In this document: in pieces, positions 1-64,000 of the stretch
Position numbering within the stretch: the stretch's first letter is position 1
How the letters are laid out: every line of letters starts with the position of its first letter
Assembly (NCBI GenBank): GCA_964601155.1
Contig: CAZRMO010000003.1
Location: forward strand, 21,066-85,065
DNA: 64,000 nucleotides
Reading direction: 5' to 3'
Origin: an uncultured Enterobacteriaceae bacterium
GTDB lineage: Bacteria > Pseudomonadota > Gammaproteobacteria > Burkholderiales > SG8-39
The notes under the pieces: generated by a model
What the model was told of the DNA's origin: nothing
Database searches by the model: none
The model's input: only the letters and a program-made list of their open reading frames with translations
Program-made: the position numbers and the translations under genes

Positions 1-2
1 CG

Positions 3-209
3 ACCGAATTCGACGGCCGCTCGGATGCGATCTTCCAGCCCTATGACGCGAAGCAGCGCCGCCACATGGAATACGTCAAGGACCACGGTTGCTGGTCGGA
101 TTTTCCCTATGACAGGGTTGAAGCCGATTTCCGCGCCTTCTACCCAGCGAACGCCTTTGTCGAAAACAGTTCGGACGAAAAATTCGAAGACGGCGTTCGC
201 GTAAGCTAG
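3..209 (+). CDS. 3' end of a gene truncated by the window edge; product unknown
   Basis: Frame open from the window edge to TAG at 207-209 (...YPANAFVENSSDEKFEDGVRVS*). Codon usage resembles neighbours. No family recognised. Confidence 0.35.
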   Translation, partial: TEFDGRSDAIFQPYDAKQRRHMEYVKDHGCWSDFPYDRVEADFRAFYPANAFVENSSDEKFEDGVRVS

Positions 210-236
210 CCGTAGACTGCGCCAGGTGCGCCGCTT

Positions 237-2282
237 CTAATCCTCTTCGCGCGCCGCCTTGTATTGCGACGTCAGCTGCTGCTGCAGCTGCGCGGGTACT
301 TGCGCATAGTGGCTGAATTCGACCGAGTACGAACCTTGGCCGCCGGTGATCGAGCGCAGGCGGTTCTGGAAGTCGGTCAACTCGGCCTGCGGCACCTGGC
401 CGGTGGTGCTGATGCCGCCGCCCGGGTGCGGCTGCGTGCCGGTGATCTGGCCGCGCTTGGATGCGATTTCAGCGGTCATATCGCCGACATAGGTTTCCGG
501 CGCATCGATGTCGATGTTGACGATGGGCTCGAGCATGATGGGTGCCGCCTTGGAGAACGCGTCAATCACCGCCTTGCGGCCCGCGGAAACGAAGGCGATC
601 TCTTTGGAGTCGACCGCATGACTCTTGCCGTCGTAGACGATGACGCGCAGATCCTCCACCGGGTAGCCCGCGATCACGCCGGTGTCGAGTGCCATGCGTA
701 CGCCTTTTTCCACCGCCGGGATGAAAACGGTAGGTATCACCCCGCCTTTTACCTGATCGACGAATTCGTAGCCGGCGCCGCGCGGCAGCGGCTCGATCCT
801 GAGAAACACCTCGCCGAACTGGCCGGCGCCGCCGGTCTGCTTCTTGTGCCGGCAGTGGCCTTCCGCCTTGCGGCTGATGGTCTCGCGATACGGAATGCGC
901 GGAGGCCGGGTATCCAGTTCGAGCTTGTACTGCTGCGTCAGTTTTTCCAGCTTGGTGCGCAGGTGCAGCTCGCCCAGCGCGCGGATCACCGTCTCGTTGG
1001 TGGCGGGGTGGCGTTCCATGCGGAAACACGGGTCCTCCAGTTCCAGCTTGTGCAGGACTTCGAACAGGCGCTGCTCGTCGCCTTTCTTTTTCGTCTCCAC
1101 CGCGAGCCCGTGCATGGGAGCGGGAAACTCCAGCGGGCGCAGATGAATATGGTCCTCTTCGTGGGAATCGTGCAGCACCGCGTCGAATTCGATTTCATCC
1201 ACTTTCGACACGGCGCCGATGTCGCCCGGAACGAGGGCGTCGGTCTCGACGTAATCCTTGCCCTGCAGCAGGTACAGGTGCGCCACCCGGAACGGCCGGC
1301 TGCTATTGCCGATAAAGAGTTGAGCGTCGCGCCGCACCGTACCCTGATGCACGCGGAATACGCCGAGCTTGCCAACGTACGGATCCATGACGACCTTGAA
1401 TACATGCGCAAGCACATGTTTGGCCGGATCGGGCTCGGCATGGAATTCAATCGCATCCGCGCCTTCGCCTTTGAGAAAGGGCGGCGGGTTGCCCTCGGTC
1501 GGGTTGGGCGCGAGCGTGGCAAGTATGTCGAGCAGCTCGCCGATACCGACGTCGTTCTTGGCCGAGACGAAGCATACCGGGATCAGGTGCCCTTCGCGCA
1601 ATGCCTTCTCGAACGGCGCATGCAGCTGCTCGGGATTGATCTCGCCCTGCTCCAGATACAGCGCCATCAGCGCCTCGTCGACCTCCACCACCTGGTCGAC
1701 CAAGGCCGCGTGCGCCGCCTTGACCGAAGAGAAGTCGGATTCACCGTCCGGGGTGAAGAAGCAGTCGACGATGTCCTTCCCGGCATGCGCCGGCAAATTG
1801 ATCGGCAGGCACTCCTTGCCGAAGGTCTCCTGAATATTCGCAAGCAGGGCGGGCAGGTCGACGTTTTCCGCGTCGATCTTGTTGATCACGATCATGCGGC
1901 ACAGCTTGCGTGCTTGTGCCCACTTCATCATGCGCCGCGTGGCAAGCTCGATCCCGGTCTGCGCATTCACCACGATCAAGGCGGTCTCCACCGCGGCGAG
2001 CGCACCTATCGCTTGGCCGGAGAAATCCGGATAGCCGGGCGTATCGATCAGGTGAACGTGGGTATCGCGCCATGCGAAATTGAGCAGCGCGGCGTTGAGC
2101 GAGTGGCCATGGGTCTTTTCCAGCGCATCGTAGTCGCAGACGGTATTGCCTCGCTCTACGCTGCCAGGCGTCTTGATCGCGCCGGCACGCGCAAGCAGCG
2201 CCTCCGCCAGGGTGGTTTTTCCGGTTGCGCCATGGCCCACTAGCGCAACGGTGCGGATGGCTTCGGTGGTGTAGTTCGGCAT
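237..2282 (-). CDS. Elongation factor G-family translational GTPase (EF-G paralogue)
   Basis: 681 aa. G1 GHGATGKTT, G3 DTPGYPDF, G4 NKID, then EF-G domain II-V-like sequence. Not in an rpsL-rpsG-fusA-tuf context. Confidence 0.85.
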   Translation of the reverse strand: MPNYTTEAIRTVALVGHGATGKTTLAEALLARAGAIKTPGSVERGNTVCDYDALEKTHGHSLNAALLNFAWRDTHVHLIDTPGYPDFSGQAIGALAAVETALIVVNAQTGIELATRRMMKWAQARKLCRMIVINKIDAENVDLPALLANIQETFGKECLPINLPAHAGKDIVDCFFTPDGESDFSSVKAAHAALVDQVVEVDEALMALYLEQGEINPEQLHAPFEKALREGHLIPVCFVSAKNDVGIGELLDILATLAPNPTEGNPPPFLKGEGADAIEFHAEPDPAKHVLAHVFKVVMDPYVGKLGVFRVHQGTVRRDAQLFIGNSSRPFRVAHLYLLQGKDYVETDALVPGDIGAVSKVDEIEFDAVLHDSHEEDHIHLRPLEFPAPMHGLAVETKKKGDEQRLFEVLHKLELEDPCFRMERHPATNETVIRALGELHLRTKLEKLTQQYKLELDTRPPRIPYRETISRKAEGHCRHKKQTGGAGQFGEVFLRIEPLPRGAGYEFVDQVKGGVIPTVFIPAVEKGVRMALDTGVIAGYPVEDLRVIVYDGKSHAVDSKEIAFVSAGRKAVIDAFSKAAPIMLEPIVNIDIDAPETYVGDMTAEIASKRGQITGTQPHPGGGISTTGQVPQAELTDFQNRLRSITGGQGSYSVEFSHYAQVPAQLQQQLTSQYKAAREED

Positions 2283-2392
2283 GATTCTCCTCTTTGCCGG
2301 CGGCGACGATAGCCGCGCGATCGCCCTTTTTGAGGTTCAATTCTAGCATCGCCGGCAGGCGCCTGGGTCTGGCGCCGTACGCTCTTCAACCG

Positions 2393-3034
2393 CTATTCGG
2401 TATCGTCCAGCGCCTGGCCCAAGTGAGCGATGTCGCCCCAGCTGCGCAATTCCCAGGCGCCGCGCCGATGGAGGAAACGGTTGACGCCGGTGTTGTGCAG
2501 GGGAAAGTCGCGCGGCGCATCCAGCGCCATTCCGCTCGTGTGGCGATACAGCATGGCGAGCACGCCGCCGTGCGTGACCGCAGCGAAAGTCAGTCCGGCA
2601 TGGCGCTCGGCAAGCACGCTGAAACAGTCGACGCTGCGCTCGAACAACTGGCGCAGGCTTTCCCCTTCCGGGATGACGTAATCGGGGTCATGGCTCCTGA
2701 AGCGGGCGTATTCCTCGGGATAGCGCAGCTGCACTTCGGTCGGGGTCAGCCCCTGAAAAATTCCCATGCGCCGTTCGCGCAGGCGCGGCTCGACCACGAT
2801 CTCGTGTCCGGTTCGCATGGCGATGGCCTGTGCCGTCTGCAGCGCGCGGCCGAGATCGCTCGACAGCAGCAGGTCGAAGCGCTCGGCGGCCAGGTGCTCG
2901 CCCAGCGCTTCGGCCTGCGTCAGGCCTTCCTGGTTGAGGGTGCTGTTCAAATGGCCCTGAAAGCGACCCTGCCTGTTCCATTCGGTCTCGCCGTGGCGGA
3001 TGGCGATCAGATGCGTGTCGGCCGGGGAGCGCAT
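2393..3034 (-). CDS. Histidine phosphatase family protein (phosphoglycerate mutase-like)
   Basis: 213 aa. N-terminal catalytic RHGETEWN motif and a later THGG histidine motif. Confidence 0.85.
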   Translation of the reverse strand: MRSPADTHLIAIRHGETEWNRQGRFQGHLNSTLNQEGLTQAEALGEHLAAERFDLLLSSDLGRALQTAQAIAMRTGHEIVVEPRLRERRMGIFQGLTPTEVQLRYPEEYARFRSHDPDYVIPEGESLRQLFERSVDCFSVLAERHAGLTFAAVTHGGVLAMLYRHTSGMALDAPRDFPLHNTGVNRFLHRRGAWELRSWGDIAHLGQALDDTE

Positions 3035-3038
3035 GCCG

Positions 3039-3968
3039 TCAGCGCCTCCCAGTACCGAGCGCGATCACCGCGCCGACTACGATCAGCGCGCCCACGATCT
3101 GTCGCGGCGCAACGCTCTGGCCGAGGATGGGCCAGGCGAGAAACAGCACCGCGATCGGTTCGAAATTGAGAGCCGCCGAGTTGTTCATTACGTCCAGTCG
3201 CGGCAGCAGCACGAACATGGTCGTAAACGCGGTGCCGTAAAACAGCATGAGCAGGCCGAGGCCGAGCCAGCCGCCCGGGTTGGACGGAAATGCGAGATCG
3301 CCTGCAACCGCGCCGGCTGCAAGCATCAGCAGCGCCACCGTGCTCATGGTCAGCAGCGTGCGCAGCCTGCCATCCACGTCATGGAGCCAGCGCGCAGTCA
3401 GGTGCAAGGCGACGGAGAAGCTCACCGCCGCCCCCAAGGCAAAGCCGACGCCGACACCGATCTCGTCCCAACGCGCGGAGATGCCGCCGCTCACTCCGGA
3501 CACATCGAGAGCCAGGGCCAGACCGAACAGCGCCACCGGCATCGCGATCAGCGCGCGCCGTGCCGGCCGTTCGCTGCCGGTAGCCCAGGAAATGAGCGAG
3601 AACATCATCGGGTAGGTGTTGAAGGCGAGCAGGGCGAGCGCCACCGGGATGCGCGCCACCGCCGAGTAGAGACAGTAGCTTTGCACCGATATAAGCACGC
3701 CCACTGCGACGGCGCGCCAGCGCGTCGCAGCCGGGAGCGCCAGCGGCACGCGGCCGGCGATGACCAGCGCACCCACGAACAGCACCGCGGCGAGCGAGCG
3801 GGCGACGATCGCCGTGGTGACGTTGACGCCGTGATCGAAGGCGATGCGGGCGGCGATGTGATTGCTGCCGAAGATCGTGGCGATCGTAAGCAGGATCGCG
3901 ATGCTGACCCAGCGGGGAAAGGGTTTGCCGTGCAAAAGTGCTCCCTGGCGCTTTTTATGACGCCGCAC
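3039..3968 (-). CDS. EamA/DMT family transporter
   Basis: About 10 hydrophobic segments typical of duplicated EamA domains. The ORF-track start at 4145 adds an Arg/Pro-rich non-membrane extension. In-frame GTG at 3968 preceded by AAGGAA is the preferred start. Confidence 0.75.
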   Translation of the reverse strand: MRRHKKRQGALLHGKPFPRWVSIAILLTIATIFGSNHIAARIAFDHGVNVTTAIVARSLAAVLFVGALVIAGRVPLALPAATRWRAVAVGVLISVQSYCLYSAVARIPVALALLAFNTYPMMFSLISWATGSERPARRALIAMPVALFGLALALDVSGVSGGISARWDEIGVGVGFALGAAVSFSVALHLTARWLHDVDGRLRTLLTMSTVALLMLAAGAVAGDLAFPSNPGGWLGLGLLMLFYGTAFTTMFVLLPRLDVMNNSAALNFEPIAVLFLAWPILGQSVAPRQIVGALIVVGAVIALGTGRR

Positions 3969-4214
3969 TTTACCATCATTCCTTGCCGTGACCGATTGCG
4001 GCGCCGGCGCGCGTTCCTTTCGCCGTCGCGGCGCTGCGCGGGCAGGGCGCCCCCGTACGGCGGCATCCCGGGTCGCTGCGGGTGTGGGGATGCCCGGGCG
4101 CGAAGCGGTTCTCCAGTGCGGCGAGGGCTGCGCGGCCGGCGGCAAGGCACGGATTTCCGGCGCGGCTCAGCGATCCGGAGCCGACCTGCTGCGATTACTG
4201 CGGTCTTAGCGGCT

Positions 4215-5741
4215 CTACGCTACTGCCACCGGGATCTTGAATTCCTTGATGCGCTTTTCCCACTCCGCCGGGCCGGTGGCGTGCACGGCCGCGCCGCTGG
4301 AGTCCACGGCTACGGTGACCGGCATGTCCTTCACATCGAACTCGTAAATGGCCTCCATGCCGAGGTCGGCGAATGCGAGCACACGCGATTTCTTGATGGC
4401 CTTGGCCACGAGGTAGGCGGCGCCGCCGACGGCCATGAGGTATGCGGCCTTGTGCTTCCTGATCGCCTCGATCGCCACCGGGCCGCGCTCGGCCTTGCCC
4501 ACCATTCCGATCAGGCCGGTCTTTGCCAGCATCATCTCGGTGAACTTGTCCATGCGTGTCGAGGTGGTCGGGCCGGCTGGTCCGACGACTTCGCCCTTGA
4601 TCGGATCGACCGGGCCGACGTAGTAAATCACGCGATTGGTGAAGTCCACCGGCAGCTTCTCGCCCTTATCCAGCATTTCCTTGATGCGCAGATGCGCGGC
4701 GTCACGGCCGGTGAGCATCTTGCCCGAGAGCAGCAGGATGTCGCCCTGCTTCCACGACGCGACTTCTGCCGGGGTAAGGCTGTCGAGGTTGACGCGTTTG
4801 GCGGCGGAGGTGGGTGCCCAGGTGACTTTGGGCCAGTCATCGAGCGAGGGCGGATCGAGTGCGACCGCGCCCGAGCCGTCGAGCACGAAATGCGCGTGGC
4901 GCGTCGCGGCGCAGTTGGGGATCATCGCGATCGGCTTGTTGGCGGCGTGCGTTGGGTAGTCTGCGATCTTGACGTCGAGCACCGTCGACAGTCCGCCCAG
5001 GCCCTGCGCGCCTATCCCGAGCGCGTTGATCTTGGTATAGAGCTCGATGCGCAGTTCCTCGATCTTCGATTTCGGCCCGCGCGCGAGCAGCTCGTGCATA
5101 TCCAGCGGCTGCATCAGCACTTCCTTGGCCATCATCATCGCCTTCTCGGAGGTGCCGCCGACGCCGATGCCGAGCAGGCCGGGCGGACACCAGCCCGCGC
5201 CCATGGTAGGCACGGTTTTCAGTACCCAGTCGACGATGGAATCGGAGGGATTGAGCATGGCGAATTTCGATTTCGCCTCGGAGCCGCCGCCCTTGGCTGC
5301 GACCGTTACGTCGAGCTTGTTTCCGGGGACCACTTCCACATGCAGCACCGCGGGTGTGTTGTCCTTGGTGTTCTTGCGCGTGAATATCGGGTCGGCGAGC
5401 ACTGAGCTGCGCAGCGGGTTATCAGGGTTGGTGTAGGCGCGACGCACGCCTTCGTTCACCGCATCGGCGAGCGAGCCCTTGAAGCCTTCCCAGCGCAGGT
5501 CCATGCCAATTTTGAGGTAGACGTTGACGATGCCGGTGTCCTGGCAAATTGGCCGGTGGCCCTCGGCGCACATGCGCGAGTTGGTCAGAATCTGCGCGAT
5601 CGCATCCTTCGCCGCAGGCGCCTGCTCGCGCTCGTAGGCGCGGGCGAGGTGGGCGAGGTAGTCCTTCGGATGGTAATAACTGATGAACTGCAGCGCGTCT
5701 GCAATGCTCTGGATCAGGTCTTCCTGCTTAATGGCGGTCAT
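4215..5741 (-). CDS. fumA: Class I (Fe-S dependent) fumarate hydratase
   Basis: About 508 aa from MTAIKQEDL.... Contains the CQDTGI cluster-ligand region in the N-terminal domain and the C-terminal beta-domain typical of class I fumarase/tartrate dehydratase. The ATG at 5741 is preferred over 5786. Confidence 0.88.
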   Translation of the reverse strand: MTAIKQEDLIQSIADALQFISYYHPKDYLAHLARAYEREQAPAAKDAIAQILTNSRMCAEGHRPICQDTGIVNVYLKIGMDLRWEGFKGSLADAVNEGVRRAYTNPDNPLRSSVLADPIFTRKNTKDNTPAVLHVEVVPGNKLDVTVAAKGGGSEAKSKFAMLNPSDSIVDWVLKTVPTMGAGWCPPGLLGIGVGGTSEKAMMMAKEVLMQPLDMHELLARGPKSKIEELRIELYTKINALGIGAQGLGGLSTVLDVKIADYPTHAANKPIAMIPNCAATRHAHFVLDGSGAVALDPPSLDDWPKVTWAPTSAAKRVNLDSLTPAEVASWKQGDILLLSGKMLTGRDAAHLRIKEMLDKGEKLPVDFTNRVIYYVGPVDPIKGEVVGPAGPTTSTRMDKFTEMMLAKTGLIGMVGKAERGPVAIEAIRKHKAAYLMAVGGAAYLVAKAIKKSRVLAFADLGMEAIYEFDVKDMPVTVAVDSSGAAVHATGPAEWEKRIKEFKIPVAVA

Positions 5742-5883
5742 GTCGGTCTCGCTGGATTGAAATGGCGGTTTGGATCGCGGTGGCAATGTGTGGATCGCGC
5801 GGCTGCGGATCGCCCGATCTGCAACCGTAAAATCTTACCACCTTTGCCGCGCCGGATTCGACGGGCGGCAGCTCCTGTTTGCG

Positions 5884-7065
5884 CTAGATCAAACCGGCGG
5901 AGCGCAGCGCGACGATTTCCGATTCGCCGTAGCCGAGCCATGCGAGCACGGCGTCGGTATGCGCGCCCAGAGCGGGAATGTCGCCCATTGCATGAGCGTA
6001 GGCATCGGTGAGCGGCGGCGGCCGCAGTGCCGGCAGCGGCCCCGCGGGGGAGGCGATCTTGGCCCAGCGATCGCGCGCGCGCAGTTGCGGGTGCTCGCGC
6101 AAGCCCTCGACGGTATTGACCGAGGCGTTGGCGATGCTGGCGGCGTCGAGCAGCGCGATCAGCTCGGCCGCGCTCAATTGCGCCAGCCGCTGGTGCAGAA
6201 TCGGCGCGAGCTGCTGGCGGTTAGCGCTGCGCGCGGCGTTGCTGTCGAAGCGCGGGTCGAGCGCCAGCTCCGGCGCGCCCAGCACCTTTTCGCAGAACAG
6301 CGCCCATTCGCGCTCGTTCTGAATCGCGATCATCACCGTCTTGCCATCGCCCGCCTGAAACGGCCCATAGGGATAGATGGTCGCGTGCATGGCGCCGGCG
6401 CGCGCCGGTTGCGCCGCGCCGTCCCACGCATAGTAGAGCGGATAGCCCATCCATTCGGCCAGACAGTCGAGCAGCGACACTTCGATGTTGCTGCCCTTGC
6501 CGGTGCGGCCGCGCAGCAGCAGCGCATTCAGGATGCCGCTGTAGGCGTACATGCCGCCCGCGATGTCGGCGATGGATACGCCCGACTTGGCCATCTCGCC
6601 TTCGCTGCCGGTGATCGAGAGGAATCCCGCTTCGGCCTGGATCAGGAGGTCGTAGGCCTTCTTGTCGCGATAGGGGCCGCTCTCGCCGTAGCCGGACACG
6701 CCGCAGACGATGACGCGCGGATTGATGCGGTGTATGGCTGCAGCATCCAAACCCAGGCGGGCCGCAGCGCCTGGGGCCAGGTTCTGCACGAACACGTCGG
6801 CGCGCGCGAGCAGACGCTGCAGCACCGGCAGCGCCTGTGCATGCTTCAGATCCAGCGTCACGCTTTCCTTGCCGCGGTTGGTCCAGACGAAATGCGAGGC
6901 CAGGCCACGCACGCGCTGGTCGTAGGCGCGCGCGAAGTCGCCGCTTCCGGGGCGCTCTATTTTGATCACACGCGCGCCGTTGTCGGCAAGATGCCGCGTG
7001 GCGAGCGGAGCGGCGACTGCATGTTCCAGCGCGACGACGACAATGCCGTCCAGTGGTCGTGTCAT
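5884..7065 (-). CDS. Family III CoA-transferase (CaiB/BaiF type)
   Basis: 393 aa. N-terminus LDGIVVVALEHAVAAPLATRHLADNGARVIKIE is the characteristic family III signature region. Confidence 0.85.
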   Translation of the reverse strand: MTRPLDGIVVVALEHAVAAPLATRHLADNGARVIKIERPGSGDFARAYDQRVRGLASHFVWTNRGKESVTLDLKHAQALPVLQRLLARADVFVQNLAPGAAARLGLDAAAIHRINPRVIVCGVSGYGESGPYRDKKAYDLLIQAEAGFLSITGSEGEMAKSGVSIADIAGGMYAYSGILNALLLRGRTGKGSNIEVSLLDCLAEWMGYPLYYAWDGAAQPARAGAMHATIYPYGPFQAGDGKTVMIAIQNEREWALFCEKVLGAPELALDPRFDSNAARSANRQQLAPILHQRLAQLSAAELIALLDAASIANASVNTVEGLREHPQLRARDRWAKIASPAGPLPALRPPPLTDAYAHAMGDIPALGAHTDAVLAWLGYGESEIVALRSAGLI

Positions 7066-7297
7066 TTACGGCTCATTGCAAGAAATTCTGTGGGGAGCCC
7101 GACCTCGGGCCGACCGGCGCTTGCGATCGCACATCCCTGTCGCGCCGCCGCCGCAAACTACCATTATTCGGCGCGACGGGTCAACGCGACTCGCCGCAAT
7201 TCAATCCTTGCGTATCAGTAGGGTCCGGCGGCACCGGACCAGCCCAGACAAGCGGGTTTACAGTCGATTTGCGCCGCGACCGCCAGCCGGTTTATCC

Positions 7298-7326
7298 TTG
7301 CCTCGCAAAGGCTTATCGCGTAAGCT
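7298..7326 (+). promoter_or_regulatory. Candidate sigma70-type promoter for tRNA-Ser
   Basis: TTGCCT (7298-7303), 17-nt spacer, TAAGCT (7321-7326), 23 nt upstream of the mature tRNA 5' end. Pattern match only. Confidence 0.3.
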
Positions 7327-7349
7327 GCGCACCTTCCCGAAATTCAGCA

Positions 7350-7441
7350 GGAGAGGTGGCCGAGCGGTCGAAGGCGCACGCCTGGAAAGCGTGTATACGG
7401 GTCAAACCGTATCGCGGGTTCGAATCCCGCTCTCTCCGCCA
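7350..7441 (+). tRNA. tRNA-Ser (anticodon GGA), class II with long variable arm, encoded CCA
   Basis: Acceptor GGAGAGG/TCTCTCC, D-arm GCCGAGCGGTCGAAGGC, anticodon loop CTGGAAA, long variable arm, T-arm GCGGGTTCGAATCCCGC, discriminator G + CCA. Confidence 0.93.
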
Positions 7442-7552
7442 AGATTACATTTCAAGGCGTCCAGGAACCTCCAAGTCAGCGAAACCGGTTTAGTTGGTAA
7501 GCTGTAAACTAACAAGATGTTAACCAGTTAAGTTTGCAGCGAAGGAGAATTC

Positions 7553-8149
7553 ATGTCAGCGCAGAGAATGATTAACATGGGATTCACCGAGGAGGCGTTC
7601 GCTGCGGGAACTCACATGTGTTACATCTATGCGGACGACGACGAGCGTAGCGAAATCGTCCCCAGGTTCGTCGAGAGCGGGCTGCATCAGGGGGAGGTCG
7701 TAAGCTACTTCGCCGATCTGCCGCGCGCGGAAGATCTCCCGGCGCATCTTTCGCGCCTCGGGATACGCATTTCTCCGGAGTCGTCGGCGGGCCGCTTCGA
7801 GGCCGAGTTGGCGCATCGGGCCTACTGTCCCGACGGGACTTTCGTCCCGCAACGCATGCTCGACCGGGTGCGGGAGCTTTACCTGGAGAGCGTTCGCACA
7901 GGCTATTCAGGGGCTCGGATAAGCGGCGAGATGACCTGGGCCCTCAAGGGACTGCCGGGCTCCGATCGCATAATAGAGTATGAGTCCGGCCTGAACGGGG
8001 TGGTGCGAGAATGTCCGGCAACGCTCGTTTGTCAATACGACGCGCGACACTTCAGCGGCGCCACGCTTTATGATGTCCTGTGCGTTCATCCGTATATGAT
8101 CGTGCGCGGGCAAATCGTGCGCAATCCCTATTACCGTTCCAGCGAGTAG
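7553..8149 (+). CDS. MEDS-domain protein (putative sensory/regulatory)
   Basis: 198 aa. GTHMCYIYADDDER...VPRFV..GL..GE resembles the N-terminal MEDS (DcmR-like) pattern. GGAG 8 nt upstream of the ATG. Confidence 0.55.
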   Translation: MSAQRMINMGFTEEAFAAGTHMCYIYADDDERSEIVPRFVESGLHQGEVVSYFADLPRAEDLPAHLSRLGIRISPESSAGRFEAELAHRAYCPDGTFVPQRMLDRVRELYLESVRTGYSGARISGEMTWALKGLPGSDRIIEYESGLNGVVRECPATLVCQYDARHFSGATLYDVLCVHPYMIVRGQIVRNPYYRSSE

Positions 8150-8187
8150 CCCGCAATACACGCCTGTCTGGTCCGGTAGGAGCTGGT

Positions 8188-10608
8188 ATGACGAGTAGCA
8201 CGGCGCAAACTGAGGTGCTCGGAAGGCTGCAAATCGCCCAGCAAACGCTGGATGCGCTTCCGGATGAGCGCGTGATTGCCGAGTTCACTGCGCGTGCCTT
8301 GCTGGAGGTCCCAGGCGTATCGAAGGCGCATCTGTGCCTGCGTCCGGCTCCGGCCTCGTCGCGGGCCGATTTCGAATCTGTTTGTCGGAGCTGCGCCGTC
8401 CACCTTGGCGACACTTCCGCCGCGCGGACTCCGGAATGCGCGCTCGCGCCGAGGGCCGGGTATCGCGTGTTCTGGCTGAGCACCGCACGTGGAATTTATG
8501 GACTCCTTGCCGTCCAAATTGGTGACCGGCGCCGATTCCTCGAATACGAACCCCAGATCGAAAACCTCGCCAATGCGGTCGCGCGCGCGATCGAGTCCGC
8601 GCGCTATGTCGCACAACTGAAGCAAGCCAACGACGAGCTGGCGCAAGCGCGCGAGTCGCTGGAACGCACGGTGGCCGAGCGCAATGCGGAACTGAAGGAG
8701 AGCGAGGCGCGCTTTCGCAGCCTGACCGAAATGTCCTCCGACTTCTACTGGGAGAGCGACGCCGAGCACCGGCTTAGCGCGCGCGGTTCGGCGGTAAAGA
8801 AACAGAGCACGGTCTCGGTATTCCAGCGCGGCGCACAGATCGGGCAAAGGCGCTGGGAGATTTCGTATCTTTCACCAGACGAAGACGGCTGGCAGGCGCA
8901 CCGGATGGCGCTCGACGCGCATCAGCCGTTTCGCGGCTTCGAGTTCTCGCGCTTGGGCACCGATGGCGCGGAGCGCTTTCTTTCGATCAGCGGTGACCCG
9001 GTGTTCGATGCCTCCGGCGCCTTCACCGGCTATCGCGGCGTCGGCAGCGATATCACCGAGCGCAAAGAGGCCGAAAGGAAGATTCATCGGCTGACCCAAC
9101 TTTACGCCGCGTCGAGCCAATGTAGCGAGGCCATCGTGCGCTGCGCCAGCGAGGAAGAGTTGTTCCTGCAGGTCTGCCGCGTTGCGGTGCAGTTCGGCGG
9201 CATGAAGATGGCATGGATCGGCATGATCGACCCGGATACGCGGATGGTCCGGCCTGTGGCAAGCTTCGGCGATCGAGCCGATGAGTATCTGCGAGGCGCT
9301 GAAATCTCGGCGGACGCCGACAGCCCGTTCGGACGTGGTTATAGCGGTACCGCCATACGCGAGGACCGACCAGTATGGTGTCAGGACTTCCGGAAGGAGC
9401 CAAGTACCGCCGCCTGGCATGAGCGCCGCGCGCGCTTCGACTTTGGTGCGTCGGCCTCGCTGCCGCTGCATCGAAGCGGCGTACCGGTTGGCATACTTGA
9501 TCTGTATGCGGGCGAAGTCGGCGCCTTCGACGAAGCCGCGCGCAAGCTGCTGGTCGAAATGGCGACTGACATGGACTTTGCGCTCGATAACTTCGCACGC
9601 GAGGCGGCGCGCCAGCAAGCGGAGGAAAATCTGCGCGCGGCGGCAGAGCAATTTCGCGGACTGGTCGAGCAGTCGGTTGCCGGCGTCTACATCGTTCAGG
9701 ACGGGAAGCTTGCCTACGCGAATCCGCGAGCGGCCGAGATCATCGATCAGGGCAGGGCGGAGGGACTGATCGGCACCGATCCTTTGCAATGGGTCGCGGA
9801 GCCCGACCGCGACAGGGTTGCCGAGAGCTTGCGCCGGCTGCTCGACGGTGAAGCGCAGAGCGTGGCATTGGATTTTGGCATTCTGCGCGGGGACGGCGTC
9901 GCGATCCAGGTCGGAGCGCATGCAGCTCGCGCGACGCACCAGGGCCGGCCCGCGGTCATCGGCCTGTTGCAGGACATCTCCGAGAAAAAGCGCGCGGAGC
10001 AGCAGATCCAGCGTTATCTCAAGCAGCTTCAAACCGCGTTCATGAGCACTGTCGAGGTCGCGACCACCCTGAGCGAAATGCGTGACCCGTATACCGCCGG
10101 CCACGAGCGGCGGGTGGGCAAGATCGCCGCAGCGATCGGCACTGAGCTCGGCCTGGATGAGTCGCGCGTCGAGGGCCTGCGGGTGGCAGGCTTCCTGCAT
10201 GACATCGGCAAGATCACCATCCCGGCGGAGATCCTGTCCAAGCCCGGGAAACTTACCTCGATCGAATATAAGTTGATTCAGGGCCATCCGCAGTCGGGTT
10301 ACGACGTTCTGAAGGACGTCGAGTTCCCCTGGCCGCTGGCCGAAGTCGCGCTGCAGCACCACGAGCGCATGGACGGAAGCGGCTATCCGCAGGGCCTCAA
10401 GGGCGAGGCGATCCTGCTCGAGGCGCGCATCATGGCGGTGGCCGACGTCATGGAAGCGATGTCTTCGCACCGGCCCTACCGTCCTGGCTTGGGTATTGAC
10501 AAGGCGCTGGCCGAAATCGAACGCGGGCGCGGCAGCGCATACGACCCGGCTGTCGCAGATGCCTGCCTGCGCCTGTTCCGGGAGCGCGGCGACCCATTGC
10601 CGGCATGA
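8188..10608 (+). CDS. Multidomain PAS/GAF sensor with C-terminal HD-GYP domain (c-di-GMP phosphodiesterase type)
   Basis: HD-GYP signatures FLHDIGK and HHERMDGSGYPQGL. Upstream coiled coil, PAS-like, GAF-like and second PAS-like regions. ATG 8188 with AGGAG upstream is preferred to the GTG at 8080, which overlaps the MEDS gene. Confidence 0.85.
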   Translation: MTSSTAQTEVLGRLQIAQQTLDALPDERVIAEFTARALLEVPGVSKAHLCLRPAPASSRADFESVCRSCAVHLGDTSAARTPECALAPRAGYRVFWLSTARGIYGLLAVQIGDRRRFLEYEPQIENLANAVARAIESARYVAQLKQANDELAQARESLERTVAERNAELKESEARFRSLTEMSSDFYWESDAEHRLSARGSAVKKQSTVSVFQRGAQIGQRRWEISYLSPDEDGWQAHRMALDAHQPFRGFEFSRLGTDGAERFLSISGDPVFDASGAFTGYRGVGSDITERKEAERKIHRLTQLYAASSQCSEAIVRCASEEELFLQVCRVAVQFGGMKMAWIGMIDPDTRMVRPVASFGDRADEYLRGAEISADADSPFGRGYSGTAIREDRPVWCQDFRKEPSTAAWHERRARFDFGASASLPLHRSGVPVGILDLYAGEVGAFDEAARKLLVEMATDMDFALDNFAREAARQQAEENLRAAAEQFRGLVEQSVAGVYIVQDGKLAYANPRAAEIIDQGRAEGLIGTDPLQWVAEPDRDRVAESLRRLLDGEAQSVALDFGILRGDGVAIQVGAHAARATHQGRPAVIGLLQDISEKKRAEQQIQRYLKQLQTAFMSTVEVATTLSEMRDPYTAGHERRVGKIAAAIGTELGLDESRVEGLRVAGFLHDIGKITIPAEILSKPGKLTSIEYKLIQGHPQSGYDVLKDVEFPWPLAEVALQHHERMDGSGYPQGLKGEAILLEARIMAVADVMEAMSSHRPYRPGLGIDKALAEIERGRGSAYDPAVADACLRLFRERGDPLPA

Positions 10609-10751
10609 ACAGCCTCCGGGTTCTGCCCTCAGATCACGATTCAAGGCGTTTAAGAGCGTCCAGGCAATCCCCGCTTCTCCCGAGGCTTCTTCTGGTTTGA
10701 CTGGCGCGGTATAGAATATTTGAAGACGTATTAAGAAAGGTAGACCATCCC

Positions 10752-12320
10752 ATGACCTACGCTATTGGCTCAGTGGTACGCCGCCAAACCATCGCTGATG
10801 CGCTACATCGAACGGCGCAGCGCTTGCCGATGAAGACCGGCATCATTTGTGGCAGTACACAGTGGACCTATGCGCAATTTGACACTTTGGTCAGCCGTCT
10901 GGCTGCGGGCTTGGCGAGCATAGGCGTAGAGGAAGGCGACCGCGTGGCTGTGCTGGCGCGTAATTCGCATGGCTTTGCTGCGCTGCGCTTTGCGCTGGCG
11001 CGCCGCGGAGCAGTCATGGTGCCGATCAACTTCATGCTCAAAGCCGAAGAAGCGGCATACATCTTGCGCCACGCCGGGGCCAAGACTTTAGCCACCGACG
11101 CCGGATTGGCCGAGCTGGCGCGCGCAGCTGCTGCTCTGGACACGCAAGTAGCCCGGTTTATCTGGTTGCCGTCCGAGGACCCGAGCGAACCGGTCGCCGG
11201 TATGCACAGCTTTGACACACTTGCCGAGTGTAGTGACGATTTGCCGGAAGTCGGCTTGGGCAGCCAGGATTTGGCGCAAATTGTGTACACCAGCGGCACC
11301 GAGTCCAGCCCCAAGGGCGCCATGCTGACGCATGATGCCGTGCTGTGGCAGTACGTGAGCTGCGTGGTGAACGCTGAAATTGCCGAAGCCGACTTGACTC
11401 TGCATGCGCTGCCGCTATATCACTGTGCGCAACTCGATGTCTTCTTCGGTCCAGCGATTTATATTGGCGGCACTAACGTCATCACCGCCAAACCGGTGCC
11501 GGACAACATATTGGCTCTGATCGAGAAATTCCAGGTGACCAGCTTTTTCGCCCCGCCTACAGTGTGGATCGCTTTATTGCGCTCACCGCTGTTCGATCCT
11601 GCCAAACTAGCCAGCTTGGCAAAGGGCTATTACGGCGCATCCATCATGCCGGTGGAAGTGCTCAAAGAGTTGGCCGGGCACCTGCCCAAGGTGCGTTTAT
11701 GGAATTTGTATGGCCAAACCGAAATTGCTCCCCTGGCGACGATGCTCGGCCCGCAAGACCAGTTACGCAAACCGGGTTCGTGCGGTCGGCCGGTGCTTAA
11801 CGTGGAAACGCGTGTTGTCAATCTCGAGATGAAAGACGTGGCACCGGGAGAGGTGGGGGAAATCGTGCACCGTTCGCCCCACCTGATGTTGGGCTATTTT
11901 CACGACGCTGAGCGCACGCGATCCGCGTTTGAAGGCGACTGGTTCCACAGCGGTGATTTGGCCACCGTCGACAGCGAGGGCTTCATTACCGTGGTCGATC
12001 GCAAGAAGGACATGATCAAGACCGGCGGCGAAAATGTCGCCAGCCGCGAGGTGGAGGAGACGATCTACCGCTTGCCTGAGGTCAGCGAGGTCGCCGTGAT
12101 CGGTTTGCCCGATGCGCGCTGGGTCGAGGCGGTAACTGCGGTCATTGTGGTCAAAGCCGGCCAAACCTTGTCGGCCGAACAGGTATTGGCGCACTGCAAT
12201 GCACACTTGGCCAGCTTTAAGTGTCCAAAGCGCCTTGAGTTCACCGATAGCCTGCCCAAGAACCCTAGTGGAAAGTTGCTCAAACGCGAATTGCGGCAGC
12301 GTTACGGCGAGACACCTTGA
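10752..12320 (+). CDS. AMP-dependent acyl-CoA synthetase/ligase (ANL superfamily)
   Basis: 522 aa. A3 YTSGTESSPKGA, A8 VVDRKKDMIKTGGENV, A10 PKNPSGKLLKRELR. Visibly lower GC3 than the flanking core genes. Confidence 0.88.
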   Translation: MTYAIGSVVRRQTIADALHRTAQRLPMKTGIICGSTQWTYAQFDTLVSRLAAGLASIGVEEGDRVAVLARNSHGFAALRFALARRGAVMVPINFMLKAEEAAYILRHAGAKTLATDAGLAELARAAAALDTQVARFIWLPSEDPSEPVAGMHSFDTLAECSDDLPEVGLGSQDLAQIVYTSGTESSPKGAMLTHDAVLWQYVSCVVNAEIAEADLTLHALPLYHCAQLDVFFGPAIYIGGTNVITAKPVPDNILALIEKFQVTSFFAPPTVWIALLRSPLFDPAKLASLAKGYYGASIMPVEVLKELAGHLPKVRLWNLYGQTEIAPLATMLGPQDQLRKPGSCGRPVLNVETRVVNLEMKDVAPGEVGEIVHRSPHLMLGYFHDAERTRSAFEGDWFHSGDLATVDSEGFITVVDRKKDMIKTGGENVASREVEETIYRLPEVSEVAVIGLPDARWVEAVTAVIVVKAGQTLSAEQVLAHCNAHLASFKCPKRLEFTDSLPKNPSGKLLKRELRQRYGETP

Positions 12321-13310
12321 GCATTCGGATGCGGGTGATCTCCCAATGGAATTGGACGCGTTGCCCAATAACGGACGCTCCAGGCGTGCCCTGCATTGCG
12401 ATAGATTGAGTGCAAGCGTAGCGACTGCGTACGGAACCGTACAGACAGCCTAGTAAGACCAGCCTAGATTACCGTATGAACTCAGCATATGAACACGACG
12501 TGCTTCAATTGCAGGACGAGCGTCAATTGCAGAACGTGCAGCACCCGGCCAAAGGCGAATTCGCAGTAGGTCGGCAATTTACGTGGCCTCGCTACGAAGC
12601 GAAACCTCTTCAAGACCTACGCTGCCCAGTCTGCGGAACCTTCGGATGCTACGGCTGCTGATGCTTCATAGACTCTAGCTCGCTTGGCGCTTACACGTGG
12701 CGAGGTCATCACGGTCGTATCTGCCAGATGGCTTAGGTCAACTGCGAGAACGGTTATTTTCCTGGCTGATTGCGGCTGTTCGAATCGGCCGATCAAACAA
12801 TTGGCGCGTCTCTCCTGTAAGGACATCGACGGTTCTACACAGAGGATGCCTTGTGTGACGCTCTTTATCCTGGCGTGACCTGGCAGGCATGATCAAGCCG
12901 CCGCGGCGGCGATGTTTTGCGGTCGCCACGCACGCGATAAAGGATGGCAAATGGCGCTTACGTGACTGGAAAAAAATCCTCGGAGCGCCGCTTGAGCATG
13001 TGTCTGTCGATCTCCCGCCAACAAGGCTGTTTACCGATATGATTCATAGCGTTAAGACAGTCGCAAGCTCCGTAATCGCGTCGTAGATACCCTCATTATT
13101 CCCGCACGCTATCCAAACCCGCCTGCCGACCTCCTCTGATACCGCCACCGGCGGTGCGCCAACTATTCCTGCCGGACTTGTAACCGATTTTCGTTTGCGG
13201 GCGAACTACCTGTCAGACCGCGCTAAATGCATCGATTCCGGTGCGAACTGCGCGGTCTTGTATCCGGCAGCGCGCCGCTGCTGATATTCGCACCTTCAAC
13301 CTTCGAGGAG

Positions 13311-13586
13311 ATGACTATGTCAGTTCGAAACAACCTGATCCAATCCGCCGTTGCCAGCATGTTGGCGTTCGGCATTGTCGCCGCCAGCGGCAGCGCCATG
13401 GCTGCCGACAAAAACATGGAAAAATGCTTTGGCATCGCCAAGGCGGGCAAGAACGATTGCGCGAGCAACAAGAGCGCGCATGCCTGTGCGGGCCAGGCTA
13501 CCAAAAACAACGACCCCAAGGATTTCGTCGCCGTGCCCAAGGGCACTTGCGACAAGATCGCGGGCGGCAGTCTGGCTGCAATGTAA
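13311..13586 (+). CDS. bufA: DUF2282-type secreted Cys-containing peptide (bufferin/BufA1-like RiPP precursor)
   Basis: Sec-type signal peptide (...[12 protein letters not shown]|ADKN). Mature part of about 60 aa with 4 Cys (EKC, NDC, HAC, GTC). GAGGAG directly upstream. Start is ATG 13311 or 13317. Stop TAA overlaps the next ATG. Confidence 0.8.
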
Positions 13587-14428
13587 TGAGCAAGCCCGCA
13601 ACACATGCCTTGCCGTGCACCGCGAGCATAGGGTTGCGGGCGCCTCATTACCGTGAGGTCTTGGAAGCTCTGCCCAGGCTCGCTTGGGTGGAAGTGCACA
13701 GCGAAAACTTTTTTGGCGGTGGCGCGCCCCTGCATACCCTGCTCAAGGTGCGCGAACACTATTCCGTCAGTCTGCACGGCGTCGGCATGGGGCTGGCTTC
13801 GACCGCGCCGCCCGACCAGATGCATCTGTCCGCCTTACAGCGCTTGTGCGAGGCGGTGCAGCCCGCGGCGGTGTCCGAACACCTGTGCTGGAACGCTGCG
13901 CCTGGCATGGTCATCAACGATTTGTTGCCGTTCCCCTATACGCAGGAAGCCCTGACCCATGTGTCGAACCGCGTGCAACAACTGCAGGAAAAGCTCGGCC
14001 GACAATTGCTGGTGGAAAATCTCTCCAGCTATCTATCGTTCGCGCAAGCCGAAATGAGCGAGGGCGAGTTTCTTGGCGAACTGAGCCGGCGCACCGGCTG
14101 CGGCATCCTGTTCGATGTGGAAAACCTGCATGTGAACGTGCGTAACCTGGGCGTGGACGCCGCGGCTTTTATCGAGGCCCTCCCGGCCGGCGCGGTCAAG
14201 GAATATCACCTGGCCGGTTACAGCGAGAGGGACGGCTGCCTGGTGGATACGCATGATCATCCGGTCTATCCCGAGGTGTGGGAATTGTACGAGCGGGTTC
14301 TGCAGCAAATCGGTCCGCGACCCACATTGATCGAATGGGACAGCGATATACCGGCATTGCCGGTGCTCATGGGCGAGGCGGCGAAAGCGCAGCAGCGCAT
14401 GGAGGACGTCCGTGTCTGCACTGCATGA
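13586..14428 (+). CDS. bufB: DUF692/UPF0276 TIM-barrel protein, MbnB-like multinuclear non-haem iron oxidase (MNIO)
   Basis: 281 aa from MSKPATH. Matches the UPF0276 consensus along its length: IGLRAPHY...VEVHSENFF...SLHGVG..L...VSEHL.W......NDLLPFPYT.EAL...V..VQ..LGR.LLVEN.SSY...EGEFL.EL.RRTGCG.L.DV.N..V.....G....F...LP...V.E.HLAG......L.DTH...V...VW.LY........GP.PTLIEWD.DIP. Confidence 0.9.
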   Translation: MSKPATHALPCTASIGLRAPHYREVLEALPRLAWVEVHSENFFGGGAPLHTLLKVREHYSVSLHGVGMGLASTAPPDQMHLSALQRLCEAVQPAAVSEHLCWNAAPGMVINDLLPFPYTQEALTHVSNRVQQLQEKLGRQLLVENLSSYLSFAQAEMSEGEFLGELSRRTGCGILFDVENLHVNVRNLGVDAAAFIEALPAGAVKEYHLAGYSERDGCLVDTHDHPVYPEVWELYERVLQQIGPRPTLIEWDSDIPALPVLMGEAAKAQQRMEDVRVCTA

Positions 14429-15176
14429 GGTCCTGTCCGAGTTCGCGCGGGTCATCGTGCGCGGCGAGGAGCCGTCGTCGCAGATGGTCGCGCGCTATCG
14501 CAACTATTCGTCCGAGGTCGCGATCGGAATCTATCAGAACAACTATCGCGGCAATCTGCACGACGCGCTTGCGGGCGCGTATCCGGTGGTCGAGCAACTC
14601 GTGGGCAAGGATTTCTTCAGGCTGATCACGCGGCAATACATCGGGGCGCATCTTTCGCACAGCGGCAACCTGCATCGCTACGGAGCGGAAATGGCCGAGT
14701 TTCTTGCGGCCTTTGAACCCGCACGCGGCCTGGTCTACCTGCCGGATGTTGCGGCGCTGGAGTGGGCCTGCCATCGCGCCTATTTCGCGGACGATGCCGC
14801 CGCGCTGGATCTCGGCAAGCTGGCGCAAATACCCGCCGAACAGTATTCCGACTTGCGCTTGCATACCCATCCGGCCTGCCGCCTCGTGCGCTCCGCGTAT
14901 CCGATCGCAGCGATCTGGCACGCTCACCAACCCGGCGCGGACAGCGACTTCCACATCGACCTCGATGCCGGCGCCTGCAACGCACTGGTCAGCCGCAAGG
15001 ACGATGTCGTGCTGGTCGGCGAATTGTCGGATGCCGAAGCGGCCTGGCTGGAAAGCATACAAAGGGGAGTGTCACTGGGCACTGCGACCGACGGCGCCCT
15101 GGAACTCCACTCGGACTTCGACCTGCAATCGACGCTGCTCAAACTGCTGCAACTGGACGTCTTGATCGACGCCTGA
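14412..15176 (+). CDS. bufC: DUF2063 protein (MbnC-like partner/RiPP recognition subunit of DUF692 enzymes)
   Basis: 254 aa. Signature IYQNNYRGNLHDALAGAYPVVEQLVGKDFF..ITRQYI. GTG start overlaps the DUF692 gene end by 17 nt. Confidence 0.85.
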   Translation: MSALHEVLSEFARVIVRGEEPSSQMVARYRNYSSEVAIGIYQNNYRGNLHDALAGAYPVVEQLVGKDFFRLITRQYIGAHLSHSGNLHRYGAEMAEFLAAFEPARGLVYLPDVAALEWACHRAYFADDAAALDLGKLAQIPAEQYSDLRLHTHPACRLVRSAYPIAAIWHAHQPGADSDFHIDLDAGACNALVSRKDDVVLVGELSDAEAAWLESIQRGVSLGTATDGALELHSDFDLQSTLLKLLQLDVLIDA

Positions 15177-15198
15177 AATCGATATTGGGAGGAATGGC

Positions 15199-15669
15199 AT
15201 GGGCATCTTCGCGCGCATTGGACGTTTTTATTACACCGCCTCGCATTGGCCGGAATACCTTGCGCCGCTGATGGACCTGGGCCTGCGCTTATATTTGGCA
15301 AACGTGTTTTTCAAATCCGGTCTGACCAAGGTGCAGAGCTGGAGCAGCACCCTGTATCTTTTCAGCGATGTATATCATGTGCCGCTGTTGTCGCCCGAAG
15401 TCGCAGCCACGATGGCCGCAAGCGCGGAATTAGGCCTCTCGGCCCTGCTGGTGATCGGACTGCTGGGCCGGTTTTCGGCTGCGGGACTTTTCATTCTTAA
15501 CGCGGTGGCGGTCATTTCCTATCCCGACCTAAGCCAAGGTGGCCTCAATCAGCACCTATCCTGGGGCATACTGCTCGGCGTGCTGCTGATTGCCAGCCGC
15601 GGCCAATGGTCCGTGGATGCGTGGCTGGAGAAGCGCCTGAAGGGCTTCACCGCCAGACTCCAGCGCTGA
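15199..15669 (+). CDS. DoxX family integral membrane protein
   Basis: 156 aa, four hydrophobic helices. LRLYLANVFFKSGLTK and AELGLSALLVIGLLGRFSA are typical of DoxX. Starts 22 nt after the DUF2063 gene. Confidence 0.8.
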   Translation: MGIFARIGRFYYTASHWPEYLAPLMDLGLRLYLANVFFKSGLTKVQSWSSTLYLFSDVYHVPLLSPEVAATMAASAELGLSALLVIGLLGRFSAAGLFILNAVAVISYPDLSQGGLNQHLSWGILLGVLLIASRGQWSVDAWLEKRLKGFTARLQR

Positions 15670-15802
15670 GCCCCTGCCTCCAAGGGGGGCGGCGCGACCG
15701 GCAGTGTGGTTCTGCCACCCACTGCTACGGCGTAGAGGCAGGCTCGGACTGCCATCGACTGACGGAAAACCTAAGAGGGTGACCGTTGTGTCGGGCGCAG
15801 CG

Positions 15803-17122
15803 CTAAATTGCGGGGGGCGATGCAGCGTCACCGACCCTATGATAGGTGGGATAGTCCTTCACAAAGCTCTCGCGATACAAGGTGTGAGTTCCGCGCCCGC
15901 TTTTCTTCGAGACGTACATCGCCATGTCAGCACGCGCTACGATGGCGGTGGCAGTTTCATTGTCAATGGCTCCAGGATACTGAGCAATGCCGATACTTGC
16001 GGATACGCTAATCGGGTGTCCACCGATATTCTCAATAGAATGCACAGCGAGCTGAACGCTCTCAGCTATCCTTACCGCACCGTCAGATGAAACTATGTCC
16101 TCTGCTAAAATCGCAAATTCGTCCCCTGACAGTCTGCAGAAGGTATCACCCTCGCGGATAACGGCACTAACGCTTTCGGCAACCCGCTGCAATAGCTCAT
16201 CGCCGACGCGATGCCCGAAAGAATCATTGACCATCTTGAACCGGTCTAAATCGAAGTACAAAACCGCGCACCTCACTTCTTGTCGCTGGGCGCGCACGAT
16301 AACGTGCTTTAGCCGGTCAAAAAGCACGGCTCTGTTCGGCAGACCTGTGAGCCGGTCGTGGATAGCGTCGTGGTACAGCTGTGTTGCCTGCTTTTCAAGC
16401 TGCGCAACAAGCAGTTGATTGCGGAGTCGATTTTGTAGCGACTCTTTCCAGGTGCGGCAGACCGTATTCGCACCCTTGAGAAAGAAGAGTGTTGCAGTTA
16501 GCTCCAATGCAGCGATAAGGTAGGAGTAGTGCGTTCCCTCCAGGGCGTTGCGGGCAACGAACGGAAGCAGAACGGCCAGCGCGTACAAGCAGCTGACGCG
16601 AGCTTGCGAAATAGTAAATTGAATTGAACCGAGGATAAGGGCGAACGCGACGATAGTCATGGCGAATTGAGCGGTCAGGTCCGCAGACCAGAATAGAAGC
16701 GGTGTGACCCCGAATAGACATCCCGAGAACAGCGAGCCCCAATAGACATGCGCTTCCCAGGTTGCTAGGTTGTTTTCCTGGATTCCCTCGTGTTTGTACC
16801 GGAAATACACACCCGCGCGCCTCACCTGATTGAGTAGTACCACCGCAAACCATATCAATGCGCCCATTAGCGAGGAGGGCTCGGCAAGCGCGATGACAAT
16901 AACGATAAGGGCACTCGATATAATGGTGCCAAGAATGGACATCGGCTGACGCGACATCACGTATTCGCACTGCTCGCGCCTCGTCACCAATTCGAGCCAG
17001 TGCTCGGAGTCTTCCTCGGTTCCAGGACGGCTTGATGCAAAGGCAGCGGGGCCCATGCCAGAAGTGTCTTTGGCAGCGCCAGAGGGTGTGGAGTACTGGG
17101 TCACGATTGATGAGGTGCGCAC
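15803..17122 (-). CDS. Membrane-anchored diguanylate cyclase (GGDEF domain, SGDEF variant, I-site present)
   Basis: About 6 N-terminal TM segments. DRLTGLPNR, FDLDRFKMVNDSFGH, REGD-x5-SGDEF. Markedly lower GC than its surroundings. Start codon uncertain. Confidence 0.85.
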   Translation of the reverse strand: MRTSSIVTQYSTPSGAAKDTSGMGPAAFASSRPGTEEDSEHWLELVTRREQCEYVMSRQPMSILGTIISSALIVIVIALAEPSSLMGALIWFAVVLLNQVRRAGVYFRYKHEGIQENNLATWEAHVYWGSLFSGCLFGVTPLLFWSADLTAQFAMTIVAFALILGSIQFTISQARVSCLYALAVLLPFVARNALEGTHYSYLIAALELTATLFFLKGANTVCRTWKESLQNRLRNQLLVAQLEKQATQLYHDAIHDRLTGLPNRAVLFDRLKHVIVRAQRQEVRCAVLYFDLDRFKMVNDSFGHRVGDELLQRVAESVSAVIREGDTFCRLSGDEFAILAEDIVSSDGAVRIAESVQLAVHSIENIGGHPISVSASIGIAQYPGAIDNETATAIVARADMAMYVSKKSGRGTHTLYRESFVKDYPTYHRVGDAASPPAI

Positions 17123-17445
17123 TGTTAACTAGGGTCGTTGTCCTTGGCAAAACACACGCGGGGACGGCCGCGTTTGCATCCGCACAGAAGACGGCAGAAA
17201 GTGGGATGCAATTCTACAGTGATTTGCGTTGGTTAATTGTGCACTGTACGAGCGCTTTGGCCTTGCTTAGGAGGGAATCAATCGGAATGCCTTCCTGGTC
17301 GATGGCAAATTCCACGATTCCTGCTCGATGCGCTGCTTCGCCGGGCGGGTGCCGGTGTAACGCTGGGTTGTGCGGGCGCACAGCGGCCTTCGCGGGACGC
17401 GTCGAGATTCTGGCTGCCTGGCGGATGTCGGATCGGTCGCGCTGC

Positions 17446-18114
17446 TCATGCCGGCTTGCGCACGACGAAAACGAGGAAAGGCCACAGCGGCACGCCGATG
17501 TGTCTGGACGAGACGAGCTTGGCTCCCGCAGCAAGCAGCGCCGGCAGCACTTCGACCGGGCGGCAGGCGAGACTGAGCCAGTGCAGCCGCGACACCACGC
17601 CCTCGACGCCGTCGGCGAGCAGCTTCACCAGCGGTTGCGCCGGAACCGTAGAATGCGCCGCCGCGAGGAGCTTGCCCGGCTTGAGCACGCGGTACAGTTC
17701 GAGCGCACCCTTGGCCGGATCGTACAGCGGGCACAGGCTGTAGGTTGAGAGCACGGCGTCGAAGCTCGCATCCCGATAGGGCAGGGCGAGCATGTCGCCA
17801 ACGGTGAATTCCATGCGTCCGGCCAGCCCCTCGCGCTCGGCCTTGGCGCGCGCTTCGTCGAGCATGGACTCGCTCAGGTCGAATACGGTTACCCTGCCCT
17901 GGGGGCCGACCTTGCGCGCCGCGGGCATGCCGGTCAGGCCGGTGCCGCCGCCGGCGTCGAGCACCTGGTCGCCCTCGGCCACGCCCAGCTCGACCACCAT
18001 GCGCCGCCCGCGCTGGTCGCTGCGCAGCGTGATCAGCGCGTGCTGCAGATCGTAGCGCTTAGCCGCGGCGTCGTAGATGCGGCGTACCGCGCTTGTGCTT
18101 AGTGCATCAGCCAT
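17446..18114 (-). CDS. Class I SAM-dependent methyltransferase (UbiE/COQ5-like)
   Basis: Motif I VLDAGGGTG, post-I FDLSESML, motif II FDAVLSTYSL. ATG 18114 preceded by GGAGGAGG is preferred to 18282. Confidence 0.8.
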   Translation of the reverse strand: MADALSTSAVRRIYDAAAKRYDLQHALITLRSDQRGRRMVVELGVAEGDQVLDAGGGTGLTGMPAARKVGPQGRVTVFDLSESMLDEARAKAEREGLAGRMEFTVGDMLALPYRDASFDAVLSTYSLCPLYDPAKGALELYRVLKPGKLLAAAHSTVPAQPLVKLLADGVEGVVSRLHWLSLACRPVEVLPALLAAGAKLVSSRHIGVPLWPFLVFVVRKPA

Positions 18115-18367
18115 CGGGGCCTCCTCCGGCGAGTGAGCTATTGAGCTCAGTCCGGATTCTTCAGCATCAAGTTCCAGAACGCAAGCCGCGGCGGGAACGA
18201 GGAAACCAGCAGGTATTCGTTCAGGGTGTGCGCGCCGACTGTCGCTTCTTGGCGCACCGCCGATAGCACATCCGTTCCACATAGAGTAATGTCCAGACAG
18301 TACAGGTCGCTAAAACACTAAAGCCCTAGCAACCAAGCCTTAAAACTGTTCGGATTACAATTCACCG

Positions 18368-19030
18368 GTGGCAACCATGGCGAAAATACAGACGGTTCCG
18401 AAGCCGGTCAGGGAACACCTGGACATCGGCGTGTTGTCCCGTGTTGTTCTCGGCCTTGCGATTTTTCTGCCGTGGCTGATCGCTCCTCCTGCGAGCGCAG
18501 GCGTGATCGTTAAATGTCTGTCCCATACAGGGGAAGTAATCTATTCGGACGTTCCATGTGAGAAGCAGGGTGCCTCACCGGACGGCATCATCAATGCTTC
18601 GCCAAACGGATTTGGCGGAACAATGCGCCCGGAAGTCGGAGCCAGTCAGCGGACAGTGCCGCAGCCGCTACAAGCACCAATCGCTCCCAGGGACGGGCGT
18701 CTTTACGTGAATGGCTACATCGGGAGCAAACCGGTTCGATTCCTGGTAGATACCGGCGCAACCGAGGTCTCGATTCCGTACAAGAGGGCAATCGAGCTGG
18801 GCATTCCCGTTTTTGCCGGGCAGCGCGGTGAAGGCACCACCGCGAGCGGTCAGGTGGGGATATATAGGATTCGCCTGGCTTCCATCGCGGTCGGAAACGT
18901 TACCGTGCGCAATGTTGCCGCCAACGTTTCGCTGAACGACAGCGGCTCACAGGACATACTGCTCGGGATGAGCTTTCTGCGGCATGTCACCCTGGTGTTG
19001 CGCAATGGCGCCTTGACGATCAGCCCATGA
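18368..19030 (+). CDS. Retropepsin-like (clan AA) aspartic protease, membrane-anchored
   Basis: FLVDTGAT catalytic motif, ILLGMSFL flap/dimer region, N-terminal TM segment, Cys-framed IYSDVPC segment. Alternative start ATG 18377. Confidence 0.7.
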   Translation: MATMAKIQTVPKPVREHLDIGVLSRVVLGLAIFLPWLIAPPASAGVIVKCLSHTGEVIYSDVPCEKQGASPDGIINASPNGFGGTMRPEVGASQRTVPQPLQAPIAPRDGRLYVNGYIGSKPVRFLVDTGATEVSIPYKRAIELGIPVFAGQRGEGTTASGQVGIYRIRLASIAVGNVTVRNVAANVSLNDSGSQDILLGMSFLRHVTLVLRNGALTISP

Positions 19031-19322
19031 TTTTGGCAACGATCCGCGGCCAGCCCGCTCAAAACCCGCTATTTCCCGGCTGAACCGGGCGCTTTGCGAT
19101 CGGGGATCGCACGTTGCCTGGAAACGTTCTGCCTGCCCCACCGGCTAATTTTCCCCTAATTCTGGATCGTTATCCTCACCACTACGCGAACATCGGCGTG
19201 GGCTGAATGGCGGCGCGCGTTCGGTGTCGAACTGTCCTTGCCCGGCTATCAGGTCAGACATGGCGGTTCGATACGCAAAGACTGGGTGAGATAATGTGTG
19301 ATTCAAAATTGCGGGAAAAACG

Positions 19323-20003
19323 ATGCGTATCCTGCTCGTCGAAGACGACCCGATGATCGGCGACGCGGTCTGCGTCGCCCTCAAAGATGCCGCTTATGCG
19401 GTGGACTGGGTGAAAGACGGCGCCGCTGCCGCCAGCGTGCTCGAACACGGCGAGCACCAGGCCGTGCTGCTCGATCTGGGACTGCCCAAGCGCGACGGGC
19501 TGGAAGTGCTGCGTCGCCTGCGCCAGGCGGGCAACACTGTGCCGGTCATCGTCATCACCGCCCGCGACGGCGTCGACGACCGCATCAAGGGACTCGATTT
19601 CGGCGCGGACGACTATCTGGTGAAGCCCTTCGACGTCAACGAATTGCTCGCCCGGCTGCGGGCCATCATGCGCCGCCAGGGCGGGCAGGCTGCGCCGGTG
19701 CTCACCAACGGCAGGGTGAGCCTCGACCCGGCGACGCGCGAGGCGCGCTGCGGCGATGCCGTGGAGCTTTTGAGCGCGCGCGAGTTCGCCCTGTTGCATG
19801 CGCTGCTGCTGCGTCCCGGCGCGATACTCACGCGTGCCGAACTGGAGGAGCGCATCTACGGCTGGAACGAAGAGGTTGAAAGCAATGCGGTGGACTTCCT
19901 CATCCACGGCGTGCGCAGAAAGCTCGGAGCCGATGTCATCAAAAATGTGCGCGGGGCAGGCTGGATGGTAAGCAAGGATGGCGAGGCAGGGCGCACCGAA
20001 TGA
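19323..20003 (+). CDS. OmpR/PhoB-family response regulator (QseB/BasR-like)
   Basis: Receiver MRILLVEDD...LLDLGLP(K)...DDYLVKPF and a winged-helix C-terminus. Stop overlaps the next start (ATGA). Confidence 0.9.
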   Translation: MRILLVEDDPMIGDAVCVALKDAAYAVDWVKDGAAAASVLEHGEHQAVLLDLGLPKRDGLEVLRRLRQAGNTVPVIVITARDGVDDRIKGLDFGADDYLVKPFDVNELLARLRAIMRRQGGQAAPVLTNGRVSLDPATREARCGDAVELLSAREFALLHALLLRPGAILTRAELEERIYGWNEEVESNAVDFLIHGVRRKLGADVIKNVRGAGWMVSKDGEAGRTE

Positions 20004-21358
20004 GGCTTTGGCGGCTTGCAGCTATTTCGATCGTCCTGAGTCTTGCCGCTTGCGCCAGTTACGCGCCAAAACCCCTGCCCGAACAGGTGAATCTGCCGCG
20101 GTCCGCGTCGGCCATCGCGGTCGATCCGGCGCGCCTGCCTTTTCGCAGCCTGTCCACTCATGTGTTCGATCCCGCGGACGGTCTGGACATGGACGAAGTG
20201 GCCATGCTGGCGGTGGCGAACAACCCGCAATTGCGCCAGGCGCGCGATGCTTTGGGCATCGCACGCGCCCAGTCCTTCGCCGCCGGCCTGCTGCCCGATC
20301 CGCAACTGGGCATCAGCTCAGACCACCCTACGAACGGCACTGCAGGCAATACCAACGCATTCAATCTCAATCCGAGTTACGACATCAATGCCCTGCTGCT
20401 GCGCTCATCGCGCAAGAATGCGGCAATGGCGCAGGAACAACAGGTGAATCTGGAACTGTTGTGGCAGGAATGGCAGGTGGTGAGCCAGGCGCGGCTGCTG
20501 TTCTCCCGCTTGACCGCGCAAGACAGCTTGATGAGGAAATTGCAGGCAGCCCGCACACTGTTGGCGGAGCGCTACCGGCGCAGCCAGCAGGCACTCGCGG
20601 CGGGCAACGTCACGCTCAATGTCGCCAGCGCCGACCTGGTGGCTTTGCAGGGCATCGAGCGCCGTATCAACGAGCTGGAACGCAGGCGCCTGACGAACCG
20701 CGCGAGCCTCAATCGCGTCCTTGGGCTGGCCGCCGACGCTCGGCTGCGGCTGGTGGGCGAACCCAAGGCGGCGGCCATCGATGCCGCCGCGGTGCGCGCC
20801 GGTCTGGAGCGGCGCCTCGCGCAGCGCCCGGATTTGCAGGCTCTGCAAGCAGGGTATAGATCCCAGGAAGAAAAGTTTCGCGGCGCGGTGCTGGCGCAGT
20901 TCCCGGCCTTGAATATCGGCCTCAGCCGCGCGCGCGATACCAGCGGGATTTACACGGTGGGTTTCGGTTTGACGCTGAGCCTGCCGATTTTCAACCGCAA
21001 CCGGGGCAACATCGCCATCGAGGACGCCACGCGCAAGAAACTGTACGACGAATACCAGAACCGGCTGAACGCCGCTTACGGCGAGGTCGCCATCGCGCTG
21101 GAAAACCTCCCTTTATTGCACAGCCAGTTGCGGCGTACCCGCAATGGCGTGCTTGAACTCGAAACCGTCGCAAAGCGCGCCGAAGCCGCGCTGCGGGCCG
21201 GCAACCTCGCCGCGCCCGATTATGTGCGGCTGCAAACCGCATTGCTGGACAAGCAAATCGAAGCGATAAACCTGCAAGAGGCCTTGATGGAACAAGAAAT
21301 CGCGCTGCAAACCCTGCTGGGTCCGGATCTGCCCGTGCGGAACAGGAGTTCGCAATGA
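20000..21358 (+). CDS. Efflux outer-membrane factor lipoprotein (TolC/NodT family)
   Basis: Lipobox LSLAAC. Two-repeat coiled alpha/beta OMF pattern. ATGA overlap with both flanking genes. Confidence 0.85.
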   Translation: MRLWRLAAISIVLSLAACASYAPKPLPEQVNLPRSASAIAVDPARLPFRSLSTHVFDPADGLDMDEVAMLAVANNPQLRQARDALGIARAQSFAAGLLPDPQLGISSDHPTNGTAGNTNAFNLNPSYDINALLLRSSRKNAAMAQEQQVNLELLWQEWQVVSQARLLFSRLTAQDSLMRKLQAARTLLAERYRRSQQALAAGNVTLNVASADLVALQGIERRINELERRRLTNRASLNRVLGLAADARLRLVGEPKAAAIDAAAVRAGLERRLAQRPDLQALQAGYRSQEEKFRGAVLAQFPALNIGLSRARDTSGIYTVGFGLTLSLPIFNRNRGNIAIEDATRKKLYDEYQNRLNAAYGEVAIALENLPLLHSQLRRTRNGVLELETVAKRAEAALRAGNLAAPDYVRLQTALLDKQIEAINLQEALMEQEIALQTLLGPDLPVRNRSSQ

Positions 21359-22377
21359 ACAAGCGTTGCCGGATGGTTTTCCTGAGCTTATTGCTGGCGT
21401 CGAGCCCACTCGCGCTTGCGGATGCGCCCAGCGTGCAGGTGCGAACGGTGATGTTGAAGCGCCAGCCCATGGCGGACACGGTCTCCGGCTATGGCGTGGT
21501 GTCGCCGGATACGCGCGCGCTGCAAATCGTCAGCCTGCCGCGCCCGGGCCGGATCGCGCGGCTGCTGGTGAGCGCCGGGCAGGTGGTCAAGAAGGGCGTG
21601 CCGCTGCTCGAGTTCGCAACCGGAGCCGGTGCCGCGCTGGCTTACCGGCAGGCGCGCCATGCCGTCGACTTTGCCCGCAGCGAGGTGGCGCGCATCGGGC
21701 AACTGGCCAAACAGCAGCTTGCCACGCAGTCGCAACTGGCGGCGGCGAAAAAGGCCTTGGCGGACGCCGAAGCCTCTTTGCGCGCGCAGGAGTCGATCGG
21801 TTCGGGGGAAGGAACGGAGAAGGTGAGGGCGCCTTTCGACGGCGTGGTGGTCGCGCTGCAGGCAGCCCAGGGCGACCGCCTCGCCGCGGGCGCGCCTGTG
21901 CTGCAACTGGCGCGTTCGGGCGGGCAGCGCGTGCTGATGGGGGTGGAGCCTGCCGATGTGGCGCAGGTGCGCCCGGGCATGGCGGTCAGCGTGGCTCCGG
22001 TATTCGATCCGGAATACAAGGTGGCGGGGCGCGTGGCGCAGGTATTCGGCATGATCAACCCGCAGACCGAATTCGTCGACGTGCTGGTGGCGGTGTCCGG
22101 CAGCGGGCTCATGCCCGGCACCAAGGTGCATGCCGAGATACAACTCAGCCGGAAGCCGGAGTGGGTCGTACCGCGCTCTGCGGTGCTGCGGGACGCTAAA
22201 GGCGCATATATTTTTCAGGTGCGCGCGGACAAGGCGCACCGGGTCGGCGTTCAAACCGGGCTCGAGCGCGACGGACTGATCGCCGTGCGCGGTGCATTTG
22301 CCGCGAGCGAGCCGGTAGTGAGTCTGGGCAACTATGAACTGCGCGACGGCATGGCCGTGCGCGAGAGCGGGCGATGA
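21355..22377 (+). CDS. Efflux RND periplasmic adaptor (membrane fusion protein)
   Basis: 340 aa. Signal sequence, lipoyl/alpha-hairpin/beta-barrel MFP pattern, translationally coupled on both sides. Confidence 0.85.
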   Translation: MNKRCRMVFLSLLLASSPLALADAPSVQVRTVMLKRQPMADTVSGYGVVSPDTRALQIVSLPRPGRIARLLVSAGQVVKKGVPLLEFATGAGAALAYRQARHAVDFARSEVARIGQLAKQQLATQSQLAAAKKALADAEASLRAQESIGSGEGTEKVRAPFDGVVVALQAAQGDRLAAGAPVLQLARSGGQRVLMGVEPADVAQVRPGMAVSVAPVFDPEYKVAGRVAQVFGMINPQTEFVDVLVAVSGSGLMPGTKVHAEIQLSRKPEWVVPRSAVLRDAKGAYIFQVRADKAHRVGVQTGLERDGLIAVRGAFAASEPVVSLGNYELRDGMAVRESGR

Positions 22378-25300
22378 ACGTCACGCAGTGGATGCAGGAG
22401 CATCGCCGCTCGATCCTGTTCCTGCTGGCCTTGCTGGCGCTGGCGGGCGCGCTGGCGGCGTTCAAACTGCCGGTCACCCTGTTTCCCAATGTGGATTTTC
22501 CGCGCGTCGTGGTGTCGCTGAACGCGGGCGACCGCCCCGCCGACCTGATGATGCTGTCGGTTACGCAGCCGGTGGAGGTAGCGGTGCGCCGGGTGCCGGG
22601 AGTACGCGACGTGCGCTCCACCACCAGCCGCGGGTCGGCGGATGTGTCGGTGAGTTTCGACTGGGGCACCAACATGGGCCTGGCAACCTCGCAGGTCAAT
22701 GAGGCGATCGCGCAGATCCTGCCAAATCTGCCGCCTGGCACCCAAACGGTAACCAAGCGCATGGATCCGACGGTGTTCCCGATTCTGGCCTACAGCCTGA
22801 CTTCCGCTACCCAGTCGCAGACCGCGCTCTACGATCTGGCGCAGTATCAACTGCGCCCCTTGCTTTCCAGTGTCAACGGCGTGGCGCGCGTCCAGGTGAT
22901 CGGCGGCGCGCGCGAGGAATACCAGGTCACCGCGGATCCGGCGCGCCTCATGGCTTACGGGCTGACGCTCGGCGACGTGGCGCAGGCCTTGAGCGCCGCC
23001 AACGTGGTCACCGCCGTGGGACGGCTGGAGGACCATTACAAGCTGTATCTGGAAATAGCCGATACCCGGCTGAGGAACATCCGGCAAATCGGCGACACCA
23101 TCATCAAAAGCGGCAGCAACGGCATCGTGCGGCTGGACGATGTGGCGGTAGTGAGCGACGGCGTGGTGCCGCAATGGATCAAGGTCAATGCGGATGGCCG
23201 CCCGGCTGTCCTGCTCGATATCTACCAGCAGCCCGGCAGTAACAGCGTGCGGATCGCGCGCGACGTGCACGCGAAACTCGCAGACTACCGTTCGCAATTG
23301 CCTCCCGGGGTCAAGCTTGCGAACTGGTACGACCAAAGCGTGCTGGTGGTGAATTCTGCTGCGAGCGTGCGCGACGCCATTCTCATCGGCATCGGGCTGG
23401 CGGTGCTGGTGCTGTTCGCCTTCCTGCGCAATCTCAAGATCACCCTGATCGCGGCAATAGTGGTGCCGACTGTGCTGGCGGCGACCGTGGTGTTGCTCTA
23501 CGCGCTGGGCATGAGTTTCAACATCATGACTCTGGGCGGCATGGCGGCCGCGGTGGGTCTGATCATCGACGATGCCATTGTCATGATCGAGCATATCGTG
23601 CGCCGCCTGCGCGGCGCTCCCGCCGAGCACCATGGCCGGGTGATGGCGGCGGCGATGGAATTCATGCGCCCGCTGGCAGGTTCGTCGGCATCGACCATCG
23701 TCATCTTCCTGCCCTTGGCCTTTCTCACCGGCGTGACCGGCGCATTTTTCAAGGCGCTGTCGCTGACCATGGCGGCGGGGCTGATCATCTCCTTCTTCGT
23801 CACCGCACTGGCGGTGCCGCTGCTGGCGGATCATTTTCTCAATGAGAAGGACGCCAACCAGAAAGAAGGCGGACGCATGACTGCCTGGATGCACCGCCGC
23901 TACGAAGCGGTGATGCAGCGGGTGCTGGCGCGGCCGATCCTGGTTCTTGTGATCATCCTGCCCCTGCTCGCCGCGGGCTTTCTCGCGTTTACCCATGTTG
24001 GCTCGGGTTTCATGCCGGTCATGGACGAGGGCGGATTCATCCTCGATTACCGCTCCCCGCCGGGGACCTCGCTCACCGAGACCAACCGGCTGCTGCTGCA
24101 GGTGGAGGCGATCATCAAGGCGAACCCGTACGTGGATACCTATTCGCGCCGGACCGGCACGCAATTGGGCGGCGGCGTCACCGAAGCCGACGAGGGCGAT
24201 TTTTTCGTGCGCCTGAAAGCGGGTCCGCGGCCGCCGATCGAGAAGGTGATGGACAATATCCGCACCCAGGTCGAGCAGAAGGTGCCCGGACTCAACATCG
24301 AGCTGGCGCAGTTGATGGAGGATCTGATCGGCGACTTGACCTCGGTACCGCAACCGATCGAGATCAAGCTGTTCTCCGATAATCCGCAGAAGCTGCAGAC
24401 TGCCGCGCACAAGGTTGTTGCGGCGATCGACAAAGTTCCCGGGGTAGTGGACACCAACAATGGCATTCGCCCCGCCGGCGATGCGCTCGACATCCGCGTG
24501 GATCGGGTAAAGGCCGCGCTGGAAGGGATGAACCCCGACAGCATCACGCAGATACTGCGCGGCTATCTGTCCGGGATCGTCACCACGCAGATTCAGAAGG
24601 GACCGAAATTGGTCGGCGTGCGCGTGTGGACGCCGCAGGACCAACGCGCCATAGTGCCGGATATCGGGAAATTGTTGATCCGCGCGCCCGATGGGCACGT
24701 GTTTCCGCTGAGGCGGGTGGCGCAGCTCGTGCCGGTCAGCGGCCAGCCGCAGATCGACCGGGAGAACCTGAAGCGCATGGTGGCCGTGACCGGCCGCATC
24801 AGCGGACGCTCGCTGGGGCCGGTGATCGCCGATATCCAGAAAGTGATGGCGACGCCGAACCTGCTGCCCAAGGGCATGTACTACGAACTCGGCGGCCTGT
24901 ACAAACAGCAGCAAATCGCCTTCAAAGGCTTGATGGCGGTATTCGCCGCGGCCGTCGGGCTGGTGTTTCTGCTGCTGCTGTTCCTGTACGAGAGCTTCCG
25001 CATGGCATTGGCGATCATGGCGATACCGCTGCTGGCGGTGTCGGCGGTATTCATCGGCCTGTGGCTGGCCGGCATCGAGCTCAACATCTCGGCGATGATG
25101 GGCATGACCATGATCATCGGCATCGTCACCGAGGTCGCCATTTTCTATTTTTCCGAGTACCGCGATCTGTTTCGCGAAATGCCGTTTCAACAGGCGCTGA
25201 TCGACGCCGGCAAGAACCGCATGCGTCCGATCGCCATGACCACGTTTGCAGCTATCCTCACACTGCTGCCGCTGGCCTTCGCGATCGGCCAGGGCTCCGC

Positions 25301-25427
25301 CATGCAGCAACCGCTGGCGGTGGCCATCATCTCCGGACTGGCCGTGCAGTTGCCGCTGGTGCTGCTGGTGATGCCGGTATTGTTCAGCCTGCTCGAACGC
25401 AGGCCCGAGGGGAGCGGGAACGCTTGA
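22374..25427 (+). CDS. RND efflux permease (AcrB/HAE-like)
   Basis: 1017 aa with 12-TM/2-loop architecture. TM4 GLIIDDAIVMIEH resembles the AcrB VDDAIVVVEN proton relay rather than the CzcA-type DFG...D...E. Confidence 0.9.
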   Translation: MNVTQWMQEHRRSILFLLALLALAGALAAFKLPVTLFPNVDFPRVVVSLNAGDRPADLMMLSVTQPVEVAVRRVPGVRDVRSTTSRGSADVSVSFDWGTNMGLATSQVNEAIAQILPNLPPGTQTVTKRMDPTVFPILAYSLTSATQSQTALYDLAQYQLRPLLSSVNGVARVQVIGGAREEYQVTADPARLMAYGLTLGDVAQALSAANVVTAVGRLEDHYKLYLEIADTRLRNIRQIGDTIIKSGSNGIVRLDDVAVVSDGVVPQWIKVNADGRPAVLLDIYQQPGSNSVRIARDVHAKLADYRSQLPPGVKLANWYDQSVLVVNSAASVRDAILIGIGLAVLVLFAFLRNLKITLIAAIVVPTVLAATVVLLYALGMSFNIMTLGGMAAAVGLIIDDAIVMIEHIVRRLRGAPAEHHGRVMAAAMEFMRPLAGSSASTIVIFLPLAFLTGVTGAFFKALSLTMAAGLIISFFVTALAVPLLADHFLNEKDANQKEGGRMTAWMHRRYEAVMQRVLARPILVLVIILPLLAAGFLAFTHVGSGFMPVMDEGGFILDYRSPPGTSLTETNRLLLQVEAIIKANPYVDTYSRRTGTQLGGGVTEADEGDFFVRLKAGPRPPIEKVMDNIRTQVEQKVPGLNIELAQLMEDLIGDLTSVPQPIEIKLFSDNPQKLQTAAHKVVAAIDKVPGVVDTNNGIRPAGDALDIRVDRVKAALEGMNPDSITQILRGYLSGIVTTQIQKGPKLVGVRVWTPQDQRAIVPDIGKLLIRAPDGHVFPLRRVAQLVPVSGQPQIDRENLKRMVAVTGRISGRSLGPVIADIQKVMATPNLLPKGMYYELGGLYKQQQIAFKGLMAVFAAAVGLVFLLLLFLYESFRMALAIMAIPLLAVSAVFIGLWLAGIELNISAMMGMTMIIGIVTEVAIFYFSEYRDLFREMPFQQALIDAGKNRMRPIAMTTFAAILTLLPLAFAIGQGSAMQQPLAVAIISGLAVQLPLVLLVMPVLFSLLERRPEGSGNA

Positions 25428-25551
25428 GCGAAATTGCGATGCCCCATTGCGGTCGCGCTAAGCATAGGCTAACGGTGGAGACGTAGAGTGACCGTCACGG
25501 CGGACGCAATTGCGTCCGGCGGCATTCGATCAACTCTACAGGAGCATCATC

Positions 25552-25887
25552 ATGAGAATCACACAATCTGTTCGTTTCGGCATCATCGGACTGGCCGTCC
25601 TCGGCGCTTCCCTCGCTTTCGCCGGCGTGAGCAGCGCCAATGAAGGGCACAAGAGCGACCCCGCCCTGATGTCTCAGGCCAAGATCAACATGGAACACGC
25701 CCGGGTAATCGCACTCAAAGCCCATCCAGGCAAGATTACCGACGAGGAGCTGGAGCAGGAAAAAGGCGGCAGCGGTCTGCGCTACTCCTTCGATGTCCAA
25801 AAGGGTAAGGTCACGCAGGAAGTCGGCGTGGACGCGAAGACCGGCAAGGTGCTGGAAAACGCCCCGGAAGGACCCAACGCGGATTAA
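25552..25887 (+). CDS. PepSY-domain secreted protein
   Basis: Signal peptide (LGASLAFAGVSSA). ARVIALKAHPGKITDEELEQEKGG..YSFDV......EVGVDAKTGKVLE is the PepSY pattern. AGGAG upstream of ATG 25552. Confidence 0.75.
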   Translation: MRITQSVRFGIIGLAVLGASLAFAGVSSANEGHKSDPALMSQAKINMEHARVIALKAHPGKITDEELEQEKGGSGLRYSFDVQKGKVTQEVGVDAKTGKVLENAPEGPNAD

Positions 25888-26071
25888 GCGCCGATCCTAT
25901 TTGGCGAATGCACAATAGCAGATGGAAGGCGCCCGTTTATCGACCGTTTTTTTAAACCTGCCGGTGCTGCCGATTCTGGCATTGCGCTTCGCGCGCTTTG
26001 ACAGGCGGACGGATAATGCGACGTGATGATATCCGGCGCCAATCAGCGGCACTGTTCCAGCGCGGCAGGCA

Positions 26072-26686
26072 ATGAATAGCCTGCTCGCCTCGGTCCATCC
26101 CTACATCGCCCAATACGGGTACGGCGCGCTGTTCGGCGTGCTGTTCGCGGAATCGTTTGGATTGCCGTTGCCGGGCGAGACCTTCCTCGTCGCCGCGTCC
26201 TTCCTCGCCGCGCAGGGCCAGCTCGACATCTGGCTCGTGGGGCTGACGGCATGGACAGCGGCGGTACTCGGCGACAATGTTGGTTACGCCATTGGCTTTT
26301 TCGGCGGCCGCAGGCTGGTGGTGCGCCATGGCGCGCGCGTGGGTATCAGCGCCGAGCGGCTGAAACGGGCGGAAAATTTCTTTGCGCATTACGGCCCGGA
26401 AGTCGTCATCGTCGCGCGCTTTTTCCCGGTGCTGCGGCAGCTCAACGGAATCGTTGCGGGCAGTGCCGGAATGGACTGGAGGCGCTTTGCGTTCTACAAC
26501 GCGCTGGGTGGGCTCCTTTGGGTTGGCGCATGGAGTGCGGGCGTCTACTATTTCGGCCAGCGGATTTCAGTATGGCTGCTGCGGCTTCGCACGGTAGAAC
26601 TTTGGCTGGCCGGCGCGCTGGCGCTGGCCCTGCTGGCCGGCGGCGCTTACTGGGGAATTTCGAAACGGTCGCGCAGCCGACGCTGA
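26072..26686 (+). CDS. DedA family membrane protein
   Basis: YGYGALFGVLFAESFGLPLPGE N-terminal signature and G..RFFPVLR motif. Confidence 0.88.
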   Translation: MNSLLASVHPYIAQYGYGALFGVLFAESFGLPLPGETFLVAASFLAAQGQLDIWLVGLTAWTAAVLGDNVGYAIGFFGGRRLVVRHGARVGISAERLKRAENFFAHYGPEVVIVARFFPVLRQLNGIVAGSAGMDWRRFAFYNALGGLLWVGAWSAGVYYFGQRISVWLLRLRTVELWLAGALALALLAGGAYWGISKRSRSRR

Positions 26687-26726
26687 GGCCGGACAAGCGC
26701 AAGACCATAGAAGGAGCGAGCAATCC

Positions 26727-28037
26727 GTGAGCAACTCCCTGCAACAGCGCTTGTCGGTCTGGCTGAGCATCACCATCGTCGCGACCGGGTTCCTCGCCGC
26801 CGCGGTTTCATTCGGGCTCGCCTACAACGAAGCGCAGGAGTTTCAGGACGACACCCTGCGCCAGATCGCAGCCTTGGTGGATACCGCCCGCCTGCCGTCC
26901 GATGGACAACGCTCCGTGGCGGCTCTGGATAACGATCCGGAGGAGCGAGTTGTCGTCCAGCGGCTTACGGCGTCGCCTGTGGTCGACGCCGCGCGGCTTG
27001 CGTTGCCGGCGGATTTGACGGTGGGGTTCCACACGCTCGATCTCGGAAGGACGCAATGGCGGGTATATGTCCGTACCGCAAGGAAGTCCGGTGAACGCAT
27101 TGCCGTAGCGCAGGAGACCCAGGTACGCAGCGAAGCCGCCGGCGACAGCGCCTTGCGCACGCTGCTGCCCTTGCTCGTGCTGATTCCCTTGTTGTCGTAT
27201 TTTTCCAGGCGCCTGGTCCGCGCCAGCCTGGCACCGGTTCGTGCCCTTGCCCGGGTGGCCGATGCCCAAGCGGAAGACAGGCCGGCCGCGCTGCCAGTCG
27301 CCAAAGTGCCGGAGGAGATCGCGCCGTTCGTGCAATCGATCAACCGGCTGCTTGAACGGATCAACCGCATGATGGAGCAGCAGCGGCGCTTTATCGCCGA
27401 TGCGGCGCATGAACTCAGAAGCCCGCTCACGGCGCTATCGGTACAGGCGCAAAATTTGCGGCAGGCTGGGTCCGTCGAAGTCCTGCGTGAGCGCGTGAAT
27501 CCCCTGCAGGCGGGCATTGAACGCGCGCGGCACCTGACCGAGCAGCTGTTGAACCTTGCCAGAACCCAAGCCGGAACTGCCAGCGAGACGGACGTCGATG
27601 TATCGATCATGGCGCGCGAACTGATCGCCGAGTATTTGCCATTTGCCGAAGCCAAGCGCATCGATCTCGGGCTCGATGAAAGCGCACGGCTTTCATTGCA
27701 CGTCTCGCCGGAGCCGCTGCGGCTGATCCTCAGAAATGGGCTGGAGAACGCATTGAAGTACACGCAGGACGGCGGCGAGGTCACGCTTCGGCTGCTGTCT
27801 GAAAACGGGCACGCGGTCATCGAAGTCGTCGACAATGGCCCGGGGATTCCTGTCTCGGAGCGCGAGCGGGTGCTCGATGCGTTCTACCGCATGCCGGATG
27901 CGGCCGGCGAAGGCAGCGGCCTCGGTCTGGCGATCGCCCGAGAAGCCGCGAATCGCCTCGGCGGCAGCATGAGCTTGCATGATCGCGGGGAAGCTCCGGG
28001 GCTCATCTTCCGTTACCGACAAGGCGCCGAATCATGA
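26727..28037 (+). CDS. Two-component sensor histidine kinase (periplasmic sensor, HAMP, HisKA, HATPase_c)
   Basis: H-box FIADAAHELRSPLT, N-box LRNGLENALKY, G1 VVDNGPGI, G2 GSGLGLAI. Two TM segments flank a loop of about 120 aa. Confidence 0.9.
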   Translation: MSNSLQQRLSVWLSITIVATGFLAAAVSFGLAYNEAQEFQDDTLRQIAALVDTARLPSDGQRSVAALDNDPEERVVVQRLTASPVVDAARLALPADLTVGFHTLDLGRTQWRVYVRTARKSGERIAVAQETQVRSEAAGDSALRTLLPLLVLIPLLSYFSRRLVRASLAPVRALARVADAQAEDRPAALPVAKVPEEIAPFVQSINRLLERINRMMEQQRRFIADAAHELRSPLTALSVQAQNLRQAGSVEVLRERVNPLQAGIERARHLTEQLLNLARTQAGTASETDVDVSIMARELIAEYLPFAEAKRIDLGLDESARLSLHVSPEPLRLILRNGLENALKYTQDGGEVTLRLLSENGHAVIEVVDNGPGIPVSERERVLDAFYRMPDAAGEGSGLGLAIAREAANRLGGSMSLHDRGEAPGLIFRYRQGAES

Positions 28038-28145
28038 TCGGTGCGTTCCATAAGGGATGATGCCGGTGGAAGGCGAGGGCTGCTTCGAATGCCGCCGTGG
28101 CCGCCGTAATGATGCTTGCAATCTATCTCACGCCGCCTCTCGCGA

Positions 28146-28802
28146 CTAGAATTTCTCGCGAAACCCTACGGTGAATCCATGAGGAAGAACGCCGAGAACG
28201 AAAGGGCTATTCCGGTTGTGTGCGTAATACCCGGTCAGGGTGCCGAGCGCAAAGCCGGCGAGAACGTCCGTTTGCCAGTGGCCATGTACCTTCATGCGCG
28301 CGATGCCGTCATAAGCGGGGAGCAGTTCCAGTGCGTATACGGCGGGATGGTCCTGGCGATATTCGAGCACGAAAGGGGTCACGATGGCAGTCACAGCCGA
28401 GACCTCTCCGCTGGGGAAACTGTAGTGCGACCCGCCTTGAAACCACTGATTCGGGTCGTTGGTTTGGTTCGGCCGCGAGCGCGTGAACGCGTACTTCATC
28501 CCCTGGGCGGATACGCCGGCCAGCACCGAGGAGTCGATTGCCTGCCAGAATGTCTTGCCCAGGCGCGTCTCGCCACCCTCCATTAACGCGCCGCCGACTT
28601 CCCCGGCAATCATCAGGCCGAGCAGGCCGGTTTGGTATTTGCGCGCCCAAATCCCGCTGTCGTCGTAGCTCAGCTTATGGTCGATGCCTAGCGGTCCTCC
28701 GGCGGCGAAAGCCGGCGCCAATGTCGCCAATGACAAGGCGGTTGCCGCCAGCGTTCGCCGTGCAAACGCAAAATCGAATGCGATGGCATGAATTTCTTGC
28801 AT
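28146..28802 (-). CDS. PAP2-family (type 2) phosphatase, secreted or membrane-associated
   Basis: Motifs KYAFTRSRP, PSGE, ARMKVHGHWQTDV (KxxxxxxRP / PSG / SRxxxxxHxxxD pattern). ATG 28802 with CAGGAG upstream is preferred to 29090. Confidence 0.8.
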   Translation of the reverse strand: MQEIHAIAFDFAFARRTLAATALSLATLAPAFAAGGPLGIDHKLSYDDSGIWARKYQTGLLGLMIAGEVGGALMEGGETRLGKTFWQAIDSSVLAGVSAQGMKYAFTRSRPNQTNDPNQWFQGGSHYSFPSGEVSAVTAIVTPFVLEYRQDHPAVYALELLPAYDGIARMKVHGHWQTDVLAGFALGTLTGYYAHNRNSPFVLGVLPHGFTVGFREKF

Positions 28803-28959
28803 GGGGAAGCTCCTGAAAGCGACACATTCAATAGCTGGTGCAGTTGCTTGGTTGATCTGATTCAAACAATGGGATAATATCCCATTGTAATTCTGCCAGC
28901 GCCGGCTTTTTGCGCAGAGTGCATGAATAATTGTGGAACCACCAATGGAGGCTCTTGTA

Positions 28960-29274
28960 ATGAAAAAGTTCAATAAGACGGCGGCGGCGGTCTTCCTCGG
29001 CGTCACGCTTGTAACAATGTCGGGCTGCGCGGCGACACCCAGCAGGGAAAGCACGGGGGAGTACGTCGACGATGCTGCCATTACGGCCAAAGTGAAGGCG
29101 GCACTGCTGAACCAACCTTCCTTGAAATCGTTTGATATTCACGTAACCACGATAAGAGGGACGGTCTATCTCAGCGGTGTCGTCGCGTCGCAGTCGTCCA
29201 CAGGCGAGGCGGTTAGAGTCGCGCGCGGTATCGCCGGGGTCAAGGCGGTCAAGAACGATATGCGGGCCAAATAG
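28960..29274 (+). CDS. BON-domain lipoprotein (OsmY-like)
   Basis: Lipobox LVTMSGC. DDAAITAKVKAALL......I.V.T..GTVYLSGVV.S......AV.VARGI.GVK.V.N is the BON pattern. GGAGG upstream of ATG 28960. Confidence 0.8.
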   Translation: MKKFNKTAAAVFLGVTLVTMSGCAATPSRESTGEYVDDAAITAKVKAALLNQPSLKSFDIHVTTIRGTVYLSGVVASQSSTGEAVRVARGIAGVKAVKNDMRAK

Positions 29275-29390
29275 CGCATAGCAGAGGGAGCGCATGGCAG
29301 AGGGGCCGTGGAAATCTCTCTAGCGCCGCGGTCAACGCATCCATGCGGTCCTGCGCGAGTACCAAAACAAGCCGCGGAGGCGGCGCAGAA

Positions 29391-29771
29391 CTACTGCTTC
29401 ATTTCACGCTTGAGGATGTCCGCCGCGGCAGCGGCGGACATGCCGCGGCAGCGCGCGTTCCACAGGTAATCGAACATCGAATGGCTCAGCGCGCCCTCTA
29501 TCTGCGGCGGGCTGGGCGTTTGCGTCGCGTCTGCAAGAAAGCGCTTGCCGTTTGCGCTTCCACAAATAATCGGACCCAGCTTGCTCGGAATCAGCCTGAG
29601 CCCCTCGAAGCTGACATCGGCGGCGGGCCGCCCCAGCGCCTTCGCAACGTCTACGCGCGCCTGTTGCAGCAGAGGCCCCTCGTTTTCATGCTGGGCGTCA
29701 GACAGCGACGGACCCAGCGCCAAGGCCAGGATGAGCATGCGGTAAAACCAACGGCATACGGCTTGCTTCAT
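29391..29771 (-). CDS. Hypothetical secreted protein
   Basis: 127 aa from MKQAVCRWFYRMLILALALGPSLSDA (signal-peptide-like). Same strand as, and downstream of, the cytochrome pair. No family recognised. Confidence 0.5.
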   Translation of the reverse strand: MKQAVCRWFYRMLILALALGPSLSDAQHENEGPLLQQARVDVAKALGRPAADVSFEGLRLIPSKLGPIICGSANGKRFLADATQTPSPPQIEGALSHSMFDYLWNARCRGMSAAAAADILKREMKQ

Positions 29772-29865
29772 GCTGTCCCCAGTGCCAGCCCCGGTCTGGT
29801 AGATAGCGGGATCGGAGCCCCCCAACGTGTGCTGGGAGGCTCGATTTCTCTCAAAGACGCCCTGC

Positions 29866-30510
29866 CTACTTCGCAGTCATACTCCGCAGATAAGCGGCGA
29901 CCGCTTCCATGTTTTTGTGGTCGAGCGAGTGGGTGATCGTCTTCATTACGACGCCGTCCGGTCTTTCGTTGGTCCGCTGGAACACGTTGAGTTGCTTGAC
30001 CACGTAGTCCGAATGTTGATACGCGATGCGGGGAAACAGGCCGTTGCCCTGGCCGTGATCTCCGTGGCAGGATGCGCAGGGCGGAACACCCTTTGCCGGC
30101 AACCCATCGTGGAATATCTGCTTGCCCATGGCCGCCAGCTTCGGATTTCCCGGCGCGAGGGGAACTGATTTTTGCGAGGAGAAGTACTCCGCCAAGCCCT
30201 TGATCTGGGCATCGGTCAGGCTGCGGCTGATGCCCCACATGTATTCGAATCCGGGGGGATCGTCGCGGTGATGGCTGCGGAACATCGTAAGCTGCCCGAC
30301 TATGTACTCCTGCTGCTGCTGGGCGAGCTTGGGAAAAGTGGGATTGATGGAATTGCCGTCGACGTTGTGGCAGTTCGAGCAGACCTGCTCGGCCAGGGTC
30401 TTGGCAGGAACATTGGGGTTGCCCAGGTCGCGCGAGCGCACCAGCGTCGTCGTGCAGCCGGTGCCGAACGCGGCAGCGGCCAGTACCACTGTAATTGTTG
30501 CGATTTTCAT
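29866..30510 (-). CDS. Dihaem cytochrome c4-type lipoprotein (Cyc1-like)
   Basis: Lipobox FGTGC. Two CxxCH motifs (CSNCH, CASCH), each in a class I cytochrome c half-domain. GGAGAC upstream of ATG 30510. Confidence 0.85.
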   Translation of the reverse strand: MKIATITVVLAAAAFGTGCTTTLVRSRDLGNPNVPAKTLAEQVCSNCHNVDGNSINPTFPKLAQQQQEYIVGQLTMFRSHHRDDPPGFEYMWGISRSLTDAQIKGLAEYFSSQKSVPLAPGNPKLAAMGKQIFHDGLPAKGVPPCASCHGDHGQGNGLFPRIAYQHSDYVVKQLNVFQRTNERPDGVVMKTITHSLDHKNMEAVAAYLRSMTAK

Positions 30511-30593
30511 TTTACGGTCTCCGAATATTTTCATCATGTATGTCGGGGGTGCGCCGCCTTTGCGGCGCACCTCGGGTCATTGAAACCAGCTGT

Positions 30594-31874
30594 TCAATAT
30601 GCGCCCCAGATATAGAAGAACACAGTGTTGTTGTCGCTTGCGCCCACGCTAGTGTCATTGAACCTGCTGAACTTGGTGTATTGCAGGCCTACCCGCACGT
30701 ACTGCTTCGGGAGCCAGAATACTTCCGGCGTCCAGCCGCTTGAGTTGTACCGGGCATCCACTGCGCTAAAACCCGACGCGTTATTGTCAGTATTGTCGTA
30801 ATTGAAGTAGGAAAGCGTGGCGCCGTATTTCGCCTGATAGGTAAAGGAGGTCTTGGCCCTCAGGGAATTGACCGTGTCGCTTGCGAGGCCCGGCGCGCCG
30901 GGATCGATTGTTTCGTGGATGCGCGTGACCATCGCGGTGAGCGTGTAGGGATCGAGCAGATACTGGTATTGGGCATCGAAGCCGGTGTCGCGGTAGTGGT
31001 CGGTCGGGCCGCCGGGGGTGCTCGAATCCGTATACGGACGAACATCGAAGTGCGTCATGCCGACCATGATGTTGTTCGGACCCCATTCTTTGGTGTACGC
31101 CAGACGGATGTAGGGATTGGTTCCCTTGATATATACCTGGCCGCCGTTACCGTGGGTCATGAAGGAAAACACGCCGTCGCCGGTCCGATAGCCGCTGATT
31201 TCCGCGTACAGCGTCTTGTTCCAGTAGGCATAGGCGCCGATTCCGACCGCTTGTTGTCCGAGGCCGTCTTCAAGAATGGTCGAGGTGCCGGATCCTTGTC
31301 CTGTGGAGCCGGGCACGATGCCGTAGCCCCAGGCCGGCGCGCTGTTGAACACGTCCTCCACCGTGGGATTGTTATTCAGCGTCAGGCCGTAGATCAGGTC
31401 CCGGTGGTTGTTTATCAGGTGGTCGGCGTAGCGGATGTCCATGTTGTCCGGGCCGGAACGGCCATACCAGCCGTTAGCGGGTTTAGGGCCGCCGTCGGGA
31501 TTGTAATTGTTGAAGGTGATCTGGGCGAAGCCGCCGATCCGGTCGGTGATCTTTCCGGCGATGAACAGGCTCGCGGTGTTGAAAATGAGTGATCCGTTCT
31601 CGAGCTTCCCGTTGGCCGGATCATTGGCCTTCACCTTGTTGGAGGTCACCACAGCCATCATCGCGAGCGGCAGCTCGCGCTGTCCGATGGTGTAGCCGGT
31701 CAGCTTGAACAGGCGCCCGTAGGGGGTCAGTTCCGGGAACTGGCCGCCCGCATGGCAGGCCACGCAGTTCTGGCCGGTCTGGCGCGCGAACGAGGGTACG
31801 GCTTGGGCTTGCGGCGCGAGGACCAGCAGCAATGGGATGAGGGCGCAGGCACCAGCAACCCGAGCGGCAAGCAT
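30594..31874 (-). CDS. Fused monohaem cytochrome c-outer membrane beta-barrel protein (Cyc2-like candidate)
   Basis: Signal peptide (...LAPQAQA|VPSF). Single CVACH 13 residues into the mature protein. Then about 390 aa of alternating amphipathic, Gly/Tyr/Asn-rich sequence ending in the OMP beta-signal FFYIWGAY*. Start at ATG 31874 is preferred. Confidence 0.65.
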   Translation of the reverse strand: MLAARVAGACALIPLLLVLAPQAQAVPSFARQTGQNCVACHAGGQFPELTPYGRLFKLTGYTIGQRELPLAMMAVVTSNKVKANDPANGKLENGSLIFNTASLFIAGKITDRIGGFAQITFNNYNPDGGPKPANGWYGRSGPDNMDIRYADHLINNHRDLIYGLTLNNNPTVEDVFNSAPAWGYGIVPGSTGQGSGTSTILEDGLGQQAVGIGAYAYWNKTLYAEISGYRTGDGVFSFMTHGNGGQVYIKGTNPYIRLAYTKEWGPNNIMVGMTHFDVRPYTDSSTPGGPTDHYRDTGFDAQYQYLLDPYTLTAMVTRIHETIDPGAPGLASDTVNSLRAKTSFTYQAKYGATLSYFNYDNTDNNASGFSAVDARYNSSGWTPEVFWLPKQYVRVGLQYTKFSRFNDTSVGASDNNTVFFYIWGAY

Positions 31875-32363
31875 GCGGCCAATTTTTTTCGCCAGCGTCG
31901 GCACGATCACGACCGTGCCGGCGGTGTTTTTAATTCCCTGCGATCCCCGGGGGCTCCGTGATCCGCGCAAATCGATACCCATAATGTCATCCCTCCACTT
32001 CGTTGATGTAAACCGTTAATTTAGCTACAAACATTGACTACAAACCGTATGTCCGCTGCCAACCCGATATGCGATCGCGCGCATTCGTCGGTGCCCAGAA
32101 TTTCTTCAGTAAAAGCCGTGAGTCCTGGCACTTGAGGCCATTTCCCTCGGACACCCGAGATTGCCTAGAGCCGGCTAGGCCGACTCGCGCAGCAGCATCT
32201 AAATTCCGGATGAGAGTTGACGTGCAGCCGTGGACAAACAGAGTCGAGAAGCTTGTGCTTTTGGAAATCATGCAGGTCCACTAAACATGGGCCGCACTTT
32301 AACGAAGTTGGACGGATCGAAATAGTAGACAATATAGAATTATTAGTTCCTGGAATTGCAACA

Positions 32364-33245
32364 ATGGATCGATTGGATGCAATGCGGCTTTTCGTCCGGG
32401 TTGCCGAGCTCGGCAGCTTTTCGGCGGTCGCAAAACAGATGGATGTCGCGCGCTCGGCGGTTACGCGTCAAGTAGCTGCTCTGGAGAACCACCTCGGTGC
32501 CAGATTGATGGCTCGCAGCACGAGGCGACTCACTCTCACCTCAGCGGGTATCGCCTATCTGGAGAATTGTCGCGCAATACTTAATCTTGTCGAGGCCGCC
32601 GAATCGGATGTCAGCGAGGACAGGCAGACGCCGCGGGGGGTCGTTCGGATCAGCGTGCCGCTCAGCTATGGCCTCAGGCGGCTCGCCTCGCTGCTGCTGG
32701 ACTTTTCGCACCAATACCCCGAAGTCGGCCTGGAGATGGACTTCTCGGATCGGCACATAAACCTGATTGAAGAAGGCGTTGACCTTACGATCCGCATCAC
32801 GCCGCGACCGGAGATGCGAGACGTAAATCGACGCATAGCGACGGAGCGCATGGTTGTAGTCGCCTCTCCAGCGTATCTGGCCCGCCACGGTACACCTGGC
32901 CATCCGGCGGATCTGATTCGCCACGTTTGCCTTGGCTACACCGGCGCAAACAGCCGTACCTGGCAGTTCCGTATTGCGGGCAAGGTCGAGAGATTCCCGG
33001 TACGCAGCCATGTTTTCGCCAATAATGGCGACGTACTCGTCGAAGCGGCTGCGCGTTCCCTTGGGATCGCATGCCAGCCGGAATTCATCACCGCGGCGTA
33101 TGTCGGGGACGGACGACTAAAAGAGATCTTGGGCGATTTTCAAGTGCCGAAACTGGGCGTGTTTGCGGTCCTGCCGGGCAATCGCCAAGTGCCCCACCGG
33201 GTCAGGGTACTGATGGAGTGGCTGGCACAAAAAATTGCGATTTAA
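32364..33245 (+). CDS. LysR-family transcriptional regulator
   Basis: N-terminal HTH MDRLDAMRLFVRVAELGSFSAVAKQMDVARSAVTRQVAALENHLGARL and a LysR substrate-binding C-terminus. Divergent from the Cyc2-like gene. Confidence 0.9.
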   Translation: MDRLDAMRLFVRVAELGSFSAVAKQMDVARSAVTRQVAALENHLGARLMARSTRRLTLTSAGIAYLENCRAILNLVEAAESDVSEDRQTPRGVVRISVPLSYGLRRLASLLLDFSHQYPEVGLEMDFSDRHINLIEEGVDLTIRITPRPEMRDVNRRIATERMVVVASPAYLARHGTPGHPADLIRHVCLGYTGANSRTWQFRIAGKVERFPVRSHVFANNGDVLVEAAARSLGIACQPEFITAAYVGDGRLKEILGDFQVPKLGVFAVLPGNRQVPHRVRVLMEWLAQKIAI

Positions 33246-33303
33246 TCGAGAGCCGCCTGGCGCGGCCGCCAGCCGCGCTGACAATTACGAGTCCCTAAGC
33301 GGG

Positions 33304-33323
33304 AAACCGAGCGCATCGCTCGG
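33304..33323 (-). terminator. Weak hairpin immediately after the dodecin stop
   Basis: On the minus strand: TGA-TT-CCGAGCG-ATG-CGCTCGG-TTT. 7-bp stem, 3-nt loop, short T run. Confidence 0.3.
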
Positions 33324-33325
33324 AA

Positions 33326-33535
33326 TCAGTCCTCCAACGTAAAGCCCACCTTGATGGTGACCTGCCAGTGGGCGACTTTCCCGTTCTCCACCTGACCGCG
33401 TGTCTCGATAACTTCGAACCAGTGAATATTGCGCACCGACGTGGAAGCCTTGGCGATGGCGGTACTGACGGCATCCTCCATGTTCTTGGTTGAGGATCCG
33501 GTGAGTTCGATACTCTTGTAGACGTGATTGCTCAT
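33326..33535 (-). CDS. Dodecin-family flavin-binding protein
   Basis: 69 aa. [12 protein letters not shown]....EDAV..AI.KA......I.WFEV.ETRG.VENGKV.HWQVT.KVGFTLE is near-consensus dodecin. Confidence 0.9.
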
Positions 33536-33581
33536 GGCGTTCTCCTGAAAAAATGGCCGATGGCAGGAAGGTGACCTTCGA

Positions 33582-33606
33582 GACGGATCGATTATCCGTC
33601 TTTTTT
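33582..33606 (+). terminator. Strong orphan rho-independent-terminator-like hairpin (plus-strand orientation)
   Basis: GACGGAT-CGATT-ATCCGTC followed by TTTTTT. Lies in the divergent intergenic region upstream of dodecin, and no plus-strand gene ends here. Confidence 0.45.
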
Positions 33607-34010
33607 CCCGGGACCGGCAAATCAGCCTAGGGGGCCGAGGGATAAATCGAATTTACCAGTCGATTCGTCATGCCTGTTGATTCTTGTCAACGGCTCCGCT
33701 CGTCGTGCGCTACCTTGCCGCGATTAAAACGCGGCACTATGATTTGTCGGGGCTGTCTTAGAAAAAAGCGGGTGGTTTGTTTGGGGACGACATCTTACAA
33801 TCCCGGCCGGCCTTTCTTTTTGCTTGCAAGCTTTTCATCGCACACATCAATCATTCCGAGCAGAGCGAGGAATCTGCCGTCAAATTAGGACAGGAGCAGA
33901 TTCCTCGGCCGACGGCCTCGGAATGACAGGTCATTCGGAAATGGCTTCTAAGAATAGATTTGGGAAAGCATGAAAGTTTTTAAAATTCGCGCCCCTATGG
34001 GGGAAACAAA

Positions 34011-35615
34011 ATGACGGAAAGAAAACGTAGTTTCTACGGCTGGGGGTACGCGGACTACCAGTTGCCGGCCGAGGAACTGGCCTGGTTCGAGCGCGCCTGG
34101 TCCGGGCTGTTCAAGGTCGACCGCTTCGAGCCGGCGGCGATGCCGCGCGCGGAGGAGATCACGCTGCGCGCGCCGCGCGTGGCTGTGCCGGCCGGTCTGG
34201 CCGGGGTCTGCACGACAGACAAGCACGAGCGGCTGTTCCACAGTTTCGGCCGTTCGGTGCACGACCTCGCGCGCATGATTCACCGGCGTGACTTTTCCAA
34301 TCCGCCGGATGCGGTCGCTTACCCGAAGTCGGAACAGGACATCGCCGATCTGCTCGACTGGTGCGGGGCGAACGATGTCGCGGCGATTCCATTCGGCGGC
34401 GGCTCGAGCGTGGTGGGCGGCGTGAATCCGCCGGCGTACGATCGCTACAAGGGCGTGCTCACCATCGACATGAAGCATTTCGACCGCGTGCTCGAGATCG
34501 ACAAGACCTCGCAGGCGGCGCGGGTGCAGTGCGGCGTGCTCGGACCTAGCCTGGAGGACCAGCTGAAGTCCTCCGGCCTGACGCTGCGCTTCTACCTGCA
34601 GGCCTGGGAATTTTCCTCGCTCGGCGGCTGGATCGCGACGCGCGCCGCCGGCCACTACGCCACGGTCTATTCCCAGATTGACGATCACATCGAATCGCTG
34701 CGCGTGGTCACGCCCGCCGGCACGCTCGAATCGCGCCGGCTGCCGGCTTCCGGCGCCGGCCCCAGTCCGGATCGCATGTTTCTCGGTTCCGAAGGCGCGC
34801 TGGGCATCATCACCGAGGCCTGGGTGCGCCTGCATCGGCGACCGGCGTTTCGCCTGAGCACCACCGTGCGCTTTGCCGATTGGGAGAAGGCGGTGGGCGC
34901 GGTGCGCGCGCTGGCCCAGTCCGGGCTGTATCCGGCGAATGCGCGCCTGATCGAAAAAGACGAAGCGAAATTCACCGAGGCGGGCGACGGCGCGAGCCAC
35001 ATCCTCGTGCTCGGCTTCGAATCGGGCGATCACCCGCTCGACGCCTGGATGAAACGCGCGCTGGAGTTGTGCGCCGACCACGGCGGGGTCTGGGACGAGC
35101 AGGCGCTGCGGCAGAAAGACGCGCAGCGCTCGGGTGCGGCCGGCAACTGGCGCGACAAGTTCGTGCGCGGGCCGTATCTGCGCGAGCACGCGATCGCGCG
35201 CGGCGTGATGCGCGACACCGTCGAGACGGCGATCACCTGGGACCGCTTTTTCGAGTTGGAGCGCAAGGTGAAGGATGCGACCCTGAGGGCCATCCGCGAA
35301 GTCACCGGGCGCGAGGGCAGCTGCACCGTGCGTTTCACGCATCTGTATCCGGACGGTCCCGCGCCTTACTTCACCTGGCATGGGCTGGGCGACAAGGCCA
35401 GGCTGCCGGAGCAGTTCTGGGCGATCAAGGCTGCGGCCTCGGAAGCGATGCTCGCGGCCGGAGGGACCATCACCCATCACCATGCGCTCGGGCGCGACCA
35501 TCGCCAGTGGTACGATCGGCAGCGGCCAGAGCTGTTTGGGCGCGCACTCGATGCGGCGAAGAACACACTCGATCCGCAGCGCATTCTCAATCCGGGCGTG
35601 CTGCTCGATCCCTGA
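34011..35615 (+). CDS. FAD-linked oxidase, alkyl-dihydroxyacetonephosphate synthase (AGPS)-like
   Basis: 534 aa. N-terminal SFYGWGY, PCMH-type FAD-binding domain (AAIPFGGGSSVVGG), C-terminal GGTITHHHALGRDH (AGPS-type HHH motif instead of the EHGIG of GlcD/D-LDH). Confidence 0.75.
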   Translation: MTERKRSFYGWGYADYQLPAEELAWFERAWSGLFKVDRFEPAAMPRAEEITLRAPRVAVPAGLAGVCTTDKHERLFHSFGRSVHDLARMIHRRDFSNPPDAVAYPKSEQDIADLLDWCGANDVAAIPFGGGSSVVGGVNPPAYDRYKGVLTIDMKHFDRVLEIDKTSQAARVQCGVLGPSLEDQLKSSGLTLRFYLQAWEFSSLGGWIATRAAGHYATVYSQIDDHIESLRVVTPAGTLESRRLPASGAGPSPDRMFLGSEGALGIITEAWVRLHRRPAFRLSTTVRFADWEKAVGAVRALAQSGLYPANARLIEKDEAKFTEAGDGASHILVLGFESGDHPLDAWMKRALELCADHGGVWDEQALRQKDAQRSGAAGNWRDKFVRGPYLREHAIARGVMRDTVETAITWDRFFELERKVKDATLRAIREVTGREGSCTVRFTHLYPDGPAPYFTWHGLGDKARLPEQFWAIKAAASEAMLAAGGTITHHHALGRDHRQWYDRQRPELFGRALDAAKNTLDPQRILNPGVLLDP

Positions 35616-35706
35616 GTCCCGGGACAGCACGAATAAGCGCAAACCTGGCAGCGGGCAAGGCCCGCCTTTGGATGCGCATGCAGATCGTAAACAGATGGAG
35701 CAAACA

Positions 35707-36126
35707 ATGAGCAAGGAATTCGTCGACAGGGTTAACGCTTTTCCGGGATGGGTGAAGGAGATGGGGATCGTGATCCTCACCGCCACGCCGGAGGAGGTGA
35801 GCTGCGAATGGGAAGTGAGCGAAAAGCACCATCAAGGCTACGGCATCGTGCACGGCGGCGTGCATTGCGGGGTGATCGAGACCCTCGCGTCGGTTGGGGC
35901 GGCGGCCGTCGCGCATCCGCGCGGCCAGCGGATCGTCGGCTTGGAGAACAGCACTTCGTTCATCCGTGCCGTGCGCTCTGGAAAGCTGCATGCCCTCGCC
36001 AAGCCCGTCACGCGCGGCCGTTCGAGCCAGGTATGGGAGGCATGGATACGCGACGAAAAAGAGCAGCTCGTGGCGCAAGGCCGCGTGCGCCTGCTGTGCT
36101 TCGACGAGAACCGCGCGATCGGCTGA
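35707..36126 (+). CDS. PaaI/YigI-type hotdog-fold thioesterase
   Basis: 139 aa. HQGYGIVHGGVHCGVIETLASVG and GRSSQVWEAWIRDE are typical of PaaI-family thioesterases. Confidence 0.8.
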   Translation: MSKEFVDRVNAFPGWVKEMGIVILTATPEEVSCEWEVSEKHHQGYGIVHGGVHCGVIETLASVGAAAVAHPRGQRIVGLENSTSFIRAVRSGKLHALAKPVTRGRSSQVWEAWIRDEKEQLVAQGRVRLLCFDENRAIG

Positions 36127-36286
36127 GCGGGTAAAGGGTGGCATTGACGCCCGCACACGCCGGCGAGCTTGCCTCGGTGCTGCGGCAGGGTGCAAGGCGA
36201 GCGACACGAGCGCCGGCTGACCAGCGTGGCCATCGCGGGCGTGGTGTATGATTCGATGATCGTCTGCGCACTGCAAAGGATGCCGA

Positions 36287-38476
36287 TTGTCTGCGCTTAG
36301 GAAGATTGCGGTCAGCACCGGCATGTTCTGGGTCGAGGTGGCGGCCGCCGACCTGCGCATACTGTGCGGATGCCCGGTGGACTCGGTCAAGCATCTGCTC
36401 CGACGGGGCCTGATTGTCTCCACCGAAGTGGACGGCGTCGAATGCGAAACCGGACCCAACGCCATTCTGCTCTCGGATCTCACCATTCAAAACGGCCGCG
36501 CGTGCAGCCGTTCGGAGTTTCCGGTTCTGCAAATGTTGTACAAGCAGGGCATGATAGTGCCGGATCATCCGTGCAACACCGGCTTGCGGCCGCTGCTCAT
36601 CGGCTCGCACGCCCAGGTCGAGGCGCAGATGGAGTACCTGTTCTGCGGAAACTACGGCCTCGCCTCGCGCGAAGAATTGATCGAGGCCGATGTCGCGCCG
36701 GCGCAGGCGGACGAACTCATGCGCATGAAACTCGCGTTCGCGTTCGGCCGGATCATGCCCACCGAGGAACTTGTGGAGCCGCTCTTCCTGGGACGCGAAG
36801 CGGTCGAAATCCGCAATGGCGTCACCATTCGAAGGCTGCGCACCAACGTATTCGAATTGGCCTACCAGGGCGAGCGGATGGAGGTCGACCTCAATCTCGG
36901 GCCGGGCGAAGTGTACGAGTGTCCCTACACGCTCGACAGGCATTTGCTTACCACCGACTATTTCTCGGTCGTGCACACCGGGGACGGCGACGGCTGGGAC
37001 ATGAACCGGCCCACGATGGGCAGCATCCTCCTGTTCCAGGGGCGCGTGTATCTGGTGGACGCCGGCCCGAACATCGATTATGCGTTGACTGCGCTGGGGA
37101 TCAGTGTCAACGAAATCGACGGCATTTTCCACACTCACTGCCATGACGATCACCTGGCCGGGCTGACGACCCTGTTCCGTGGAGACCGTCGCATCGCCTA
37201 CTATGCGGTTCCCATGGTGCGTGAATCGGTCATCAAGAAGCTGTCGACGGTGATGCGCATCCCGGAAGCCGAATTCGGGCGGCTGTTCGACGTGCATGAT
37301 CTGGTGCTGGACAAATGGAACGATATAGAAGGGCTGGAGGTCAGGCCCGTGCTTTCGCCGCATCCGGTCGAGACGACGATTTTCTATTTCCAGGTGATGT
37401 GGGAAGGGGGCTATCGCAGCTACGCGCATCTCGCGGATACCGTATCGCTCGACGTTCTGCGCAACATGATCGCAGCTGAAAGCGCGCCGGCCGGCGTCAG
37501 CCAGGCGTTTTTCGACAGGACTGCGGATGCCTATGCGCTCAGAGCCGATGTCAAGAAGATCGATATCGGCGGCGGCATGATACACGGCGTGGCGCAGGAT
37601 TTCCGTGAGGACAGGTCGGACAAGCTGATACTTGCGCACACGGCGCGGCGGCTTACCGAGGATGAGCGCGCTATTGGATCGGGCGCGCCTTTTGGGACCG
37701 TGGACGTGCTCATCGAAGGTACCTCGGACGTGCTGCGCCGCCGGGCGTATGAGTACCTGCGCAGCTACTTTCCCGACGCGCCTTTGCATCGCATTCGTCA
37801 CCTGTTGAACAACAAGATTCTGGTATTCAATCCGGAAGTGCTCCTGTTCAAGGAACAGGCGCCGATCGATGCCGTCTACCTGATTCTCAGCGGATCGGCG
37901 GAATTGCTGCGTACGGGCCACCGCAGCAGGAGCCTGGTCACTGCCGGTTCATTTCTGGGCGAGACGCCTGCGCTGCTTGGAAAGACGGCTATGGAAACCT
38001 GCCGCGCGGTCGGCTTCGTGCAGGCGCTGCGCTTGCCTCGGGACCTGTACCTCGATTTTGTCAGCCGCGGAGAGATGCGCCTGAATCTGGTTCAATCGCG
38101 TGAAAAGCTCGATTTTCTGAGGGGCAACTGGCTGTTCGCGGATGGCGTGTCCTGCGTGACGCTCAGCCGGCTGATCCGCTCGGTCGAGTCGGCTGTTTTC
38201 GAAAAGGACAGGATTATTCCGCCTCCGGCCGAAGAGCTGTTGGTGCTGCGCTCGGGCGAAGCCTTGCTGACCGCGCCGTCGGGGTACGAGGAACGTCTCA
38301 TCACCAACAGATACGTGGGCGCCACCGCAATTTCCCGGGACGAGTCGAAAGGCGCGCAGCTTCGATTTCTCGAGTTATCGGAGGCCTACCGCTTCCCGCT
38401 GAAAACCATTGCCGATATCCCGGTCGTGCGGTGGAAATTGCTGGAGGCGCATCGTCGGCGCTACTCCGACAATTGA
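36287..38476 (+). CDS. Multidomain protein: unknown N-domain + metallo-beta-lactamase fold + two CAP/cNMP-binding-like domains
   Basis: 729 aa. MBL motif HTHCHDDH with downstream His/Asp. C-terminal AVYLILSGSAELL...GSFLGE...CRAV..VQALRL beta-roll pattern, then a second more degenerate copy. TTG start uncertain (alternative ATG 36323). Confidence 0.65.
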   Translation: MSALRKIAVSTGMFWVEVAAADLRILCGCPVDSVKHLLRRGLIVSTEVDGVECETGPNAILLSDLTIQNGRACSRSEFPVLQMLYKQGMIVPDHPCNTGLRPLLIGSHAQVEAQMEYLFCGNYGLASREELIEADVAPAQADELMRMKLAFAFGRIMPTEELVEPLFLGREAVEIRNGVTIRRLRTNVFELAYQGERMEVDLNLGPGEVYECPYTLDRHLLTTDYFSVVHTGDGDGWDMNRPTMGSILLFQGRVYLVDAGPNIDYALTALGISVNEIDGIFHTHCHDDHLAGLTTLFRGDRRIAYYAVPMVRESVIKKLSTVMRIPEAEFGRLFDVHDLVLDKWNDIEGLEVRPVLSPHPVETTIFYFQVMWEGGYRSYAHLADTVSLDVLRNMIAAESAPAGVSQAFFDRTADAYALRADVKKIDIGGGMIHGVAQDFREDRSDKLILAHTARRLTEDERAIGSGAPFGTVDVLIEGTSDVLRRRAYEYLRSYFPDAPLHRIRHLLNNKILVFNPEVLLFKEQAPIDAVYLILSGSAELLRTGHRSRSLVTAGSFLGETPALLGKTAMETCRAVGFVQALRLPRDLYLDFVSRGEMRLNLVQSREKLDFLRGNWLFADGVSCVTLSRLIRSVESAVFEKDRIIPPPAEELLVLRSGEALLTAPSGYEERLITNRYVGATAISRDESKGAQLRFLELSEAYRFPLKTIADIPVVRWKLLEAHRRRYSDN

Positions 38477-38548
38477 GGCGTATTACGCCTCATGGAGATA
38501 AGCTTTTCGCCTGCATGCTCGACGGAATGACCGGCTTCGACTCCGCCT

Positions 38549-39667
38549 TCATGCCGACGCCGGCCGTGGGGCGAGGGCGGCCGTGATGGCCGCGCCGATT
38601 GCCTGCGTGCCGTCCTTGCCGCCCAACTCCATCGATTGAATTCTATTCGAGGCGAAGGCCGCGTCGACCGCCTGCCTGAGGCGGGCTGCCTCCGCAGCGG
38701 CTTCGGGCAGGCCATGCGTTTCACCCAGCCACTCGAGCATCAGGGCCGCGGAAAGTATCATGGCCGTCGGATTCGCCTTGCCCTGTCCGGCGATATCCGG
38801 CGCGCTGCCGTGACTGGGCTGAAACAGTCCGTGCTTGTCGCCGACGTCGGCGGACGGCGCCATGCCCAGGCCGCCGATCAATCCTGCGGCCAGATCCGAA
38901 AGAATGTCGCCAAACTGGTTTTCGGTGGGAATGACGTCGTAATCCCAGGGCCGCTTCACCAGGTTCATGGCCATCGCGTCGACGTAGCAGTGGTTTGCGC
39001 TGATATCCGGATTGAGCCGGGCGCGCTCCCAAAAGATCTTGTGGAAGAAGGCCATGCTGCTCAGTACATTGGCCTTGTCCACGCAGCTGACCTGCCCCTT
39101 CGCCGGATTCGCGGCGCGCCGCCGGCGCGCCAGCTTAAAGGCGAAATCGAAAAGCCTTTCGGAAGCTTTGCGCGACACGCGCCCGAGATCGAAGGCTTCG
39201 TCGTTGGTGGCTTTCGGCTGTCTGTCCGGGTACAGGCGGCCATAAAACAAGCCTTCCGACTGTTCGCGGACCAGCACGAAGTCTATCTGCGCGGCGCGCG
39301 GGTCGGCCAGCACCGAAGGCACGCCAGGGATGGCGCGTATGGGGCGGACTCCGGCGTACAGATCGAATTGTTTGCGCAGATCGAGTTGCGGATTTACTTC
39401 AGTACCGTCCGGGTAGCGGATGTGGGGCAGTCCCATCGCGCCGAAAAGAACCGCATCCGCATCCTCACAGGCGCGCAGCGTGCTGTCGGGCAGCGCGACG
39501 CCGGTGTCCGCATAGTGCTGCGCGCCGCCCGGGCGGTGAAGGTAGCTGAGGCCGAAGCGCGGCTGGTCTGCCAGAAGGCGTTCCAGCACGTTGATGCAGG
39601 CAGCCATTACCTCGGTACCAATGCCGTCACCTTGCAGGACGGCGATTTTGAAGAGCTGTTTGGTCAT
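38549..39667 (-). CDS. Isocitrate/isopropylmalate dehydrogenase-family enzyme (tartrate/IPM dehydrogenase-like)
   Basis: 372 aa. [14 protein letters not shown]-terminus and family signature [24 protein letters not shown]. Confidence 0.85.
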
Positions 39668-39870
39668 GGTCTTGCGCGGGCGCCCAAAAAAGAAAGGACC
39701 CGGGACGCACTGGTCGCCACCGGGCCGAAATACTTCCTGGCAGATGTTTTTTCGCGGGCAGGAGAGTTCCCAAACATCTGTGTCGATGATCCCATGGTTT
39801 TCCCTTGCGCGGCTTGCCTTAGGTCAAACGCCCCATTTTTGTTTGGCGCAGCTTGCAGGCAGGCTTTGGC

Positions 39871-39952
39871 ACAATATATAGAATACAATATATGCATATA
39901 AACAGTTAACTATACAATTATATTAAAGTACATTATAGATATCGGAATAAGC
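39871..39952. promoter_or_regulatory. Strikingly AT-rich block with a palindrome in a divergent intergenic region
   Basis: About 80 bp almost devoid of G/C in a GC-rich genome. Contains the perfect 12-bp palindrome TATATGCATATA (39889-39900) and repeated TATAGAATA/TATACAATTATA motifs. Lies between the divergent dehydrogenase (-) and GNAT (+) genes. Confidence 0.5.
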
Positions 39953-40044
39953 ATTGATCGCGGTCAATGGCTGCCGCGCGGCCTAGCCTAACATTGCTTG
40001 CAGGCGCCGGACAGCGCCGGATTGGAGCTTGCGAGCGCGCATCC

Positions 40045-40572
40045 ATGGCGGAGTATCCAACACAGCTGATACGGCAGCGCGTATTGCGCGATGGCACGCC
40101 CGTGACCATACGGCCGATCCGTCCGGAGGACTCCGGCATGGAGCAGGAATTCGTGCGCCATCTCTCGGACGATACCCGTTACTTTCGCTTCATGGGCTCC
40201 TTGCGGGAACTGCCATCGAAAAAACTGAGGTCCTTCACCGAAATCGATTACCGGCGGCACATGGCTTTTGTCGCCGTCATCACGCAGGACGGAAAGGAAC
40301 TGGAGATCGGGGTGGCGCGCTACGTTGCTACCGAAGATCCCACCAACTGCGAATTCGCTATCGTGGTCGACGATGCCTGGCAAGGTAGTGGCGTTGCGGG
40401 AATGCTGATGTTTTCCCTGCAACGCGCGGCCTGCGAGCAAGGATTCAAGACGATGGACGGCATCGTGCTCGCGGAGAATTACAAAATGCTCAGGTTCGCC
40501 AGGCAACTCGGCTTCAAGTGTCGTCGCGTACCGGGTGAGTCCGATATCGTGCACGTAGAGGTGCGCTTATGA
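40045..40572 (+). CDS. GNAT-family acetyltransferase resembling the catalytic domain of Pat-type protein lysine acetyltransferases
   Basis: VTIRPIRPEDSGMEQEFVRHLSDDTRYFRF and WQGSGVAGMLM (acetyl-CoA P-loop-like Q/RxxGxG/A). ATG 40045 is preferred. Confidence 0.7.
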   Translation: MAEYPTQLIRQRVLRDGTPVTIRPIRPEDSGMEQEFVRHLSDDTRYFRFMGSLRELPSKKLRSFTEIDYRRHMAFVAVITQDGKELEIGVARYVATEDPTNCEFAIVVDDAWQGSGVAGMLMFSLQRAACEQGFKTMDGIVLAENYKMLRFARQLGFKCRRVPGESDIVHVEVRL

Positions 40573-40686
40573 GCCGGCTATGATTTTCGTCAAGACAGAA
40601 GAAGGGCACGGCGATAACCTGCTCTATAAGCCGGCGTCGCGGCCGCCGGCCGATGCGAGCAAGACCTGAGGCGCGCCGCGTGGAGC

Positions 40687-42486
<1,800 letters not shown>

Positions 42487-42499
42487 GCGCGAGGCCGCA

Positions 42500-43498
42500 A
42501 TGAGCATCCACAAGACCGCGGCGACGCCGGGCAGCGAGCGCGAGCATGCGCTCTCGCTGCTGCGGCAGATGCTGCTCATACGCCGCTTCGAGGAGAAAGC
42601 AGCCGAACTCTACAGCGCGGGAAAAATCCGCGGCTTCCTGCATCTGTATATAGGCGAAGAGGCGATCGCGGTGGGCGCGATGCAGGCGCTAGGCGCGGAG
42701 GATGCGGTGGTCGCGACCTACCGCGAGCACGGCCACGCGCTCGCGCGCGGCCTGCCCGCCGGAGCGATCATGGCGGAAATGTATGGCAAGGCGAACGGCT
42801 GCAGCCGCGGCCGCGGCGGCTCGATGCACCTGTTCGATGTCGGGCGCCGCTTCTATGGCGGCTATGCCATCGTCGCCGGCGGTCTGCCGGTTGCGGTGGG
42901 CCTCGCGCTCGCCGACAAGATGCAGGAGCGGCAGGCGGTGACGGCGTGTTTTTTCGGCGAAGGCGCGGCCGCGGAGGGCGAATTCCACGAATCGCTCAAT
43001 CTGGCGGCGCTGTGGCGGCTGCCGGTCCTGTTCCTTTGCGAAAACAATCTCTACGCGATGGGCACCGCGCTGGAGCGCTCGGAATCGCAAACGGATATCC
43101 ACCTGAAGGCGCAGAGCTACAACATCGTCGCCGAGGCGGTCGACGGCATGGATGTGCTGGCGGTGGAGTCAGCGGTGCAACGCGCGGTCGCGCAGCTGCG
43201 CCGCGGCGAAGGCCCTTACTTTCTCGAACTGCGCACTTATCGCTATCGCGCGCACTCCATGTCCGATCCGGAACTCTACCGCAGCAAGGAAGAGGTCGCG
43301 CAGTGGCGCGGCCGCGATCCGATATCGCTGTTCGATGCCTACCTCAGGGGAAACGGCATGCTCGACGACGCCGAACTGAAGACGCTCGAAACCGACGTCG
43401 CCAAGGATGTCGATTGGGCCGTGGCCGAAGCGGAGAAGGGCGCGTGGGAGCCGGTCTCCGATCTGGAGCGCGACGTTTATGCCAGCGCCGGCGCCTAG
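42500..43498 (+). CDS. Thiamine-diphosphate-dependent 2-oxoacid/acetoin dehydrogenase E1 alpha subunit
   Basis: 332 aa. TPP motif [37 protein letters not shown] and [11 protein letters not shown] phospho-loop region. Confidence 0.9.
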
Positions 43499-43527
43499 CG
43501 CTTCCCTATGAAAGCATTGGAGCCGCA

Positions 43528-44496
43528 ATGGCCAAGATGACCTACCGAGTAGCAGTGCGCGAAGCGATGCGCGAAGCACTGCGTGCGGACCCGCGCGTGT
43601 TTCTCATGGGCGAAGACGTGGGCAAGTACGGCGGCTGTTTCGCGGTGAGCCATGGGCTGCTGGACGAGTTCGGGCCGAAGCGCGTACGCGACACGCCGCT
43701 GTCCGAGTCGACTTTCGTCGGCGCCGGCATCGGCGCAGCGCTGGGCGGCATGCGACCGATCGTCGAGATCATGACCATCAATTTCAGCCTGCTCGCGCTC
43801 GACCAGATCGTCAACAATGCCGCCATCTTGCGCTATATGTCGGGCGGCCAGCTAGGCGTCCCATTGGTGGTGCGCATGGCAACGGGCGGCGGCCGGCAGC
43901 TCGCCGCGCAGCACTCGCACAGCCTCGAAGGCTGGTATGCGCACATCCCGGGGATCAAGGCCGCGGCGCCGGCGACCGTGGCCGATGCCAAGGGTCTGCT
44001 GCTCGCCGCGCTGAAGGAGCCCGACCCGGTAATGCTGTTCGAACATGCGACCTTGTATCCGCTGGAAGGCGAGAGCGAGGACGACACGCCGATGGAGTTT
44101 GGTCGCGCGGCGCTGCGGCGCGCTGGCCGCGACGTGAGCCTGATCACTTATGGCGGCGCACTGGGCAAGACGCTGCAGGCCGCGGCGCAGCTGGCCGAGC
44201 AGGGTGTGGATGCCGAGGTCATCGACCTGCGCAGTCTGCGCCCGCTGGATACCGAGACCATCTTTGCCTCGCTGGCCCATACCCACAGGGCGGTGATCGT
44301 GGAGGAGGCGTGGAAAGCTTGCGGCTTCGGGGCCGAGGTCAGTGCGCGCATCATGGAAGGCGCGTTCGACGCACTCGACGCACCGGTCGTCCGCGTGTGC
44401 GGGGCGGAAGTGCCCATGCCCTACGCGCAAGCCCTGGAGCAGGCCGCTTTGCCGCAGCCGGAGACCATAGTCAAAGCGGTGCGGGAGTTGCTTTAG
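43528..44496 (+). CDS. 2-oxoacid/acetoin dehydrogenase E1 beta subunit
   Basis: 322 aa from [28 protein letters not shown]....GL..EFG..RV.DTPLSE is the E1-beta consensus. Confidence 0.9.
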
Positions 44497-44498
44497 TC

Positions 44499-45800
44499 AT
44501 GGCGGAGTTCCTTATGCCGCGCTTGGGTGCCGACATGACCGCCGGCAAAGTGGTGGCCTGGCTCAAACAGCCGGGGGAACGCATCAAACGCGGTGACGTC
44601 ATCGCCGTCGTCGAAACCGACAAAGCCAACGTCGATGTGGAGTCCTTCGTCGACGGAGTGATGGAAAAGATTCTGGTTCAGCCCGGTGACGAGCGGCTCC
44701 CGGTCGGCACGCCGCTTGCGCTGATTGGGGGCGAGGCCGGCGCGGAAGCTGCGGCACCTGCACCGGCTCCCGCTCCCGCGGCGCCTGCGCCGGCCACCGC
44801 GGCGCCTGCGCCGGCCACCGTGGCGCCTGCGCCGGCCACCGCAGCGCCGCGCGCGGTCGTCACACCGGGGGCTGCCGCGCCGGCGCCTGTTCCATCCGTA
44901 GTGGCCGCGCCGGAGAAGGCTCCGAGCCCGGCAGCGCCGGCAGCATCGCGACCCGCTGGCGCGGGCGAGCGCGCACGCATCTCGCCGGCAGCACGCAAGC
45001 GCGCACAGGAATTGCGGCTGGATCCGGCAACGCTGGCAGGCACGGGTCCGCAGGGACGCGTGACGCTCGCCGACGTCGAGCGCGCCGCGCAGGGCGTCAA
45101 GAAGGAAGCCGGCGCGGGCGATACCGCGGCGGCGCGCCAAATTCGCATGCGCGAAGCCATCGCCACGGCTATGGCACGTTCCAAGCGCGAAATCCCCCAC
45201 TATTATCTCGCCAGCACCATCGACTTTGGGCGCGCGCTGGGGTGGCTCGCCGAGCGCAATGCGGGCCGTGCCGTGACCGAGCGCCTGATCTATGCCGTGC
45301 TGCTGATCAAGGCGTCGGCACTGGCCTTGCGCGAGGTGCCGGAACTGAACGGGTTTTGGATCGACAACCATGCCGAGCAAAGCGATGCGATCCATGCCGG
45401 CATCGCAATTTCCCTGCGCGGCGGCGGGCTGGTGGCGCCGGCGCTGCACCACGCGGATCGGCAGTCGCTGGACGAACTGATGCACGGATTCCAGGACCTC
45501 GTCAAGCGCGCGCGCGCAGGTTCGCTCAAGAGTTCGGAGGTCACCGATCCCACCGTGACCATCACCAGCCTGGGCGAACGCGGGGTGGAGTCGCTGTTCG
45601 GCATCATCACGCCGCCGCAGCTCGCGCTGGTCGGCTTCGGCACGCCGCTGGAGCGGCCCTGGGTGGTGGACGGCAAGGTGATGGCGCGCCCGCTGCTGAG
45701 CGCGACGCTTTCCGGGGATCACCGCGCCACCGACGGCCACCGCGGCGCACTTTTTCTGACAGCGCTGGATCGCTTGCTGCAACAACCGGAGGCTTTATGA
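44499..45800 (+). CDS. Dihydrolipoamide acyltransferase (E2): lipoyl domain, subunit-binding domain, catalytic domain
   Basis: Lipoyl-Lys ETDKA, Ala/Pro linker, [19 protein letters not shown], catalytic DHRATDG. Starts 2 nt after the E1-beta stop. Confidence 0.9.
44781..44843 (+). repeat. 3 x 21-bp tandem repeat inside the E2 linker
   Basis: GCGCCTGCGCCGGCCACCG(C/T)G repeated three times, encoding APAPATA x3. An ordinary flexible linker feature. Confidence 0.85.
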
Positions 45801-46057
45801 GCAAAGACGAAATCCGCACGCGCGTGATCAAGACCCTGTCCGGGATCGTGCCCGAACTCGATCCGCGCAATCTCAAGCCCGCCGTGAGCCTGCGCGATCA
45901 GCTCGACGTAGATTCCATGGATTTCCTCAATTTCCTGATCGCCCTGCACCAGGAATTCGGCGTGGACGTGCCCGAGTCCGACGCGGGAAAGCTCGGCACG
46001 ATCGATGCCTGCGTAGACTATCTGGAACAGGCGCTGCAGCAGCGCACTCAAGTTTGA
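45797..46057 (+). CDS. Acyl carrier protein-like (phosphopantetheine attachment site)
   Basis: 86 aa. [17 protein letters not shown] matches the ACP D-S-(L/M)-D helix II motif. Its ATG overlaps the E2 stop (ATGA at 45797-45800). Confidence 0.8.
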
Positions 46058-46178
46058 AGCGGGAGCGGCACAGCAACGAGAAGACAAAACCGCGCTTGGG
46101 CAGCAAGAAGCGGCGCCTTTTCCATTCGGGCGGCTGCGGACCGACGGCGATCGGTATGGCGCGCGAAAAGAGGCAGCA

Positions 46179-47822
46179 TTGAATTCCCCACCTTTCATCC
46201 AGACCCAAGTCCTGATCATCGGCGGCGGCGCCACGGGCACGGCGCTGGCGCGAGACCTCGCCTTGCGCGGCGTCGACTGCATCCTTGTCGAAAAGAACGA
46301 CATCAACGCCGGCGCCTCGGGGCGCAATCATGGCCTGCTCCACAGCGGCGCCCGCTACGTCGCGGGCGACCCCCAGGTGGCGATCGAGTGCCGCGCCGAG
46401 GGCGCCATTCTCAAACGCATGGCGGCGCAGACGATCCAGGATACCGGCGGCTATTTCGTCGCGGTGCAGGGCGACGACGAACGTTATATCGCCGACTTCC
46501 CTTCGCTTTGCGCGCGCGCGGGAATCGCTGCGCGCGCAGTGGACCCCGCCGCGGCGCGCGCGCTGGAACCGGCGCTCTCGGAACGCACGATTGCGGTGTT
46601 CGAGGTGCCCGACGCATCGATCGACCCGTTCCGGCTCTCCCTGGAAACCATGGCTCATGCGCGCAGCCTGGGCGCGCGGCTGATGCGGCGCACCCAGGTC
46701 GTAGGCTTCGAGCGCGAGGGCCGGCGCATCCGCGCAGTGCGGCTTCGGTCACTGACTGGCGGCGAGGACCTGCGTATCGAGGCCGAGCAGGTCATCAATG
46801 CAGCGGGCGCCTGGGCGCCCGAAGTGGCCTTGCTCGCCGGAGCGCCGATCGAGATGACGTACTCCAAGGGAACGCTGCTGGTCACGCACACACGTCTGGC
46901 CGAGCGCGCGGTGACCCGCCTGCGGCCGCCGGCCGACGCCGACATCCTGATGCCGGCCGGCACGGTCTCCATCGTCGGCACGACGTCGACCCCCGTTAAT
47001 ACCTTGGACGACATCCAGCCGACGACGGCCGAAGCCGACCTGATCGTGGCAGAGGCCGCGCGCATGCTGCCGGCCTTGGCGACGATGCGCTACATCCGCG
47101 CTTTCGCGGGCGTGCGACCGCTCGTAGGTTCGGCGGGTCTTGCCGACGGCCGTGCCATTTCGCGCGGCTACGCCCTGTTCGACCACGAGGATCAGGGTCT
47201 GGACAATTTTGCGACGATCACCGGGGGCAAGCTCAGCACCTGCCGGCTAATGGCCGAACGCGCCGCGGACCTGCTGTGCCGGCGCCTCGGCGTGACGCGC
47301 CCCTGCGTCACGGCCACGATGCCCTTGCCTGTGGCTCCGGAATGCGAGTGGACCGAACCGGGACGTTCCCCGCGCGCGTGGATGCGTAGCCACGCGCGGG
47401 ACGATACGCTGCTGTGCGAGTGCGAGTTGGTTCCGGGCCGCGCCGTCGACGCCATCTACGACGCGCTGCGCGCGGCAGGCGACACGCCGACGCTGACGGA
47501 CATCGGCTTGCGCAGCCGCGTCGGCAAGGGCGCTTGCCAGGGGGCCTTCTGCGCGCCACGCACCGTGGCCCATCTCTACAACCGCGGCGACTTCCAGGCG
47601 CGTCGCGGCCTCGCCGAGATTGTCGATTTCTTCGATGAGCGCTGGCGCGGCCAGCGCGCGGTCCTGTGGGGCGAGCAACTCGCCCAGGCCGAGTTGATGG
47701 AAGCGCTGCATTGCGGCACTTTCGGGGAGGAACTGCGCGGAGAAGAGTTGCGCGATGCCCGCATGGACGACGCACCGCGCGCCGCGCCGAACGCGGACCC
47801 GGCGGGTAAGGCGTCGCGGTGA
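46179..47822 (+). CDS. glpA: Anaerobic glycerol-3-phosphate dehydrogenase subunit A
   Basis: 547 aa. FAD fold VLIIGGGATGTALARDLALRG, GASGRNHGLLHSGARY, C-terminal BFD-like [2Fe-2S] region CECE...C.GAFC. TTG start. Confidence 0.88.
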   Translation: MNSPPFIQTQVLIIGGGATGTALARDLALRGVDCILVEKNDINAGASGRNHGLLHSGARYVAGDPQVAIECRAEGAILKRMAAQTIQDTGGYFVAVQGDDERYIADFPSLCARAGIAARAVDPAAARALEPALSERTIAVFEVPDASIDPFRLSLETMAHARSLGARLMRRTQVVGFEREGRRIRAVRLRSLTGGEDLRIEAEQVINAAGAWAPEVALLAGAPIEMTYSKGTLLVTHTRLAERAVTRLRPPADADILMPAGTVSIVGTTSTPVNTLDDIQPTTAEADLIVAEAARMLPALATMRYIRAFAGVRPLVGSAGLADGRAISRGYALFDHEDQGLDNFATITGGKLSTCRLMAERAADLLCRRLGVTRPCVTATMPLPVAPECEWTEPGRSPRAWMRSHARDDTLLCECELVPGRAVDAIYDALRAAGDTPTLTDIGLRSRVGKGACQGAFCAPRTVAHLYNRGDFQARRGLAEIVDFFDERWRGQRAVLWGEQLAQAELMEALHCGTFGEELRGEELRDARMDDAPRAAPNADPAGKASR

Positions 47823-49123
47823 CGGGCGCAAGGCAGGAAAGCTGCGACCTTGCCGTGATCGGCGCCGGAATGGCAGGCATGGCGGCGGCCCTGTTCGCCG
47901 CGGAGCGTGGACTTTCGTGCATCCAAATCGGCAACAGCGGCGGCCTGCTGTTCGCGAGTGGCTTGCTCGACCTTCTGGGCGTACACCCGGTGGCCGAGGG
48001 GCGCCTGTGGCAATCGCCTTACGCAGGCCTCGAGGCGCTCGCCCGGGACGAGCCCGACCATCCTCTGGCGCGTGTCGACGCCGCCTCGATCCGCAACGCG
48101 CTCGAGACCTTCGTCGCGGCGCTCGGCAGTGCCGGGCTTGCATATGCGCCTCTGGCCGACCGGAATCGCAAGTTGCTCACGTCTATCGGGACGGTCAAGA
48201 CCACATTCGGCGTGCCGCGATCGATGGTCGCGGGCGACTATGCGCTGGAGGCACGGCCACCTTGCCTGTTGGCGGACTTCCGCGGACTGCGCGAGTTCAG
48301 CGCAGCGCAGATCGCAGCGACGCTGGGCGATCGCTGGCCCGGTCTGCGCCATCAGCAGATCGAGTTCCCCGGTCATGAAGCCGTGCCCGAACTCTATGCT
48401 GCGCACCTCGCGCGCGCCCTCGAAAGCGGAGAGACGTGCGGGCGGACAATCGCCCTGGTGAAGCCGCTGCTCGGCGACGCGCGCGTGGTCGGATTCCCGG
48501 CGGTCCTTGGCCTCGCGCGCGCGGGCGCGGTCCACGCCGCGTTCGAGGCTGCGCTCCGAATACCGGTGTTCGAGATTCCGACCATGCCGACGTCGGTGCC
48601 CGGGCTGCGCCTGCAGGGCGCGCTGGAAACGGCTGTGTCGGTCCGCGGCGTGCATCGGCGCCAGCAGGCAAGGGTGCGCGCTTTGTCTTTCGAAGCGGAC
48701 GGGGGCAGGGCCGTGCTCGAACTCGACGGTATTCCGGGCGGCGAGCGCGTGCTCGCCCGTGCGGTGGTGCTGGCCACGGGGCGATTCAGCGGCCGCGGCC
48801 TCACCGCCGATCGCGGCTGCGTCCGCGAGAGCATCCTCGGCCTGCCCGTGGCTCAGCCCAACTCGCGCGAGGCCTGGCACCAGCGCGACTTCCTCGACCC
48901 GGCGGGCCACGCGATAAACCGCGCCGGCCTGTCCATCGACGAGGTTTGGCGGCCCCTGGGCGCGAACGGAAAGCCGGTGTGGCCGCGGCTCTACGCCGTC
49001 GGCTCCATCCTCGCGCACCAGGATTGGATGCGCTCGAAGTGCGGCTCGGGCTTGTCCATCGCCACGGCCTGGGCGGCGGTGGACCAAGTGGCGCGCCAGC
49101 TCCGCGGCAATGGGACAGGGTAG
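47819..49123 (+). CDS. glpB: Anaerobic glycerol-3-phosphate dehydrogenase subunit B
   Basis: 434 aa. DLAVIGAGMAGMAAALFAAERG dinucleotide fold. GTGA overlap with the glpA stop. Confidence 0.8.
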   Translation: MTGARQESCDLAVIGAGMAGMAAALFAAERGLSCIQIGNSGGLLFASGLLDLLGVHPVAEGRLWQSPYAGLEALARDEPDHPLARVDAASIRNALETFVAALGSAGLAYAPLADRNRKLLTSIGTVKTTFGVPRSMVAGDYALEARPPCLLADFRGLREFSAAQIAATLGDRWPGLRHQQIEFPGHEAVPELYAAHLARALESGETCGRTIALVKPLLGDARVVGFPAVLGLARAGAVHAAFEAALRIPVFEIPTMPTSVPGLRLQGALETAVSVRGVHRRQQARVRALSFEADGGRAVLELDGIPGGERVLARAVVLATGRFSGRGLTADRGCVRESILGLPVAQPNSREAWHQRDFLDPAGHAINRAGLSIDEVWRPLGANGKPVWPRLYAVGSILAHQDWMRSKCGSGLSIATAWAAVDQVARQLRGNGTG

Positions 49124-49319
49124 CTAGTGTCCCGAGTCGCTAATTCGCTGAAGAAAAGACGCCGAGAATCGACGCCATACGGCGTTGCAAATGCTCGCAA
49201 GGTGTCCAACCTTGCTGCGCTTTGCGCCTTGTCTGGCGCCGATTTCGCCGCTTTTCCGCTTCAACCATTGTTTCGTCCTCAGGCAATTGTTCAACGAACT
49301 AGCGACTCGGGACACTAGC
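49123..49319. mobile_element. MITE-like non-autonomous element or long terminal-inverted-repeat structure
   Basis: Perfect 20-bp terminal inverted repeats: GCTAGTGTCCCGAGTCGCTA (49123-49142) and TAGCGACTCGGGACACTAGC (49300-49319). Imperfect pairing continues about 11 bp inward. No coding capacity. Fills the whole glpB-to-next-gene spacer. Confidence 0.6.
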
Positions 49320-49320
49320 C

Positions 49321-51045
49321 ATGTCGCCTGTGCTTTTCCAGACCGCCCTTTACATCTCGCTCGCGCTGTGCGGCCTGGGCCTCATCTGGCGCGCCTCGGC
49401 CTGGTTCAGGGTCCGGATCGGTACCGATGCGCGCGCTGTCACGTGGTCCGCGCGCATGGCTGCGCTGTTTCGCGGCACCACCTGGGTTTTGTTCAGCCGG
49501 CGCCTGTTCGCCGTGCTCGGCGCCTTCTTTCTCGATGTGCTGCTGCTGCGCAGGCTGTACACGCACGAGAAGCTGCGCTGGTTCGCACACCTGCTCATCG
49601 TGGTCGGCTTTATGCTGCTCCTGCTGCTGCACGCCCTCGCGCCGATCGTGAGCGCGAAGCTGTTTCCGGGCTACCAGCCCACGCTCGATCCCTACCTGTT
49701 TCTGCGCGATCTCTTCGGAGTGATGGTTCTGGCTGGCGCCGCTCTGCTGTTGCTCGGACGCCGGCCTGCCCGCAGGGACCTGGCGCAAACGCGCGATCGG
49801 TTCGGCGCGGCCTTCATGGCGCTCCTCGCGTTTGTTCTCGTCTCGGGATTCCTGCTCGAAGCCTGCAAGATCGCATCGCCGCACGCCTTCTACCGCATGA
49901 CGGACCAGTTCATGGGCACCACCGATCCCCAGAAACTCGCGCCGCTGCGCGCCCTCTGGGGGAGCGAGTTCGGGGTGGCGTTCGCCGACATGAAGCAGCC
50001 GATCGACCCGCTCCTGCTGGAGCAGGGGCGCAAACTGAACAGCGAATCCTGTGCGTCCTGTCACGCGAAGCCGGCGTCCGCTTTCGTCTCCTACCCGCTG
50101 GCACGGATGCTGGCGCCCGTGACCCGCCTTCTGGACGAAGGACATGCGGATGTCTGGCTACTCTATCTTCATGTGTTCGCCTGCTTCCTCGGCCTGGCGA
50201 GCCTGCCGTTCACCCGCTTCTTCCACGTGGTGGCAGCTCCGCTCAGCCTGCTCGTCGACGCCGCGTCGCAGGATCCGGCGTTCTCGACCCATACGTTTTC
50301 GACCGCGGGTCGCGCTATGCGGCGGGCGCTGGCGCTCGACGCCTGCGTGCGCTGCGGCATCTGCGATCTGCGCTGCTCGGTGGCCCCGCTGGCGCGCTAC
50401 CTGGGCAACCCGGGTCTGCTGCCCTCGCACAAGCTGCTCGCCACCGGCGCCCTGGCCGGCGGCCGGCTGCTGCGTGCTGGCCACGAAGACGAGGCGCTGC
50501 GGGCCGCCGACGGGGCCTTCCTCTGCACCGACTGCGGACGCTGCACCAGCCGCTGCCCGGTGGGTATCGATCTGGCGGACCTGTGGCAGGCCGGACGCGG
50601 CGATTTGGCCGCAGCAGGACTTCCGACGCCCGCACAGTGGGTGCAGGCAAATCCGGCGCTTGAATGGGCCGAGTTTCTGCAGGCAGATTCCGGACTGCAT
50701 ACGCTTGACGATCCGGATGCCTCCAGTGCACCGCTCTCGTCCGAGCGCAGCACGTTCTCCCGCTGCGTTCAGTGCCAGACCTGCACTAACGTTTGCCCGG
50801 TGGTGGCGCACAGCATCGACGCCGAGCACGGTATCGACCTTACGCCGCAGAAGGTGATGAACCTGCTGCGGCTTGGCCTGCGCGACCTTACGCTGGGTTC
50901 GCGCATGGTATGGGACTGCGCGACCTGCTACCAGTGCCAGGAGAGCTGCCCGGAAGGCATACGCGTGGCCGACATCATGTGCGAGCTGCGCGGCTTGGCG
51001 GTACAGCGGTTGGGCTCCGTTCGGAACTGGAAGGAGCACGCATGA
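49321..51045 (+). CDS. Membrane-anchored iron-sulfur protein: NarI/DsrM-like polytopic N-domain fused to a four-[4Fe-4S]-motif domain
   Basis: N-terminal region of about 330 aa with at least 5 hydrophobic helices carrying His (HLLIVVG, LLHAL, LHVFACF, FFHVV). C-terminal CVRCGICDLRC, CTDCGRCTSRCP, CVQCQTCTNVCP, CATCYQCQESCP. Confidence 0.75.
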   Translation: MSPVLFQTALYISLALCGLGLIWRASAWFRVRIGTDARAVTWSARMAALFRGTTWVLFSRRLFAVLGAFFLDVLLLRRLYTHEKLRWFAHLLIVVGFMLLLLLHALAPIVSAKLFPGYQPTLDPYLFLRDLFGVMVLAGAALLLLGRRPARRDLAQTRDRFGAAFMALLAFVLVSGFLLEACKIASPHAFYRMTDQFMGTTDPQKLAPLRALWGSEFGVAFADMKQPIDPLLLEQGRKLNSESCASCHAKPASAFVSYPLARMLAPVTRLLDEGHADVWLLYLHVFACFLGLASLPFTRFFHVVAAPLSLLVDAASQDPAFSTHTFSTAGRAMRRALALDACVRCGICDLRCSVAPLARYLGNPGLLPSHKLLATGALAGGRLLRAGHEDEALRAADGAFLCTDCGRCTSRCPVGIDLADLWQAGRGDLAAAGLPTPAQWVQANPALEWAEFLQADSGLHTLDDPDASSAPLSSERSTFSRCVQCQTCTNVCPVVAHSIDAEHGIDLTPQKVMNLLRLGLRDLTLGSRMVWDCATCYQCQESCPEGIRVADIMCELRGLAVQRLGSVRNWKEHA

Positions 51046-51848
51046 AATACGCGCTGTTCCTCGGCTGCAAGATCCCTGCACAGCTGCCGGCCTACGAGAC
51101 GTCCATGCGCGCCGTGCTCGGGCACCTCGGTGTCACCCTGATCGATCTGGAGTTCAACTGCTGCGGCTATCCGGCGCGGAATTACAGCCATGACGCCTTC
51201 GTGGTGGCAGCCGCCCATAACCTGGCCCTGGCGGAGCGCGCCGGCCTCGACCTGCTGACGCCCTGCAGTTGTTGCTTCGGCACCCTGCGGCACGCGATCC
51301 GGTTCCTGAACGAGGACGCGCAGCTGCGCGCGCGCGTTGCCCAGGCGCTGGCCGCCGAGGGCCTCGCCTGGTCGGGAAAGACCCAGGTCGAGCACTTGCT
51401 GCCGCTGTTGGCGCGTACGATCGGCGTTGACGCTCTTGCGGCCGCGGTGCGCATCCCGCACGCGGGGCTGCGTGTGGCCGCCCAATACGGCTGCCACGCG
51501 CTGCGCCCCAGCGACGTGAGCGGAATCGACAACGCGATGGCGCCGACGCTGTTCGAAACGCTGATCAGCTTGACCGGTGCGACCCCGGTCGACTGGCCAC
51601 GCCGGCTGGACTGCTGCGGTGATCCGCTGCACGAAGCGAACACCGCATTGTCCGAGCGTATGACGCAAGCGAAGATCGCCGATGCGCTCGAGTCCGGTGC
51701 CGAAGCCATCTGCTCGGCCTGCCCTCACTGCCAGCTGCGCTTCGACGCAGTCCAGGCGGAGAGCACTGACCCTTCGATTCGCACGCTGCTCTACACGCAG
51801 CTTCTCGGTCTGGCGATGGGCCTGCCCGCGAAATCCCTCGGGCTGTAG
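51042..51848 (+). CDS. CCG-domain protein (heterodisulfide reductase subunit B / GlpC C-terminal half-like)
   Basis: 268 aa. Two Cys-rich CCG motifs (FNCCGYP, LDCCGDP) plus CSCCFG and CPHCQ. ATGA overlap with the previous gene. Confidence 0.8.
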   Translation: MKYALFLGCKIPAQLPAYETSMRAVLGHLGVTLIDLEFNCCGYPARNYSHDAFVVAAAHNLALAERAGLDLLTPCSCCFGTLRHAIRFLNEDAQLRARVAQALAAEGLAWSGKTQVEHLLPLLARTIGVDALAAAVRIPHAGLRVAAQYGCHALRPSDVSGIDNAMAPTLFETLISLTGATPVDWPRRLDCCGDPLHEANTALSERMTQAKIADALESGAEAICSACPHCQLRFDAVQAESTDPSIRTLLYTQLLGLAMGLPAKSLGL

Positions 51849-52061
51849 CTTTCGGGAACGGCGCGTCATCGGCGCCGGACGGTCGCAGTAGGTGGGGTGT
51901 GCGAAATGCGGCGGTATTGAAATTCCCGTCTTTTCTTGATTTCCCTCAAGGGGCTCCTTTCGGGGTAGGTTAAAAAGACGATGTTGACCGAGTGGATGCT
52001 TCCGGCGGCCGGCGAGTATTCCCGCGCTCAGGGGCGGGCCAATGAATTAAGGGGGAACGCA

Positions 52062-53381
52062 ATGAAACGCAGATTAGGGCTGGTGATCGGACTGGCATGG
52101 GCGCTGGGCGTGTATCTCGTGCCGCAGTCCGCTCTCGCCGCTGGCAAGGTCGAGATTACCTGGTGGCATGCGATGAGCGGCAACAACGGCAAGGTGGTGG
52201 ACGCGATCGTGAAGGATTTCAACGCAGCGAATCCCAATATCGAGTTGAAAGCGCTGTATACCGGAAACTATCCGGAGACCATGACCAAATACATTACCGC
52301 GTATCGGGCCAAGACGGCCCCCAACCTGGTGCAGGCATACGAGGTCGGGACGCAGCAGATGCTCTCCAGCGGCGCGATCATCCCCGTATACCAGATACCC
52401 GGAATGGTCGGCGAAAAGTGGGACTGGGCCCAGTACGTGATACCGATCACGCACTATTACTCGACGGACGGAAACTTGTGGTCGATGCCGTTCAATTCGT
52501 CCACGGCGATGCTGTACTACAACAGGGATATGTTCGCCAAGGCGGGGCTCGATCCGAACAAACCGCCGACGAACTGGGACGAGTTGGAGGCCGACGGCAA
52601 GAAGCTGCTGGCAAGCGGCGCGGTAAAGCACGTGCTTTCCTTCGGCTGGCCGGGGTGGGTGTTTGAGCAGATGTTTACCAGCCACAACCAGCTCTTTGCC
52701 AATCATGAGAACGGGCGCAGCGGCCTTGCGACGAAGGTGAATTTCAACGACGCTTTCGGCAACATGGTGCTGAACACCTGGACCCGGCTGGCGAAGGAAA
52801 ACATATTCATCTATGGCGGGCCGGAATACTCGGCGAACTCCGCCTTCGAGTCCGGACAGATCGCGATGCTGATCCAGTCGACTTCCTCCCTGCGAGGGAT
52901 CGAGAAGGGTTCGCAATTCAAGGTCGGGACGACCTTCCTGCCGCGCTTCGAAGGCTATCCGCGCGGCAACTCGGTCATCGGCGGCGCGAGCCTGTGGGTG
53001 ACCAAGGGACAAAGCAAGGAGCAGCTGCGCGCGGTATGGACGTTCCTGAAGTACCTGGCGAAGCCCGAAGTAGCGCTTGCGTGGCACAAGGGGACCGGTT
53101 ACTTCCCGACGGTCAACGCCGCAGTGCAGGACCTTATGACCGAAGGCTGGTTCACCAAGGATCAGAACTACCTCACCGCCTTCCTGCAGGTGCTGTCCGG
53201 CCGGCGCGATACTGCGGCCGCCACCGGCGTGCGCATGGGTCCGTTCGTGCAGATCCGCGAGCTCGAGCGCACCGCGATCGAGAAATCCGTATCGGGCCAG
53301 CTCTCGCCCAAGGCCGCCCTGGATGAATCGGCGCGCAAGGCCGACCAACTGCTGGTAGATTTTGCGCAGATGAACCGATAG
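52062..53381 (+). CDS. ugpB: sn-Glycerol-3-phosphate ABC transporter substrate-binding protein
   Basis: Signal peptide. ITWWHAMSG..GK.V......FNA.NP.I.....Y.GNY, PFNSSTAMLYYN.D.F.KAGLDP..PP..W and IGGASLWV..G......W.FL.YLAKPE....WH..TGY.P align with E. coli UgpB as I recall it. Confidence 0.85.
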   Translation: MKRRLGLVIGLAWALGVYLVPQSALAAGKVEITWWHAMSGNNGKVVDAIVKDFNAANPNIELKALYTGNYPETMTKYITAYRAKTAPNLVQAYEVGTQQMLSSGAIIPVYQIPGMVGEKWDWAQYVIPITHYYSTDGNLWSMPFNSSTAMLYYNRDMFAKAGLDPNKPPTNWDELEADGKKLLASGAVKHVLSFGWPGWVFEQMFTSHNQLFANHENGRSGLATKVNFNDAFGNMVLNTWTRLAKENIFIYGGPEYSANSAFESGQIAMLIQSTSSLRGIEKGSQFKVGTTFLPRFEGYPRGNSVIGGASLWVTKGQSKEQLRAVWTFLKYLAKPEVALAWHKGTGYFPTVNAAVQDLMTEGWFTKDQNYLTAFLQVLSGRRDTAAATGVRMGPFVQIRELERTAIEKSVSGQLSPKAALDESARKADQLLVDFAQMNR

Positions 53382-53444
53382 AGATCCGTCTCGCGGGGAG
53401 GGGGCGTGCCTCCGTCCCCGCGAGGATGGCTCAAGCTGGCGTCT

Positions 53445-54350
53445 ATGGCAACCGTCGTTGAGGAGGAGCGCTTCCCGGGGCACCGTTTGCTTCCGTTCAT
53501 GCTGATCCTGCCGTCGCTCGCAGTGATCGGCGTCTTCCTGGTCGTACCGTTCCTGCAGAGCGTGCAGGGATCCTTTTACCAGACCACGGCCTTCGGTACG
53601 CACAGCGTATATGTCGGGCTGCGCAATTACTCCCGTCTGTTCGAGTCGTCCGAGTTCCGCAATAGCGCGTTTGCCACGCTGCTATTCGCCGCTTTCGTGA
53701 TGGTGATCGGGCTGAGCTTTTCGCTGGGTATCGCACACCTCCTGAACCAGAAGATCCGGGGTCGGGGCATGTATCAGATCGCGCTCATCTGGACCTATGC
53801 GCTCTCGCCCGCGGTGGCGGGGGCGATCTGGGCCCTGATGTTCGCGCCGTCGACCGGGATCGTGCCGTTTGTCGTCGCCAAGCTGTTCCATGGCTATTTC
53901 ATCAACTGGATGACCAACGGCTCGCTCGCGCTGTTCGTCGTATCAGCCGCCGCGACGTGGAAGATGCTCGGCTACAACATCGTGTTCTTTCTCGCCGGAT
54001 TGCAGAATATTCCCGAAGAGTTCATCGATGCTGCGCGGGTGGACGGCGCCAGCCCGTGGCGGACGTTCTGGGACATCACCTTCCCGATGCTGTCGCCGAC
54101 GACGACGTTCCTGCTGTTCGTTAACATGATCTACGCGTTCTTCCAGGTGTTCGGCCTGATCGACATCATGACGCACGGAGGGCCGGGGAACGCGACCAAC
54201 ATCCTCATCTACAAGCTGTACCGGGATGCGTTCCTCTACCTCGACTCCGGCACGGCCTCAGCCGAGTCGTGCATCGTTTTCGTCGTCATCGCGACGGCGT
54301 CGGTCATCCAGCTGCACTTCGCGACGCGCAAGGCGATCTATGCGCGCTAG
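53445..54350 (+). CDS. ugpA: sn-Glycerol-3-phosphate ABC transporter permease
   Basis: 6-TM MalF/UgpA-type permease with the EAA loop FIDAARVDGASPWRTFWDITFPML. Start ATG 53445 is preferred to 53406. Confidence 0.8.
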   Translation: MATVVEEERFPGHRLLPFMLILPSLAVIGVFLVVPFLQSVQGSFYQTTAFGTHSVYVGLRNYSRLFESSEFRNSAFATLLFAAFVMVIGLSFSLGIAHLLNQKIRGRGMYQIALIWTYALSPAVAGAIWALMFAPSTGIVPFVVAKLFHGYFINWMTNGSLALFVVSAAATWKMLGYNIVFFLAGLQNIPEEFIDAARVDGASPWRTFWDITFPMLSPTTTFLLFVNMIYAFFQVFGLIDIMTHGGPGNATNILIYKLYRDAFLYLDSGTASAESCIVFVVIATASVIQLHFATRKAIYAR

Positions 54351-54362
54351 GGAGCAATCGAA

Positions 54363-55190
54363 ATGACCCCACAACGCTGGAAGGCGGGCGCGACCCATGC
54401 CACCCTGATCGCACTGGTGGTGCTGCTCACCTTCCCAGTGGTCTATGCGCTGATCGTGAGCACGCTGAGTTTCCAGCAGGCCTACGAGTATCCCCCACGG
54501 CTGATTCCCGGCACCCAGCTGTGGCACAACGTGGTCGAGGCCTGGGACCGCGTGCACATGGGACGCCTGTTTTTCGTCACTTCCGTCATCTCGGTGGGCG
54601 CGGCGGTGGTGAAGATCATCCTGTCGCTCTTGGCGGCGTTCGCCTACACCCACTTCAGGTTTCGCGGCCGGGCGCTGCTGTTTCCGATGACCATGATCAC
54701 GCAGATGCTGCCGCTGCCGGTGCGGATCCTGCCGACCTACCAGATGATGGCGGACTTCCACTGGATCAACACGTATTCGGGGCTGATGTTTCCGTTTTTC
54801 GCCAGCACCACCGGGATCCTGCTGTTTCGCCAGTTCTTCCTGACCGTGCCGCGCGACATGACGGATGCGGCGCGCATGGACGGCGCGGGGCCGCTGCGCT
54901 ACTTCATCGACATTCTCGTCCCCCTCTCGCGTACCAACATCGCAGCGCTGTTCGTCATCGAGTTCATCTTCATGTGGAGCCAGTACCTGTGGCCCCTGAT
55001 CGTGACCAACACCGCGGAAATGCGGGTGGTGCAGATCGGGCTCAAGATGCTGATCGCCACGGATCAGATTTCCCCGGCGTGGAACGTGATCATGGCCGGC
55101 ACCATCGTCGCGATGCTTCCCCCGCTCGTTGTGCTGGTGGCGTTTCGCAAGAGCTTCACCGAGGGGATCGCGATGCAAACCGCGAAATAG
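54363..55190 (+). CDS. ugpE: sn-Glycerol-3-phosphate ABC transporter permease
   Basis: 275 aa MalG/UgpE-type permease. EAA loop DAARMDGAGPLRYFIDILVPL. Confidence 0.8.
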   Translation: MTPQRWKAGATHATLIALVVLLTFPVVYALIVSTLSFQQAYEYPPRLIPGTQLWHNVVEAWDRVHMGRLFFVTSVISVGAAVVKIILSLLAAFAYTHFRFRGRALLFPMTMITQMLPLPVRILPTYQMMADFHWINTYSGLMFPFFASTTGILLFRQFFLTVPRDMTDAARMDGAGPLRYFIDILVPLSRTNIAALFVIEFIFMWSQYLWPLIVTNTAEMRVVQIGLKMLIATDQISPAWNVIMAGTIVAMLPPLVVLVAFRKSFTEGIAMQTAK

Positions 55191-55200
55191 CGGGCGCGGT

Positions 55201-56667
55201 TCAGACTCCCGTCGCTTCTGCCATCAACGCCCGCCAGCGGCGGTAGCGCGCGCGGATGCCCGCATCTTCGACCGGCGCGAATACTTCTTCGGCGGCGGCT
55301 TGGCTCCAGGACGCAGGCCGTCCGGCGGCAAGGTAGGCGATGCCGCGGGCGGTCGCTTCGGGATCGTCGCGCCGGTGCACGGCAAGTCCGCTCAGCGCGG
55401 CGAGCCTGCGGCACAGGCCATCGATCTGCGACACCCCGCCGCTGACGCGGATGCGCGCGGCCGGCGGCACATACTTCGCCATTTCGTCGATATTCGCCTG
55501 CAACAGAAAGGCCATGCTCTCGACCACTGCGACGGCTTTTTGCGAAGGCTCACCCGTGCCGACGAAACGCGAGGCAAAGTCGGGCTGCCAGAACGGGCCG
55601 CCCAGCCCGGCGATGCCGTTGAGAAACAGCGGCGGTTCACCGGGCGCGGCGAGCCATTGCGGCAGCAGGGCGTCCAACTCCTCCATCCCCAATTCCCGCC
55701 GCAGCCACTCGAGCGCGGTGCCGGCGCCGTTGACGTTGCCCTCGACCGTGTACACGGTGGTCGTGCCGTCGTCGAGGATGATGCCGGTAAGCTGGCGCGG
55801 AACGTAACCGGGATCGCGCGTGAGCGCGCGCTGTACGAAGGCGCTGGTGCCGATGTTGATATAAGCCGAATCCTCTTCTGGCCAGCCGAAGGCGAACACC
55901 GCCGCGGACTGGTCGCCGTTTATCGCCGTGAAGGGAATCGGCGTTTCTCCCACTGTCAGCGTGCCGAACGGGTGGCAGGTGGGCACGCTCTTTGGCAGGA
56001 AGCCCTGCGGCAGGCCGAACAGCGCGAGCAGTTCGGGGTCCCAGTCGCGCGTCGCCAGGTTCCATAGCTGGGTGCGCGCGGCGCATTGCGGGTCGGCGAC
56101 GAACGGATGTTCGTCCAGCAGGCGAAACGCGAGAAAGCTCGCCTGCGGGCCCCAGCAGAGCGTGCCCGCCGCGCGCGCCTCGCGCACCGGCGCCAGATGG
56201 TCCAGCGCCCAACGCAGCTTGCTGGCGCCATAATGCGCCGACAGGAACAATCCGGTCTTGCGGTGCACCAGCTCGCCCTGCGGCTCGAACTGGCGCAGCC
56301 ACTGGTGCGCGCGCCGGTCCTGCCAGCTGAACAGCGGCGACAGCGCCTGTCCGGTCCTGCGATCCCAGCAGATGCAGCTCGAGCGCTGGCTGGCGAGGCC
56401 CGCCGCCGCCACGTCGCCTCGGCGCGCGCCCAGGGACGACAATGCCTGGTCGGCGGCGGAGAAAATCGATTCGACCACCTCGTCGCCGTCCTGCTCGGCC
56501 CAGTCGGGCTGCGGCCGCGCGAGGCCGACCTCCCGCGCGCCGCTCGCGAGCACCTTGCCGCGGCCATCCAGCACCACCGCGCGGCTGGCGTGCGTGCCTT
56601 GGTCTATGGCGAGAAAAAGAGGATCGGGATTCAAGCTGTGTCGGAACCGGCTGCAAAAGGCATTCAC
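55201..56667 (-). CDS. FGGY-family carbohydrate kinase (glycerol kinase-like)
   Basis: 488 aa. N-terminal LAIDQGTHASRAVV phosphate-1 motif and GIAGLGGPFW / C-terminal FGGY patterns. Convergent with ugpE with a 10-nt gap. Confidence 0.8.
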   Translation of the reverse strand: MNAFCSRFRHSLNPDPLFLAIDQGTHASRAVVLDGRGKVLASGAREVGLARPQPDWAEQDGDEVVESIFSAADQALSSLGARRGDVAAAGLASQRSSCICWDRRTGQALSPLFSWQDRRAHQWLRQFEPQGELVHRKTGLFLSAHYGASKLRWALDHLAPVREARAAGTLCWGPQASFLAFRLLDEHPFVADPQCAARTQLWNLATRDWDPELLALFGLPQGFLPKSVPTCHPFGTLTVGETPIPFTAINGDQSAAVFAFGWPEEDSAYINIGTSAFVQRALTRDPGYVPRQLTGIILDDGTTTVYTVEGNVNGAGTALEWLRRELGMEELDALLPQWLAAPGEPPLFLNGIAGLGGPFWQPDFASRFVGTGEPSQKAVAVVESMAFLLQANIDEMAKYVPPAARIRVSGGVSQIDGLCRRLAALSGLAVHRRDDPEATARGIAYLAAGRPASWSQAAAEEVFAPVEDAGIRARYRRWRALMAEATGV

Positions 56668-56761
56668 CCATGCCCTTACTTGGTTATGATACGCGTTGGA
56701 GCAGCGTTCGTCCGGGCACAGCGCAAGCGGTGCGCACGCTCAGGTCCAAGGAGAGCATGCC

Positions 56762-57442
56762 ATGTCGCGCATATCTAGAGACGGGTTCATCGGGCTGGCG
56801 GGGATAGCGCTCGCGGCCGTGCTGCTTTTCTTCTTTGTACCTTCTCGTGCCGCCGGACCGCTGCCGAACCCGAAAATCGATACGCCCTTGGCGGCGGCAA
56901 AGGGCACGCAGACCGCCGTTTTCGCCGGCGGCTGTTTCTGGGGCATGGAAGGCGTGTTCGAGCACGTCAAAGGCGTCACGCGCGCCGTTGCCGGGTACGC
57001 CGGTGGCGGCGCGGCGACGGCGCACTATGAGATGGTGAGTACCGGTACCACCGGCCACGCCGAGTCGGTGCGCATTTCTTACGACCCCGCACGCATTTCC
57101 TACGGGCAGTTGTTGCAAGTGTTCTTTTCCGTCGCGCATGATCCGACCGAACTCGACCGGCAGGGTCCGGACGAGGGCACCCAATATCGCTCGGCCATTT
57201 TTTATGCCAACAGCGAGCAGAAACGCGTCGCCGAAGCCTATATTGCGCAGTTGGGCGCGGCGCATGCCTTTGCGCGCCCCATCGTCACCGAGGTAACGCC
57301 GCTGAAGGGATTTTACGCAGCGGAGGCCTACCATCAACACTATCTTGCGCTGCATCCGAACCAGCCCTATATTGTAATCAACGACCTGCCGAAAATCGCC
57401 AATCTGAAGCGCCAGTTTCCGGCGCTCTACGTCAGCGACTAG
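56762..57442 (+). CDS. msrA: Peptide-methionine (S)-S-oxide reductase with N-terminal signal/anchor
   Basis: Catalytic GGCFWG, then GHAESV..SYDP and YHQ.YL. Hydrophobic N-terminus FIGLAGIALAAVLLFFFV. AAGGAGAG upstream of ATG 56762. Confidence 0.88.
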   Translation: MSRISRDGFIGLAGIALAAVLLFFFVPSRAAGPLPNPKIDTPLAAAKGTQTAVFAGGCFWGMEGVFEHVKGVTRAVAGYAGGGAATAHYEMVSTGTTGHAESVRISYDPARISYGQLLQVFFSVAHDPTELDRQGPDEGTQYRSAIFYANSEQKRVAEAYIAQLGAAHAFARPIVTEVTPLKGFYAAEAYHQHYLALHPNQPYIVINDLPKIANLKRQFPALYVSD

Positions 57443-57495
57443 CGCCGATTTGCCCTTGGACGCAGCGATAGCTCTTCTCTAATCCTGCGGCGGCC

Positions 57496-60400
57496 ATGAA
57501 CCAGCAGAAGACACCGAAGGCGCCCATGCGCAAGCTGCTGCCGGTCTCTCTTGTCGCGGTGGTGCTGCTTGCGCTTTACGCGCTCGCCGGATTCCTGCTT
57601 GTGCCCTGGGTCGCGCAGCGCGAGTTGCCGCGTCTGGTCGAGCAGCAGCTGCACCAACGCGCGCGCATCGGCGCAATCAGCTTCAATCCGTTCACCCTCA
57701 GGCTGCACGCGCGCGAATTCGCACTCGAGACCACGACGGGAGCGCCGCTGTTCGGCTTCACCGATGCCGTGGCCAATCTCGGGTGGCGCTCGCTACTGCA
57801 CCGCGCATGGATATTTGACGAAGTGCGGCTCACCGCTCCGGCGCTGAACGTGGATATCGCGAAGGACGGGAGGCTCAACCTGGCCGCGCTGGCGCCGAAT
57901 GCGGGCGGCGAGGCCTCGGGGCCGCTGCCGCGTTTCGCCATTGGTCATTTTGCCGTGGCCGACGGCAGCATAGCGTTCGAGGACCGGCGGCAGGGCTACA
58001 GCAATCACCTGGAGCATTTGTCCATCGAAGTGTCGTCGCTGTCGACACTGGTTGCCGAGCCGGGTTCGTATGCCCTGGAGGGGCAGACGCCGCACGGGGT
58101 GAAGCTGCGCTGGAAGGGTGCGCTCTCGCTTACGCCGCTGGTCGCGAGCGGGACGCTCGCTCTGGACAACGTGGCACTGAAGCAAACGATGCCCTATGTC
58201 GATGACTACACCGCGGTGCGCGTCCTTGCCGGCGACGCGGATCTGGAACTGCCGTATGAACTGGCCTTGGTCCAAGGCAAGACCCGGTTCAGCTTGAAGG
58301 GTGCAAAGCTGGATGTGCGCGGACTGGCGCTGGGCGGCCCAGGCAAAAGGGCGCTGCAGGCCCGCTTCGGCGCAATTTCCGTCGCCGGCATCGATTTCGA
58401 CTCGGTGGCACAGCAGGCCGCGGTGAAGGCCGTGCGCGTCGGCGAGCCGAGCCTGGTCACGGGAAAGGACGGGCGGCCTCTCGCAAAAATCGGCGTGATC
58501 GCGCTCGACGGCGTGGAATTCGGACTGGGCACGCGCCGCGGCTCCGTGGATGCGCTCGCGCTGGCCAGCGCCGGCATCGGATCGGCGGGTGGAGCGGGGC
58601 CCTCGGCAGCCGTGCAGCAGCTCGCCCTGAACGGTATCTCCTTCGATCTCGGCGCGCAGCGCGCCTCGGCCAAGGCCTTGGGCGTCGCCGATCTCCGCTT
58701 GGCGCTGACGCGCGACGCCAAGGGTGAACTGGATCTGCTGCAGTTGTTTGCAGGCGGCGCAAGCGGCACGGCCGGCTCGGCCAGCGCGGCCAAGCCGGCC
58801 AAGTGGCAGCTGAGCCTGGGCACGGTAAAAATTGGCAGTGCTGCGGCGCGTTATGCCGATCGCACGGCGAAGACACCGCTTGCGCTCAGCGCGGACGGCC
58901 TGAGCGGGAGCTTTGCCTTCGAGGCGGCATCCGGCGCGCAAGGCGTACGCGTGCATCTTGGCGAGGGCAATCTGGCGCTGGCGAGCTTCGAGGCAGGCGC
59001 CGCGTCCGGGGCGTCCGCGCGCAGCCGAGCGGCGGCGCTGCGACTTACCGGCTTGTCGCTGGCAGGCACGCGTTACGACAGCGCCGAGAATTCGCTGGCT
59101 GCCGACGCGGTGCGCATCGGCAGCCTGGGTGTGGACACGGTGCTCGACAAGGGCCGCGTATCGCTGCTCGATCTCCTGCCCGCGATGGAGGCGTCCAAAT
59201 CGGCCAAGCCGCTGACGGCGCAGGTGAAGGCCGTCGAATTGAAGGATGGCGTCGTGAGCGTGGCCGATCGCGCCAGCGGCATCGCACTGGTGCTGCAGCG
59301 GCTGAGGGCGAAACTCACAGACGTCTCGACCGATCAGGCACAGCCGCTTGCATTCAATGCGAGTGCCGACGTAAAAAGCGGCGGGCACATCGTACTGCAG
59401 GGGCGGGGCGTGCCCGCGCGGGGAACGATGACGGCGAAAATCCGGGCGAGCGGCGTGGCGCTGGCGCCGATGCAGCCGCTGCTGGCGCAATTGGCGAGCG
59501 TGAAGCTGCACTCGGGCAAGGCTGCGCTCGCCGGCACGCTGAGTGTCGGCGGCAAGCAGGCGAAATTCGCCTATTCGGGCAGCGCGTCCGTCACCGATCT
59601 CGCGCTGGACGACCTGGCCGAGGTGCGCCTGTTCGGCTGGAAGTCGCTCGCGACCGACTCGCTCAAGGCCAGCCTATCCCCGGATCGCATCGACATCGAC
59701 GAGTTGCGGCTGACGGCTCCGGCGGGCCGATTCGCGATTGCAAAAGACGGCACCACCAACCTCTCGCGGGCGTTCGCCCGCAAGCATGCGGCAAGCGGGA
59801 AAGGCGCGGCAGACGCCGCCAAGGCCGCAGCTGCGCCCGCGTCGAGCCCGGCTGCGGCGAAGAAGGCAGGCAAAGACAGTGGCTTCGCCGTCGCGGTGCG
59901 GCGCGTGCGCGTAGACCAGGGTGCGCTGGATTTTTCCGACGACAGCCTGAGTCCGGCCTTCGTCGCGAAAATCTATGAACTCACCGGCACGGCGAACGGT
60001 CTTTCGAGCGATCGCGACACGCGCAGCCAGTTCGCGCTCGAAGGCCGCGTAGACGAATTCGGCTACGCGCACCTGTCCGGGTCGGTCAATCCCTTCGCGC
60101 CGCGCGACCGCAGCGCTTTTCGCGTGCAGTTGCGCAACATCGATCTTGCCACGATATCGCCTTATTCGATGCGCTTTGCCGGCTATCGCATAGCGAGCGG
60201 CCATATGACGCTGGACCTGCATTACCGGGTGCGCGATAGCCTGATCGAGGGCGACAACAAGATTACCCTGGAAAAGATTACGCTCGGCGACCAGGTCGAC
60301 AGCCCGGACGCGCTCAAGCTGCCGTTCGAACTCGCCATCGCTTTGCTCAAGGATCCGGACGGCACGATTACGCTGCAGGTGCCGGTCAAGGGCAACCTCG

Positions 60401-61158
60401 ACGATCCCGAGTTCAGCCTGGCGCCGCTGATCTGGAAGGCGTTCGGGAATCTGATCGGCAATATCGTCGCTGCGCCGTTTCGCGCGCTCGCAAATTTGCT
60501 CGGTGGCGGGTCCCAAGAGCAGGGCGGGGCGATCGCCTTCAATCTTGGCAGTAGCCGGCTGCTGCCGCCCGAGCAGGAAAAGATCGCGCGCATCGCCGCG
60601 GCGCTCGCCAAGCGGCCGGAGCTGAAACTGGAGATTCCGGCGCACTACGACAGCGAGGCCGACGCGCGCGCGCTGAAGCGTGTCGCGCTCGAGCGCGAGA
60701 TCGGCCGCCGCGCCGGCTTCGCGCAGGCTGATGACGAAGCCCCGGGGCGCGTCAATCTCGAGGACGAGAAGACCAAGGCCGCGCTTAGATCGCTGTTTGC
60801 CGAGCGCTTCGGGAAGGGCGAGCTCGATAAACTGCGCGCCGAGGCCGAAGCGAAGGCGCGCGCCGCCAAGCAGCCCGAACCGTCAATCGCCGAGAAGGTG
60901 GGCAACTGGGCCAGCGGCGAGCCGCAGATCACCGATGCGCGCGCGTTCTATCGCACGCTACTGCGCCGTCTGCGCGAGGAGCAGCCGCTGTCGCCGCTCG
61001 CGCTGGCCGCGCTTGCAAATCAGCGCGGGCTCGCCATCGAAGCGGCGCTGACCGCTGCGGGCGTGGACGCATCGCGCATCACCCGGACCGCCGCGCAAGC
61101 GACTGCGGATGCGGAGGCCAGGCAGGTCACGGTGCAGCTGTCGCTTGCCGTGCGCTGA
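57496..61158 (+). CDS. Very large DUF748/AsmA-like envelope protein
   Basis: 1220 aa with a single N-terminal TM anchor. Repeated beta-rich segments of the DUF748 type (FLLVPWVAQRELPRLVEQQL...FNPFTL.L....F.L......L..F), then a C-terminal charged helical tail. Confidence 0.6.
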   Translation: MNQQKTPKAPMRKLLPVSLVAVVLLALYALAGFLLVPWVAQRELPRLVEQQLHQRARIGAISFNPFTLRLHAREFALETTTGAPLFGFTDAVANLGWRSLLHRAWIFDEVRLTAPALNVDIAKDGRLNLAALAPNAGGEASGPLPRFAIGHFAVADGSIAFEDRRQGYSNHLEHLSIEVSSLSTLVAEPGSYALEGQTPHGVKLRWKGALSLTPLVASGTLALDNVALKQTMPYVDDYTAVRVLAGDADLELPYELALVQGKTRFSLKGAKLDVRGLALGGPGKRALQARFGAISVAGIDFDSVAQQAAVKAVRVGEPSLVTGKDGRPLAKIGVIALDGVEFGLGTRRGSVDALALASAGIGSAGGAGPSAAVQQLALNGISFDLGAQRASAKALGVADLRLALTRDAKGELDLLQLFAGGASGTAGSASAAKPAKWQLSLGTVKIGSAAARYADRTAKTPLALSADGLSGSFAFEAASGAQGVRVHLGEGNLALASFEAGAASGASARSRAAALRLTGLSLAGTRYDSAENSLAADAVRIGSLGVDTVLDKGRVSLLDLLPAMEASKSAKPLTAQVKAVELKDGVVSVADRASGIALVLQRLRAKLTDVSTDQAQPLAFNASADVKSGGHIVLQGRGVPARGTMTAKIRASGVALAPMQPLLAQLASVKLHSGKAALAGTLSVGGKQAKFAYSGSASVTDLALDDLAEVRLFGWKSLATDSLKASLSPDRIDIDELRLTAPAGRFAIAKDGTTNLSRAFARKHAASGKGAADAAKAAAAPASSPAAAKKAGKDSGFAVAVRRVRVDQGALDFSDDSLSPAFVAKIYELTGTANGLSSDRDTRSQFALEGRVDEFGYAHLSGSVNPFAPRDRSAFRVQLRNIDLATISPYSMRFAGYRIASGHMTLDLHYRVRDSLIEGDNKITLEKITLGDQVDSPDALKLPFELAIALLKDPDGTITLQVPVKGNLDDPEFSLAPLIWKAFGNLIGNIVAAPFRALANLLGGGSQEQGGAIAFNLGSSRLLPPEQEKIARIAAALAKRPELKLEIPAHYDSEADARALKRVALEREIGRRAGFAQADDEAPGRVNLEDEKTKAALRSLFAERFGKGELDKLRAEAEAKARAAKQPEPSIAEKVGNWASGEPQITDARAFYRTLLRRLREEQPLSPLALAALANQRGLAIEAALTAAGVDASRITRTAAQATADAEARQVTVQLSLAVR

Positions 61159-61213
61159 ACGGCTATGCAGGCGCGCGTCGCCTTGGCGCTGATTTTCCGC
61201 CCAAGTGCCGTCT

Positions 61214-62632
61214 TCATTGCGGAAGGATCTTTGCCGGATTGAACAGTCCCTTGGGGTCGAGAGCGTGCTTGACGGTGCGCATCAGCGAGAGTTCGACTTC
61301 CGACTTGTATTGCCGCATTTCCGCAACCAGATACTGGCCGATCCCGTGCTCGGCGCTGAAGGTGCCGCCGAGTTCCGTGGCGATATCGTAGGTCAGGCGA
61401 TGCACTTCAGCGACGATCGCTTCCTGGTCTGGAAAAGCATCCCATGCGTCGAAGCTGAACTGCACGATGAAATGCAGGTTGCCGTCGCCGAAGTGGCCGA
61501 CGATCACGATGCGTATCCCGGGAAAGCGCCGCTCCAGCGCCGGGCTGACGCGGCGCACGAACTCGGGAATCTTCGACACGGGAACCGCGATGTCGTGCGT
61601 AATGCCGATTCCCGCCTTCAGGTTCGCCTCGGTGACGCTGTGGCGTATCTTCCACATCGCCGCGCGCTGCGCCTCGTTGCTGGCCACGGCGGCATCGCTG
61701 AGCAGCTGCTTCGTGAGCGCCGTCTGCAGAACGGTTTCAAGTCCCGCGCGCAGCCCCGGCGCGTCGGTTGCGCTGCCCAGTTCGACGAGCACGTGCCAGG
61801 GGCATTTCGGATCCAGGGGACTTTTCCGGTCTGAGGTGTACTTCAGGATGTCGTCGAGCTGGGCCGCGTTCATCAGTTCGAAGGCCGACAACTGCGAACC
61901 CAGCGTCGACTGAAACAAGGAGAGCAGTTCCAGTGCGGCATCGATGCTGACCGGCGCCAGCCAGGCGGCGGCATGGTGGCTGTTGAGCGGGTGCAGCTTG
62001 AGTGTCGCCGCGGTAATGATGCCCAGCACGCCCTCGGACCCGATGAACAGGTGCTTGAGGTCGAAGCCCGTGTTGTCTTTGCGCAGCGCGCGCAGTCCGT
62101 TCCAGATTCTCGCGTCCGGCAACACCACTTCCAGCCCGAGCACGTTCTCGCGCGTATTGCCGTAGCGCAGCACGCCTGTACCGCCGGCGTTGGTGGCGAT
62201 ATTGCCGCCGATCTGGCACGAACCCTCCGCACCCAGGCTCACCGGATAGTAGCGGCCGGCGTCGATGGCGGCGCGCTGCACGTCCGCGAGCACGCAGCCG
62301 GCATCGACCGTGATCGAGTTGTTGGCGGCGTCGACTTCGCGGACGCGCCGCATGCGCGCGAGGCTGACGATCACGCCGCGTCCGCCCGCGAACGGCACCG
62401 ATCCGCCGCACAGGCCGGTATTTCCGCCTTGCGCCTGCACCGGAACGGATTGGGCGATGCATTTGGCGACCACCGCTGCGACTTCCTCGGTGCTGCGCGG
62501 GCGCACCACGCACAGCGCATTCCCCTTGTAGCGCCCGCGGAAGTCCGTCACATAGGGTTCGACCTCCTTCGACTCAGTGAGCAATGCGGCCTCGCCCACG
62601 ATTCCTGCCAAATCCTCGATCAGTGCCGTCAT
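61214..62632 (-). CDS. FAD-linked oxidase (GlcD / D-lactate / D-2-hydroxyacid dehydrogenase family)
   Basis: 472 aa. PCMH FAD domain (VQAQGGNTGLCGGSVP) and C-terminal FSAEHGIGQ motif. Confidence 0.88.
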   Translation of the reverse strand: MTALIEDLAGIVGEAALLTESKEVEPYVTDFRGRYKGNALCVVRPRSTEEVAAVVAKCIAQSVPVQAQGGNTGLCGGSVPFAGGRGVIVSLARMRRVREVDAANNSITVDAGCVLADVQRAAIDAGRYYPVSLGAEGSCQIGGNIATNAGGTGVLRYGNTRENVLGLEVVLPDARIWNGLRALRKDNTGFDLKHLFIGSEGVLGIITAATLKLHPLNSHHAAAWLAPVSIDAALELLSLFQSTLGSQLSAFELMNAAQLDDILKYTSDRKSPLDPKCPWHVLVELGSATDAPGLRAGLETVLQTALTKQLLSDAAVASNEAQRAAMWKIRHSVTEANLKAGIGITHDIAVPVSKIPEFVRRVSPALERRFPGIRIVIVGHFGDGNLHFIVQFSFDAWDAFPDQEAIVAEVHRLTYDIATELGGTFSAEHGIGQYLVAEMRQYKSEVELSLMRTVKHALDPKGLFNPAKILPQ

Positions 62633-62837
62633 CGATTCAATCTTCCCGTCGGTTAAGCATGCGCATGAAAAAATGCGAGTCTATCAGGGTGTTGAAAATC
62701 GGGCGACGTCGCGACGCGATCCTTCTCTTCGCAGCAGTATGGCTTCGAGTCCGCGTCGTCAAACTGCACTCGATCGTGGCTGTTTTCAACGGAATACCCA
62801 ATGGTGTATTCTGTTCGCAGCCATGAAAGGCTCTAGG

Positions 62838-63194
62838 ATGTCCAGCTTATCTCCAGACGCGGAAGCACCCACAGAGACAGAGCTCTTGCTAAGCGTGCTC
62901 TACCGCTATTTCTTTTTCGGGTGGCTGCTGCATGACGTCTCTCATGCGCGGAATCCGTTCGAGCGCAATGCGGCTTTGCGGCACAACCGGGAAGTGAGCC
63001 GCTGGCTGCCCATGTACATGCTGCGCTGGGCGATTCTTTCCGCTGTGATGTTTGCCCTGGGCAGCGTTAGTGAAACGGTTTTCGCGGCACCCCACCTCGC
63101 GGCCTGGCTTTATATAGCGTTCTGTCTTTGCGTTCCGATGCTGGCAATTACGTTTTCGGTATGGGTCCTGTTACGGCAAGCCGGGTCGGTTTGA
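62838..63194 (+). CDS. Small hypothetical membrane protein
   Basis: About 118 aa with three hydrophobic segments (YRYFFFGWLL, LRWAILSAVMFALG, WLYIAFCLCVPMLAITFSVWVLL). Alternative start 62823. The longer ORF from 62577 overlaps the divergent oxidase gene. Confidence 0.5.
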   Translation: MSSLSPDAEAPTETELLLSVLYRYFFFGWLLHDVSHARNPFERNAALRHNREVSRWLPMYMLRWAILSAVMFALGSVSETVFAAPHLAAWLYIAFCLCVPMLAITFSVWVLLRQAGSV

Positions 63195-63324
63195 AATCGC
63201 TCACGGCTCTGCTGAAAACCGATAGGCGCCAGAGTCAGCCGTTCTTGGTCATTCCTCAATTCCAGCGTGGTCGCCGTGATCGGTGCGATAATGGAAGCTC
63301 TTCTTTACCCTGCTGGAACCAACC

Positions 63325-64000
63325 GTGACTAGCCTACTGCCGGAAGTCGACCCTGAGGGGCTGCTCGAATATTCGGTCGTATATACCGACCGCGCAATCA
63401 ACCACATGTCAGCGACCTTCCAGGGCGTCATGAAAGACATCGCCGGGACGCTCAAACGGGCGTATCGGGCCGAGACGGCGATCGTAGTCCCCGGCAGCGG
63501 TACGTTCGGCATGGAAGCGGTGGCTCGCCAATTCGCCGCGGACCGCAAGTGCCTGGTAATCCGCAACGGCTGGTTCAGTTACCGCTGGACCCAGATTCTC
63601 GACATGGGGCGGATCGCCGCCGAAGCCACAGTCCTGAAGGCGCGCCCCGTCGGCAACGAGCGGCAGGCGCCGTTCGCGCCCCCGCCGATCGAGGAGGTCG
63701 TAATGACTATCCGCGAGACACGGCCCGATGTCGTGTTCGCCCCGCACGTCGAGACTGCCTCCGGCATGATTCTGCCGAACGCCTACCTGAGGGCCGTGGC
63801 CGATGCGGTGCACGGCGTCGGCGGCTTGTTCGTGCTCGACTGCATTGCCTCCGGCACGATTTGGGTCGACATGGTCGCGAACGGCGTGGACGTGCTGATC
63901 AGCGCGCCGCAAAAGGGCTGGAGCGGATCGCCGTGTTGCGCGCTGGTGATGCTCGGCGCGCGGGCCCGAAAGCTGATCGACTCGACCACCAGCAGCAGCT
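63325..64000 (+). CDS. Class V (AGXT/phosphonate-pyruvate type) PLP-dependent aminotransferase, 3'-truncated by the window edge
   Basis: Frame open from GTG 63325 to the window end. VPGSGTFGMEAV, HVETASG, VLDCIASG and SAPQKGW (PLP-lysine context) fit fold-type I class V aminotransferases. Confidence 0.75.
   Translation, partial: MTSLLPEVDPEGLLEYSVVYTDRAINHMSATFQGVMKDIAGTLKRAYRAETAIVVPGSGTFGMEAVARQFAADRKCLVIRNGWFSYRWTQILDMGRIAAEATVLKARPVGNERQAPFAPPPIEEVVMTIRETRPDVVFAPHVETASGMILPNAYLRAVADAVHGVGGLFVLDCIASGTIWVDMVANGVDVLISAPQKGWSGSPCCALVMLGARARKLIDSTTSSS

Follow-up and report, generated by a model that had tools for sequence, protein, structure and literature searches.

Which product do four coupled genes make in an uncultured Burkholderiales/Gallionellaceae-like betaproteobacterium, and what switches them on? 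The genes lie in a 64-kb window, by which we mean the whole stretch of 64,000 nucleotides that was analyzed, and a sequence-only reading had taken them for a Buf1-type bufferin operon with the layout of the gig (gold-induced genes) operon. A bufferin is a small secreted peptide in which enzymes turn cysteines into rings that bind copper. With a probability of about 0.88, we consider that the locus is a self-contained operon of the bufABCD kind (Buf1-type bufferin, 'gig'-like) working by the mechanism proposed below. Its genes and the spacer that follows them are:

13317-13586, + strand: bufA1-type precursor, 89 aa (PF10048 DUF2282/BufA1)
13586-14428, + strand: bufB1-type MNIO (DUF692) oxidase, 280 aa (PF05114, NF050167)
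14412-15176, + strand: bufC1-type partner protein, 254 aa (PF09836, AlphaFold2, Foldseek)
15199-15669, + strand: bufD1-type DoxX membrane protein, 156 aa (PF07681)
15670-15802, no strand assigned: structured G+C-rich spacer on which doxX and the GGDEF gene converge (RNA fold)

The four genes are co-directional and tightly coupled in the order DUF2282-MNIO-DUF2063-DoxX (13317-15669), as described earlier. The TAA of the precursor gene and the ATG of the MNIO gene share one base in TAATG (13584-13588), the MNIO gene, with its stop at 14426-14428, runs 17 nt into the DUF2063 gene, whose start is a GTG (14412), and the doxX ATG at 15199 is found 22 nt past the end of the DUF2063 gene, in a gap that holds a GGGAGGA ribosome-binding site. 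One boundary had to be corrected. The precursor had been assigned a start at 13311, whereas the real start is the ATG at 13317 (MSVRNN...), to which the N-termini of homologues align and which is preceded, 6 nt upstream, by an AGGAG ribosome-binding site (13306-13310). The ATG at 13311 reads ATC in the related locus L084, while that at 13317 is conserved. We also rejected an in-frame upstream ATG at 13227, which opens a 119-aa ORF present in some database entries, since the N-terminal extension has no counterpart in homologues. Profile-HMM searches with the DUF2282, DUF692, DUF2063 and DoxX models placed all four proteins above the Pfam gathering scores, with matches far beyond chance, and the same four-gene operon was observed in at least 80 related genomes with differing neighborhoods. 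The spacer beyond doxX (15670-15802) is predicted to fold at -77 kcal/mol (z = -4.4) and possibly serves as the transcript end; a terminator scan found no canonical (U-tract) terminator after doxX.

No cop or cus genes flank the operon, a statement of the sequence-only reading that is correct for the window. Downstream, an RR-OEP-MFP-RND-PepSY-DedA-HK cluster (19323-28037) was considered as a cus/czc candidate and reached no heavy-metal family cut-off. Its RND protein scored 592 bits on multidrug models vs. 494 bits on heavy-metal models, and its TM4 motif carries a DD pair, which is typical of multidrug pumps. Because of these scores and the DD pair, a link to metal efflux was not adopted. 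Upstream, the small ORFs in a gene-poor stretch of about 1 kb (12321-13180) had no Pfam match, and this stretch, conserved to the nearest relative from 12760 onwards only, was taken as non-coding. Of note, it contains a 61-aa ORF whose end is rich in Cys (12476-12661), likewise with no Pfam match.

The precursor matched PF10048 (DUF2282) over all 53 model positions (E-value of 7.9e-26) and had 968 homologues, the best of which was 97% identical. Its length of 89 aa falls within the 80-120 aa expected of BufA1-type precursors. Its residues 1-29 (13317-13403) form a predicted Sec-type signal peptide: its n-region is basic (R4), residues 7-26 are hydrophobic according to hydropathy, and cleavage is predicted between SAMA and AD; A27 and A29 of this A-M-A/A site are conserved or invariant in the homologue alignment. 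The predicted cleavage leaves a 60-aa core (13404-13583), in agreement with the mature peptide of about 60 aa expected previously, with a computed average mass of 6071.9 Da when unmodified. The four core cysteines already pointed out (EKC, NDC, HAC, GTC) occupy core positions 8, 19, 28, and 49 (C37, C48, C57, and C78 of the precursor) and, together with His55, are invariant in 42 homologues. A PDB sequence search with the precursor gave no match, and its AlphaFold2 model was of low confidence (pLDDT 49) and hence provides no independent support for the fold or for a Cys disulfide.

The MNIO matched PF05114 (MbnB_TglH_ChrH, DUF692; E-value of 1.6e-98) and reached 353.5 bits with the NCBIfam model NF050167 for 'MNIO family bufferin maturase' (BufB), whose cut-off is 310. 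It fell below the NCBIfam equivalog cut-offs for HvfB (199 bits, cut-off 360), MbnB (TIGR04159; 69 bits, cut-off 325), ApyH, and ChrH. Sequence matches in PDB were 3BWW (E-value of 2.8e-30), TglH, and MbnB. The iron ligands of MbnB are His90, Glu133, Asp163, Asn166, His192, Asp208, and His210 (PMC9060507), and residues H99, E144, D177, N180, H208, D221, and H223 of the MNIO align to all seven with complete identity. Judged by sequence, the MNIO is a bufferin-clade DUF692 enzyme with an intact iron site.

The partner protein, BufC, matched PF09836 (DUF2063) with an E-value of 3.8e-20. As a PDB sequence search with BufC returned no match, a fold search was needed. The AlphaFold2 model (pLDDT 86.2, pTM 0.82) comprises an N-terminal DUF2063/HvfC_N domain and a C-terminal beta3-alpha3 (RRE-like) domain, the latter built from three strands (157-161, 189-196, and 199-205) and then three helices. 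The top Foldseek match was 3DEE (NGO1945, DUF2063; E-value of 2e-5, probability 1.00), and the TglHI holoenzyme (8HI7_A/8HCI_A) was also retrieved through its TglI subunit (E-value of 4e-5, probability 1.00). The predicted fold of BufC matches those of these two solved MNIO partner proteins. DoxX, a common though not required fourth gene of bufferin operons, keeps the same position across related operons. It matched PF07681 (E-value of 8.3e-16), and its best NCBIfam match was the HvfX family (60.7 bits, below the cut-off of 80). BufC was similarly below the NCBIfam HvfC cut-off; such scores are expected for both proteins because the HvfC and HvfX models are specific to the Hvf branch. The role of DoxX had been called unsettled, which agrees with the finding that bufD1 is dispensable for both modification and copper protection (PMC11626156).

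Comparison with known systems supported the earlier assignment to Buf1-type bufferins and gig, as the MNIO exceeds the BufB cut-off and DUF2282-MNIO-DUF2063-DoxX is the bufABCD/gig gene order (PMC11626156). The buf1 operon of Caulobacter vibrioides (bufA1B1C1D1, CCNA_03363-03366), which makes bufferin 1, has these four genes in an unchanged order with DoxX last, including a DUF2282 precursor that carries a Sec signal peptide (predicted here), a BufB-equivalog MNIO, and a DUF2063 partner. The cysteines are spaced 11/9/21 here vs. [quoted passage not shown] The gig operon of Cupriavidus metallidurans (Rmet_4682-4685, RMET_RS24090-24075), linked to metal stress, is likewise a betaproteobacterial DUF2282-DUF692-DUF2063-DoxX operon. 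The best plasmid or chromid matches, including a Cupriavidus oxalaticus record, showed approximately 53% identity at the MNIO. The Hvf system of Haemophilus influenzae (oxazolin) and the fontiphorin system of Fontimonas (Buf_EGKCG; wider 'captophorin' class) also combine an MNIO with a DUF2063 partner, plus DoxX/HvfX. In them, a secreted Cys-rich peptide that binds copper receives 5-thiooxazoles, as is predicted here. Unlike these systems, the precursor carries no EGKCG repeats in the homologue alignment and the MNIO is far under the HvfB cut-off. On these sequence features, the locus is a sister branch of the Hvf/Buf_EGKCG family and not a member. Methanobactin MbnABC shares the MNIO TIM-barrel enzyme with the same set of iron ligands and a partner protein, and its product bears a Cys-derived copper-binding heterocycle, the same product type as expected here by analogy. 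However, the MbnA precursor has a leader and not a Sec signal, whereas the precursor here is a DUF2282 protein; the methanobactin chemistry is of the oxazolone/thioamide type, and methanobactin is a secreted chalkophore for copper acquisition, not a periplasmic buffer.

For the Caulobacter bufferin, Sec export and copper binding were reported, with BufB and BufC being necessary and sufficient (PMC11626156), and the 5-thiooxazole chemistry was independently confirmed in related MNIO/DUF2063 systems (PMC13097082). The earlier reading, in which the MNIO and its partner modify cysteines of the precursor, needed revision as to the extent of the modification, since in Caulobacter Buf1 Cys II and Cys III alone become 5-thiooxazoles while Cys I and Cys IV form a disulfide (PMC11626156). 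By analogy, the two central cysteines should become 5-thiooxazoles here, and the outer two should form the disulfide. In the mechanism that we propose, the 89-aa precursor would be bound in the cytoplasm by a BufB-BufC heterocomplex, held by the RRE-like C-terminal domain of BufC, and the multi-iron center of BufB would turn core Cys19 and Cys28 into 5-thiooxazoles through O2-dependent four-electron oxidations. The Sec system would then export the peptide, signal peptidase would cut after Ala29, and a disulfide between core Cys8 and Cys49 would form in the periplasm. The resulting folded mini-protein of about 6.06 kDa would chelate surplus periplasmic Cu(I)/Cu(II), thereby serving as the cell's buffer against copper and similar soft metals, and DoxX would be an accessory membrane protein unnecessary for the modification.

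The same operon and chemistry could serve another target, either a different soft metal (Au, Cd, Hg, Ag) or mainly periplasmic protection against oxidative or sulfur stress with the help of DoxX. Gold, cadmium, chromium or copper, depending on the species, induces gig/buf operons, as does BvgAS in Bordetella; MerC-bufferin fusions suggest other metals, and DoxX suggests other stresses. In related loci, the promoter motif found upstream of the operon (see below) also precedes genes for the secreted methionine sulfoxide reductase MsrB, which points to a function in oxidative damage, and the closest relatives of the locus come from iron-oxidizer and mine-drainage lineages. Nevertheless, all 5-thiooxazole peptides characterized so far bind copper and protect against it, and the homologue alignment revealed nothing in the precursor sequence that sets it apart from the Buf1 consensus. 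We regard a target other than copper as unlikely and retain the copper-buffering bufferin as the preferred reading.

The regulation of the operon had been left open. We found two features upstream of bufA that bear on it:

13180-13205, + strand: ECF sigma-F-type promoter, GTAACC (-35) N16 CGAA (-10), cttGTAACCgattttcgtttgcgggCGAAct (motif match)
13206-13316, + strand: probable 5' untranslated leader (RNA fold)

The promoter, located 111 nt upstream of bufA, is an exact copy of the Caulobacter sigma-F motif, and its GTAACC-N16-CGAA core is shared with buf1. It is the sole exact copy on both strands of the 64 kb, where 0.03 would be expected, and one-mismatch copies occur at chance level (four found, 2.3 expected). 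Among 77 related operons, 40 have the exact motif within 250 nt upstream of bufA, an approximately 235-fold enrichment over a background of 0.0022 per 250 nt, and 50 have it with at most one mismatch. The flanks of the motif in the window (GTAACCgaTTTT, CGAAc) depart from the clade consensus (GTAACCtTTTT, CGAAt). In related loci, the motif also precedes an ECF sigma + NrsF pair (NrsF: PF06532, E-value of 1.4e-40), and 31 related loci have such genes at most 10 kb away from the operon. Together with its occurrence before MsrB genes, this placement parallels the Caulobacter sigma-F regulon, which comprises buf1, buf2, sigF, and the periplasmic YedY/MsrP. In Caulobacter sigF-nrsF adjoin buf1, whereas here, as the sequence-only reading had stated for the flanks, the 64-kb window holds no ECF sigma/NrsF pair according to Pfam searches of ten ORFs of 110-250 aa, and tblastn with the ECF sigma factor of a related locus found none. 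Since the cognate pair is absent from the window, it is the motif by itself that argues for sigma dependence. We propose that envelope metal stress would free a SigF-type ECF sigma factor from its NrsF membrane anti-sigma factor, both encoded outside the window, and that the freed factor would initiate transcription at 13180-13205.

It is quite improbable that this motif is not a functional promoter and that the operon depends on an unrecognized sigma-70 or other promoter, or on a repressor acting at the palindromic leader region. The missing sigF/nrsF genes would fit such an arrangement, and a conserved inverted repeat in the leader (TGCATCGA..TCGrTGCg) may represent an operator and not an RNA hairpin. 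Chance matches to the motif anywhere in the window also arose in 3 of 100 shuffles. However, the motif is correctly placed and oriented, its -35 and -10 elements are identical in the window and in the related loci L001 and L084 while the spacer between them varies, its positional enrichment across relatives is strong, and a promoter scan detected no sigma-70-like promoter on the + strand upstream of bufA.

With a transcription start placed about 6-8 nt past the -10 element, the leader would tentatively measure about 105 nt. Two hairpins are predicted (13215-13258 and 13260-13287) in a fold of -48.2 kcal/mol (z = -3.8 vs. shuffles), the first of which is kept in L001 and L084 with a few compensatory changes among the three sequences compared. 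An Rfam scan of the whole window retrieved a tRNA (7350-7438) alone, with nothing in the leader. We consider it very unlikely that the leader (13206-13316) adds a second, undescribed regulatory layer, be it a metal- or redox-sensing RNA element or a repressor operator, to an operon with a remote sigma factor, in a lineage related to iron oxidizers where the peptide possibly serves a metal other than copper.

Finally, that the MNIO installs oxazolone/thioamide pairs of the methanobactin type, or another modification, instead of 5-thiooxazoles has next to no likelihood: oxazolone/thioamide pairs and 5-thiooxazoles are isomeric, and publications on related systems mistook one for the other, yet the enzyme exceeds the BufB equivalog cut-off and scores only 69 bits against MbnB, the oxazolin structure has since been revised to 5-thiooxazole, and 5-thiooxazoles are reported for all characterized DUF2063-dependent MNIOs.

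Bufferins and captophorins are an experimentally characterized class of RiPPs for which over 20,000 clusters are catalogued, and the bufABCD operon described here is a real but ordinary member of an already-known type. Its novelty is small because standard annotation would already name the locus; with current models from Pfam and NCBIfam, three of the four genes would receive a name directly. Its modest value lies in regulation, with a sigma-F promoter on an operon that has no sigF-nrsF nearby. About a third of the related operons carry a different ECF-type motif ('type 2'), which is absent from the window, so that the wiring varies within the clade. Bufferin operons of this betaproteobacterial clade would depend on either of two different ECF sigma factors, which helps to predict the conditions under which they are expressed and serves work on metal-stress regulons in Burkholderiales related to iron oxidizers.

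The four genes were read from the sequence alone as a bufferin-type operon. This interpretation is supported with corrections, since the locus carries the sequence features of a Buf1-type bufferin cluster, the Sec signal peptide being a predicted one, and its multinuclear non-haem iron oxidase (MNIO) scored 353.5 bits on the NCBIfam model NF050167 'MNIO family bufferin maturase', passing the cut-off of 310. The operon comprises:

13317-13586, + strand: bufA-type precursor gene, stop codon TAA at 13584-13586 (Pfam DUF2282, E 7.9e-26)
13586-14428, + strand: MNIO gene (Pfam MbnB_TglH_ChrH/DUF692, E 1.6e-98)
14412-15176, + strand: DUF2063 partner gene, GTG start (Pfam DUF2063, E 3.8e-20)
15199-15669, + strand: DoxX gene (Pfam DoxX, E 8.3e-16)

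The profile-HMM comparison with the DUF2282, DUF692, DUF2063 and DoxX models, which the sequence-only reading had proposed, placed all four matches above the gathering thresholds. The ORF table and the sequence also agree with its description of tightly coupled, co-directional genes: the MNIO ATG uses the A of the precursor TAA (TAATG, 13584-13588), the DUF2063 gene overlaps the MNIO gene by 17 nt, and the DoxX gene follows after 22 nt containing a GGGAGGA ribosome-binding site. Only the precursor start, previously put at 13311, had to be moved. ATG 13317 is most likely the start, judging from homologue N-termini that align to MSVRNN, from an AGGAG (13306-13310) 6 nt 5' of this codon, and from the related locus L084, which has ATC in place of the 13311 ATG and keeps the 13317 ATG. 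With a G+C content of 0.59-0.64, the operon differs little from the window as a whole (mean 0.63).

The 89-aa precursor begins with a basic, hydrophobic stretch, followed by a conserved A-x-A site (SAMA/AD) and a 60-aa core with Cys at positions 8, 19, 28 and 49. A database search returned 968 homologues, of which the top one, with 97% identity, comes from a Burkholderiales MAG. When 42 homologues were aligned, little or no variation was seen at the four Cys, at His55 or in the motifs CFG.AKAG.NDC and AH.CAGQ. Caulobacter bufferin 1 has its Cys at core positions 12, 23, 31 and 52, with -4.03 Da modifications (5-thiooxazoles) on Cys II and III and a disulfide between Cys I and IV (PMC11626156); the spacing is nearly equal (11/9/21 here vs 11/8/21). 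The precursor itself gave an AlphaFold2 model of too low confidence to be used (pLDDT 49).

The MNIO remained below the NCBIfam cut-offs for HvfB (199/360), ApyH, MbnB (69/325) and ChrH. Sequence comparison with the PDB relates it to 3BWW, TglH and MbnB, and its residues H99, E144, D177, N180, H208, D221 and H223 are identical to the aligned MbnB iron ligands His90, Glu133, Asp163, Asn166, His192, Asp208 and His210 (PMC9060507). A PDB sequence search with the DUF2063 protein gave no match. Its model, built from a 41-sequence alignment, was confident (pLDDT 86.2, pTM 0.82) and shows an N-domain made entirely of helices and a C-terminal domain of three strands and three helices; Foldseek matched it significantly only to 3DEE (Neisseria NGO1945, the DUF2063 prototype) and TglI (from the TglHI holoenzyme), both known MNIO partner proteins. 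For the DoxX protein, the best NCBIfam match was the HvfX family, below cut-off. The locus falls outside the defining features of both the Hvf/oxazolin and the methanobactin branches.

Regulation had been called open. [quoted passage not shown] We found an exact copy at 13180-13205 (+ strand), 111 nt before ATG 13317 and the sole one in the window (0.03 expected). The motif was also counted in 77 related bufABCD operons whose upstream sequence was long enough: 40 had an exact motif within 250 nt upstream of bufA and 50 had one with at most one mismatch (exact background rate, 0.0022 per 250 nt). As these operons share ancestry and a few are near-duplicates, the counts do not represent independent events. 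The window, L001 and L084, the three closest sequences, have identical -35 and -10 elements and differ in the spacer. Exact copies in related loci that had counted as background precede a 179-aa ECF sigma factor and, after it, an anti-sigma of the NrsF family (PF06532, E 1.4e-40). Others precede secreted MsrB/SelR methionine sulfoxide reductases adjoining the sigF-nrsF pair (e.g., L023 18067-18727, L003 5476, L033 19613, L047 16857), a parallel to YedY/MsrP in the Caulobacter sigma-F regulon. In 31 related loci, this ECF sigma gene is found no more than 10 kb from the operon. In the window, tblastn found no ECF sigma and Pfam found no sigma factor among candidate ORFs. On sequence grounds, our best reading is that the operon would belong to a SigF/NrsF-type regulon with its regulator genes elsewhere in the genome.

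The probable bufA 5' leader (13206-13316) is predicted to form a long hairpin (13215-13258) and a second one (13260-13287), with z = -3.8, and had no Rfam match. Both of the closest relatives retain the long hairpin, with a few compensatory changes; because the inner part of this hairpin is also a DNA palindrome (TGCATCGA..TCGrTGC), it could alternatively be an operator.

About one-third of related bufABCD operons have no sigma-F motif and carry another conserved ECF-like motif upstream of bufA, TGTAAG[GA]-N15-CGACTAA ('type 2'; e.g., L062 at 9265 and 9647, L005, L014, L016, L017, L030, L035, L041, L045, L060, L063, L073, L076-L078, L081). It is accompanied by a divergent, distantly related ECF sigma (21-25% identity; L062 8677-9237, minus strand) and a small anti-sigma with an HxxxCxxC motif (L062 8504-8764, minus strand). 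Between the sigma gene and bufA lie one or two very small genes whose products are Cys-rich peptides with a single transmembrane segment:

L062 9353-9487 and 9516-9638: tiny Cys-rich peptide genes, similar in L014, L016, L060 and L063 (e.g., MSQTCKTEEGKCGACGGHK..., MSLMCSMDGCKQKQGMCIHEK...)

In L062, motif copy 9265 precedes the first tiny gene, and copy 9647, the one for bufA, comes after the second. L005, L014, L016 and L078 likewise have one more copy, on the + strand, upstream of the one for bufA. Both types of operon occur once each in the MAG SMAG_U14111 (L001, L002).

Genomically, the locus is nearest to MAGs of uncultured Burkholderiales, Gallionella, Sideroxydans, Ferrovum and Nitrosomonadales; the closest contig has 90.5% DNA identity over 2.6 kb, and in relatives the four-gene unit recurs within unrelated neighbourhoods. 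MNIO homologues at ~50% identity were found on 501 plasmid/chromid records, so the family is widespread. No functional link to the operon is evident for its neighbours in the window. Upstream these are a PAS/GAF/HD-GYP protein and an acyl-CoA synthetase; downstream, a GGDEF protein encoded convergently, a methyltransferase and a clan-AA protease; and further downstream, a cluster at 19323-28037 that encodes a QseB/PmrA-like response regulator, an outer-membrane factor (OEP), a periplasmic adaptor (MFP), an RND permease, PepSY, DedA and a QseC-like histidine kinase. The RND pump of this cluster is below all curated family cut-offs, heavy-metal ones included, and scores better on multidrug than on heavy-metal models; the earlier statement that no cop/cus genes flank the operon therefore stands. 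Where doxX and the GGDEF gene converge, the spacer (15670-15802) shows an unusual degree of structure (-77 kcal/mol, z = -4.4) and has no U-tract. Upstream of the promoter, the ~860 nt at 12321-13180 are lower in G+C (0.54-0.56) and contain no gene that could be recognised; the nearest relative resembles this stretch only from position 12760, and its small ORFs, including a 61-aa ORF (12476-12661) ending CPVCGTFGCYGC, had no Pfam match. A methionine sulfoxide reductase A (56696-57442; PMSR domain, residues 73-225) carries a 72-residue N-terminal extension and may be exported; no sigma-F motif lies upstream.

We propose a mechanism by homology with the Caulobacter system, in which each step was experimentally demonstrated (PMC11626156). 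Metal stress would free an ECF sigma factor, leading to bufABCD transcription, and BufB with BufC would act in the cytoplasm to turn Cys19 and Cys28 of the core into 5-thiooxazoles. The peptide would then be exported via Sec, cut by signal peptidase after Ala29 and closed by a Cys8-Cys49 disulfide, and the ~6.06-kDa product would sequester periplasmic copper, with DoxX as a putative accessory. For related systems, later work has supported the assignment of the modification as 5-thiooxazole, and the whole class, with >20,000 clusters in RefSeq, has been named captophorins (PMC13097082).

Because the locus has the Buf1 sequence features, and the families already carry the names BufA1 and HvfC_N in newer Pfam releases, and the enzyme a name in NCBIfam, this is an already-known kind of system, and automatic annotation would name this instance.

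Follow-up and report, generated by a model that had tools for sequence, protein, structure and literature searches.

Organization of the cyc2-like locus

The locus lies in a window of 64,000 nucleotides, by which we mean the whole stretch of DNA that was analysed. A cyc2-like gene (30594..31982, minus strand) encodes a 462-aa precursor in which a monohaem cytochrome c is fused to a 16-strand outer-membrane porin. A cyc1-like gene (29866..30510, minus strand), which begins 83 nt downstream at 30510, encodes a 214-aa dihaem cytochrome c4 lipoprotein. It is followed by a 126-aa signal-peptide ORF (29391..29771, minus strand), the small secreted hypothetical protein that the sequence-only reading had placed after c4 and probably the third gene of the operon. 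This small ORF has no Pfam or NCBIfam match, and its place behind the pair is retained in the nearest relatives alone (contigs L002, L003, L006 and L015; 53-78% identity). No minus-strand terminator-like site was found between cyc2, c4 and the small ORF, and a terminator-like GC hairpin with a T-rich tail lies just past the latter (29371..29384, minus strand). The three genes are probably carried on one transcript. The pair is flanked by LysR and dodecin genes, as it is in L002 and L003.

A LysR-family regulator of 293 aa with HTH_1 and LysR_substrate domains (32364..33245, plus strand) is divergent from the cluster. The spacer from ATG 31874 to the LysR start measures 489 bp, and its GC content falls to 0.49-0.52 versus 0.63 for the window, in agreement with the lower-GC spacer of about 490 bp described earlier. 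Within the divergent regulatory region of lower GC (31983..32363), a block at about 32317-32332, adjoining lysR at its start, has been kept across the syntenic loci and may represent a putative LysR box. No sigma-70-like promoter was detected in the divergent spacer. The regulator holds the same position in L002, L003, L006 and L007 with 74-84% identity, and it is not found at this position in the Sulfuriferula or Paraburkholderia loci. Expression of the cluster is probably controlled by the divergent LysR.

The start of the cyc2-like gene was re-assigned. The sequence-only reading gave a product of 427 aa; the short form, from ATG 31874, has 426 aa, and this ATG is not conserved in the syntenic contigs L002, L006 and L007. 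A Shine-Dalgarno sequence, GGAGG (31992..31996, minus strand), is located 8 nt 5´ of ATG 31982, and both are invariant in the window and in these three contigs, where the N-terminal MGIDLRGSRS is also conserved. Because of this upstream GGAGG and the retention of the ATG and the N-terminus, the true start, as judged from the sequence, is almost certainly ATG 31982 and not 31874. The precursor is therefore 462 aa in length with a 61-aa leader (31800..31982, minus strand), which comprises a conserved N-terminal extension MGIDLRGSRSPRGS..., a hydrophobic core and an AQA|VP cleavage site. The core and the site, which bear out the signal peptide claimed earlier, were read by eye from the sequence and are predictions. 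The mature chain of 401 aa is the same under either start. The leader is unusually long; those of the Sulfuriferula proteins are short.

Haem motif, signature and predicted barrel of the cytochrome-porin

The sole CxxCH of the cytochrome-porin is CVACH (31752..31766, minus strand), a haem c attachment site at residue 73 of 462 and 11 residues beyond the predicted signal-peptidase site. A single CVACH near the mature N-terminus had been noted before and is what we find. It is preceded by AVPSFARQT (31776..31802, minus strand), which fits the motif AXPXFAR[Q/K][T/Y], and PEL is found 5 residues past the His, giving the order AVPSFARQT-GQN-CVACH-AGGQF-PEL. The motif AXPXFAR[Q/K][T/Y] upstream of CXXCH has been stated to be unique to Cyc2, with PXL downstream (Keffer et al. 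2021, PMC8406198); here PXL starts 5, not 4, residues after the His. The signature is present in 69 of the 88 related loci, and the remainder are truncated or one substitution away. In an alignment of 54 homologues, C37, C40, H41 and about 65 further positions are invariant, which indicates that the CVACH motif is not due to chance.

The porin domain (30600..31667, minus strand) contains 16 predicted strands and terminates in an aromatic residue (WGAY). The AlphaFold2 model has a pTM of 0.76, with the barrel blocks mostly at pLDDT 80-92 and the cytochrome domain below 50, and DSSP assigns 16 β strands to it. The best PDB matches in Foldseek are OmpF, OmpU, OmpC and chitoporin (E ~1e-9), all of which are 16-strand porins; the 16 strands expected by the sequence-only reading are what the model gives. 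The C-terminus reads ...FFYIWGAY, the aromatic outer-membrane-protein-like end pointed out earlier, and aromatic C-termini occur throughout the related loci. These data directly support an N-terminal monohaem cytochrome c domain of about 45 residues fused to a 16-strand porin. The published definition of Cyc2 asks for at least 365 aa, a signal peptide, a single CXXCH, the signature motif and a 16-strand porin (Keffer et al. 2021, PMC8406198). The cytochrome-porin has the one CXXCH and the motif of this definition, with a predicted signal peptide and a predicted 16-strand barrel, and its length is 462 aa as precursor and 401 aa as mature chain.

Relationship to established Cyc2 proteins

Searches of Pfam and NCBIfam gave no match for the cytochrome-porin. 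PDB sequence and profile searches returned weak cytochrome c6 matches to the haem motif only, and no solved Cyc2 was detectable among them. More than 5500 homologues were found, and a scan of genome contigs yielded close betaproteobacterial relatives only, with no Acidithiobacillus. A reference Cyc2 was reached by another route: the sequence of 1H1O (Cyc1) was rebuilt from the PDB alignment and used in a search that led to Acidithiobacillus ferrivorans Cyc1 and to the surrounding rus operon, which was recognised by its context (cyc2-cyc1-cup-COX2-COX1-...-cupredoxin). With similarity to an established Cyc2 defined as a BLASTP E value of 1e-5 or better, the window protein aligns end-to-end with the rus-operon Cyc2 (L086:7532-8989, 485 aa) at 29% identity and an E value of 8e-31. 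Together with the signature motif, this match upholds the Cyc2-like fusion proposed from the sequence, and we assign the protein to the Cyc2 family with very little doubt.

The mature chains of the window protein and the Acidithiobacillus Cyc2 share 29.1% global identity. Published Cyc2 identities are 26.7-35.2% within the A. ferrooxidans group and about 15-23% between clusters (Keffer et al. 2021, Fig. S7D, PMC8406198), and the observed value falls inside the within-group range. This value and the report of Sulfuriferula homologues as cluster 2 point to a predicted placement of the window Cyc2 in cluster 2.

The protein could also be read as an ordinary diffusion porin whose N-terminal CxxCH is fortuitous or a relic, and with which the c4 encoded next door has nothing to do. 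Such a reading would suit the general porins returned as best structural matches and the lack of a matching curated family model. It is hardly credible given that none of the 54 homologues departs from the haem motif or the Cyc2 signature, that the best-conserved part of the alignment to the Acidithiobacillus Cyc2 is precisely the haem motif with its flanking signature (26 of 45 residues), and that 78 of 80 genomes have a c4 gene directly alongside.

The dihaem cytochrome c4 partner

The second product carries a lipobox, FGTGC, with the lipid-bearing residue at Cys19 (30454-30456, minus strand), and two haem sites, CSNCH (30367-30381) and CASCH (30064-30078), on the same strand. Pfam Cytochrom_C (PF00034) matches it twice (E 4.5e-18). 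The best PDB match is 1H1O, the A. ferrooxidans Cyc1/CYC41 (E 3.4e-32), closely followed by 1ETP (E 4.7e-30), and both alignments span the whole protein and bring the two CxxCH motifs and the two Met segments into register. In the 1H1O alignment a candidate axial Met is present in each of two class I cytochrome c domains. The protein is 40% identical to the rus-operon Cyc1; the main argument for orthology to Cyc1 is the position of the gene next to cyc2, because the 1H1O match is only marginally better than that to 1ETP. The evidence directly supports a cytochrome c4 that contains two class I haem domains and is a predicted lipoprotein, and the downstream c4-type lipoprotein of the sequence-only reading is confirmed.

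The lipobox is kept in 78 of 86 c4 N-termini, and the predicted lipoproteins of the window clade share a conserved C-x3-5-RSR-x-L linker. Asp is absent at position +2 after the lipid Cys, which suggests that c4 may be anchored to the outer membrane on its inward-facing side, beside Cyc2.

Distribution and gene context of the pair

cyc2 and c4 are adjacent in 78 of 80 betaproteobacterial genomes, which include Sulfuriferula and many Paraburkholderia and Burkholderia, and the other two contigs end directly after cyc2. The pairing is thus near-invariant. Both homologues, Cyc2 and Cyc1, have been reported in Burkholderiales and Nitrosomonadales. The occurrence of the same module in culturable Burkholderia strains and in culturable Paraburkholderia strains, where its identity is 47-50%, provides tractable organisms in which to ask whether the cluster-2 Cyc2 proteins of non-lithotrophs oxidise iron. 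These comparative by-products (the pairing, the conserved lipobox and the culturable carriers) may outweigh the locus itself in use.

Neither oxidase nor rusticyanin nor RuBisCO genes, nor any others typical of lithotrophy, were found in the 64-kb window, which extends the earlier observation that rusticyanin and oxidase genes are not adjacent. The scanned window ORFs contain no COX1, COX2 or cupredoxin domains. The cyc2-cyc1 pair thus stands alone, and a rus operon (cyc2-cyc1-cup-coxBACD-rus) was rejected on this ground. The gene content of the window is heterotroph-like, with glycerol-3-phosphate, 2-oxoacid dehydrogenase, acyl-CoA and efflux genes. Fumarase homologues reach 93% identity in metagenome contigs only, and the named hits, at 83-84%, carry no closer label than 'Betaproteobacteria bacterium'. 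Microbial iron oxidation is inferred from genomes chiefly with Cyc2 as the genetic marker, and this locus adds one uncultured betaproteobacterial carrier with such a neighbourhood.

Proposed role in extracellular electron transfer

The sequence-only reading had proposed an outer-membrane iron oxidase with a periplasmic shuttle. The sequence and fold support this architecture, and homology is what suggests Fe(II) oxidation itself. We favour, with moderate confidence, Fe(II) oxidation or electron uptake as the physiological role. Dissolved Fe2+ would be oxidised on reaching the haem, either through the pore or at it; c4, the partner on the periplasmic side, would take up the electron and pass it on to a terminal oxidase or bc1 complex whose genes lie in another part of the genome. 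Iron oxidase activity has been shown in vitro for one Cyc2 of each cluster, and for much of clusters 2 and 3 the function is stated to be unverified (Keffer et al. 2021, PMC8406198). The Cyc2 of Mariprofundus PV-1 is biochemically an iron oxidase with a potential of +208 mV (PMC8406198). Sulfuriferula Cyc2 has been assigned to cluster 2, with cyc2 and cyc1 both reported and the strains oxidising Fe(II) (PMC12285272). The Sulfuriferula cyc2-like genes recovered in the scan of genome contigs are 59-71% identical to the window protein. The support from Sulfuriferula is correlative, in that the isolates oxidise Fe(II) and carry the pair, and the module also occurs in many organisms (Paraburkholderia, Burkholderia, Undibacterium, Janthinobacterium) that are not known to oxidise iron.

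The same Cyc2 and c4 may instead serve a function that does not conserve energy: Fe2+ would be oxidised at the surface as protection, with less Fe2+ entry and Fenton chemistry, or another soluble reductant (reduced humics, Cu(I) or Mn(II)) would be used, switched by LysR. We regard this as the less likely reading. It would accord with the heterotrophic content of the window, which is devoid of lithoautotrophy genes, with the wide occurrence of the module in heterotrophic Burkholderiaceae and Oxalobacteraceae, and with the view that Cyc2 may have extra functions (Keffer et al. 2021, PMC8406198). A dedicated transcription factor also suggests conditional use. Against such a function it counts that the analysis covers 64 kb of the genome alone and that, to our knowledge, no other substrate has been demonstrated for any Cyc2. 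In Sulfuriferula, moreover, the pair lies directly after Calvin-cycle and glycolytic genes, and the isolates grow on Fe(II) (PMC12285272).

Electrons might also flow in the reverse direction, from the respiratory chain out of the periplasm to Fe(III) chelates or humics. A haem-in-porin conduit would be reversible in principle, and c4, as a lipoprotein at the outer membrane, might give up electrons just as well as take them up. Terminal oxidases are the usual electron acceptors of c4 cytochromes, however, and no reductase-type multihaem partners lie nearby. The characterised Cyc2 proteins, among them that of Mariprofundus PV-1 at +208 mV, are oxidases. Outward electron flow is accordingly judged very unlikely, and inward transfer from Fe(II) remains the reading that we prefer.

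The predicted anchoring of c4 and the distribution of the pair can be combined into a broader proposal, which we put forward tentatively and consider rather unlikely as a whole: the c4 lipoprotein would be no free periplasmic shuttle but would be fixed to the outer membrane via Cys-x3-5-RSR-x-L, and surface redox chemistry would be common in heterotrophic Burkholderiales. If this were true, the tethered c4 and Cyc2 would form a fixed two-protein, three-haem outer-membrane unit, unlike the Acidithiobacillus system. Given that hundreds of heterotrophic Burkholderiales (Paraburkholderia, Burkholderia, Undibacterium and others) have the module, ordinary soil heterotrophs would then commonly, and so far unnoticed, oxidise Fe(II) at the cell surface or carry out another LysR-controlled extracellular redox reaction.

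Comparison with known systems

MtoAB, PioAB and MtrCAB also use a β-barrel and c-type haem for electron transfer across the outer membrane. In MtoAB, PioAB and MtrAB, a separate periplasmic decahaem cytochrome is threaded through a larger barrel of 26-28 strands, whereas the window protein has a single haem fused to a 16-strand porin. A conduit of the MtoAB/PioAB type was rejected on the basis of the one haem motif fused to the 16-strand barrel and the absence of a multihaem ORF from the window.

The Cyc2 of Mariprofundus ferrooxydans PV-1 (cluster 1) shares the family definition with the window protein, namely a signal peptide, one CXXCH, AXPXFAR[Q/K][T/Y] and a 16-strand porin. It belongs to a different cluster, and the identities published between that cluster and the A. 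ferrooxidans group are about 18-23%.

The Cyc2 of A. ferrooxidans and A. ferrivorans (rus operon, cluster 2) shares its architecture with the window protein, namely a leader, xLPSFARQTG-x2-CxxCH, PxL, a 16-strand porin and a C-terminal W-x-A-Y. The Acidithiobacillus cyc2 is immediately followed by a gene for a dihaem c4, as in the window, and A. ferrooxidans Cyc1/CYC41 (1H1O) and Pseudomonas stutzeri c4 (1ETP) are two-domain class I dihaem cytochromes like the window c4. The systems differ in several respects. The rus operon continues downstream with cup, coxBACD and rusticyanin, which the window pair lacks; the mature Cyc2 is 401 aa in the window and 454 aa in Acidithiobacillus; the leader of the window protein is long, at 61 aa; and Acidithiobacillus Cyc1 has a non-lipoprotein signal or anchor and no lipobox, in contrast to the predicted lipoprotein of the window. 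The host of the window locus is probably not an acidophile, unlike Acidithiobacillus.

The nearest named relatives are Sulfuriferula spp. (Sulfuricellaceae), in which Cyc2 is 55-71% and c4 54-64% identical to the window proteins. The gap between cyc2 and c4 is 84-88 nt in several of these loci, about as in the window, and the c4 lipobox is the same. The genes tkt-gap-pgk-pyk-fba precede the pair in S. plumbiphila and related contigs, but not in the window. The two-gene module has already been reported in Sulfuriferula, and the window locus is much less unusual than the sequence-only reading supposed: it is a genuine but ordinary member of the Cyc2 family, paired as usual with a cytochrome c4.

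Organization of the cyc2-c4 locus

The cytochrome-porin gene (30594-31982, minus strand) encodes one CxxCH motif (CVACH) and a C-terminus of FFYIWGAY. After 83 nt it is followed by a 214-aa ORF (29866-30510, minus strand, start at 30510), which has a lipobox at the N-terminus (MKIATITVVLAAAAFGTGC), two CxxCH motifs and two matches to Pfam Cytochrom_C, and then by an ORF of 126 aa that carries a signal peptide (29391-29771, minus strand). A terminator-like hairpin lies 3´ of the small ORF, and none was found between the three genes. A LysR regulator gene starts at 32364 on the plus strand, divergent from the cyc2-like gene, and the GC content of the spacer falls to ~0.5, versus 0.63 for the window. 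The sequence-only reading had described the CVACH motif, the FFYIWGAY end, the downstream lipoprotein, the small secreted ORF and the LysR gene across a lower-GC spacer, and all of them are present. Beside the LysR gene is a dodecin gene (33326-33535, minus strand; E 3.2e-29), a position it also has in L002 and L003, which are among the closest contigs. The order dodecin, LysR, cyc2, c4, small ORF is shared by the window and its closest contigs (86% identity); among the loci compared, only these nearest relatives share the LysR gene and the small ORF.

The divergent spacer was aligned with that of the syntenic contigs L002, L006 and L007. GGAGG lies 8 nt upstream of ATG 31982, and all three contigs keep the GGAGG, the ATG itself and the codons that open the frame (MGIDLRGSRS...), whereas ATG 31874, the start chosen in the sequence-only reading, is not conserved. 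The start is thereby moved, and the precursor is most likely 462 aa long, including a leader of 61 aa. With either start the mature protein has 401 aa, with CVACH 11 residues after the predicted signal-peptidase site (between AQA and VP). The conserved N-terminal extension of 36 residues (MGIDLRGSRSPRGS...; 31875-31982, minus strand), also found in L002, L006 and L007, precedes an otherwise normal signal peptide in the closest Cyc2 relatives, resulting in the 61-aa leader. A block at about 32317-32332, by the lysR start (TTGTC..CTATTTCGA, minus strand), is invariant in the window and the three contigs, and the remainder of the spacer differs among them. This block is a candidate regulator-binding site.

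The cytochrome-porin is a Cyc2-type protein

No model in the curated family libraries (Pfam, NCBIfam) matches the cytochrome-porin, and sequence searches of the PDB detect no solved structure. The protein has >5500 homologues, the named homologues being 'cytochrome C' proteins from Sulfuriferula species (58-68% identity). C37, C40, H41 and about 65 further positions are invariant in 54 aligned homologues, which indicates that the haem motif is not a chance occurrence. Cyc2 is defined by a signal peptide, one CXXCH, a minimum length of 365 aa, a 16-strand porin, the sequence AXPXFAR[Q/K][T/Y] ahead of the haem site, described as exclusive to Cyc2, and PXL downstream (Keffer et al., 2021; PMC8406198). 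The window protein reads AVPSFARQT-GQN-CVACH-AGGQF-PEL around the haem site and therefore carries the defining sequence features of Cyc2.

A reference Cyc2 was reached through the A. ferrooxidans Cyc1 sequence in the PDB alignment of 1H1O, a search with which led to the Cyc1 locus of A. ferrivorans SS3. This locus is a rus operon of textbook layout: a 485-aa gene, cyc1, a 183-aa gene, COX2, COX1, small genes, a cupredoxin and UbiA. The window protein aligns with the 485-aa Cyc2 from the leader to the last residue (29% identity, E 8e-31), with 29.1% global identity between the mature chains; by domain, 26 of 45 residues match in the cytochrome and 31% of aligned positions in the porin. Published identities are 26.7-35.2% within the A. 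ferrooxidans/Ferrovum/Thiomonas/Dechloromonas/Burkholderiales GJ-E10 group and roughly 15-23% between clusters (PMC8406198, Fig. S7D), and the value of 29.1% fits the A. ferrooxidans-type group. This group is called cluster 2 elsewhere, and Sulfuriferula Cyc2 is reported as cluster 2 (PMC12285272); the window Cyc2 probably belongs there as well.

An AlphaFold2 model built from the 54-sequence alignment (mean pLDDT 75, pTM 0.76) contains the barrel that the sequence-only reading expected, with 16 strands by DSSP over residues 70-425 and pLDDT 80-92 in most barrel blocks. The N-terminal haem domain has pLDDT <50, as expected for a model without cofactor. The top Foldseek PDB matches are all 16-strand general porins (OmpF, OmpC, OmpU and chitoporin; E about 1e-9; TM-score 0.55-0.63, normalised to target). 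The C-terminal residue is aromatic across related loci, with WGAY in 43 of 88. A plain porin, which would share these matches and leave the invariant haem motif aside, is unlikely. The Cyc2 motif, the full-length alignment and the 16-strand model bear out the proposed fusion: the protein is a real Cyc2-type cytochrome-porin of an already known family, with its usual c4 partner.

The partner is a cytochrome c4

The best PDB match of the 214-aa partner is 1H1O (A. ferrooxidans c4, CYC41 = Cyc1; E 3.4e-32), followed by Pseudomonas stutzeri c4 (E 4.7e-30), and the alignment brings the two haem sites and the two Met-containing segments into register. The partner is a cytochrome c4, and with its two Cytochrom_C domains and lipobox it agrees with the dihaem c4 lipoprotein first proposed. 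It shares 40% identity with the rus-operon Cyc1, and its tie to Cyc1 is based mostly on gene order. The lipobox Cys is followed by (E)RSRxL in 78 of 86 partner N-termini (related loci L001-L085), and Asp is not seen at +2 in any of the lipoboxes shown. In E. coli, lipoproteins without Asp at +2 are sorted to the outer membrane, a rule that would predict the same placement here and suggests that the partner is tethered to the outer membrane in Betaproteobacteria.

Proposed function

The fusion of a monohaem c domain to a 16-strand outer-membrane barrel, the full-length Cyc2 homology and the conserved dihaem c4 partner are directly supported. We propose that Fe2+ would be oxidised at the Cyc2 haem and the electron handed to c4 at the periplasmic face, from which it would reach an oxidase or bc1 complex whose genes lie elsewhere in the genome; expression may be under LysR control. 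Electron export through the same two proteins is unlikely. Fe(II) oxidation is supported by the in vitro iron oxidase activity of one Cyc2 of each cluster (PMC8406198) and by Fe(II) oxidation in Sulfuriferula isolates reported with cyc2 and cyc1 (PMC12285272). Counted against it are the warning of the family-definition authors that function has mostly not been verified in clusters 2 and 3 (PMC8406198), the many heterotrophs among the carriers, and the lack of any other sign of lithotrophy in the window. The main rival keeps the same proteins and assigns them a protective or non-energetic role, or another reductant. Overall, the interpretation of the sequence-only reading is supported, with Fe(II) oxidation as the more likely role.

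Other genes of the window

Among the other genes of the window are those for an RND efflux system with a two-component pair, FAD oxidases, acyl-CoA enzymes, a 2-oxoacid dehydrogenase, GlpABC-like proteins, an ABC transporter and a sugar kinase. The scanned ORFs of the 64-kb window include no oxidase, cupredoxin or carbon-fixation gene, in line with the earlier remark that no rusticyanin or oxidase gene is adjacent. The host is an uncultured betaproteobacterium, and its fumarase reaches 93% identity with metagenome proteins only. A rus operon was rejected for this locus because oxidase and cupredoxin genes are absent; the pair stands alone.

A DUF2282 gene for a secreted four-Cys peptide (13317-13586, plus strand; E 7.9e-26) is followed by MbnB/TglH/ChrH (DUF692), DUF2063 and DoxX genes. 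This cluster (13317-15669, plus strand) looks like a bufferin-type peptide operon, its gene order presumably matching copper-binding 'bufferin' RiPP systems. A glycerol-3-phosphate-type cluster (46179-56667) contains GlpA/GlpB-like flavoproteins, an Fe-S subunit with an incidental CxxCH, an ABC transporter (binding protein and two permeases) and an FGGY kinase. At 43542-44147, GC3-based ORF picking gave two short minus-strand ORFs; this interval separates the E1 (42500-43498) and E2 (44310-45800) genes of the 2-oxoacid dehydrogenase, and a plus-strand E1-beta gene is more likely there. ARAGORN calls a 95-nt tRNA-Glu at 56883-56977 (plus strand), within an ORF for methionine sulfoxide reductase. 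Rfam detects no tRNA in this interval, and the call is probably false. tRNA-Ser(GGA) at 7350-7441 is supported by both tools.

Distribution and comparison with known systems

A species-level scan matched 479 species genomes, and gene order was counted in the top 80 loci. c4 adjoins cyc2 in 78 of these 80 (75 directly downstream, 3 upstream), and the other two contigs stop just after cyc2. The top-80 carriers include Sulfuriferula, Rugosibacter, Usitatibacter, Sterolibacterium-like MAGs, Paraburkholderia, Burkholderia, Undibacterium, Herminiimonas, Glaciimonas, Janthinobacterium, Rugamonas and Solimicrobium; that culturable Burkholderiaceae carry the module merits follow-up. In Sulfuriferula plumbiphila (L001) and two related contigs (L004/L005), the pair directly follows the Calvin-cycle and glycolytic genes tkt-gap-pgk-pyk-fba (2682-12048), and the pair occurs twice in Sulfuriferula sp. 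GW1 (L010, L011). In Paraburkholderia mimosarum (L070), P. denitrificans (L071) and Paraburkholderia sp. A1BS-2L (L072, on the 383-kb plasmid pTA2.1), c4 precedes cyc2 and its product has an ordinary signal peptide in place of the lipobox; these loci look like a second version of the module with a different organisation.

A published network analysis connected the Cyc2 and Cyc1 of A. ferrooxidans with homologues in Burkholderiales and Nitrosomonadales and noted stand-alone cyc2 and cyc1 genes in Acidithiobacillus; the carrier distribution found here agrees with it. Two differences from known systems merit follow-up. The leaders of Sulfuriferula and more distant Cyc2 homologues are short, in contrast to the long conserved leader of the closest relatives. 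Acidithiobacillus Cyc1 (L086-L088) is without the lipobox Cys-(E)RSRxL that most betaproteobacterial partners carry, whereas the lipoprotein nature of c4 is conserved in this clade.

Follow-up and report, generated by a model that had tools for sequence, protein, structure and literature searches.

In the quinocarcin (QncN/QncL/QncM) and scleric acid (split SclQ1-4) pathways, a ThDP-dependent E1, a lipoyl-E2 and an acyl carrier protein (ACP) bring a C2 unit onto the ACP (PMC6335953). By their described gene sets, both consist of a split ThDP E1, an E2 with lipoyl and acyltransferase parts and a small ACP, with no E3 listed; in Scl, E1 is split into a ThDP-binding part and a pyrimidine-binding/transketolase-C part (PMC6335953). 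These sets lie in NRPS clusters, use a ketose phosphate as donor and yield a glycolyl product. The closest E1alpha, E1beta and E2 to those described here belong to the alphaproteobacterial and mitochondrial pyruvate dehydrogenase (PDH) encoded by pdhA-pdhB-pdhC-lpdA (human PDHA1 and DLAT; Sphingobium pdhABC). In citrate lyase, the AMP-forming ligase CitC acetylates the thiol of a dedicated ACP, CitD, whose prosthetic group is different. Acs is accompanied in its own system by acetyltransferases of the Pat/AcuA type, which acetylate it on lysine, and known Pats carry cNMP-binding, ACT or NDP-forming-synthetase-like domains (in part from PMC6434083).

The window (the whole 64,000-nt stretch of DNA analysed) contains a locus with the following features, all on the plus strand:

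39954..39967, +, putative FNR/CRP-type box TTGATCGCGGTCAA, one mismatch to TTGATNNNNATCAA, ~90 nt upstream of the likely GNAT start
40045..40572, +, stand-alone Pat-type GNAT acetyltransferase (Pfam Acetyltransf_3/1/7; NCBIfam Pat NF058543, GNAT part only)
40687..42486, +, AcsA-type acetate-activating ligase (AMP-forming), variant without the A8 arginine (NF003313)
42500..43498, +, E1alpha, ThDP-binding, of a PDH-type 2-oxoacid dehydrogenase (TIGR03182)
43528..44496, +, E1beta (PRK09212; Transket_pyr and Transketolase_C)
44499..45800, +, E2 (Pfam Biotin_lipoyl, E3_binding, 2-oxoacid_dh)
45797..46057, +, 86-aa ACP (PF00550)
46179..51848, +, GlpA/GlpB/Fe-S/CCG module, an anaerobic-type glycerol-3-phosphate dehydrogenase (NCBIfam)
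46179-47822, +, GlpA (NCBIfam)
47819-49123, +, GlpB (NCBIfam)
49321-51045, +, Fe-S protein of the Glp module (NCBIfam)
51042-51848, +, CCG/HdrB-like protein of the Glp module (NCBIfam)

Direct reading of the sequence bears out the gene set, the contiguity and the translational coupling of E2 and ACP reported in the initial annotation. E1alpha, E1beta, E2 and ACP are contiguous in the window. E1beta extends from an ATG at 43528 to a TAG at 44494-44496, and E2 from an ATG at 44499 to a TGA at 45798-45800; the reported 2-nt spacing between them is present, as is the ATGA (45797-45800) common to the E2 stop and the ACP start (ATG 45797-45799), which has a GGAGG 7 nt on its 5' side. The E2 features named earlier were recovered in the sequence and by Pfam: a lipoyl-lysine in ETDKA (K42 in VETDKA, nt 44622-44624), a peripheral-subunit-binding domain (~44976-45080) and, in the catalytic domain (~45141-45794), DHRATDG with His408 at nt 45720-45722. 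The ACP likewise has the D-S-M-D motif ascribed to it, together with a PF00550 match (31.5 bits; cut-off 20.8).

The E1/E2/ACP genes are the central part of an operon of five genes (acsA-type ligase, E1alpha, E1beta, E2 and ACP) that is conserved and moves horizontally, referred to below as the cassette. Among 93 loci fetched, the order acsA-E1alpha-E1beta-E2-ACP is kept in every one that reaches far enough upstream, with extra genes sometimes inserted between ACS and E1alpha, E1alpha and E1beta, or E1beta and E2. No locus has an intervening gene between E2 and ACP, which are adjacent in all 88 loci scorable at the junction, across phyla; four gaps of >300 nt occur in loci with a partial E2 match. 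An E2-ACP linkage peculiar to this strain, which the initial annotation named as grounds for refutation, is decisively ruled out by this adjacency. The 4-nt overlap is present in 81 of the 88 scorable loci (in three of the other seven, an unused ATGA lies 15 nt upstream of the ACP start chosen here), and since these loci come from many phyla, the arrangement is far beyond chance. Hosts include Nitrospira, Planctomycetota, Acidobacteriota, Chloroflexota, Gemmatimonadota, Actinomycetota and Proteobacteria, and the cassette is also plasmid-borne, including on plasmids of cultured strains, some typed as conjugative. Genome annotations of cultured strains show this gene order as well, in Cupriavidus, Rhodococcus DK17, B. 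savannae, Desulfotalea, Methylocystis, Leisingera, S. fredii and Ralstonia, and Paraburkholderia phymatum and Methylocystis rosea are among the cultured hosts. The NCBI pipeline names the genes acsA, pdhA, E1 beta, dihydrolipoamide acetyltransferase and acyl carrier protein, but does not flag the set as a unit, and no study of an ACS-E1a-E1b-E2-ACP cassette was found in the literature searched.

The Qnc precedent invoked in the initial annotation is real (PMC6335953), and the cassette matches the described Qnc/Scl gene sets in its split E1 (divided as in Scl), E2, small ACP and absence of E3 (PMC6335953). However, it has no assembly line, its E1 is of the PDH type, an acetate ligase forms the fifth gene, and its setting across many phyla is stress or primary metabolism. 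With canonical PDH it shares domains and catalytic motifs, but the ACP stands in for lpdA, a ligase is added upstream, the E2 core (~32% identity) bears its own signature, and the proteins form a separate clade. To judge from its alignment with the C-terminal portion of PRK11892 (a 464-aa model), E1beta lacks the N-terminal lipoyl domain. Like the Acs + Pat/AcuA system, the cassette has a Pat-type GNAT beside an AcsA-type ligase with the target lysine motif SGKIMRR; unlike known Pats, the window GNAT has no sensor domain, and in relatives the GNAT is fused to the ACP subfamily. With citrate lyase, the common element is conceptual, an acetate ligase that works for its own carrier protein. The comparison is purely one of analogy; CitC is not an Acs homologue of the cassette type and the cassette has no lyase subunits.

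E1alpha exceeds the cut-off of the PDH E1alpha equivalog (TIGR03182, 458 vs. 394 bits), has human PDHA1 as its closest structure (253 bits) and keeps the YRAHSMSDP loop. Its ThDP motif reads GEG in the window protein and GDG in most relatives, the GDG/GEG...NN motif and the (F/Y)RAHSM loop being kept. E1beta also passes its model (PRK09212, 413 vs. 321 bits). E2, whose closest structures are mammalian PDH E2s, falls below the PDH E2 equivalog (TIGR01349, 256 vs. 445 bits), and its catalytic domain is far more diverged, with ~32% identity to ordinary E2s compared with ~47% for E1. DHRxxDG is found in the E2 of 80 of 88 loci, and visual inspection showed TxK[AG] and the subunit-binding motif in almost every sequence. 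The family is marked by DHRxxDG-HRG and by a C-terminal tail of exactly 20 residues (75 of 80 copies), and in net charge its core is like that of ordinary E2s. In trees, the cassette E1alpha is monophyletic in 99.5% of 200 bootstraps, while the E1beta and E2 clades each have 100% support and E1beta groups with alphaproteobacterial PDH at 95%. The phylogenetic comparison with PDH and Aco proposed earlier separates the cassette proteins into their own clades and places E1beta with PDH; for E1alpha the tree supports no particular sister group, its nearest neighbour being a Thermus gene annotated acoA. Trees and matches together set the cassette proteins apart as a clade whose nearest kin is PDH of the alphaproteobacterial and mitochondrial type. 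Membership of the acetoin dehydrogenases (AcoABCL) was considered and rejected: Aco-like E1alphas are 38-45% identical, compared with 47% for that of Sphingobium pdhABC, E1beta sides with PDH, the acetoin E2 model NF011457 matches the lipoyl domain only, and E3 is absent.

The absence of an E3 gene from the window, part of the initial annotation, was confirmed by tblastn (E<=1e-3), which found no Lpd gene in the window or in any cassette locus, within ~10 kb. The query was E. coli Lpd, and as a positive control it found lpdA in five of five comparator operons. In all five of these ordinary E1-E2 operons, lpdA directly follows E2, in the slot that is held by the ACP in the cassette. However, one lpd shared between complexes is common, and a co-encoded E3 does not strictly define a PDH.

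The initial annotation missed the ligase and the GNAT, which are members of the unit. The ligase exceeds the cut-off of the curated acetate--CoA ligase model (NF003313, 910 vs. 729 bits), with AcsA 9g79 as its closest structure (585 bits). In the window protein, WWQTETGG, the R584 equivalent and SGKIMRR are kept, and SGHLIG takes the place of SGHRLG. Across the cassette ligases, WWQTETGG, which contains the acetate-pocket Trp, is present in 64 of 68, and SGK(I/V/L)(M/L)RR, which contains the catalytic Lys, is kept, whereas the A8-motif arginine (R526 of S. enterica Acs) is replaced by Leu or Met in 67 of 67. The A8 motif reads SGHRLG in Acs and SGERVG in AcsA 9g79, and a second, ordinary Acs in locus L004 keeps SGHRLG. 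Judged by these motifs, the cassette ligase retains the acetate pocket and has lost a conserved arginine. The same Leu/Met signature is found in the ligase of locus L102, where the gene overlaps one for an ACP-GNAT fusion and neither E1 nor E2 is present.

The ACP belongs to a subfamily marked by APE...IPExDY, which is matched by 543 genome loci and, at E<=1e-10, by 1033 representative proteins. D39-S40-M41-D42 is invariant or nearly so among relatives, and Ser40 (nt 45914-45916) is the presumed phosphopantetheine site. Its closest structures are mitochondrial ACPs, and the carrier fold and DSxD serine would fit a housekeeping AcpP, but this assignment was rejected: the protein scores below every NCBIfam AcpP cut-off (best 46 vs. 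71 bits), and no fab genes lie near it in the window or among the common neighbouring families. In five Chloroflexia loci, an Sfp-type phosphopantetheinyl transferase is encoded directly upstream of the ligase. The ORF of the window GNAT opens at 39967, with M27 at 40045 as the likely start. Its closest structures are the GNAT domains of the 877-886 aa protein acetyltransferases 9isq/9it0, followed by 4nxy and Mt-Pat 4ava. It has no N-terminal regulatory domain, and in relatives that place is taken by the cassette ACP subfamily: at least 170 protein clusters combine such an N-terminal ACP with a C-terminal GNAT of this type, and 120 of 120 fusions keep the carrier serine. Stand-alone fusions occur in loci L105, L107 and L109. 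Only 16 of 94 loci have a Pat-type GNAT within reach, so this enzyme is not the universal consumer of acetyl-ACP, and no universal consumer is encoded near the cassette.

A Pfam census of 222 neighbouring ORFs, with inspection of the 25 most common families, identified Usp as the commonest family. Hsp20, CBS, Crp/Fnr, ppsA, class II ribonucleotide reductase and a GAF kinase with a response regulator are also found near cassettes, although neither Usp nor Hsp20 is encoded in the window. In some loci, pyruvate kinase or ppsA is in or adjoins the cassette. FNR-like boxes lie upstream of the cassette in 6 of 64 loci (0.3 expected), and the window holds five FNR/CRP-type sites (0.9 expected). The position of the box TTGATCGCGGTCAA is kept in relatives, with a perfect TTGATCGCGATCAA in L001/L002 and near-matches in L004 and L009; its consensus match and conservation suggest a putative FNR/CRP-type site. 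By this context, the neighbouring genes and the FNR-like site, cells probably use the cassette when oxygen is low or in states like dormancy. In the host lineage of the window, the cassette lies between a Pat-type GNAT, with the FNR/CRP-type site upstream, and glpABC, and no terminator-like site was found in the ACP-glpA interval. The initial annotation saw this G3P-to-DHAP module as a possible donor supply, but it follows the ACP only in the close Burkholderiales relatives L001, L002, L004, L009, L010 and L011 (with a partial GlpA after the ACP on the short contigs L003, L005 and L007), and so is lineage-specific and outside the conserved cassette.

The leading reading is that E2 serves the ACP. 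In its full form, to which we give somewhat less than an even chance, the ACP would be a carrier reserved for acetyl groups, which it would receive from E2, from the ligase or from both, in a cassette that probably functions in low-oxygen or dormancy-like states. By family membership, E1alpha/beta would decarboxylate pyruvate on ThDP and reductively acetylate the E2 lipoyl-lysine. The E2 core would then transfer acetyl to holo-ACP, at the thiol of its 4'-phosphopantetheine, with CoA either replaced as acceptor or served as well. This transfer is inferred from the strict coupling, the position of the ACP in the E3 slot, the divergent E2 core and the Qnc/Scl precedent. The ligase without the A8 arginine would tie the acetyl-S-ACP pool to free acetate and ATP, either loading or discharging the ACP. 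In loci with a Pat-type GNAT, whether free or joined to the ACP, the fusions suggest that acetyl-S-ACP may be the GNAT donor or a sensed signal. Re-oxidation of the dihydrolipoyl group would fall to an E3 from elsewhere in the genome or to a different thiol oxidant. Against this reading, the ligase scores above the acetate--CoA ligase cut-off and retains a counterpart of the CoA-binding Arg584, the E2 core is charged like ordinary E2s, and no universal acetyl-ACP consumer lies nearby.

Nothing canonical is missing from E2, which retains its subunit-binding domain too, so the genes may instead encode an ordinary complex that uses CoA and shares an E3. The cassette would then be a second PDH with an AcsA for ordinary acetyl-CoA supply, E3 being borrowed and the ACP having a structural or regulatory role or partnering only the Pat-type GNAT. 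The scores of E1alpha, E1beta and the ligase, the intact lipoyl, subunit-binding and catalytic domains of E2 and the frequent sharing of lpd fit this view, as do the L105, L107 and L109 fusions, in which the ACP domain can work without E1/E2. It leaves unexplained the ACP with its 4-nt overlap in the E3 slot across phyla, the family-specific changes near the thiol-acceptor sites of E2 and ligase, and the phosphopantetheinyl transferase that joins the operon in Chloroflexia, and we consider it rather unlikely, although it deserves weight. The initial annotation had, as its conservative alternative, paired a borrowed E3 with an unrelated ACP, and the conserved E2-ACP linkage contradicts the latter. 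A special case of the leading reading, which we regard as doubtful, is that E2 loads the ACP and the ligase runs in reverse, converting acetyl-S-ACP + AMP + PPi to acetate + ATP. The five genes would then be a closed pyruvate-to-acetate unit of substrate-level phosphorylation for oxygen-limited cells. No other closed pathway can be drawn from the five universal genes without adding more; the AMP-forming reaction of Acs lies close to equilibrium, and Syntrophus reportedly uses it to make ATP. Carriage on plasmids typed as conjugative and the nearby ppsA, pyruvate kinase and fermentation-type genes (ackA/pta, Usp, Hsp20) are consistent with such a shuttle. However, the signature ligase of L102 beside an ACP-GNAT without E1/E2 suggests forward loading of the ACP, Ralstonia has ackA/pta in the same island as its cassette, and the source of PPi is unexplained.

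The glycolyl model raised in the initial annotation, in which a ketose phosphate supplied through the Glp module would be cleaved and its C2 unit placed on the ACP, has the four-part architecture of SclQ1-4 and lacks E3 as they do, but is very improbable. E1alpha lies above the PDH equivalog cut-off, the acetate-pocket ligase is universal, the Glp genes are lineage-specific while the recurring neighbours (pyruvate kinase, ppsA) form pyruvate, and NRPS condensation/adenylation, PKS and ketosynthase families are absent from the 25 most common. Hardly any weight is given either to an AcoABC-like acetoin dehydrogenase, to which the Thermus acoA neighbour points, or to an ACP that donates octanoyl groups for lipoylation of the cassette E2, as a lipoate-protein ligase gene after the ACP on the Desulfotalea plasmid might indicate. 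The former is opposed by the grouping of E1beta with PDH, the low identity of Aco-like E1alphas and the lipoyl-only match of the acetoin E2 model, the latter by the absence of LipB and LipA from the common neighbouring families, and neither idea accounts for the signature of the ligase or for the fusions of ACP and GNAT.

If E2 and/or the ligase use the ACP, as in the leading reading, the cassette would represent a widespread carrier-protein-dependent branch of PDH/Acs chemistry that genome annotation has hidden. A bolder possibility, which we think unlikely, is that in a mobile system a private acetyl carrier replaces CoA, giving CoA-independent ATP from pyruvate when cells are starved of oxygen or feeding a carrier-dependent Pat-type acetyltransferase; in the second case, if true, protein acetylation would be driven by an acetyl-ACP pool and not by acetyl-CoA. 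To judge from the ACP-GNAT fusions, Pat-like acetyltransferases that contain a carrier-protein domain may be a new class. The cassette may be an unrecognised route for acetyl groups, possibly under low oxygen, and its frequent location in Usp/Hsp20-type stress islands may bear on how aerobes survive oxygen limitation.

The window carries a five-gene set, here termed the cassette, encoding an AcsA-type ligase, the E1alpha, E1beta and E2 subunits of a PDH-type complex and an acyl carrier protein (ACP), with an acetyltransferase (GNAT) gene upstream:

ORF from 39967, likely start 40045: small GNAT, upstream of the ligase
40687-42486: AMP-forming ligase; NF003313 acetate--CoA ligase model, 910 bits (cut-off 729)
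42500-43498, + strand: E1alpha; PDH model TIGR03182, 458 bits (cut-off 394)
43528-44496, + strand: E1beta; PRK09212, 413 bits (cut-off 321)
44499-45800, + strand: E2; Biotin_lipoyl, E3_binding and 2-oxoacid_dh domains
45797-46057, + strand: ACP, 86-aa carrier protein; PF00550

The four genes from E1alpha to the ACP are contiguous on the + strand, with 2 nt between the E1beta TAG and the E2 ATG and an ATGA (45797-45800) common to the E2 stop and the ACP ATG; a GGAGG lies 7 nt upstream of the ACP start. Read directly from the sequence, the gene set and its spacing are as the initial annotation described them, and the functional residues lie where it placed them: the E2 lipoyl-lysine at K42, the DHRATDG histidine at His408 and the serine of the ACP D-S-M-D motif at S40. 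Its claim that no E3 (dihydrolipoamide dehydrogenase, Lpd) is encoded in the window also holds, as tblastn with E. coli Lpd gives no match there and recovers lpdA in five comparator operons used as a positive control. The window E2 scores only 256 bits against the PDH E2 model (cut-off 445), and no AcpP model reached the ACP above its cut-off. The closest solved structures are human PDH E1alpha, mammalian PDH E2 and, for the ACP, mitochondrial ACPs.

The cassette is conserved and mobile. A protein collection search gives 258 close relatives of the ACP, and two ACP peptide patterns, scanned against a single genome from each species, matched 543 loci; the best 80 of these belong to Burkholderiales, Planctomycetota, Chloroflexia, Acidobacteriota, Nitrospira (including an isolate), Gemmatimonadota, Gaiellales, Binatia, Margulisiibacteriota and Alphaproteobacteria. 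The order ligase-E1alpha-E1beta-E2-ACP is found in all loci with enough upstream DNA, and identities across phyla are about 65-73% for the ligase, 65-75% for E1alpha, 70% for E1beta, 50% for E2 and 50-60% for the ACP. Some cultured strains carry all five genes, as annotated, on a plasmid or chromid (Cupriavidus sp. USMAHM13, Rhodococcus sp. DK17, Burkholderia savannae, Desulfotalea psychrophila, Methylocystis rosea, Leisingera methylohalidivorans, Sinorhizobium fredii and Ralstonia wenshanensis); of the plasmids, three are typed as conjugative. In Leisingera, E1alpha and E1beta are fused into one 665-aa protein (compared locus L091, 6845-8842). Foreign genes now and then interrupt the cassette elsewhere than between E2 and ACP: in a Nitrospirae MAG E1beta and E2 flank a pyruvate kinase gene, and in a Gemmataceae MAG an amino-acid dehydrogenase gene separates ligase from E1alpha. 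E2 and ACP were never seen with a gene between them in the compared loci, the four large gaps listed there being an artefact of partial E2 matches. Three Acidobacteriota loci (L024, L031, L044) have a helix-hairpin-helix (HHH_8/HHH_5) protein of ~290 aa between ligase and E1alpha, unnamed ORFs of 161-251 aa occupy the E1alpha/E1beta interval of L031, L041, L044 and L076, and a Burkholderiales MAG has the cassette ACP twice in tandem after E2 (L040, 1633-2190). No published description of the cassette was found by full-text search within one literature collection, where PMC13411936 was a false lead.

Among 72,556 plasmids, cassette E1alpha proteins are 60-80% identical to that of the window, and the next best, 48% identical, belongs to a Sphingobium pdhA-pdhB-pdhC-lpdA operon. 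In all five non-cassette comparators (Sphingobium PDH, a Rhizobium operon, a Priestia operon, a C. difficile Aco-like operon and Sphingobium Bkd) lpdA lies directly 3' of E2, whereas the cassette has the ACP in this slot. Cassette proteins are monophyletic in neighbour-joining trees (200 bootstraps), with support of 99.5% for E1alpha and 100% for both E1beta and the E2 core. The inner topology of these trees is at odds with organismal relationships; this and the occurrence on plasmids suggest that the cassette spread horizontally. E2 is far more diverged than E1alpha, its core being ~32% identical to ordinary E2s as against 47% for E1alpha. The family bears the signature DHRxxDG-HRG and a C-terminal tail of exactly 20 residues (75 of 80 copies), which after the LxxP motif is 2 residues shorter than in human E2. 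The net charge of the E2 core, considered as a sign of ACP docking, does not differ from that of ordinary E2s. Lipoyl and subunit-binding motifs were judged by eye; regular expressions undercounted them.

The cassette ligase is a modified acetate ligase, closest to AcsA (9g79). It retains the acetate-pocket WWQTETGG, the equivalent of Arg584 and SGKIMRR (the motif of the catalytic or acetylated lysine), and these motifs indicate that the acyl group handled is almost certainly acetate. In 67 of 67 cassette ligases the A8-motif arginine has given way to Leu or Met; it is R526 in S. enterica Acs (SGHRLG), occurs as SGERVG in AcsA and is retained (SGHRLG) in a second, ordinary Acs of the compared locus L004. 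Mutational work on Acs places this arginine in the thioester-forming half-reaction. The CoA-binding residues R191/R194 of Acs are uninformative as an indicator, since they are missing from bona fide AcsA (9g79) too.

How the ACP came to lie beside E2 might be explained by chance, and the initial annotation offered an unrelated ACP as its conservative alternative. Both are rejected on conservation: 81 of 88 loci share a 4-nt overlap of the E2 stop with the ACP start, and gene order is kept across phyla. The E2-ACP linkage is strongly supported as meaningful. The annotation itself suggested that E2 may load an acetyl, glycolyl or similar unit onto the ACP, on the precedent of the quinocarcin and naphthyridinomycin systems, and that the adjacent Glp genes could supply a ketose-phosphate donor. 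The Glp genes, like the upstream GNAT, occur next to the cassette only in close Burkholderiales relatives. On this distribution the Glp genes are rejected as members of the unit, and neither the role suggested for them nor the glycolyl/ketose idea is supported. Pfam censuses of 222 neighbouring ORFs place no FAS, PKS or NRPS family among the 25 commonest.

A profile of the ACP subfamily, run against 1.84 billion representative proteins, gives 1033 matches (E<=1e-10). Nearly all consist of the carrier protein alone (80-100 aa), and several carry a C-terminal domain. Cys72 was rejected as a defining residue, as only 82% of copies have it. The subfamily is also fused to Pat-type GNATs: six such fusions are among the profile matches, their GNAT domains 39-48% identical to the window GNAT. 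The ACP-GNAT family comprises at least 170 clusters (listed members ~250-350 aa), occurs in Rhodocyclales and Burkholderiales MAGs and retains the carrier serine in 120 of 120 cases. In L102, the fusion gene overlaps that of a ligase bearing the cassette signature (SSGHLVGPVE), with neither E1 nor E2 present. It lies amid Usp, CBS/BON and cytochrome c genes in L101, where an HHH protein of the type described for Acidobacteriota adjoins it (3061-3948), and stands alone in L105, L107 and L109. The window GNAT is itself of the Pat type, its nearest structures being the GNAT domains of large protein acetyltransferases (9isq/9it0), then 4nxy and Mt-Pat (4ava). Because their relatives are fused, the window GNAT and ACP are, by Rosetta-stone logic, likely partners; only 16 of 94 loci have a Pat-type GNAT within reach. 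These associations tie the ACP subfamily to three acetyl-transfer enzymes: PDH-type E2, AcsA-type ligase and Pat-type GNAT.

An ACP-OsmC fusion, one of which is among the profile matches and which only two contigs carry, comes directly after a cassette-type E2 and overlaps it by 4 nt (L103, 518-1237). OsmC/Ohr peroxidases are reduced by dihydrolipoyl groups, and the arrangement hints at E3-independent re-oxidation of the E2 lipoyl arm. In seven Nitrospira loci (L055, L056, L063, L065, L066, L074, L077) the ACP is followed by the gene of a 387-aa glutaredoxin-like/DsbD-like membrane protein and, in most of them, next by that of a ~918-aa Pat-like, GNAT-containing protein. Five Chloroflexia loci (L016, L017, L026, L034, L049; ~4100-5040) have an Sfp-type phosphopantetheinyl transferase gene (motifs VGID and W[VA]RKEAYLK) directly upstream of the ligase and after a DNA polymerase III alpha gene, and on the conjugative plasmid of Desulfotalea psychrophila the gene immediately after the ACP encodes a lipoate-protein ligase (L089, 12336-13346).

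In the window, the ACP is followed by GlpA, GlpB, a 574-aa Fe-S protein and a CCG/HdrB-like protein, and then by UgpBAE-like transport genes and a GlpK-like kinase; a terminator scan of the ACP-glpA interval gave nothing convincing on the + strand. GlpC function is apparently split between the Fe-S protein and the 268-aa CCG/HdrB-like protein (49321-51848), whose genes overlap via ATGA (51042-51045), an arrangement kept in L001, L004 and L009-L011. Two genes upstream of the GNAT, a 729-aa protein (36287-38476) has both a metallo-beta-lactamase fold and a cyclic-nucleotide-binding domain and shows a weak Apyc1-like match. The window also encodes a 1220-aa DUF748/AsmA/YhdP-like protein (57496-61158) and, at 29391-31982, ORFs of 144 and 462 aa without a Pfam match, adjoining a dihaem cytochrome c (29866-30570).

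FNR/CRP-type boxes occur upstream of the ligase more often than expected (6 of 64 loci; 0.3 expected). The window contains five (0.9 expected), each with 1 mismatch to the consensus TTGATNNNNATCAA:

1882-1895: FNR/CRP-type box
28852-28865: FNR/CRP-type box
33677-33690: FNR/CRP-type box
39954-39967: FNR/CRP-type box, upstream of the GNAT; position conserved in L001, L002, L004 and L009
51936-51949: FNR/CRP-type box

They may form a local FNR/CRP-family regulon. One box lies ~32 nt before a UgpB-like gene (51981) and another before a GlcD-like oxidase (34011). Between the GNAT and a divergent isocitrate/isopropylmalate-dehydrogenase-like gene there is a strikingly AT-rich stretch of ~80 nt (39870-39950; tatatagaatacaatatatgcatataaacagttaactatacaattatattaaagtacattataga) in this 64% GC genome.

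Usp, with 25 of the 222 neighbouring ORFs, is the most frequent family, and CBS and Cpn60 come next. Annotated loci also hold Hsp20, Lon/FtsH, BON, DUF2267, Crp/Fnr, ppsA, a pfkB-like kinase, otsB, class II ribonucleotide reductase, ackA/pta and a GAF sensor kinase with its response regulator; no Usp or Hsp20 gene is present in the window. In gene content these neighbourhoods resemble islands tied to low oxygen or dormancy, among them the lxa locus of B. cenocepacia, which as published includes ackA/pta and not the cassette. We infer that the cassette works under low oxygen. The ACP would be an acetyl carrier loaded by E2, the ligase or both, with E3 or another oxidant presumably coming from elsewhere. 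Candidate sinks for the acetyl-ACP are GNAT-mediated acetylation, reverse action of the ligase, which would give ATP, and the priming of lipid synthesis.

Follow-up and report, generated by a model that had tools for sequence, protein, structure and literature searches.

GlpAB has been linked to Hdr-type membrane proteins in the genome of Desulfobacterium autotrophicum HRM2. HdrF of this bacterium was described as a membrane-spanning domain combined with parts homologous to HdrC and HdrB (Strittmatter et al., 2009, PMC2702500). HdrF1 and HdrF2 are both clustered with glpAB, and HdrF1/F1', which is encoded by two genes, was proposed to be the electron acceptor from GlpAB (PMC2702500). HdrF is known from genome annotation only. 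The arrangement of glpAB with a cytochrome-FeS protein and HdrB, already noted in 2009 (PMC2702500), is widespread and has never been studied biochemically.

In EMO and EtfD, electrons pass from a flavin donor to non-cubane clusters, cubane clusters, haem b and finally menaquinone (PMC13083937; bioRxiv 10.64898/2026.08.18.745454). In EtfD of M. smegmatis (9OJN) and EMO of Syntrophus aciditrophicus, an HdrC-like dicluster domain and then an HdrB-like domain with non-cubane clusters come after a NarI-like haem b domain of five helices. HdrDE, DsrMK and QmoC are also built from such parts, namely a cytochrome b of the NarI family, a dicluster domain of HdrC type and CCG domains, and none of them partners GlpAB.

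The locus described here lies in a window of 64,000 nucleotides, the whole stretch of DNA that was analysed. Its arrangement is that of HdrF1/F1' as described for HRM2: five transmembrane (TM) helices, an HdrC part (E 6e-15) and an HdrB part (E 4e-49), encoded by two genes beside glpAB. The host is an uncultured betaproteobacterium, whereas HRM2 is a sulfate reducer, and the CxxCH, the four cubane sites and the His ligands discussed below are unmentioned for HdrF (PMC2702500). Like EMO and EtfD, the module resembles a flavoprotein-fed wire from the cytoplasm to the membrane. The donor is ETF in those systems and would be GlpAB here, and EMO is one chain with two cubane clusters, whereas four cubane sites and a separate HdrB part are predicted here. 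The haem sets also differ, since EtfD has one haem b and the S. aciditrophicus EMO three ("twin haem"), compared with a four-His set and a CxxCH at this locus. HdrDE and DsrMK have the cytochrome on a subunit of its own and the Fe-S and CCG parts joined in one protein. QmoC carries its HdrC domain on the N-terminal side of the membrane domain and lacks HdrB.

glpAB and the search for glpC

The gene glpA (46179-47822, plus strand; 547 aa, TTG start) encodes the FAD subunit of an anaerobic-type G3P dehydrogenase. Its product scored 480 bits on NF008313 (cut-off 425), fell just short of the TIGR03377 cut-off (549.8 of 552.8 bits) and matched Pfam DAO with E 2e-48. Its C-terminus carries a BFD-like [2Fe-2S] motif, CxC...CxxxxC (Cys413/415/453/458). 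The second flavoprotein subunit is encoded by glpB (47819-49123, plus strand; 434 aa), which scored 534 bits on NF003725 (cut-off 345). An earlier reading, made from the sequence only, had described the two genes as coupled by GTGA, and this overlap can be read directly in the sequence.

The likeness to E. coli GlpABC thus covers GlpA (NF008313) and GlpB, which pass equivalog cut-offs. It extends to the third component, since [4Fe-4S] ferredoxin motifs and two CCG domains occur together in E. coli as well, though there in a single protein of soluble type that lacks TM helices and haem. The sequence-only reading had seen no single GlpC after glpAB. The operon has no single-subunit GlpC, which would be free of TM helices and combine two ferredoxin motifs with two CCG domains, and a genome-wide profile search of the 96%-complete genome found no canonical glpC above the TIGR03379 cut-off (top match 174 bits, cut-off 280). 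The operon's own parts reached 43.5 and 21.7 bits on GlpC models.

The membrane protein and the neighbouring HdrB-like protein

Downstream of glpB, one open reading frame (49321-51045, plus strand) encodes a 574-aa protein with a membrane domain and four CxxCxxCxxxC motifs. The N-terminal membrane domain (49321-50265, plus strand) is NarI-like, and hydropathy places its five TM helices at residues ~5-27, 87-109, 127-147, 164-185 and 277-299. Hydropathy and the positive-inside rule predict an outer N-terminus and an inner C-terminus; the predicted cytoplasmic loops hold 11 and 5 Lys and Arg residues, compared with 1 in the short outer loop. Because of this topology, the Fe-S domains are expected to be cytoplasmic. 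His90 and His104 in TM2 and His284 and His302 in TM5, the latter pair 18 residues apart, are invariant in the homologue alignments. His284 and His302 align with the haem ligands H187 and H205 of NarI, and His90 aligns with H78, which ligates the proximal haem in EtfD, in matches that are weak at the sequence level (E 0.05-0.13); PF02665 was matched with 23.1 bits, 0.2 above its cut-off of 22.9. The four His are predicted to be the ligands of two haems b, one proximal and one distal. Since the NarI and EtfD matches are weak, this assignment is based on alignment register and invariance. When the predicted fold was compared with the PDB, mycobacterial EtfD 9OJN alone was matched significantly (Foldseek E 4e-5, probability 1.0), with 488 aligned columns, a TM-score of 0.43/0.35 and an identity of ~14%. 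The earlier description of a His-bearing multi-helix N-domain is borne out by five hydrophobic helices with four invariant His, and the checks that it had proposed on topology, structure and His placement agree with it as far as these predictions and the weak NarI alignment go.

The TM4-TM5 loop (residues 186-276, 91 residues; 49876-50148, plus strand) is predicted to be periplasmic. The CASCH sequence previously seen in a loop of the membrane domain was placed here, at residues 244-248 (50050-50064; Cys244-x-x-Cys247-His248), together with an invariant Met193 (49897-49899). CxxCH and Met were found in 79/79 distinct loop sequences with identity down to 32%, as well as in 120/120 close homologues and in 63 of the 66 full-length representatives. 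This genome has genes for cytochrome c maturation, as do 22/24 carrier genomes. In profile comparisons, the loop weakly matched the haem sites of class I cytochromes c (E 0.2-3), and a loop-only model (pLDDT 81) searched for a cytochrome c fold had no PDB match with E < 5. The CxxCH looks like a candidate site for a covalent haem c. No earlier description of the invariant CxxCH and Met in this loop was found in the literature.

All four CxxCxxCxxxC motifs of the earlier description could be located by residue. Two of them (Cys342-352 and 402-412) lie in a first ferredoxin-like domain (residues ~335-425; 50323-50595, plus strand), for which the suggested search of Fer4 families returned Fer4_8 (E 2e-21). 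This domain is similar to the dicluster domain at the N-terminus of HmcF/TmcB/DsrK and SdhB, the matches to HmcF, TmcB and SdhB being partial. The other two (Cys482-492 and 533-543) belong to a second dicluster domain (residues ~472-564; 50734-51012, plus strand), an HdrC homologue by its profile matches to 5odc_C (E 6e-15), TIGR03290 (E 4e-19) and QmoC (E 5e-18); its structural model has a pLDDT < 50. All 16 cubane Cys, eight per dicluster domain, are invariant. The 574-aa protein is thus predicted to have two dicluster domains with four cubane [4Fe-4S] sites.

The gene for the HdrB-like protein (51042-51848, plus strand; 268 aa) follows a ribosome-binding site, GGAAGGAG, and its ATGA overlap with the 574-aa gene is read in the sequence as had been claimed. 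So are the two CCG motifs (C40C41G and C191C192G), which correspond to two Pfam CCG domains (E 6e-24). The protein matched the methanogen HdrB chains 9sfi_C and 5odc_B over its full length (phmmer E 4e-49 to 4e-46), and each of the ten Cys that ligate the pair of non-cubane [4Fe-4S] clusters in HdrB has an aligned counterpart. An equivalog-level HdrB score was not reached (TIGR03288 195 bits, cut-off 345), and NF041780 gave 73 bits (cut-off 450). By alignment, the protein is a complete HdrB homologue with both non-cubane cluster sites.

These assignments divide two claims of the sequence-only reading. GlpC does appear to be replaced by a NarI/HdrE-type cytochrome b-FeS fusion and a separate CCG protein. 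The further idea of a split GlpC was dropped because the CCG protein is far closer to HdrB (195 bits) than to GlpC (22 bits), which argues that an HdrBC-type module was recruited. The comparison with a DsrMK/HdrED-like pair holds for the building blocks. The nearest described systems are HdrF and EMO/EtfD rather than DsrMK, and the scores here are just 23 bits for DsrK (cut-off 400) and 66 bits for QmoC (cut-off 300).

Conservation and neighbourhood of the unit

The genes glpA, glpB, TMFeS (for the 574-aa protein) and hdrB were colinear in 33/33 loci and in 54 of the 58 related loci with room for four genes, so the arrangement is not due to chance. Carriers of the unit were found in the Betaproteobacteria, Myxococcota, Oligoflexales, Spirochaetota, NC10 and Desulfobacterales, with identity down to 41%; the relatives at 41% are Desulfobacteraceae (Desulfocicer and Desulfosudis) and have glpAB upstream. 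The window region and the related loci contain no etfAB, the neighbours being glpAB. In three distant representatives of ~712 aa, the CCG domains are fused to the membrane/FeS protein. Distant relatives of the membrane module adjoin HdrA/HdrL-like flavoproteins and MetF/MetV.

Between glpB and the 574-aa gene lies a MITE-like spacer of 197 bp (49123-49319), whose ends are inverted repeats of 20 bp that match perfectly. It breaks the operon in this genome, which was counted against the explanation preferred below. The equivalent place in locus L001 has ~10 bp instead of 197 bp, and the repeat element is outside the conserved unit.

Downstream of the unit are genes resembling ugpB, ugpA and ugpE for G3P ABC uptake (51981-55190, plus strand), with best NCBIfam scores of 317 (UgpB), 235 (UgpA) and 252 bits (UgpE), all under the respective cut-offs. 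Such genes follow the unit only in L001 and, farther off, in L020 and L023; most loci do not conserve them. A convergent gene (55201-56667, minus strand) encodes a glycerol-kinase-like FGGY kinase (TIGR01311 GlpK, 250 bits, cut-off 590), with homologues near the unit in L001, L002, L003, L008, L013 and L015.

The proposed route of electrons from G3P

The four genes probably encode one membrane-bound G3P dehydrogenase. In place of GlpC, a module of HdrF/EMO type would wire the soluble flavoproteins GlpA and GlpB to the membrane. A dedicated membrane exit for G3P electrons, as claimed in the earlier reading, is supported computationally by synteny, the EtfD fold match, the His alignment and the topology. 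The GlpA and GlpB equivalog scores, the ugp-like uptake genes and the nearby GlpK-like kinase support G3P as the substrate.

Other roles for the same parts were considered. A full NarI-type four-His set that spans the membrane, together with the invariant CxxCH and Met in a predicted periplasmic loop, would suit electron export, in which the two haems b, together with a covalently bound haem c, would pass G3P electrons directly to periplasmic c-type cytochromes and onward to oxidases, N-oxide reductases or metal reduction, bypassing the quinone pool. The occurrence of the module in hosts with differing quinones is also in line with this. Ubiquinone-type quinones are those of the Betaproteobacteria, and menaquinone-type quinones those of the Myxococcota and Desulfobacterales. 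We regard export as unlikely, given that no periplasmic cytochrome gene is conserved beside the unit in the loci compared, that the TM4-TM5 loop matched no cytochrome c fold and that (methyl)menaquinone is the acceptor of EMO and EtfD, the relatives that have been characterised (PMC13083937; bioRxiv 10.64898/2026.08.18.745454). Flavin-based bifurcation has a precedent in FngABC, which has a GlpA homologue as its A subunit and was shown to bifurcate (Schut et al., 2026, PMC13689815). The same authors proposed that E. coli GlpABC bifurcates too and that its CCG subunit forms the branch to quinone (PMC13689815). GlpAB would then split the electron pair of G3P, and the downhill passage of one electron via the HdrBC-like parts and the cytochrome to quinone would drive the uphill reduction of NAD+ (or ferredoxin) by the other at GlpB. 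The HdrA/HdrL-like flavoproteins and MetF/MetV beside distant relatives of the module form a setting typical of bifurcating complexes. For any GlpABC, bifurcation is still a hypothesis in PMC13689815, and the sequence here does not separate a bifurcating from a simple dehydrogenase. It would extend the membrane-bound dehydrogenase rather than stand as an alternative to it, and we consider it quite unlikely.

The sequence-only reading had itself suggested thiol/disulfide chemistry linked to the upstream lipoyl/ACP genes. The HdrB-like subunit would then be a catalytic reductase of DsrC-like, lipoyl or low-molecular-weight disulfides, drawing electrons from G3P or from the membrane, perhaps tied to the E1/E2(lipoyl)/ACP cassette directly upstream in this window. 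All ten active-site cluster Cys of HdrB are kept, and the protein is nearer to genuine HdrB than to GlpC. The link to the cassette found no support because the cassette adjoins the unit in only 3/33 loci and one partial case. With no thiol-carrier gene conserved with the unit, and with the same clusters transferring electrons behind a closed substrate cavity in EMO/EtfD (bioRxiv 10.64898/2026.08.18.745454; PMC13083937), a catalytic role of this kind seems very improbable.

In the preferred membrane-bound dehydrogenase, G3P would be oxidised at GlpA, and the GlpAB flavins would pass the electrons on to the HdrB-like subunit with its non-cubane clusters. From these clusters, electrons would pass through first the HdrC-like and next the DsrK-like dicluster domain to the proximal and then the distal haem b, and membrane quinone would be reduced at the end of the chain. 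The most likely role of the invariant CxxCH and Met is to bind a third haem, by covalent attachment, beside the distal haem b. This candidate haem would either contribute to the quinone site or give electrons another way out, to cytochromes in the periplasm. Electron transfer from G3P to quinone is exergonic and does not need a transmembrane dihaem wire. For this reason, the preferred explanation gives no reason for two haems b and a possible haem c. Such a wire would dissipate membrane potential if quinone were reduced at the outer face. The unit is most likely an EMO-like electron wire that would lead from G3P oxidation over Fe-S clusters and haems b to quinone.

The four-gene unit and its third component

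The glpA gene (46179-47822, 547 aa) scores 480 bits on NF008313, above the GlpA equivalog cut-off of 425, and glpB (47819-49123, 434 aa) scores 534 bits on NF003725 (cut-off 345); the two share a GTGA overlap. They are followed by the gene for a 574-aa membrane/Fe-S protein (49321-51045) and by an ORF for a 268-aa protein (51042-51848), which has an ATGA overlap with its predecessor and the ribosome-binding site GGAAGGAG upstream. All four genes are co-directional in the window, and their reading frames are backed by codon-position GC. The sequence-only reading had described them accurately in every particular, including the CASCH sequence at residues 244-248 of the 574-aa protein. A spacer of 197 bp (49123-49319) runs exactly from the glpB stop to the start of the 574-aa gene and ends in perfect 20-bp terminal inverted repeats (GCTAGTGTCCCGAGTCGCTA ... 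TAGCGACTCGGGACACTAGC). Its counterpart at the related locus L001 is ~10 bp, and the spacer has the appearance of a MITE-type element inserted into the operon.

E. coli GlpC lacks membrane helices. In the unit studied here, the C-terminal half of the 574-aa protein gives strong Pfam matches to Fer4_8 and Fer4_17. Its first dicluster domain (residues ~335-425) resembles SdhB and the N-terminal ferredoxin part of HmcF/TmcB/DsrK, and the second (residues ~472-564) is an HdrC homologue (profile E 6e-15 to 5odc_C). End-to-end alignment of the 268-aa protein with methanogen HdrB chains (E 4e-49 to 4e-46) shows each of the ten cysteines of both non-cubane [4Fe-4S] clusters in place. It was supposed initially that the function of GlpC had been split and joined to a membrane anchor. 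The anchor in place of GlpC has stood, but the origin from a split GlpC has been rejected: the 268-aa protein scores 195 bits on the HdrB model, under the equivalog cut-off of 345, and 22 bits on GlpC. Judged by sequence, the third component is a recruited HdrBC-type module and not GlpC cut in two, because the CCG protein is far nearer to HdrB than to GlpC.

A canonical glpC elsewhere in the genome, which the sequence-only reading had named as evidence against itself, was not found (best match 174 bits, cut-off 280). Aerobic GlpD is present (733 bits). The GlpD match, on contig C55 of this genome (12718-14208, locus L046), was reported with one in-frame TGA, which may mark a sequencing error, a pseudogene or the point where the match ends. 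A second pair, glpA2-glpB2, lies on contig C38 of the same genome (L052:3-3645) and is 52% and 46% identical to glpA and glpB of the window. Upstream of this pair the contig ends within the gene of a soluble HdrD-like protein (HmcF/TmcB/DsrK-like); the same partner is 429-455 aa in two congeners and is full-length in G003:C1 (L132:3441-4730, minus strand). GlpD, glpA2-glpB2 and the four-gene unit would together provide three routes for oxidising G3P in this organism, of which two have Hdr-like partners.

The membrane domain and its candidate haem ligands

Hydropathy places five helices in the 574-aa protein (~5-27, 87-109, 127-147, 164-185 and 277-299). An N-out, C-in topology as in NarI is predicted because the loops after TM1 and TM3 hold 11 and 5 Lys+Arg, respectively, versus 1 after TM2, in agreement with the multi-helix anchor proposed at the outset. 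Pfam finds Nitrate_red_gam alone in the membrane domain, a marginal match over TM5 (23.1 bits against a cut-off of 22.9). The AlphaFold2 model has a pLDDT of 85-90 over the membrane domain and <50 at residues 466-542, and its sole significant PDB match is the EtfD of Mycobacterium smegmatis (9OJN; E 4e-5, probability 1.0, 488 columns).

Across 23 aligned homologues, with identities down to 40%, four histidines (His90, His104, His284 and His302) are invariant, as are Met193, Cys244-x-x-Cys247-His248 and all 16 cluster cysteines. A comparison of the histidine spacing with NarI/DsrM had been suggested, and in a permissive profile search His284 and His302 fell exactly on NarI His187 and His205, with His90 on EtfD His78 (both weak, E 0.05-0.13). 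EtfD His78 is a published haem ligand, and His104 lies opposite a Glu in EtfD, from which the distal haem is absent (PMC13083937). Since the NarI and EtfD matches are weak, the assignment of the four histidines as putative haem ligands rests on alignment register and invariance.

Distribution of the unit and the CxxCH loop

Species-representative genomes were scanned twice, with a single protein query (37 loci) and with an alignment query (445 loci, of which the best 80 were used). The order glpA-glpB-membrane/Fe-S gene-hdrB is kept in all 33 loci of the first scan long enough to judge, and in 54 of 58 loci of the second with room for all four genes. Carriers of the unit, at 41-91% identity, belong to Burkholderiales, Rhodocyclaceae, Comamonadaceae, Myxococcota, Oligoflexales, Spirochaetota/Leptospirales, NC10 and Desulfobacterales. 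MAGs make up nearly all of them. The names Desulfocicer vacuolatum and Desulfosudis oleivorans are each attached to one carrier, and a genome scan seeded with the Desulfocicer protein matched Desulfocicer and Desulfosudis MAGs only. The unit is accessory, because ~10 of the 23 genomes from the window's genus have the membrane/Fe-S gene, and all 18 further genera sampled from that order lack it (G001-G040). Its patchy spread, recurring in distant phyla, suggests horizontal transfer.

The neighbourhood of the unit is less constant. A link to the upstream lipoyl/ACP genes had been raised as an alternative role for the membrane protein and its CCG partner. The AMP-ligase/E1/E2/ACP cassette before glpA is shared with only three other loci and one partial locus, so that on synteny a functional tie is rejected and the cassette is a neighbour of the unit, not a partner. 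UgpB/A/E-like genes and a GlpK-like kinase lie downstream; these fit G3P as the substrate and are not conserved with the unit. The kinase, a convergent gene of the FGGY family (55201-56667, minus strand), is glycerol-kinase-like but stays far under the GlpK cut-off (250 bits against 590), and may have a substrate other than glycerol.

The predicted periplasmic loop between TM4 and TM5 carries the feature of the unit that has been described least. When the membrane-domain profile was searched by itself against clusters formed at 50% identity, 167 matched at E <1e-30 and 456 at E <1e-10, and CxxCH stands at the same place in 63 of 66 full-length representatives, most of these 63 with four cluster motifs. 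In three distant proteins of ~712 aa (P0155, P0179 and P0229), a CxxCH-bearing membrane domain is followed by two cluster motifs and then by two fused CCG motifs, a layout like the single-chain form of EMO. CxxCH and the upstream Met are present in all 79 distinct loop sequences from fetched loci, down to 32% identity. These include a Desulfobacterales/Thermodesulfobacteriota subgroup with the membrane gene and hdrB and no glpAB upstream (L118:77-11682, L125:6007-11754, L117 and L119), where identity is 37-40% and CxxCH is kept. To judge from this gene context, the membrane/Fe-S and HdrB module serves donors besides GlpAB, because glpAB is absent and HdrA/HdrL-like flavoproteins of 920-1024 aa flank it in both scanned loci, L118 and L125. 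MetF and MetV are also encoded at L118.

Several observations bear on whether this loop holds haem c. The stretch GRxLxxxxCxxCH resembles the haem sites of class I cytochromes c, and ~20 of 28 weak PDB profile matches, each individually insignificant, are c-type cytochromes aligned on it. A model of residues 183-280 built from 32 sequences (pLDDT 81) gave no PDB match at E <5 in a search for a cytochrome c fold; this result neither supports nor excludes haem c. Cytochrome c maturation genes are present in the organism's own genome and in 22 of 24 carrier genomes, versus 9 of 14 control genomes, and discriminate weakly because the control base rate is already so high. On balance, a covalently bound haem at the CxxCH site is predicted as the likelier state. 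Such a haem could belong to the quinone site, in the manner of the second haem in the EMO twin haem, or provide an exit to periplasmic cytochromes. No description of a conserved candidate haem c site (CxxCH and Met) in this module was found in the literature. A more far-reaching proposal is that the membrane domain is an undescribed b/c tri-haem branch of the NarI/HdrE/EMO superfamily, present in at least 167 clusters (E <1e-30), with two haems b on the four histidines and, in the periplasmic loop between TM4 and TM5, a covalently attached haem c with His/Met ligation. The cytoplasmic flavoenzymes that it serves would differ: in most lineages GlpAB, in Desulfobacterales HdrA/HdrL-like proteins with MetF/MetV. 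Its haem c would replace the second twin haem at the EMO quinone site or pass electrons across the membrane to periplasmic cytochromes, bypassing the quinone pool. Taken as a whole, this proposal seems rather unlikely.

Proposed electron path and significance

The unit is most likely a G3P:quinone oxidoreductase with an EMO-type wire, because every part has homologues of that kind and the gene unit is conserved; the homologies and the four-gene order likewise favour the earlier view that GlpC has been replaced by a membrane anchor for GlpAB. Single-chain EMO and EtfD, which are ETF:(methyl)menaquinone oxidoreductases, have now been solved. In both, ETF feeds non-cubane clusters, and electrons pass via two cubane clusters to the proximal haem b, from which EtfD reduces menaquinone directly and Syntrophus EMO via a distal "twin haem" (PMC13083937; bioRxiv 10.64898/2026.08.18.745454). 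By analogy, electrons from the GlpA/GlpB flavins would enter the non-cubane clusters of the HdrB-like protein and pass first through the HdrC-like dicluster domain, next through the DsrK-like one, to a proximal haem b (His90/His302), a distal haem b (His104/His284) and quinone; we infer this order of steps. G3P/DHAP lies at ~ -190 mV (PMC13689815). A full transmembrane haem pair would be kept although electron transfer from G3P to quinone is exergonic, and the proposed mechanism offers no reason for this.

The name HdrF was coined for proteins of Desulfobacterium autotrophicum HRM2 that combine multiple transmembrane helices with HdrC- and HdrB-homologous parts; hdrF1/F1' (two genes) and hdrF2 adjoin glpAB there, and electron transfer from GlpAB to HdrF was proposed in 2009 (PMC2702500). 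Apart from that genome paper, no later study pairing GlpAB with HdrB, HdrC, HdrF or a cytochrome b was found in the literature. A 2026 survey of GlpA homologues reported ~3% with GlpB or GlpC missing and left these undescribed (PMC13689815). An HdrF/EMO-type membrane module, resembling HdrF by that paper's description, appears to serve GlpAB. The module has been known from annotation since 2009, and is widespread and uncharacterised. In current annotation its genes are called just "4Fe-4S dicluster domain-containing protein" or "HdrC/nitrate reductase gamma", and surveys score organisms with the membrane/Fe-S and hdrB variant as being without GlpC.

To our knowledge, the delivery of electrons from GlpABC to the membrane has been unclear for decades, and the role of the CCG clusters of E. 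coli GlpC is undefined. These clusters could serve as the quinone site, as the point of electron entry or within a bifurcation branch. As a natural variant with GlpAB kept and an explicit EMO/HdrDE-like cytochrome anchor added, the unit would make a tractable system in which to locate electron entry and the site of quinone reduction. It would also extend the EMO/EtfD architecture to a new donor, G3P, in common environmental Betaproteobacteria, Myxococcota and Spirochaetota. Should haem be bound at the CxxCH site, the family would represent a new kind of membrane cytochrome, a b/c hybrid.
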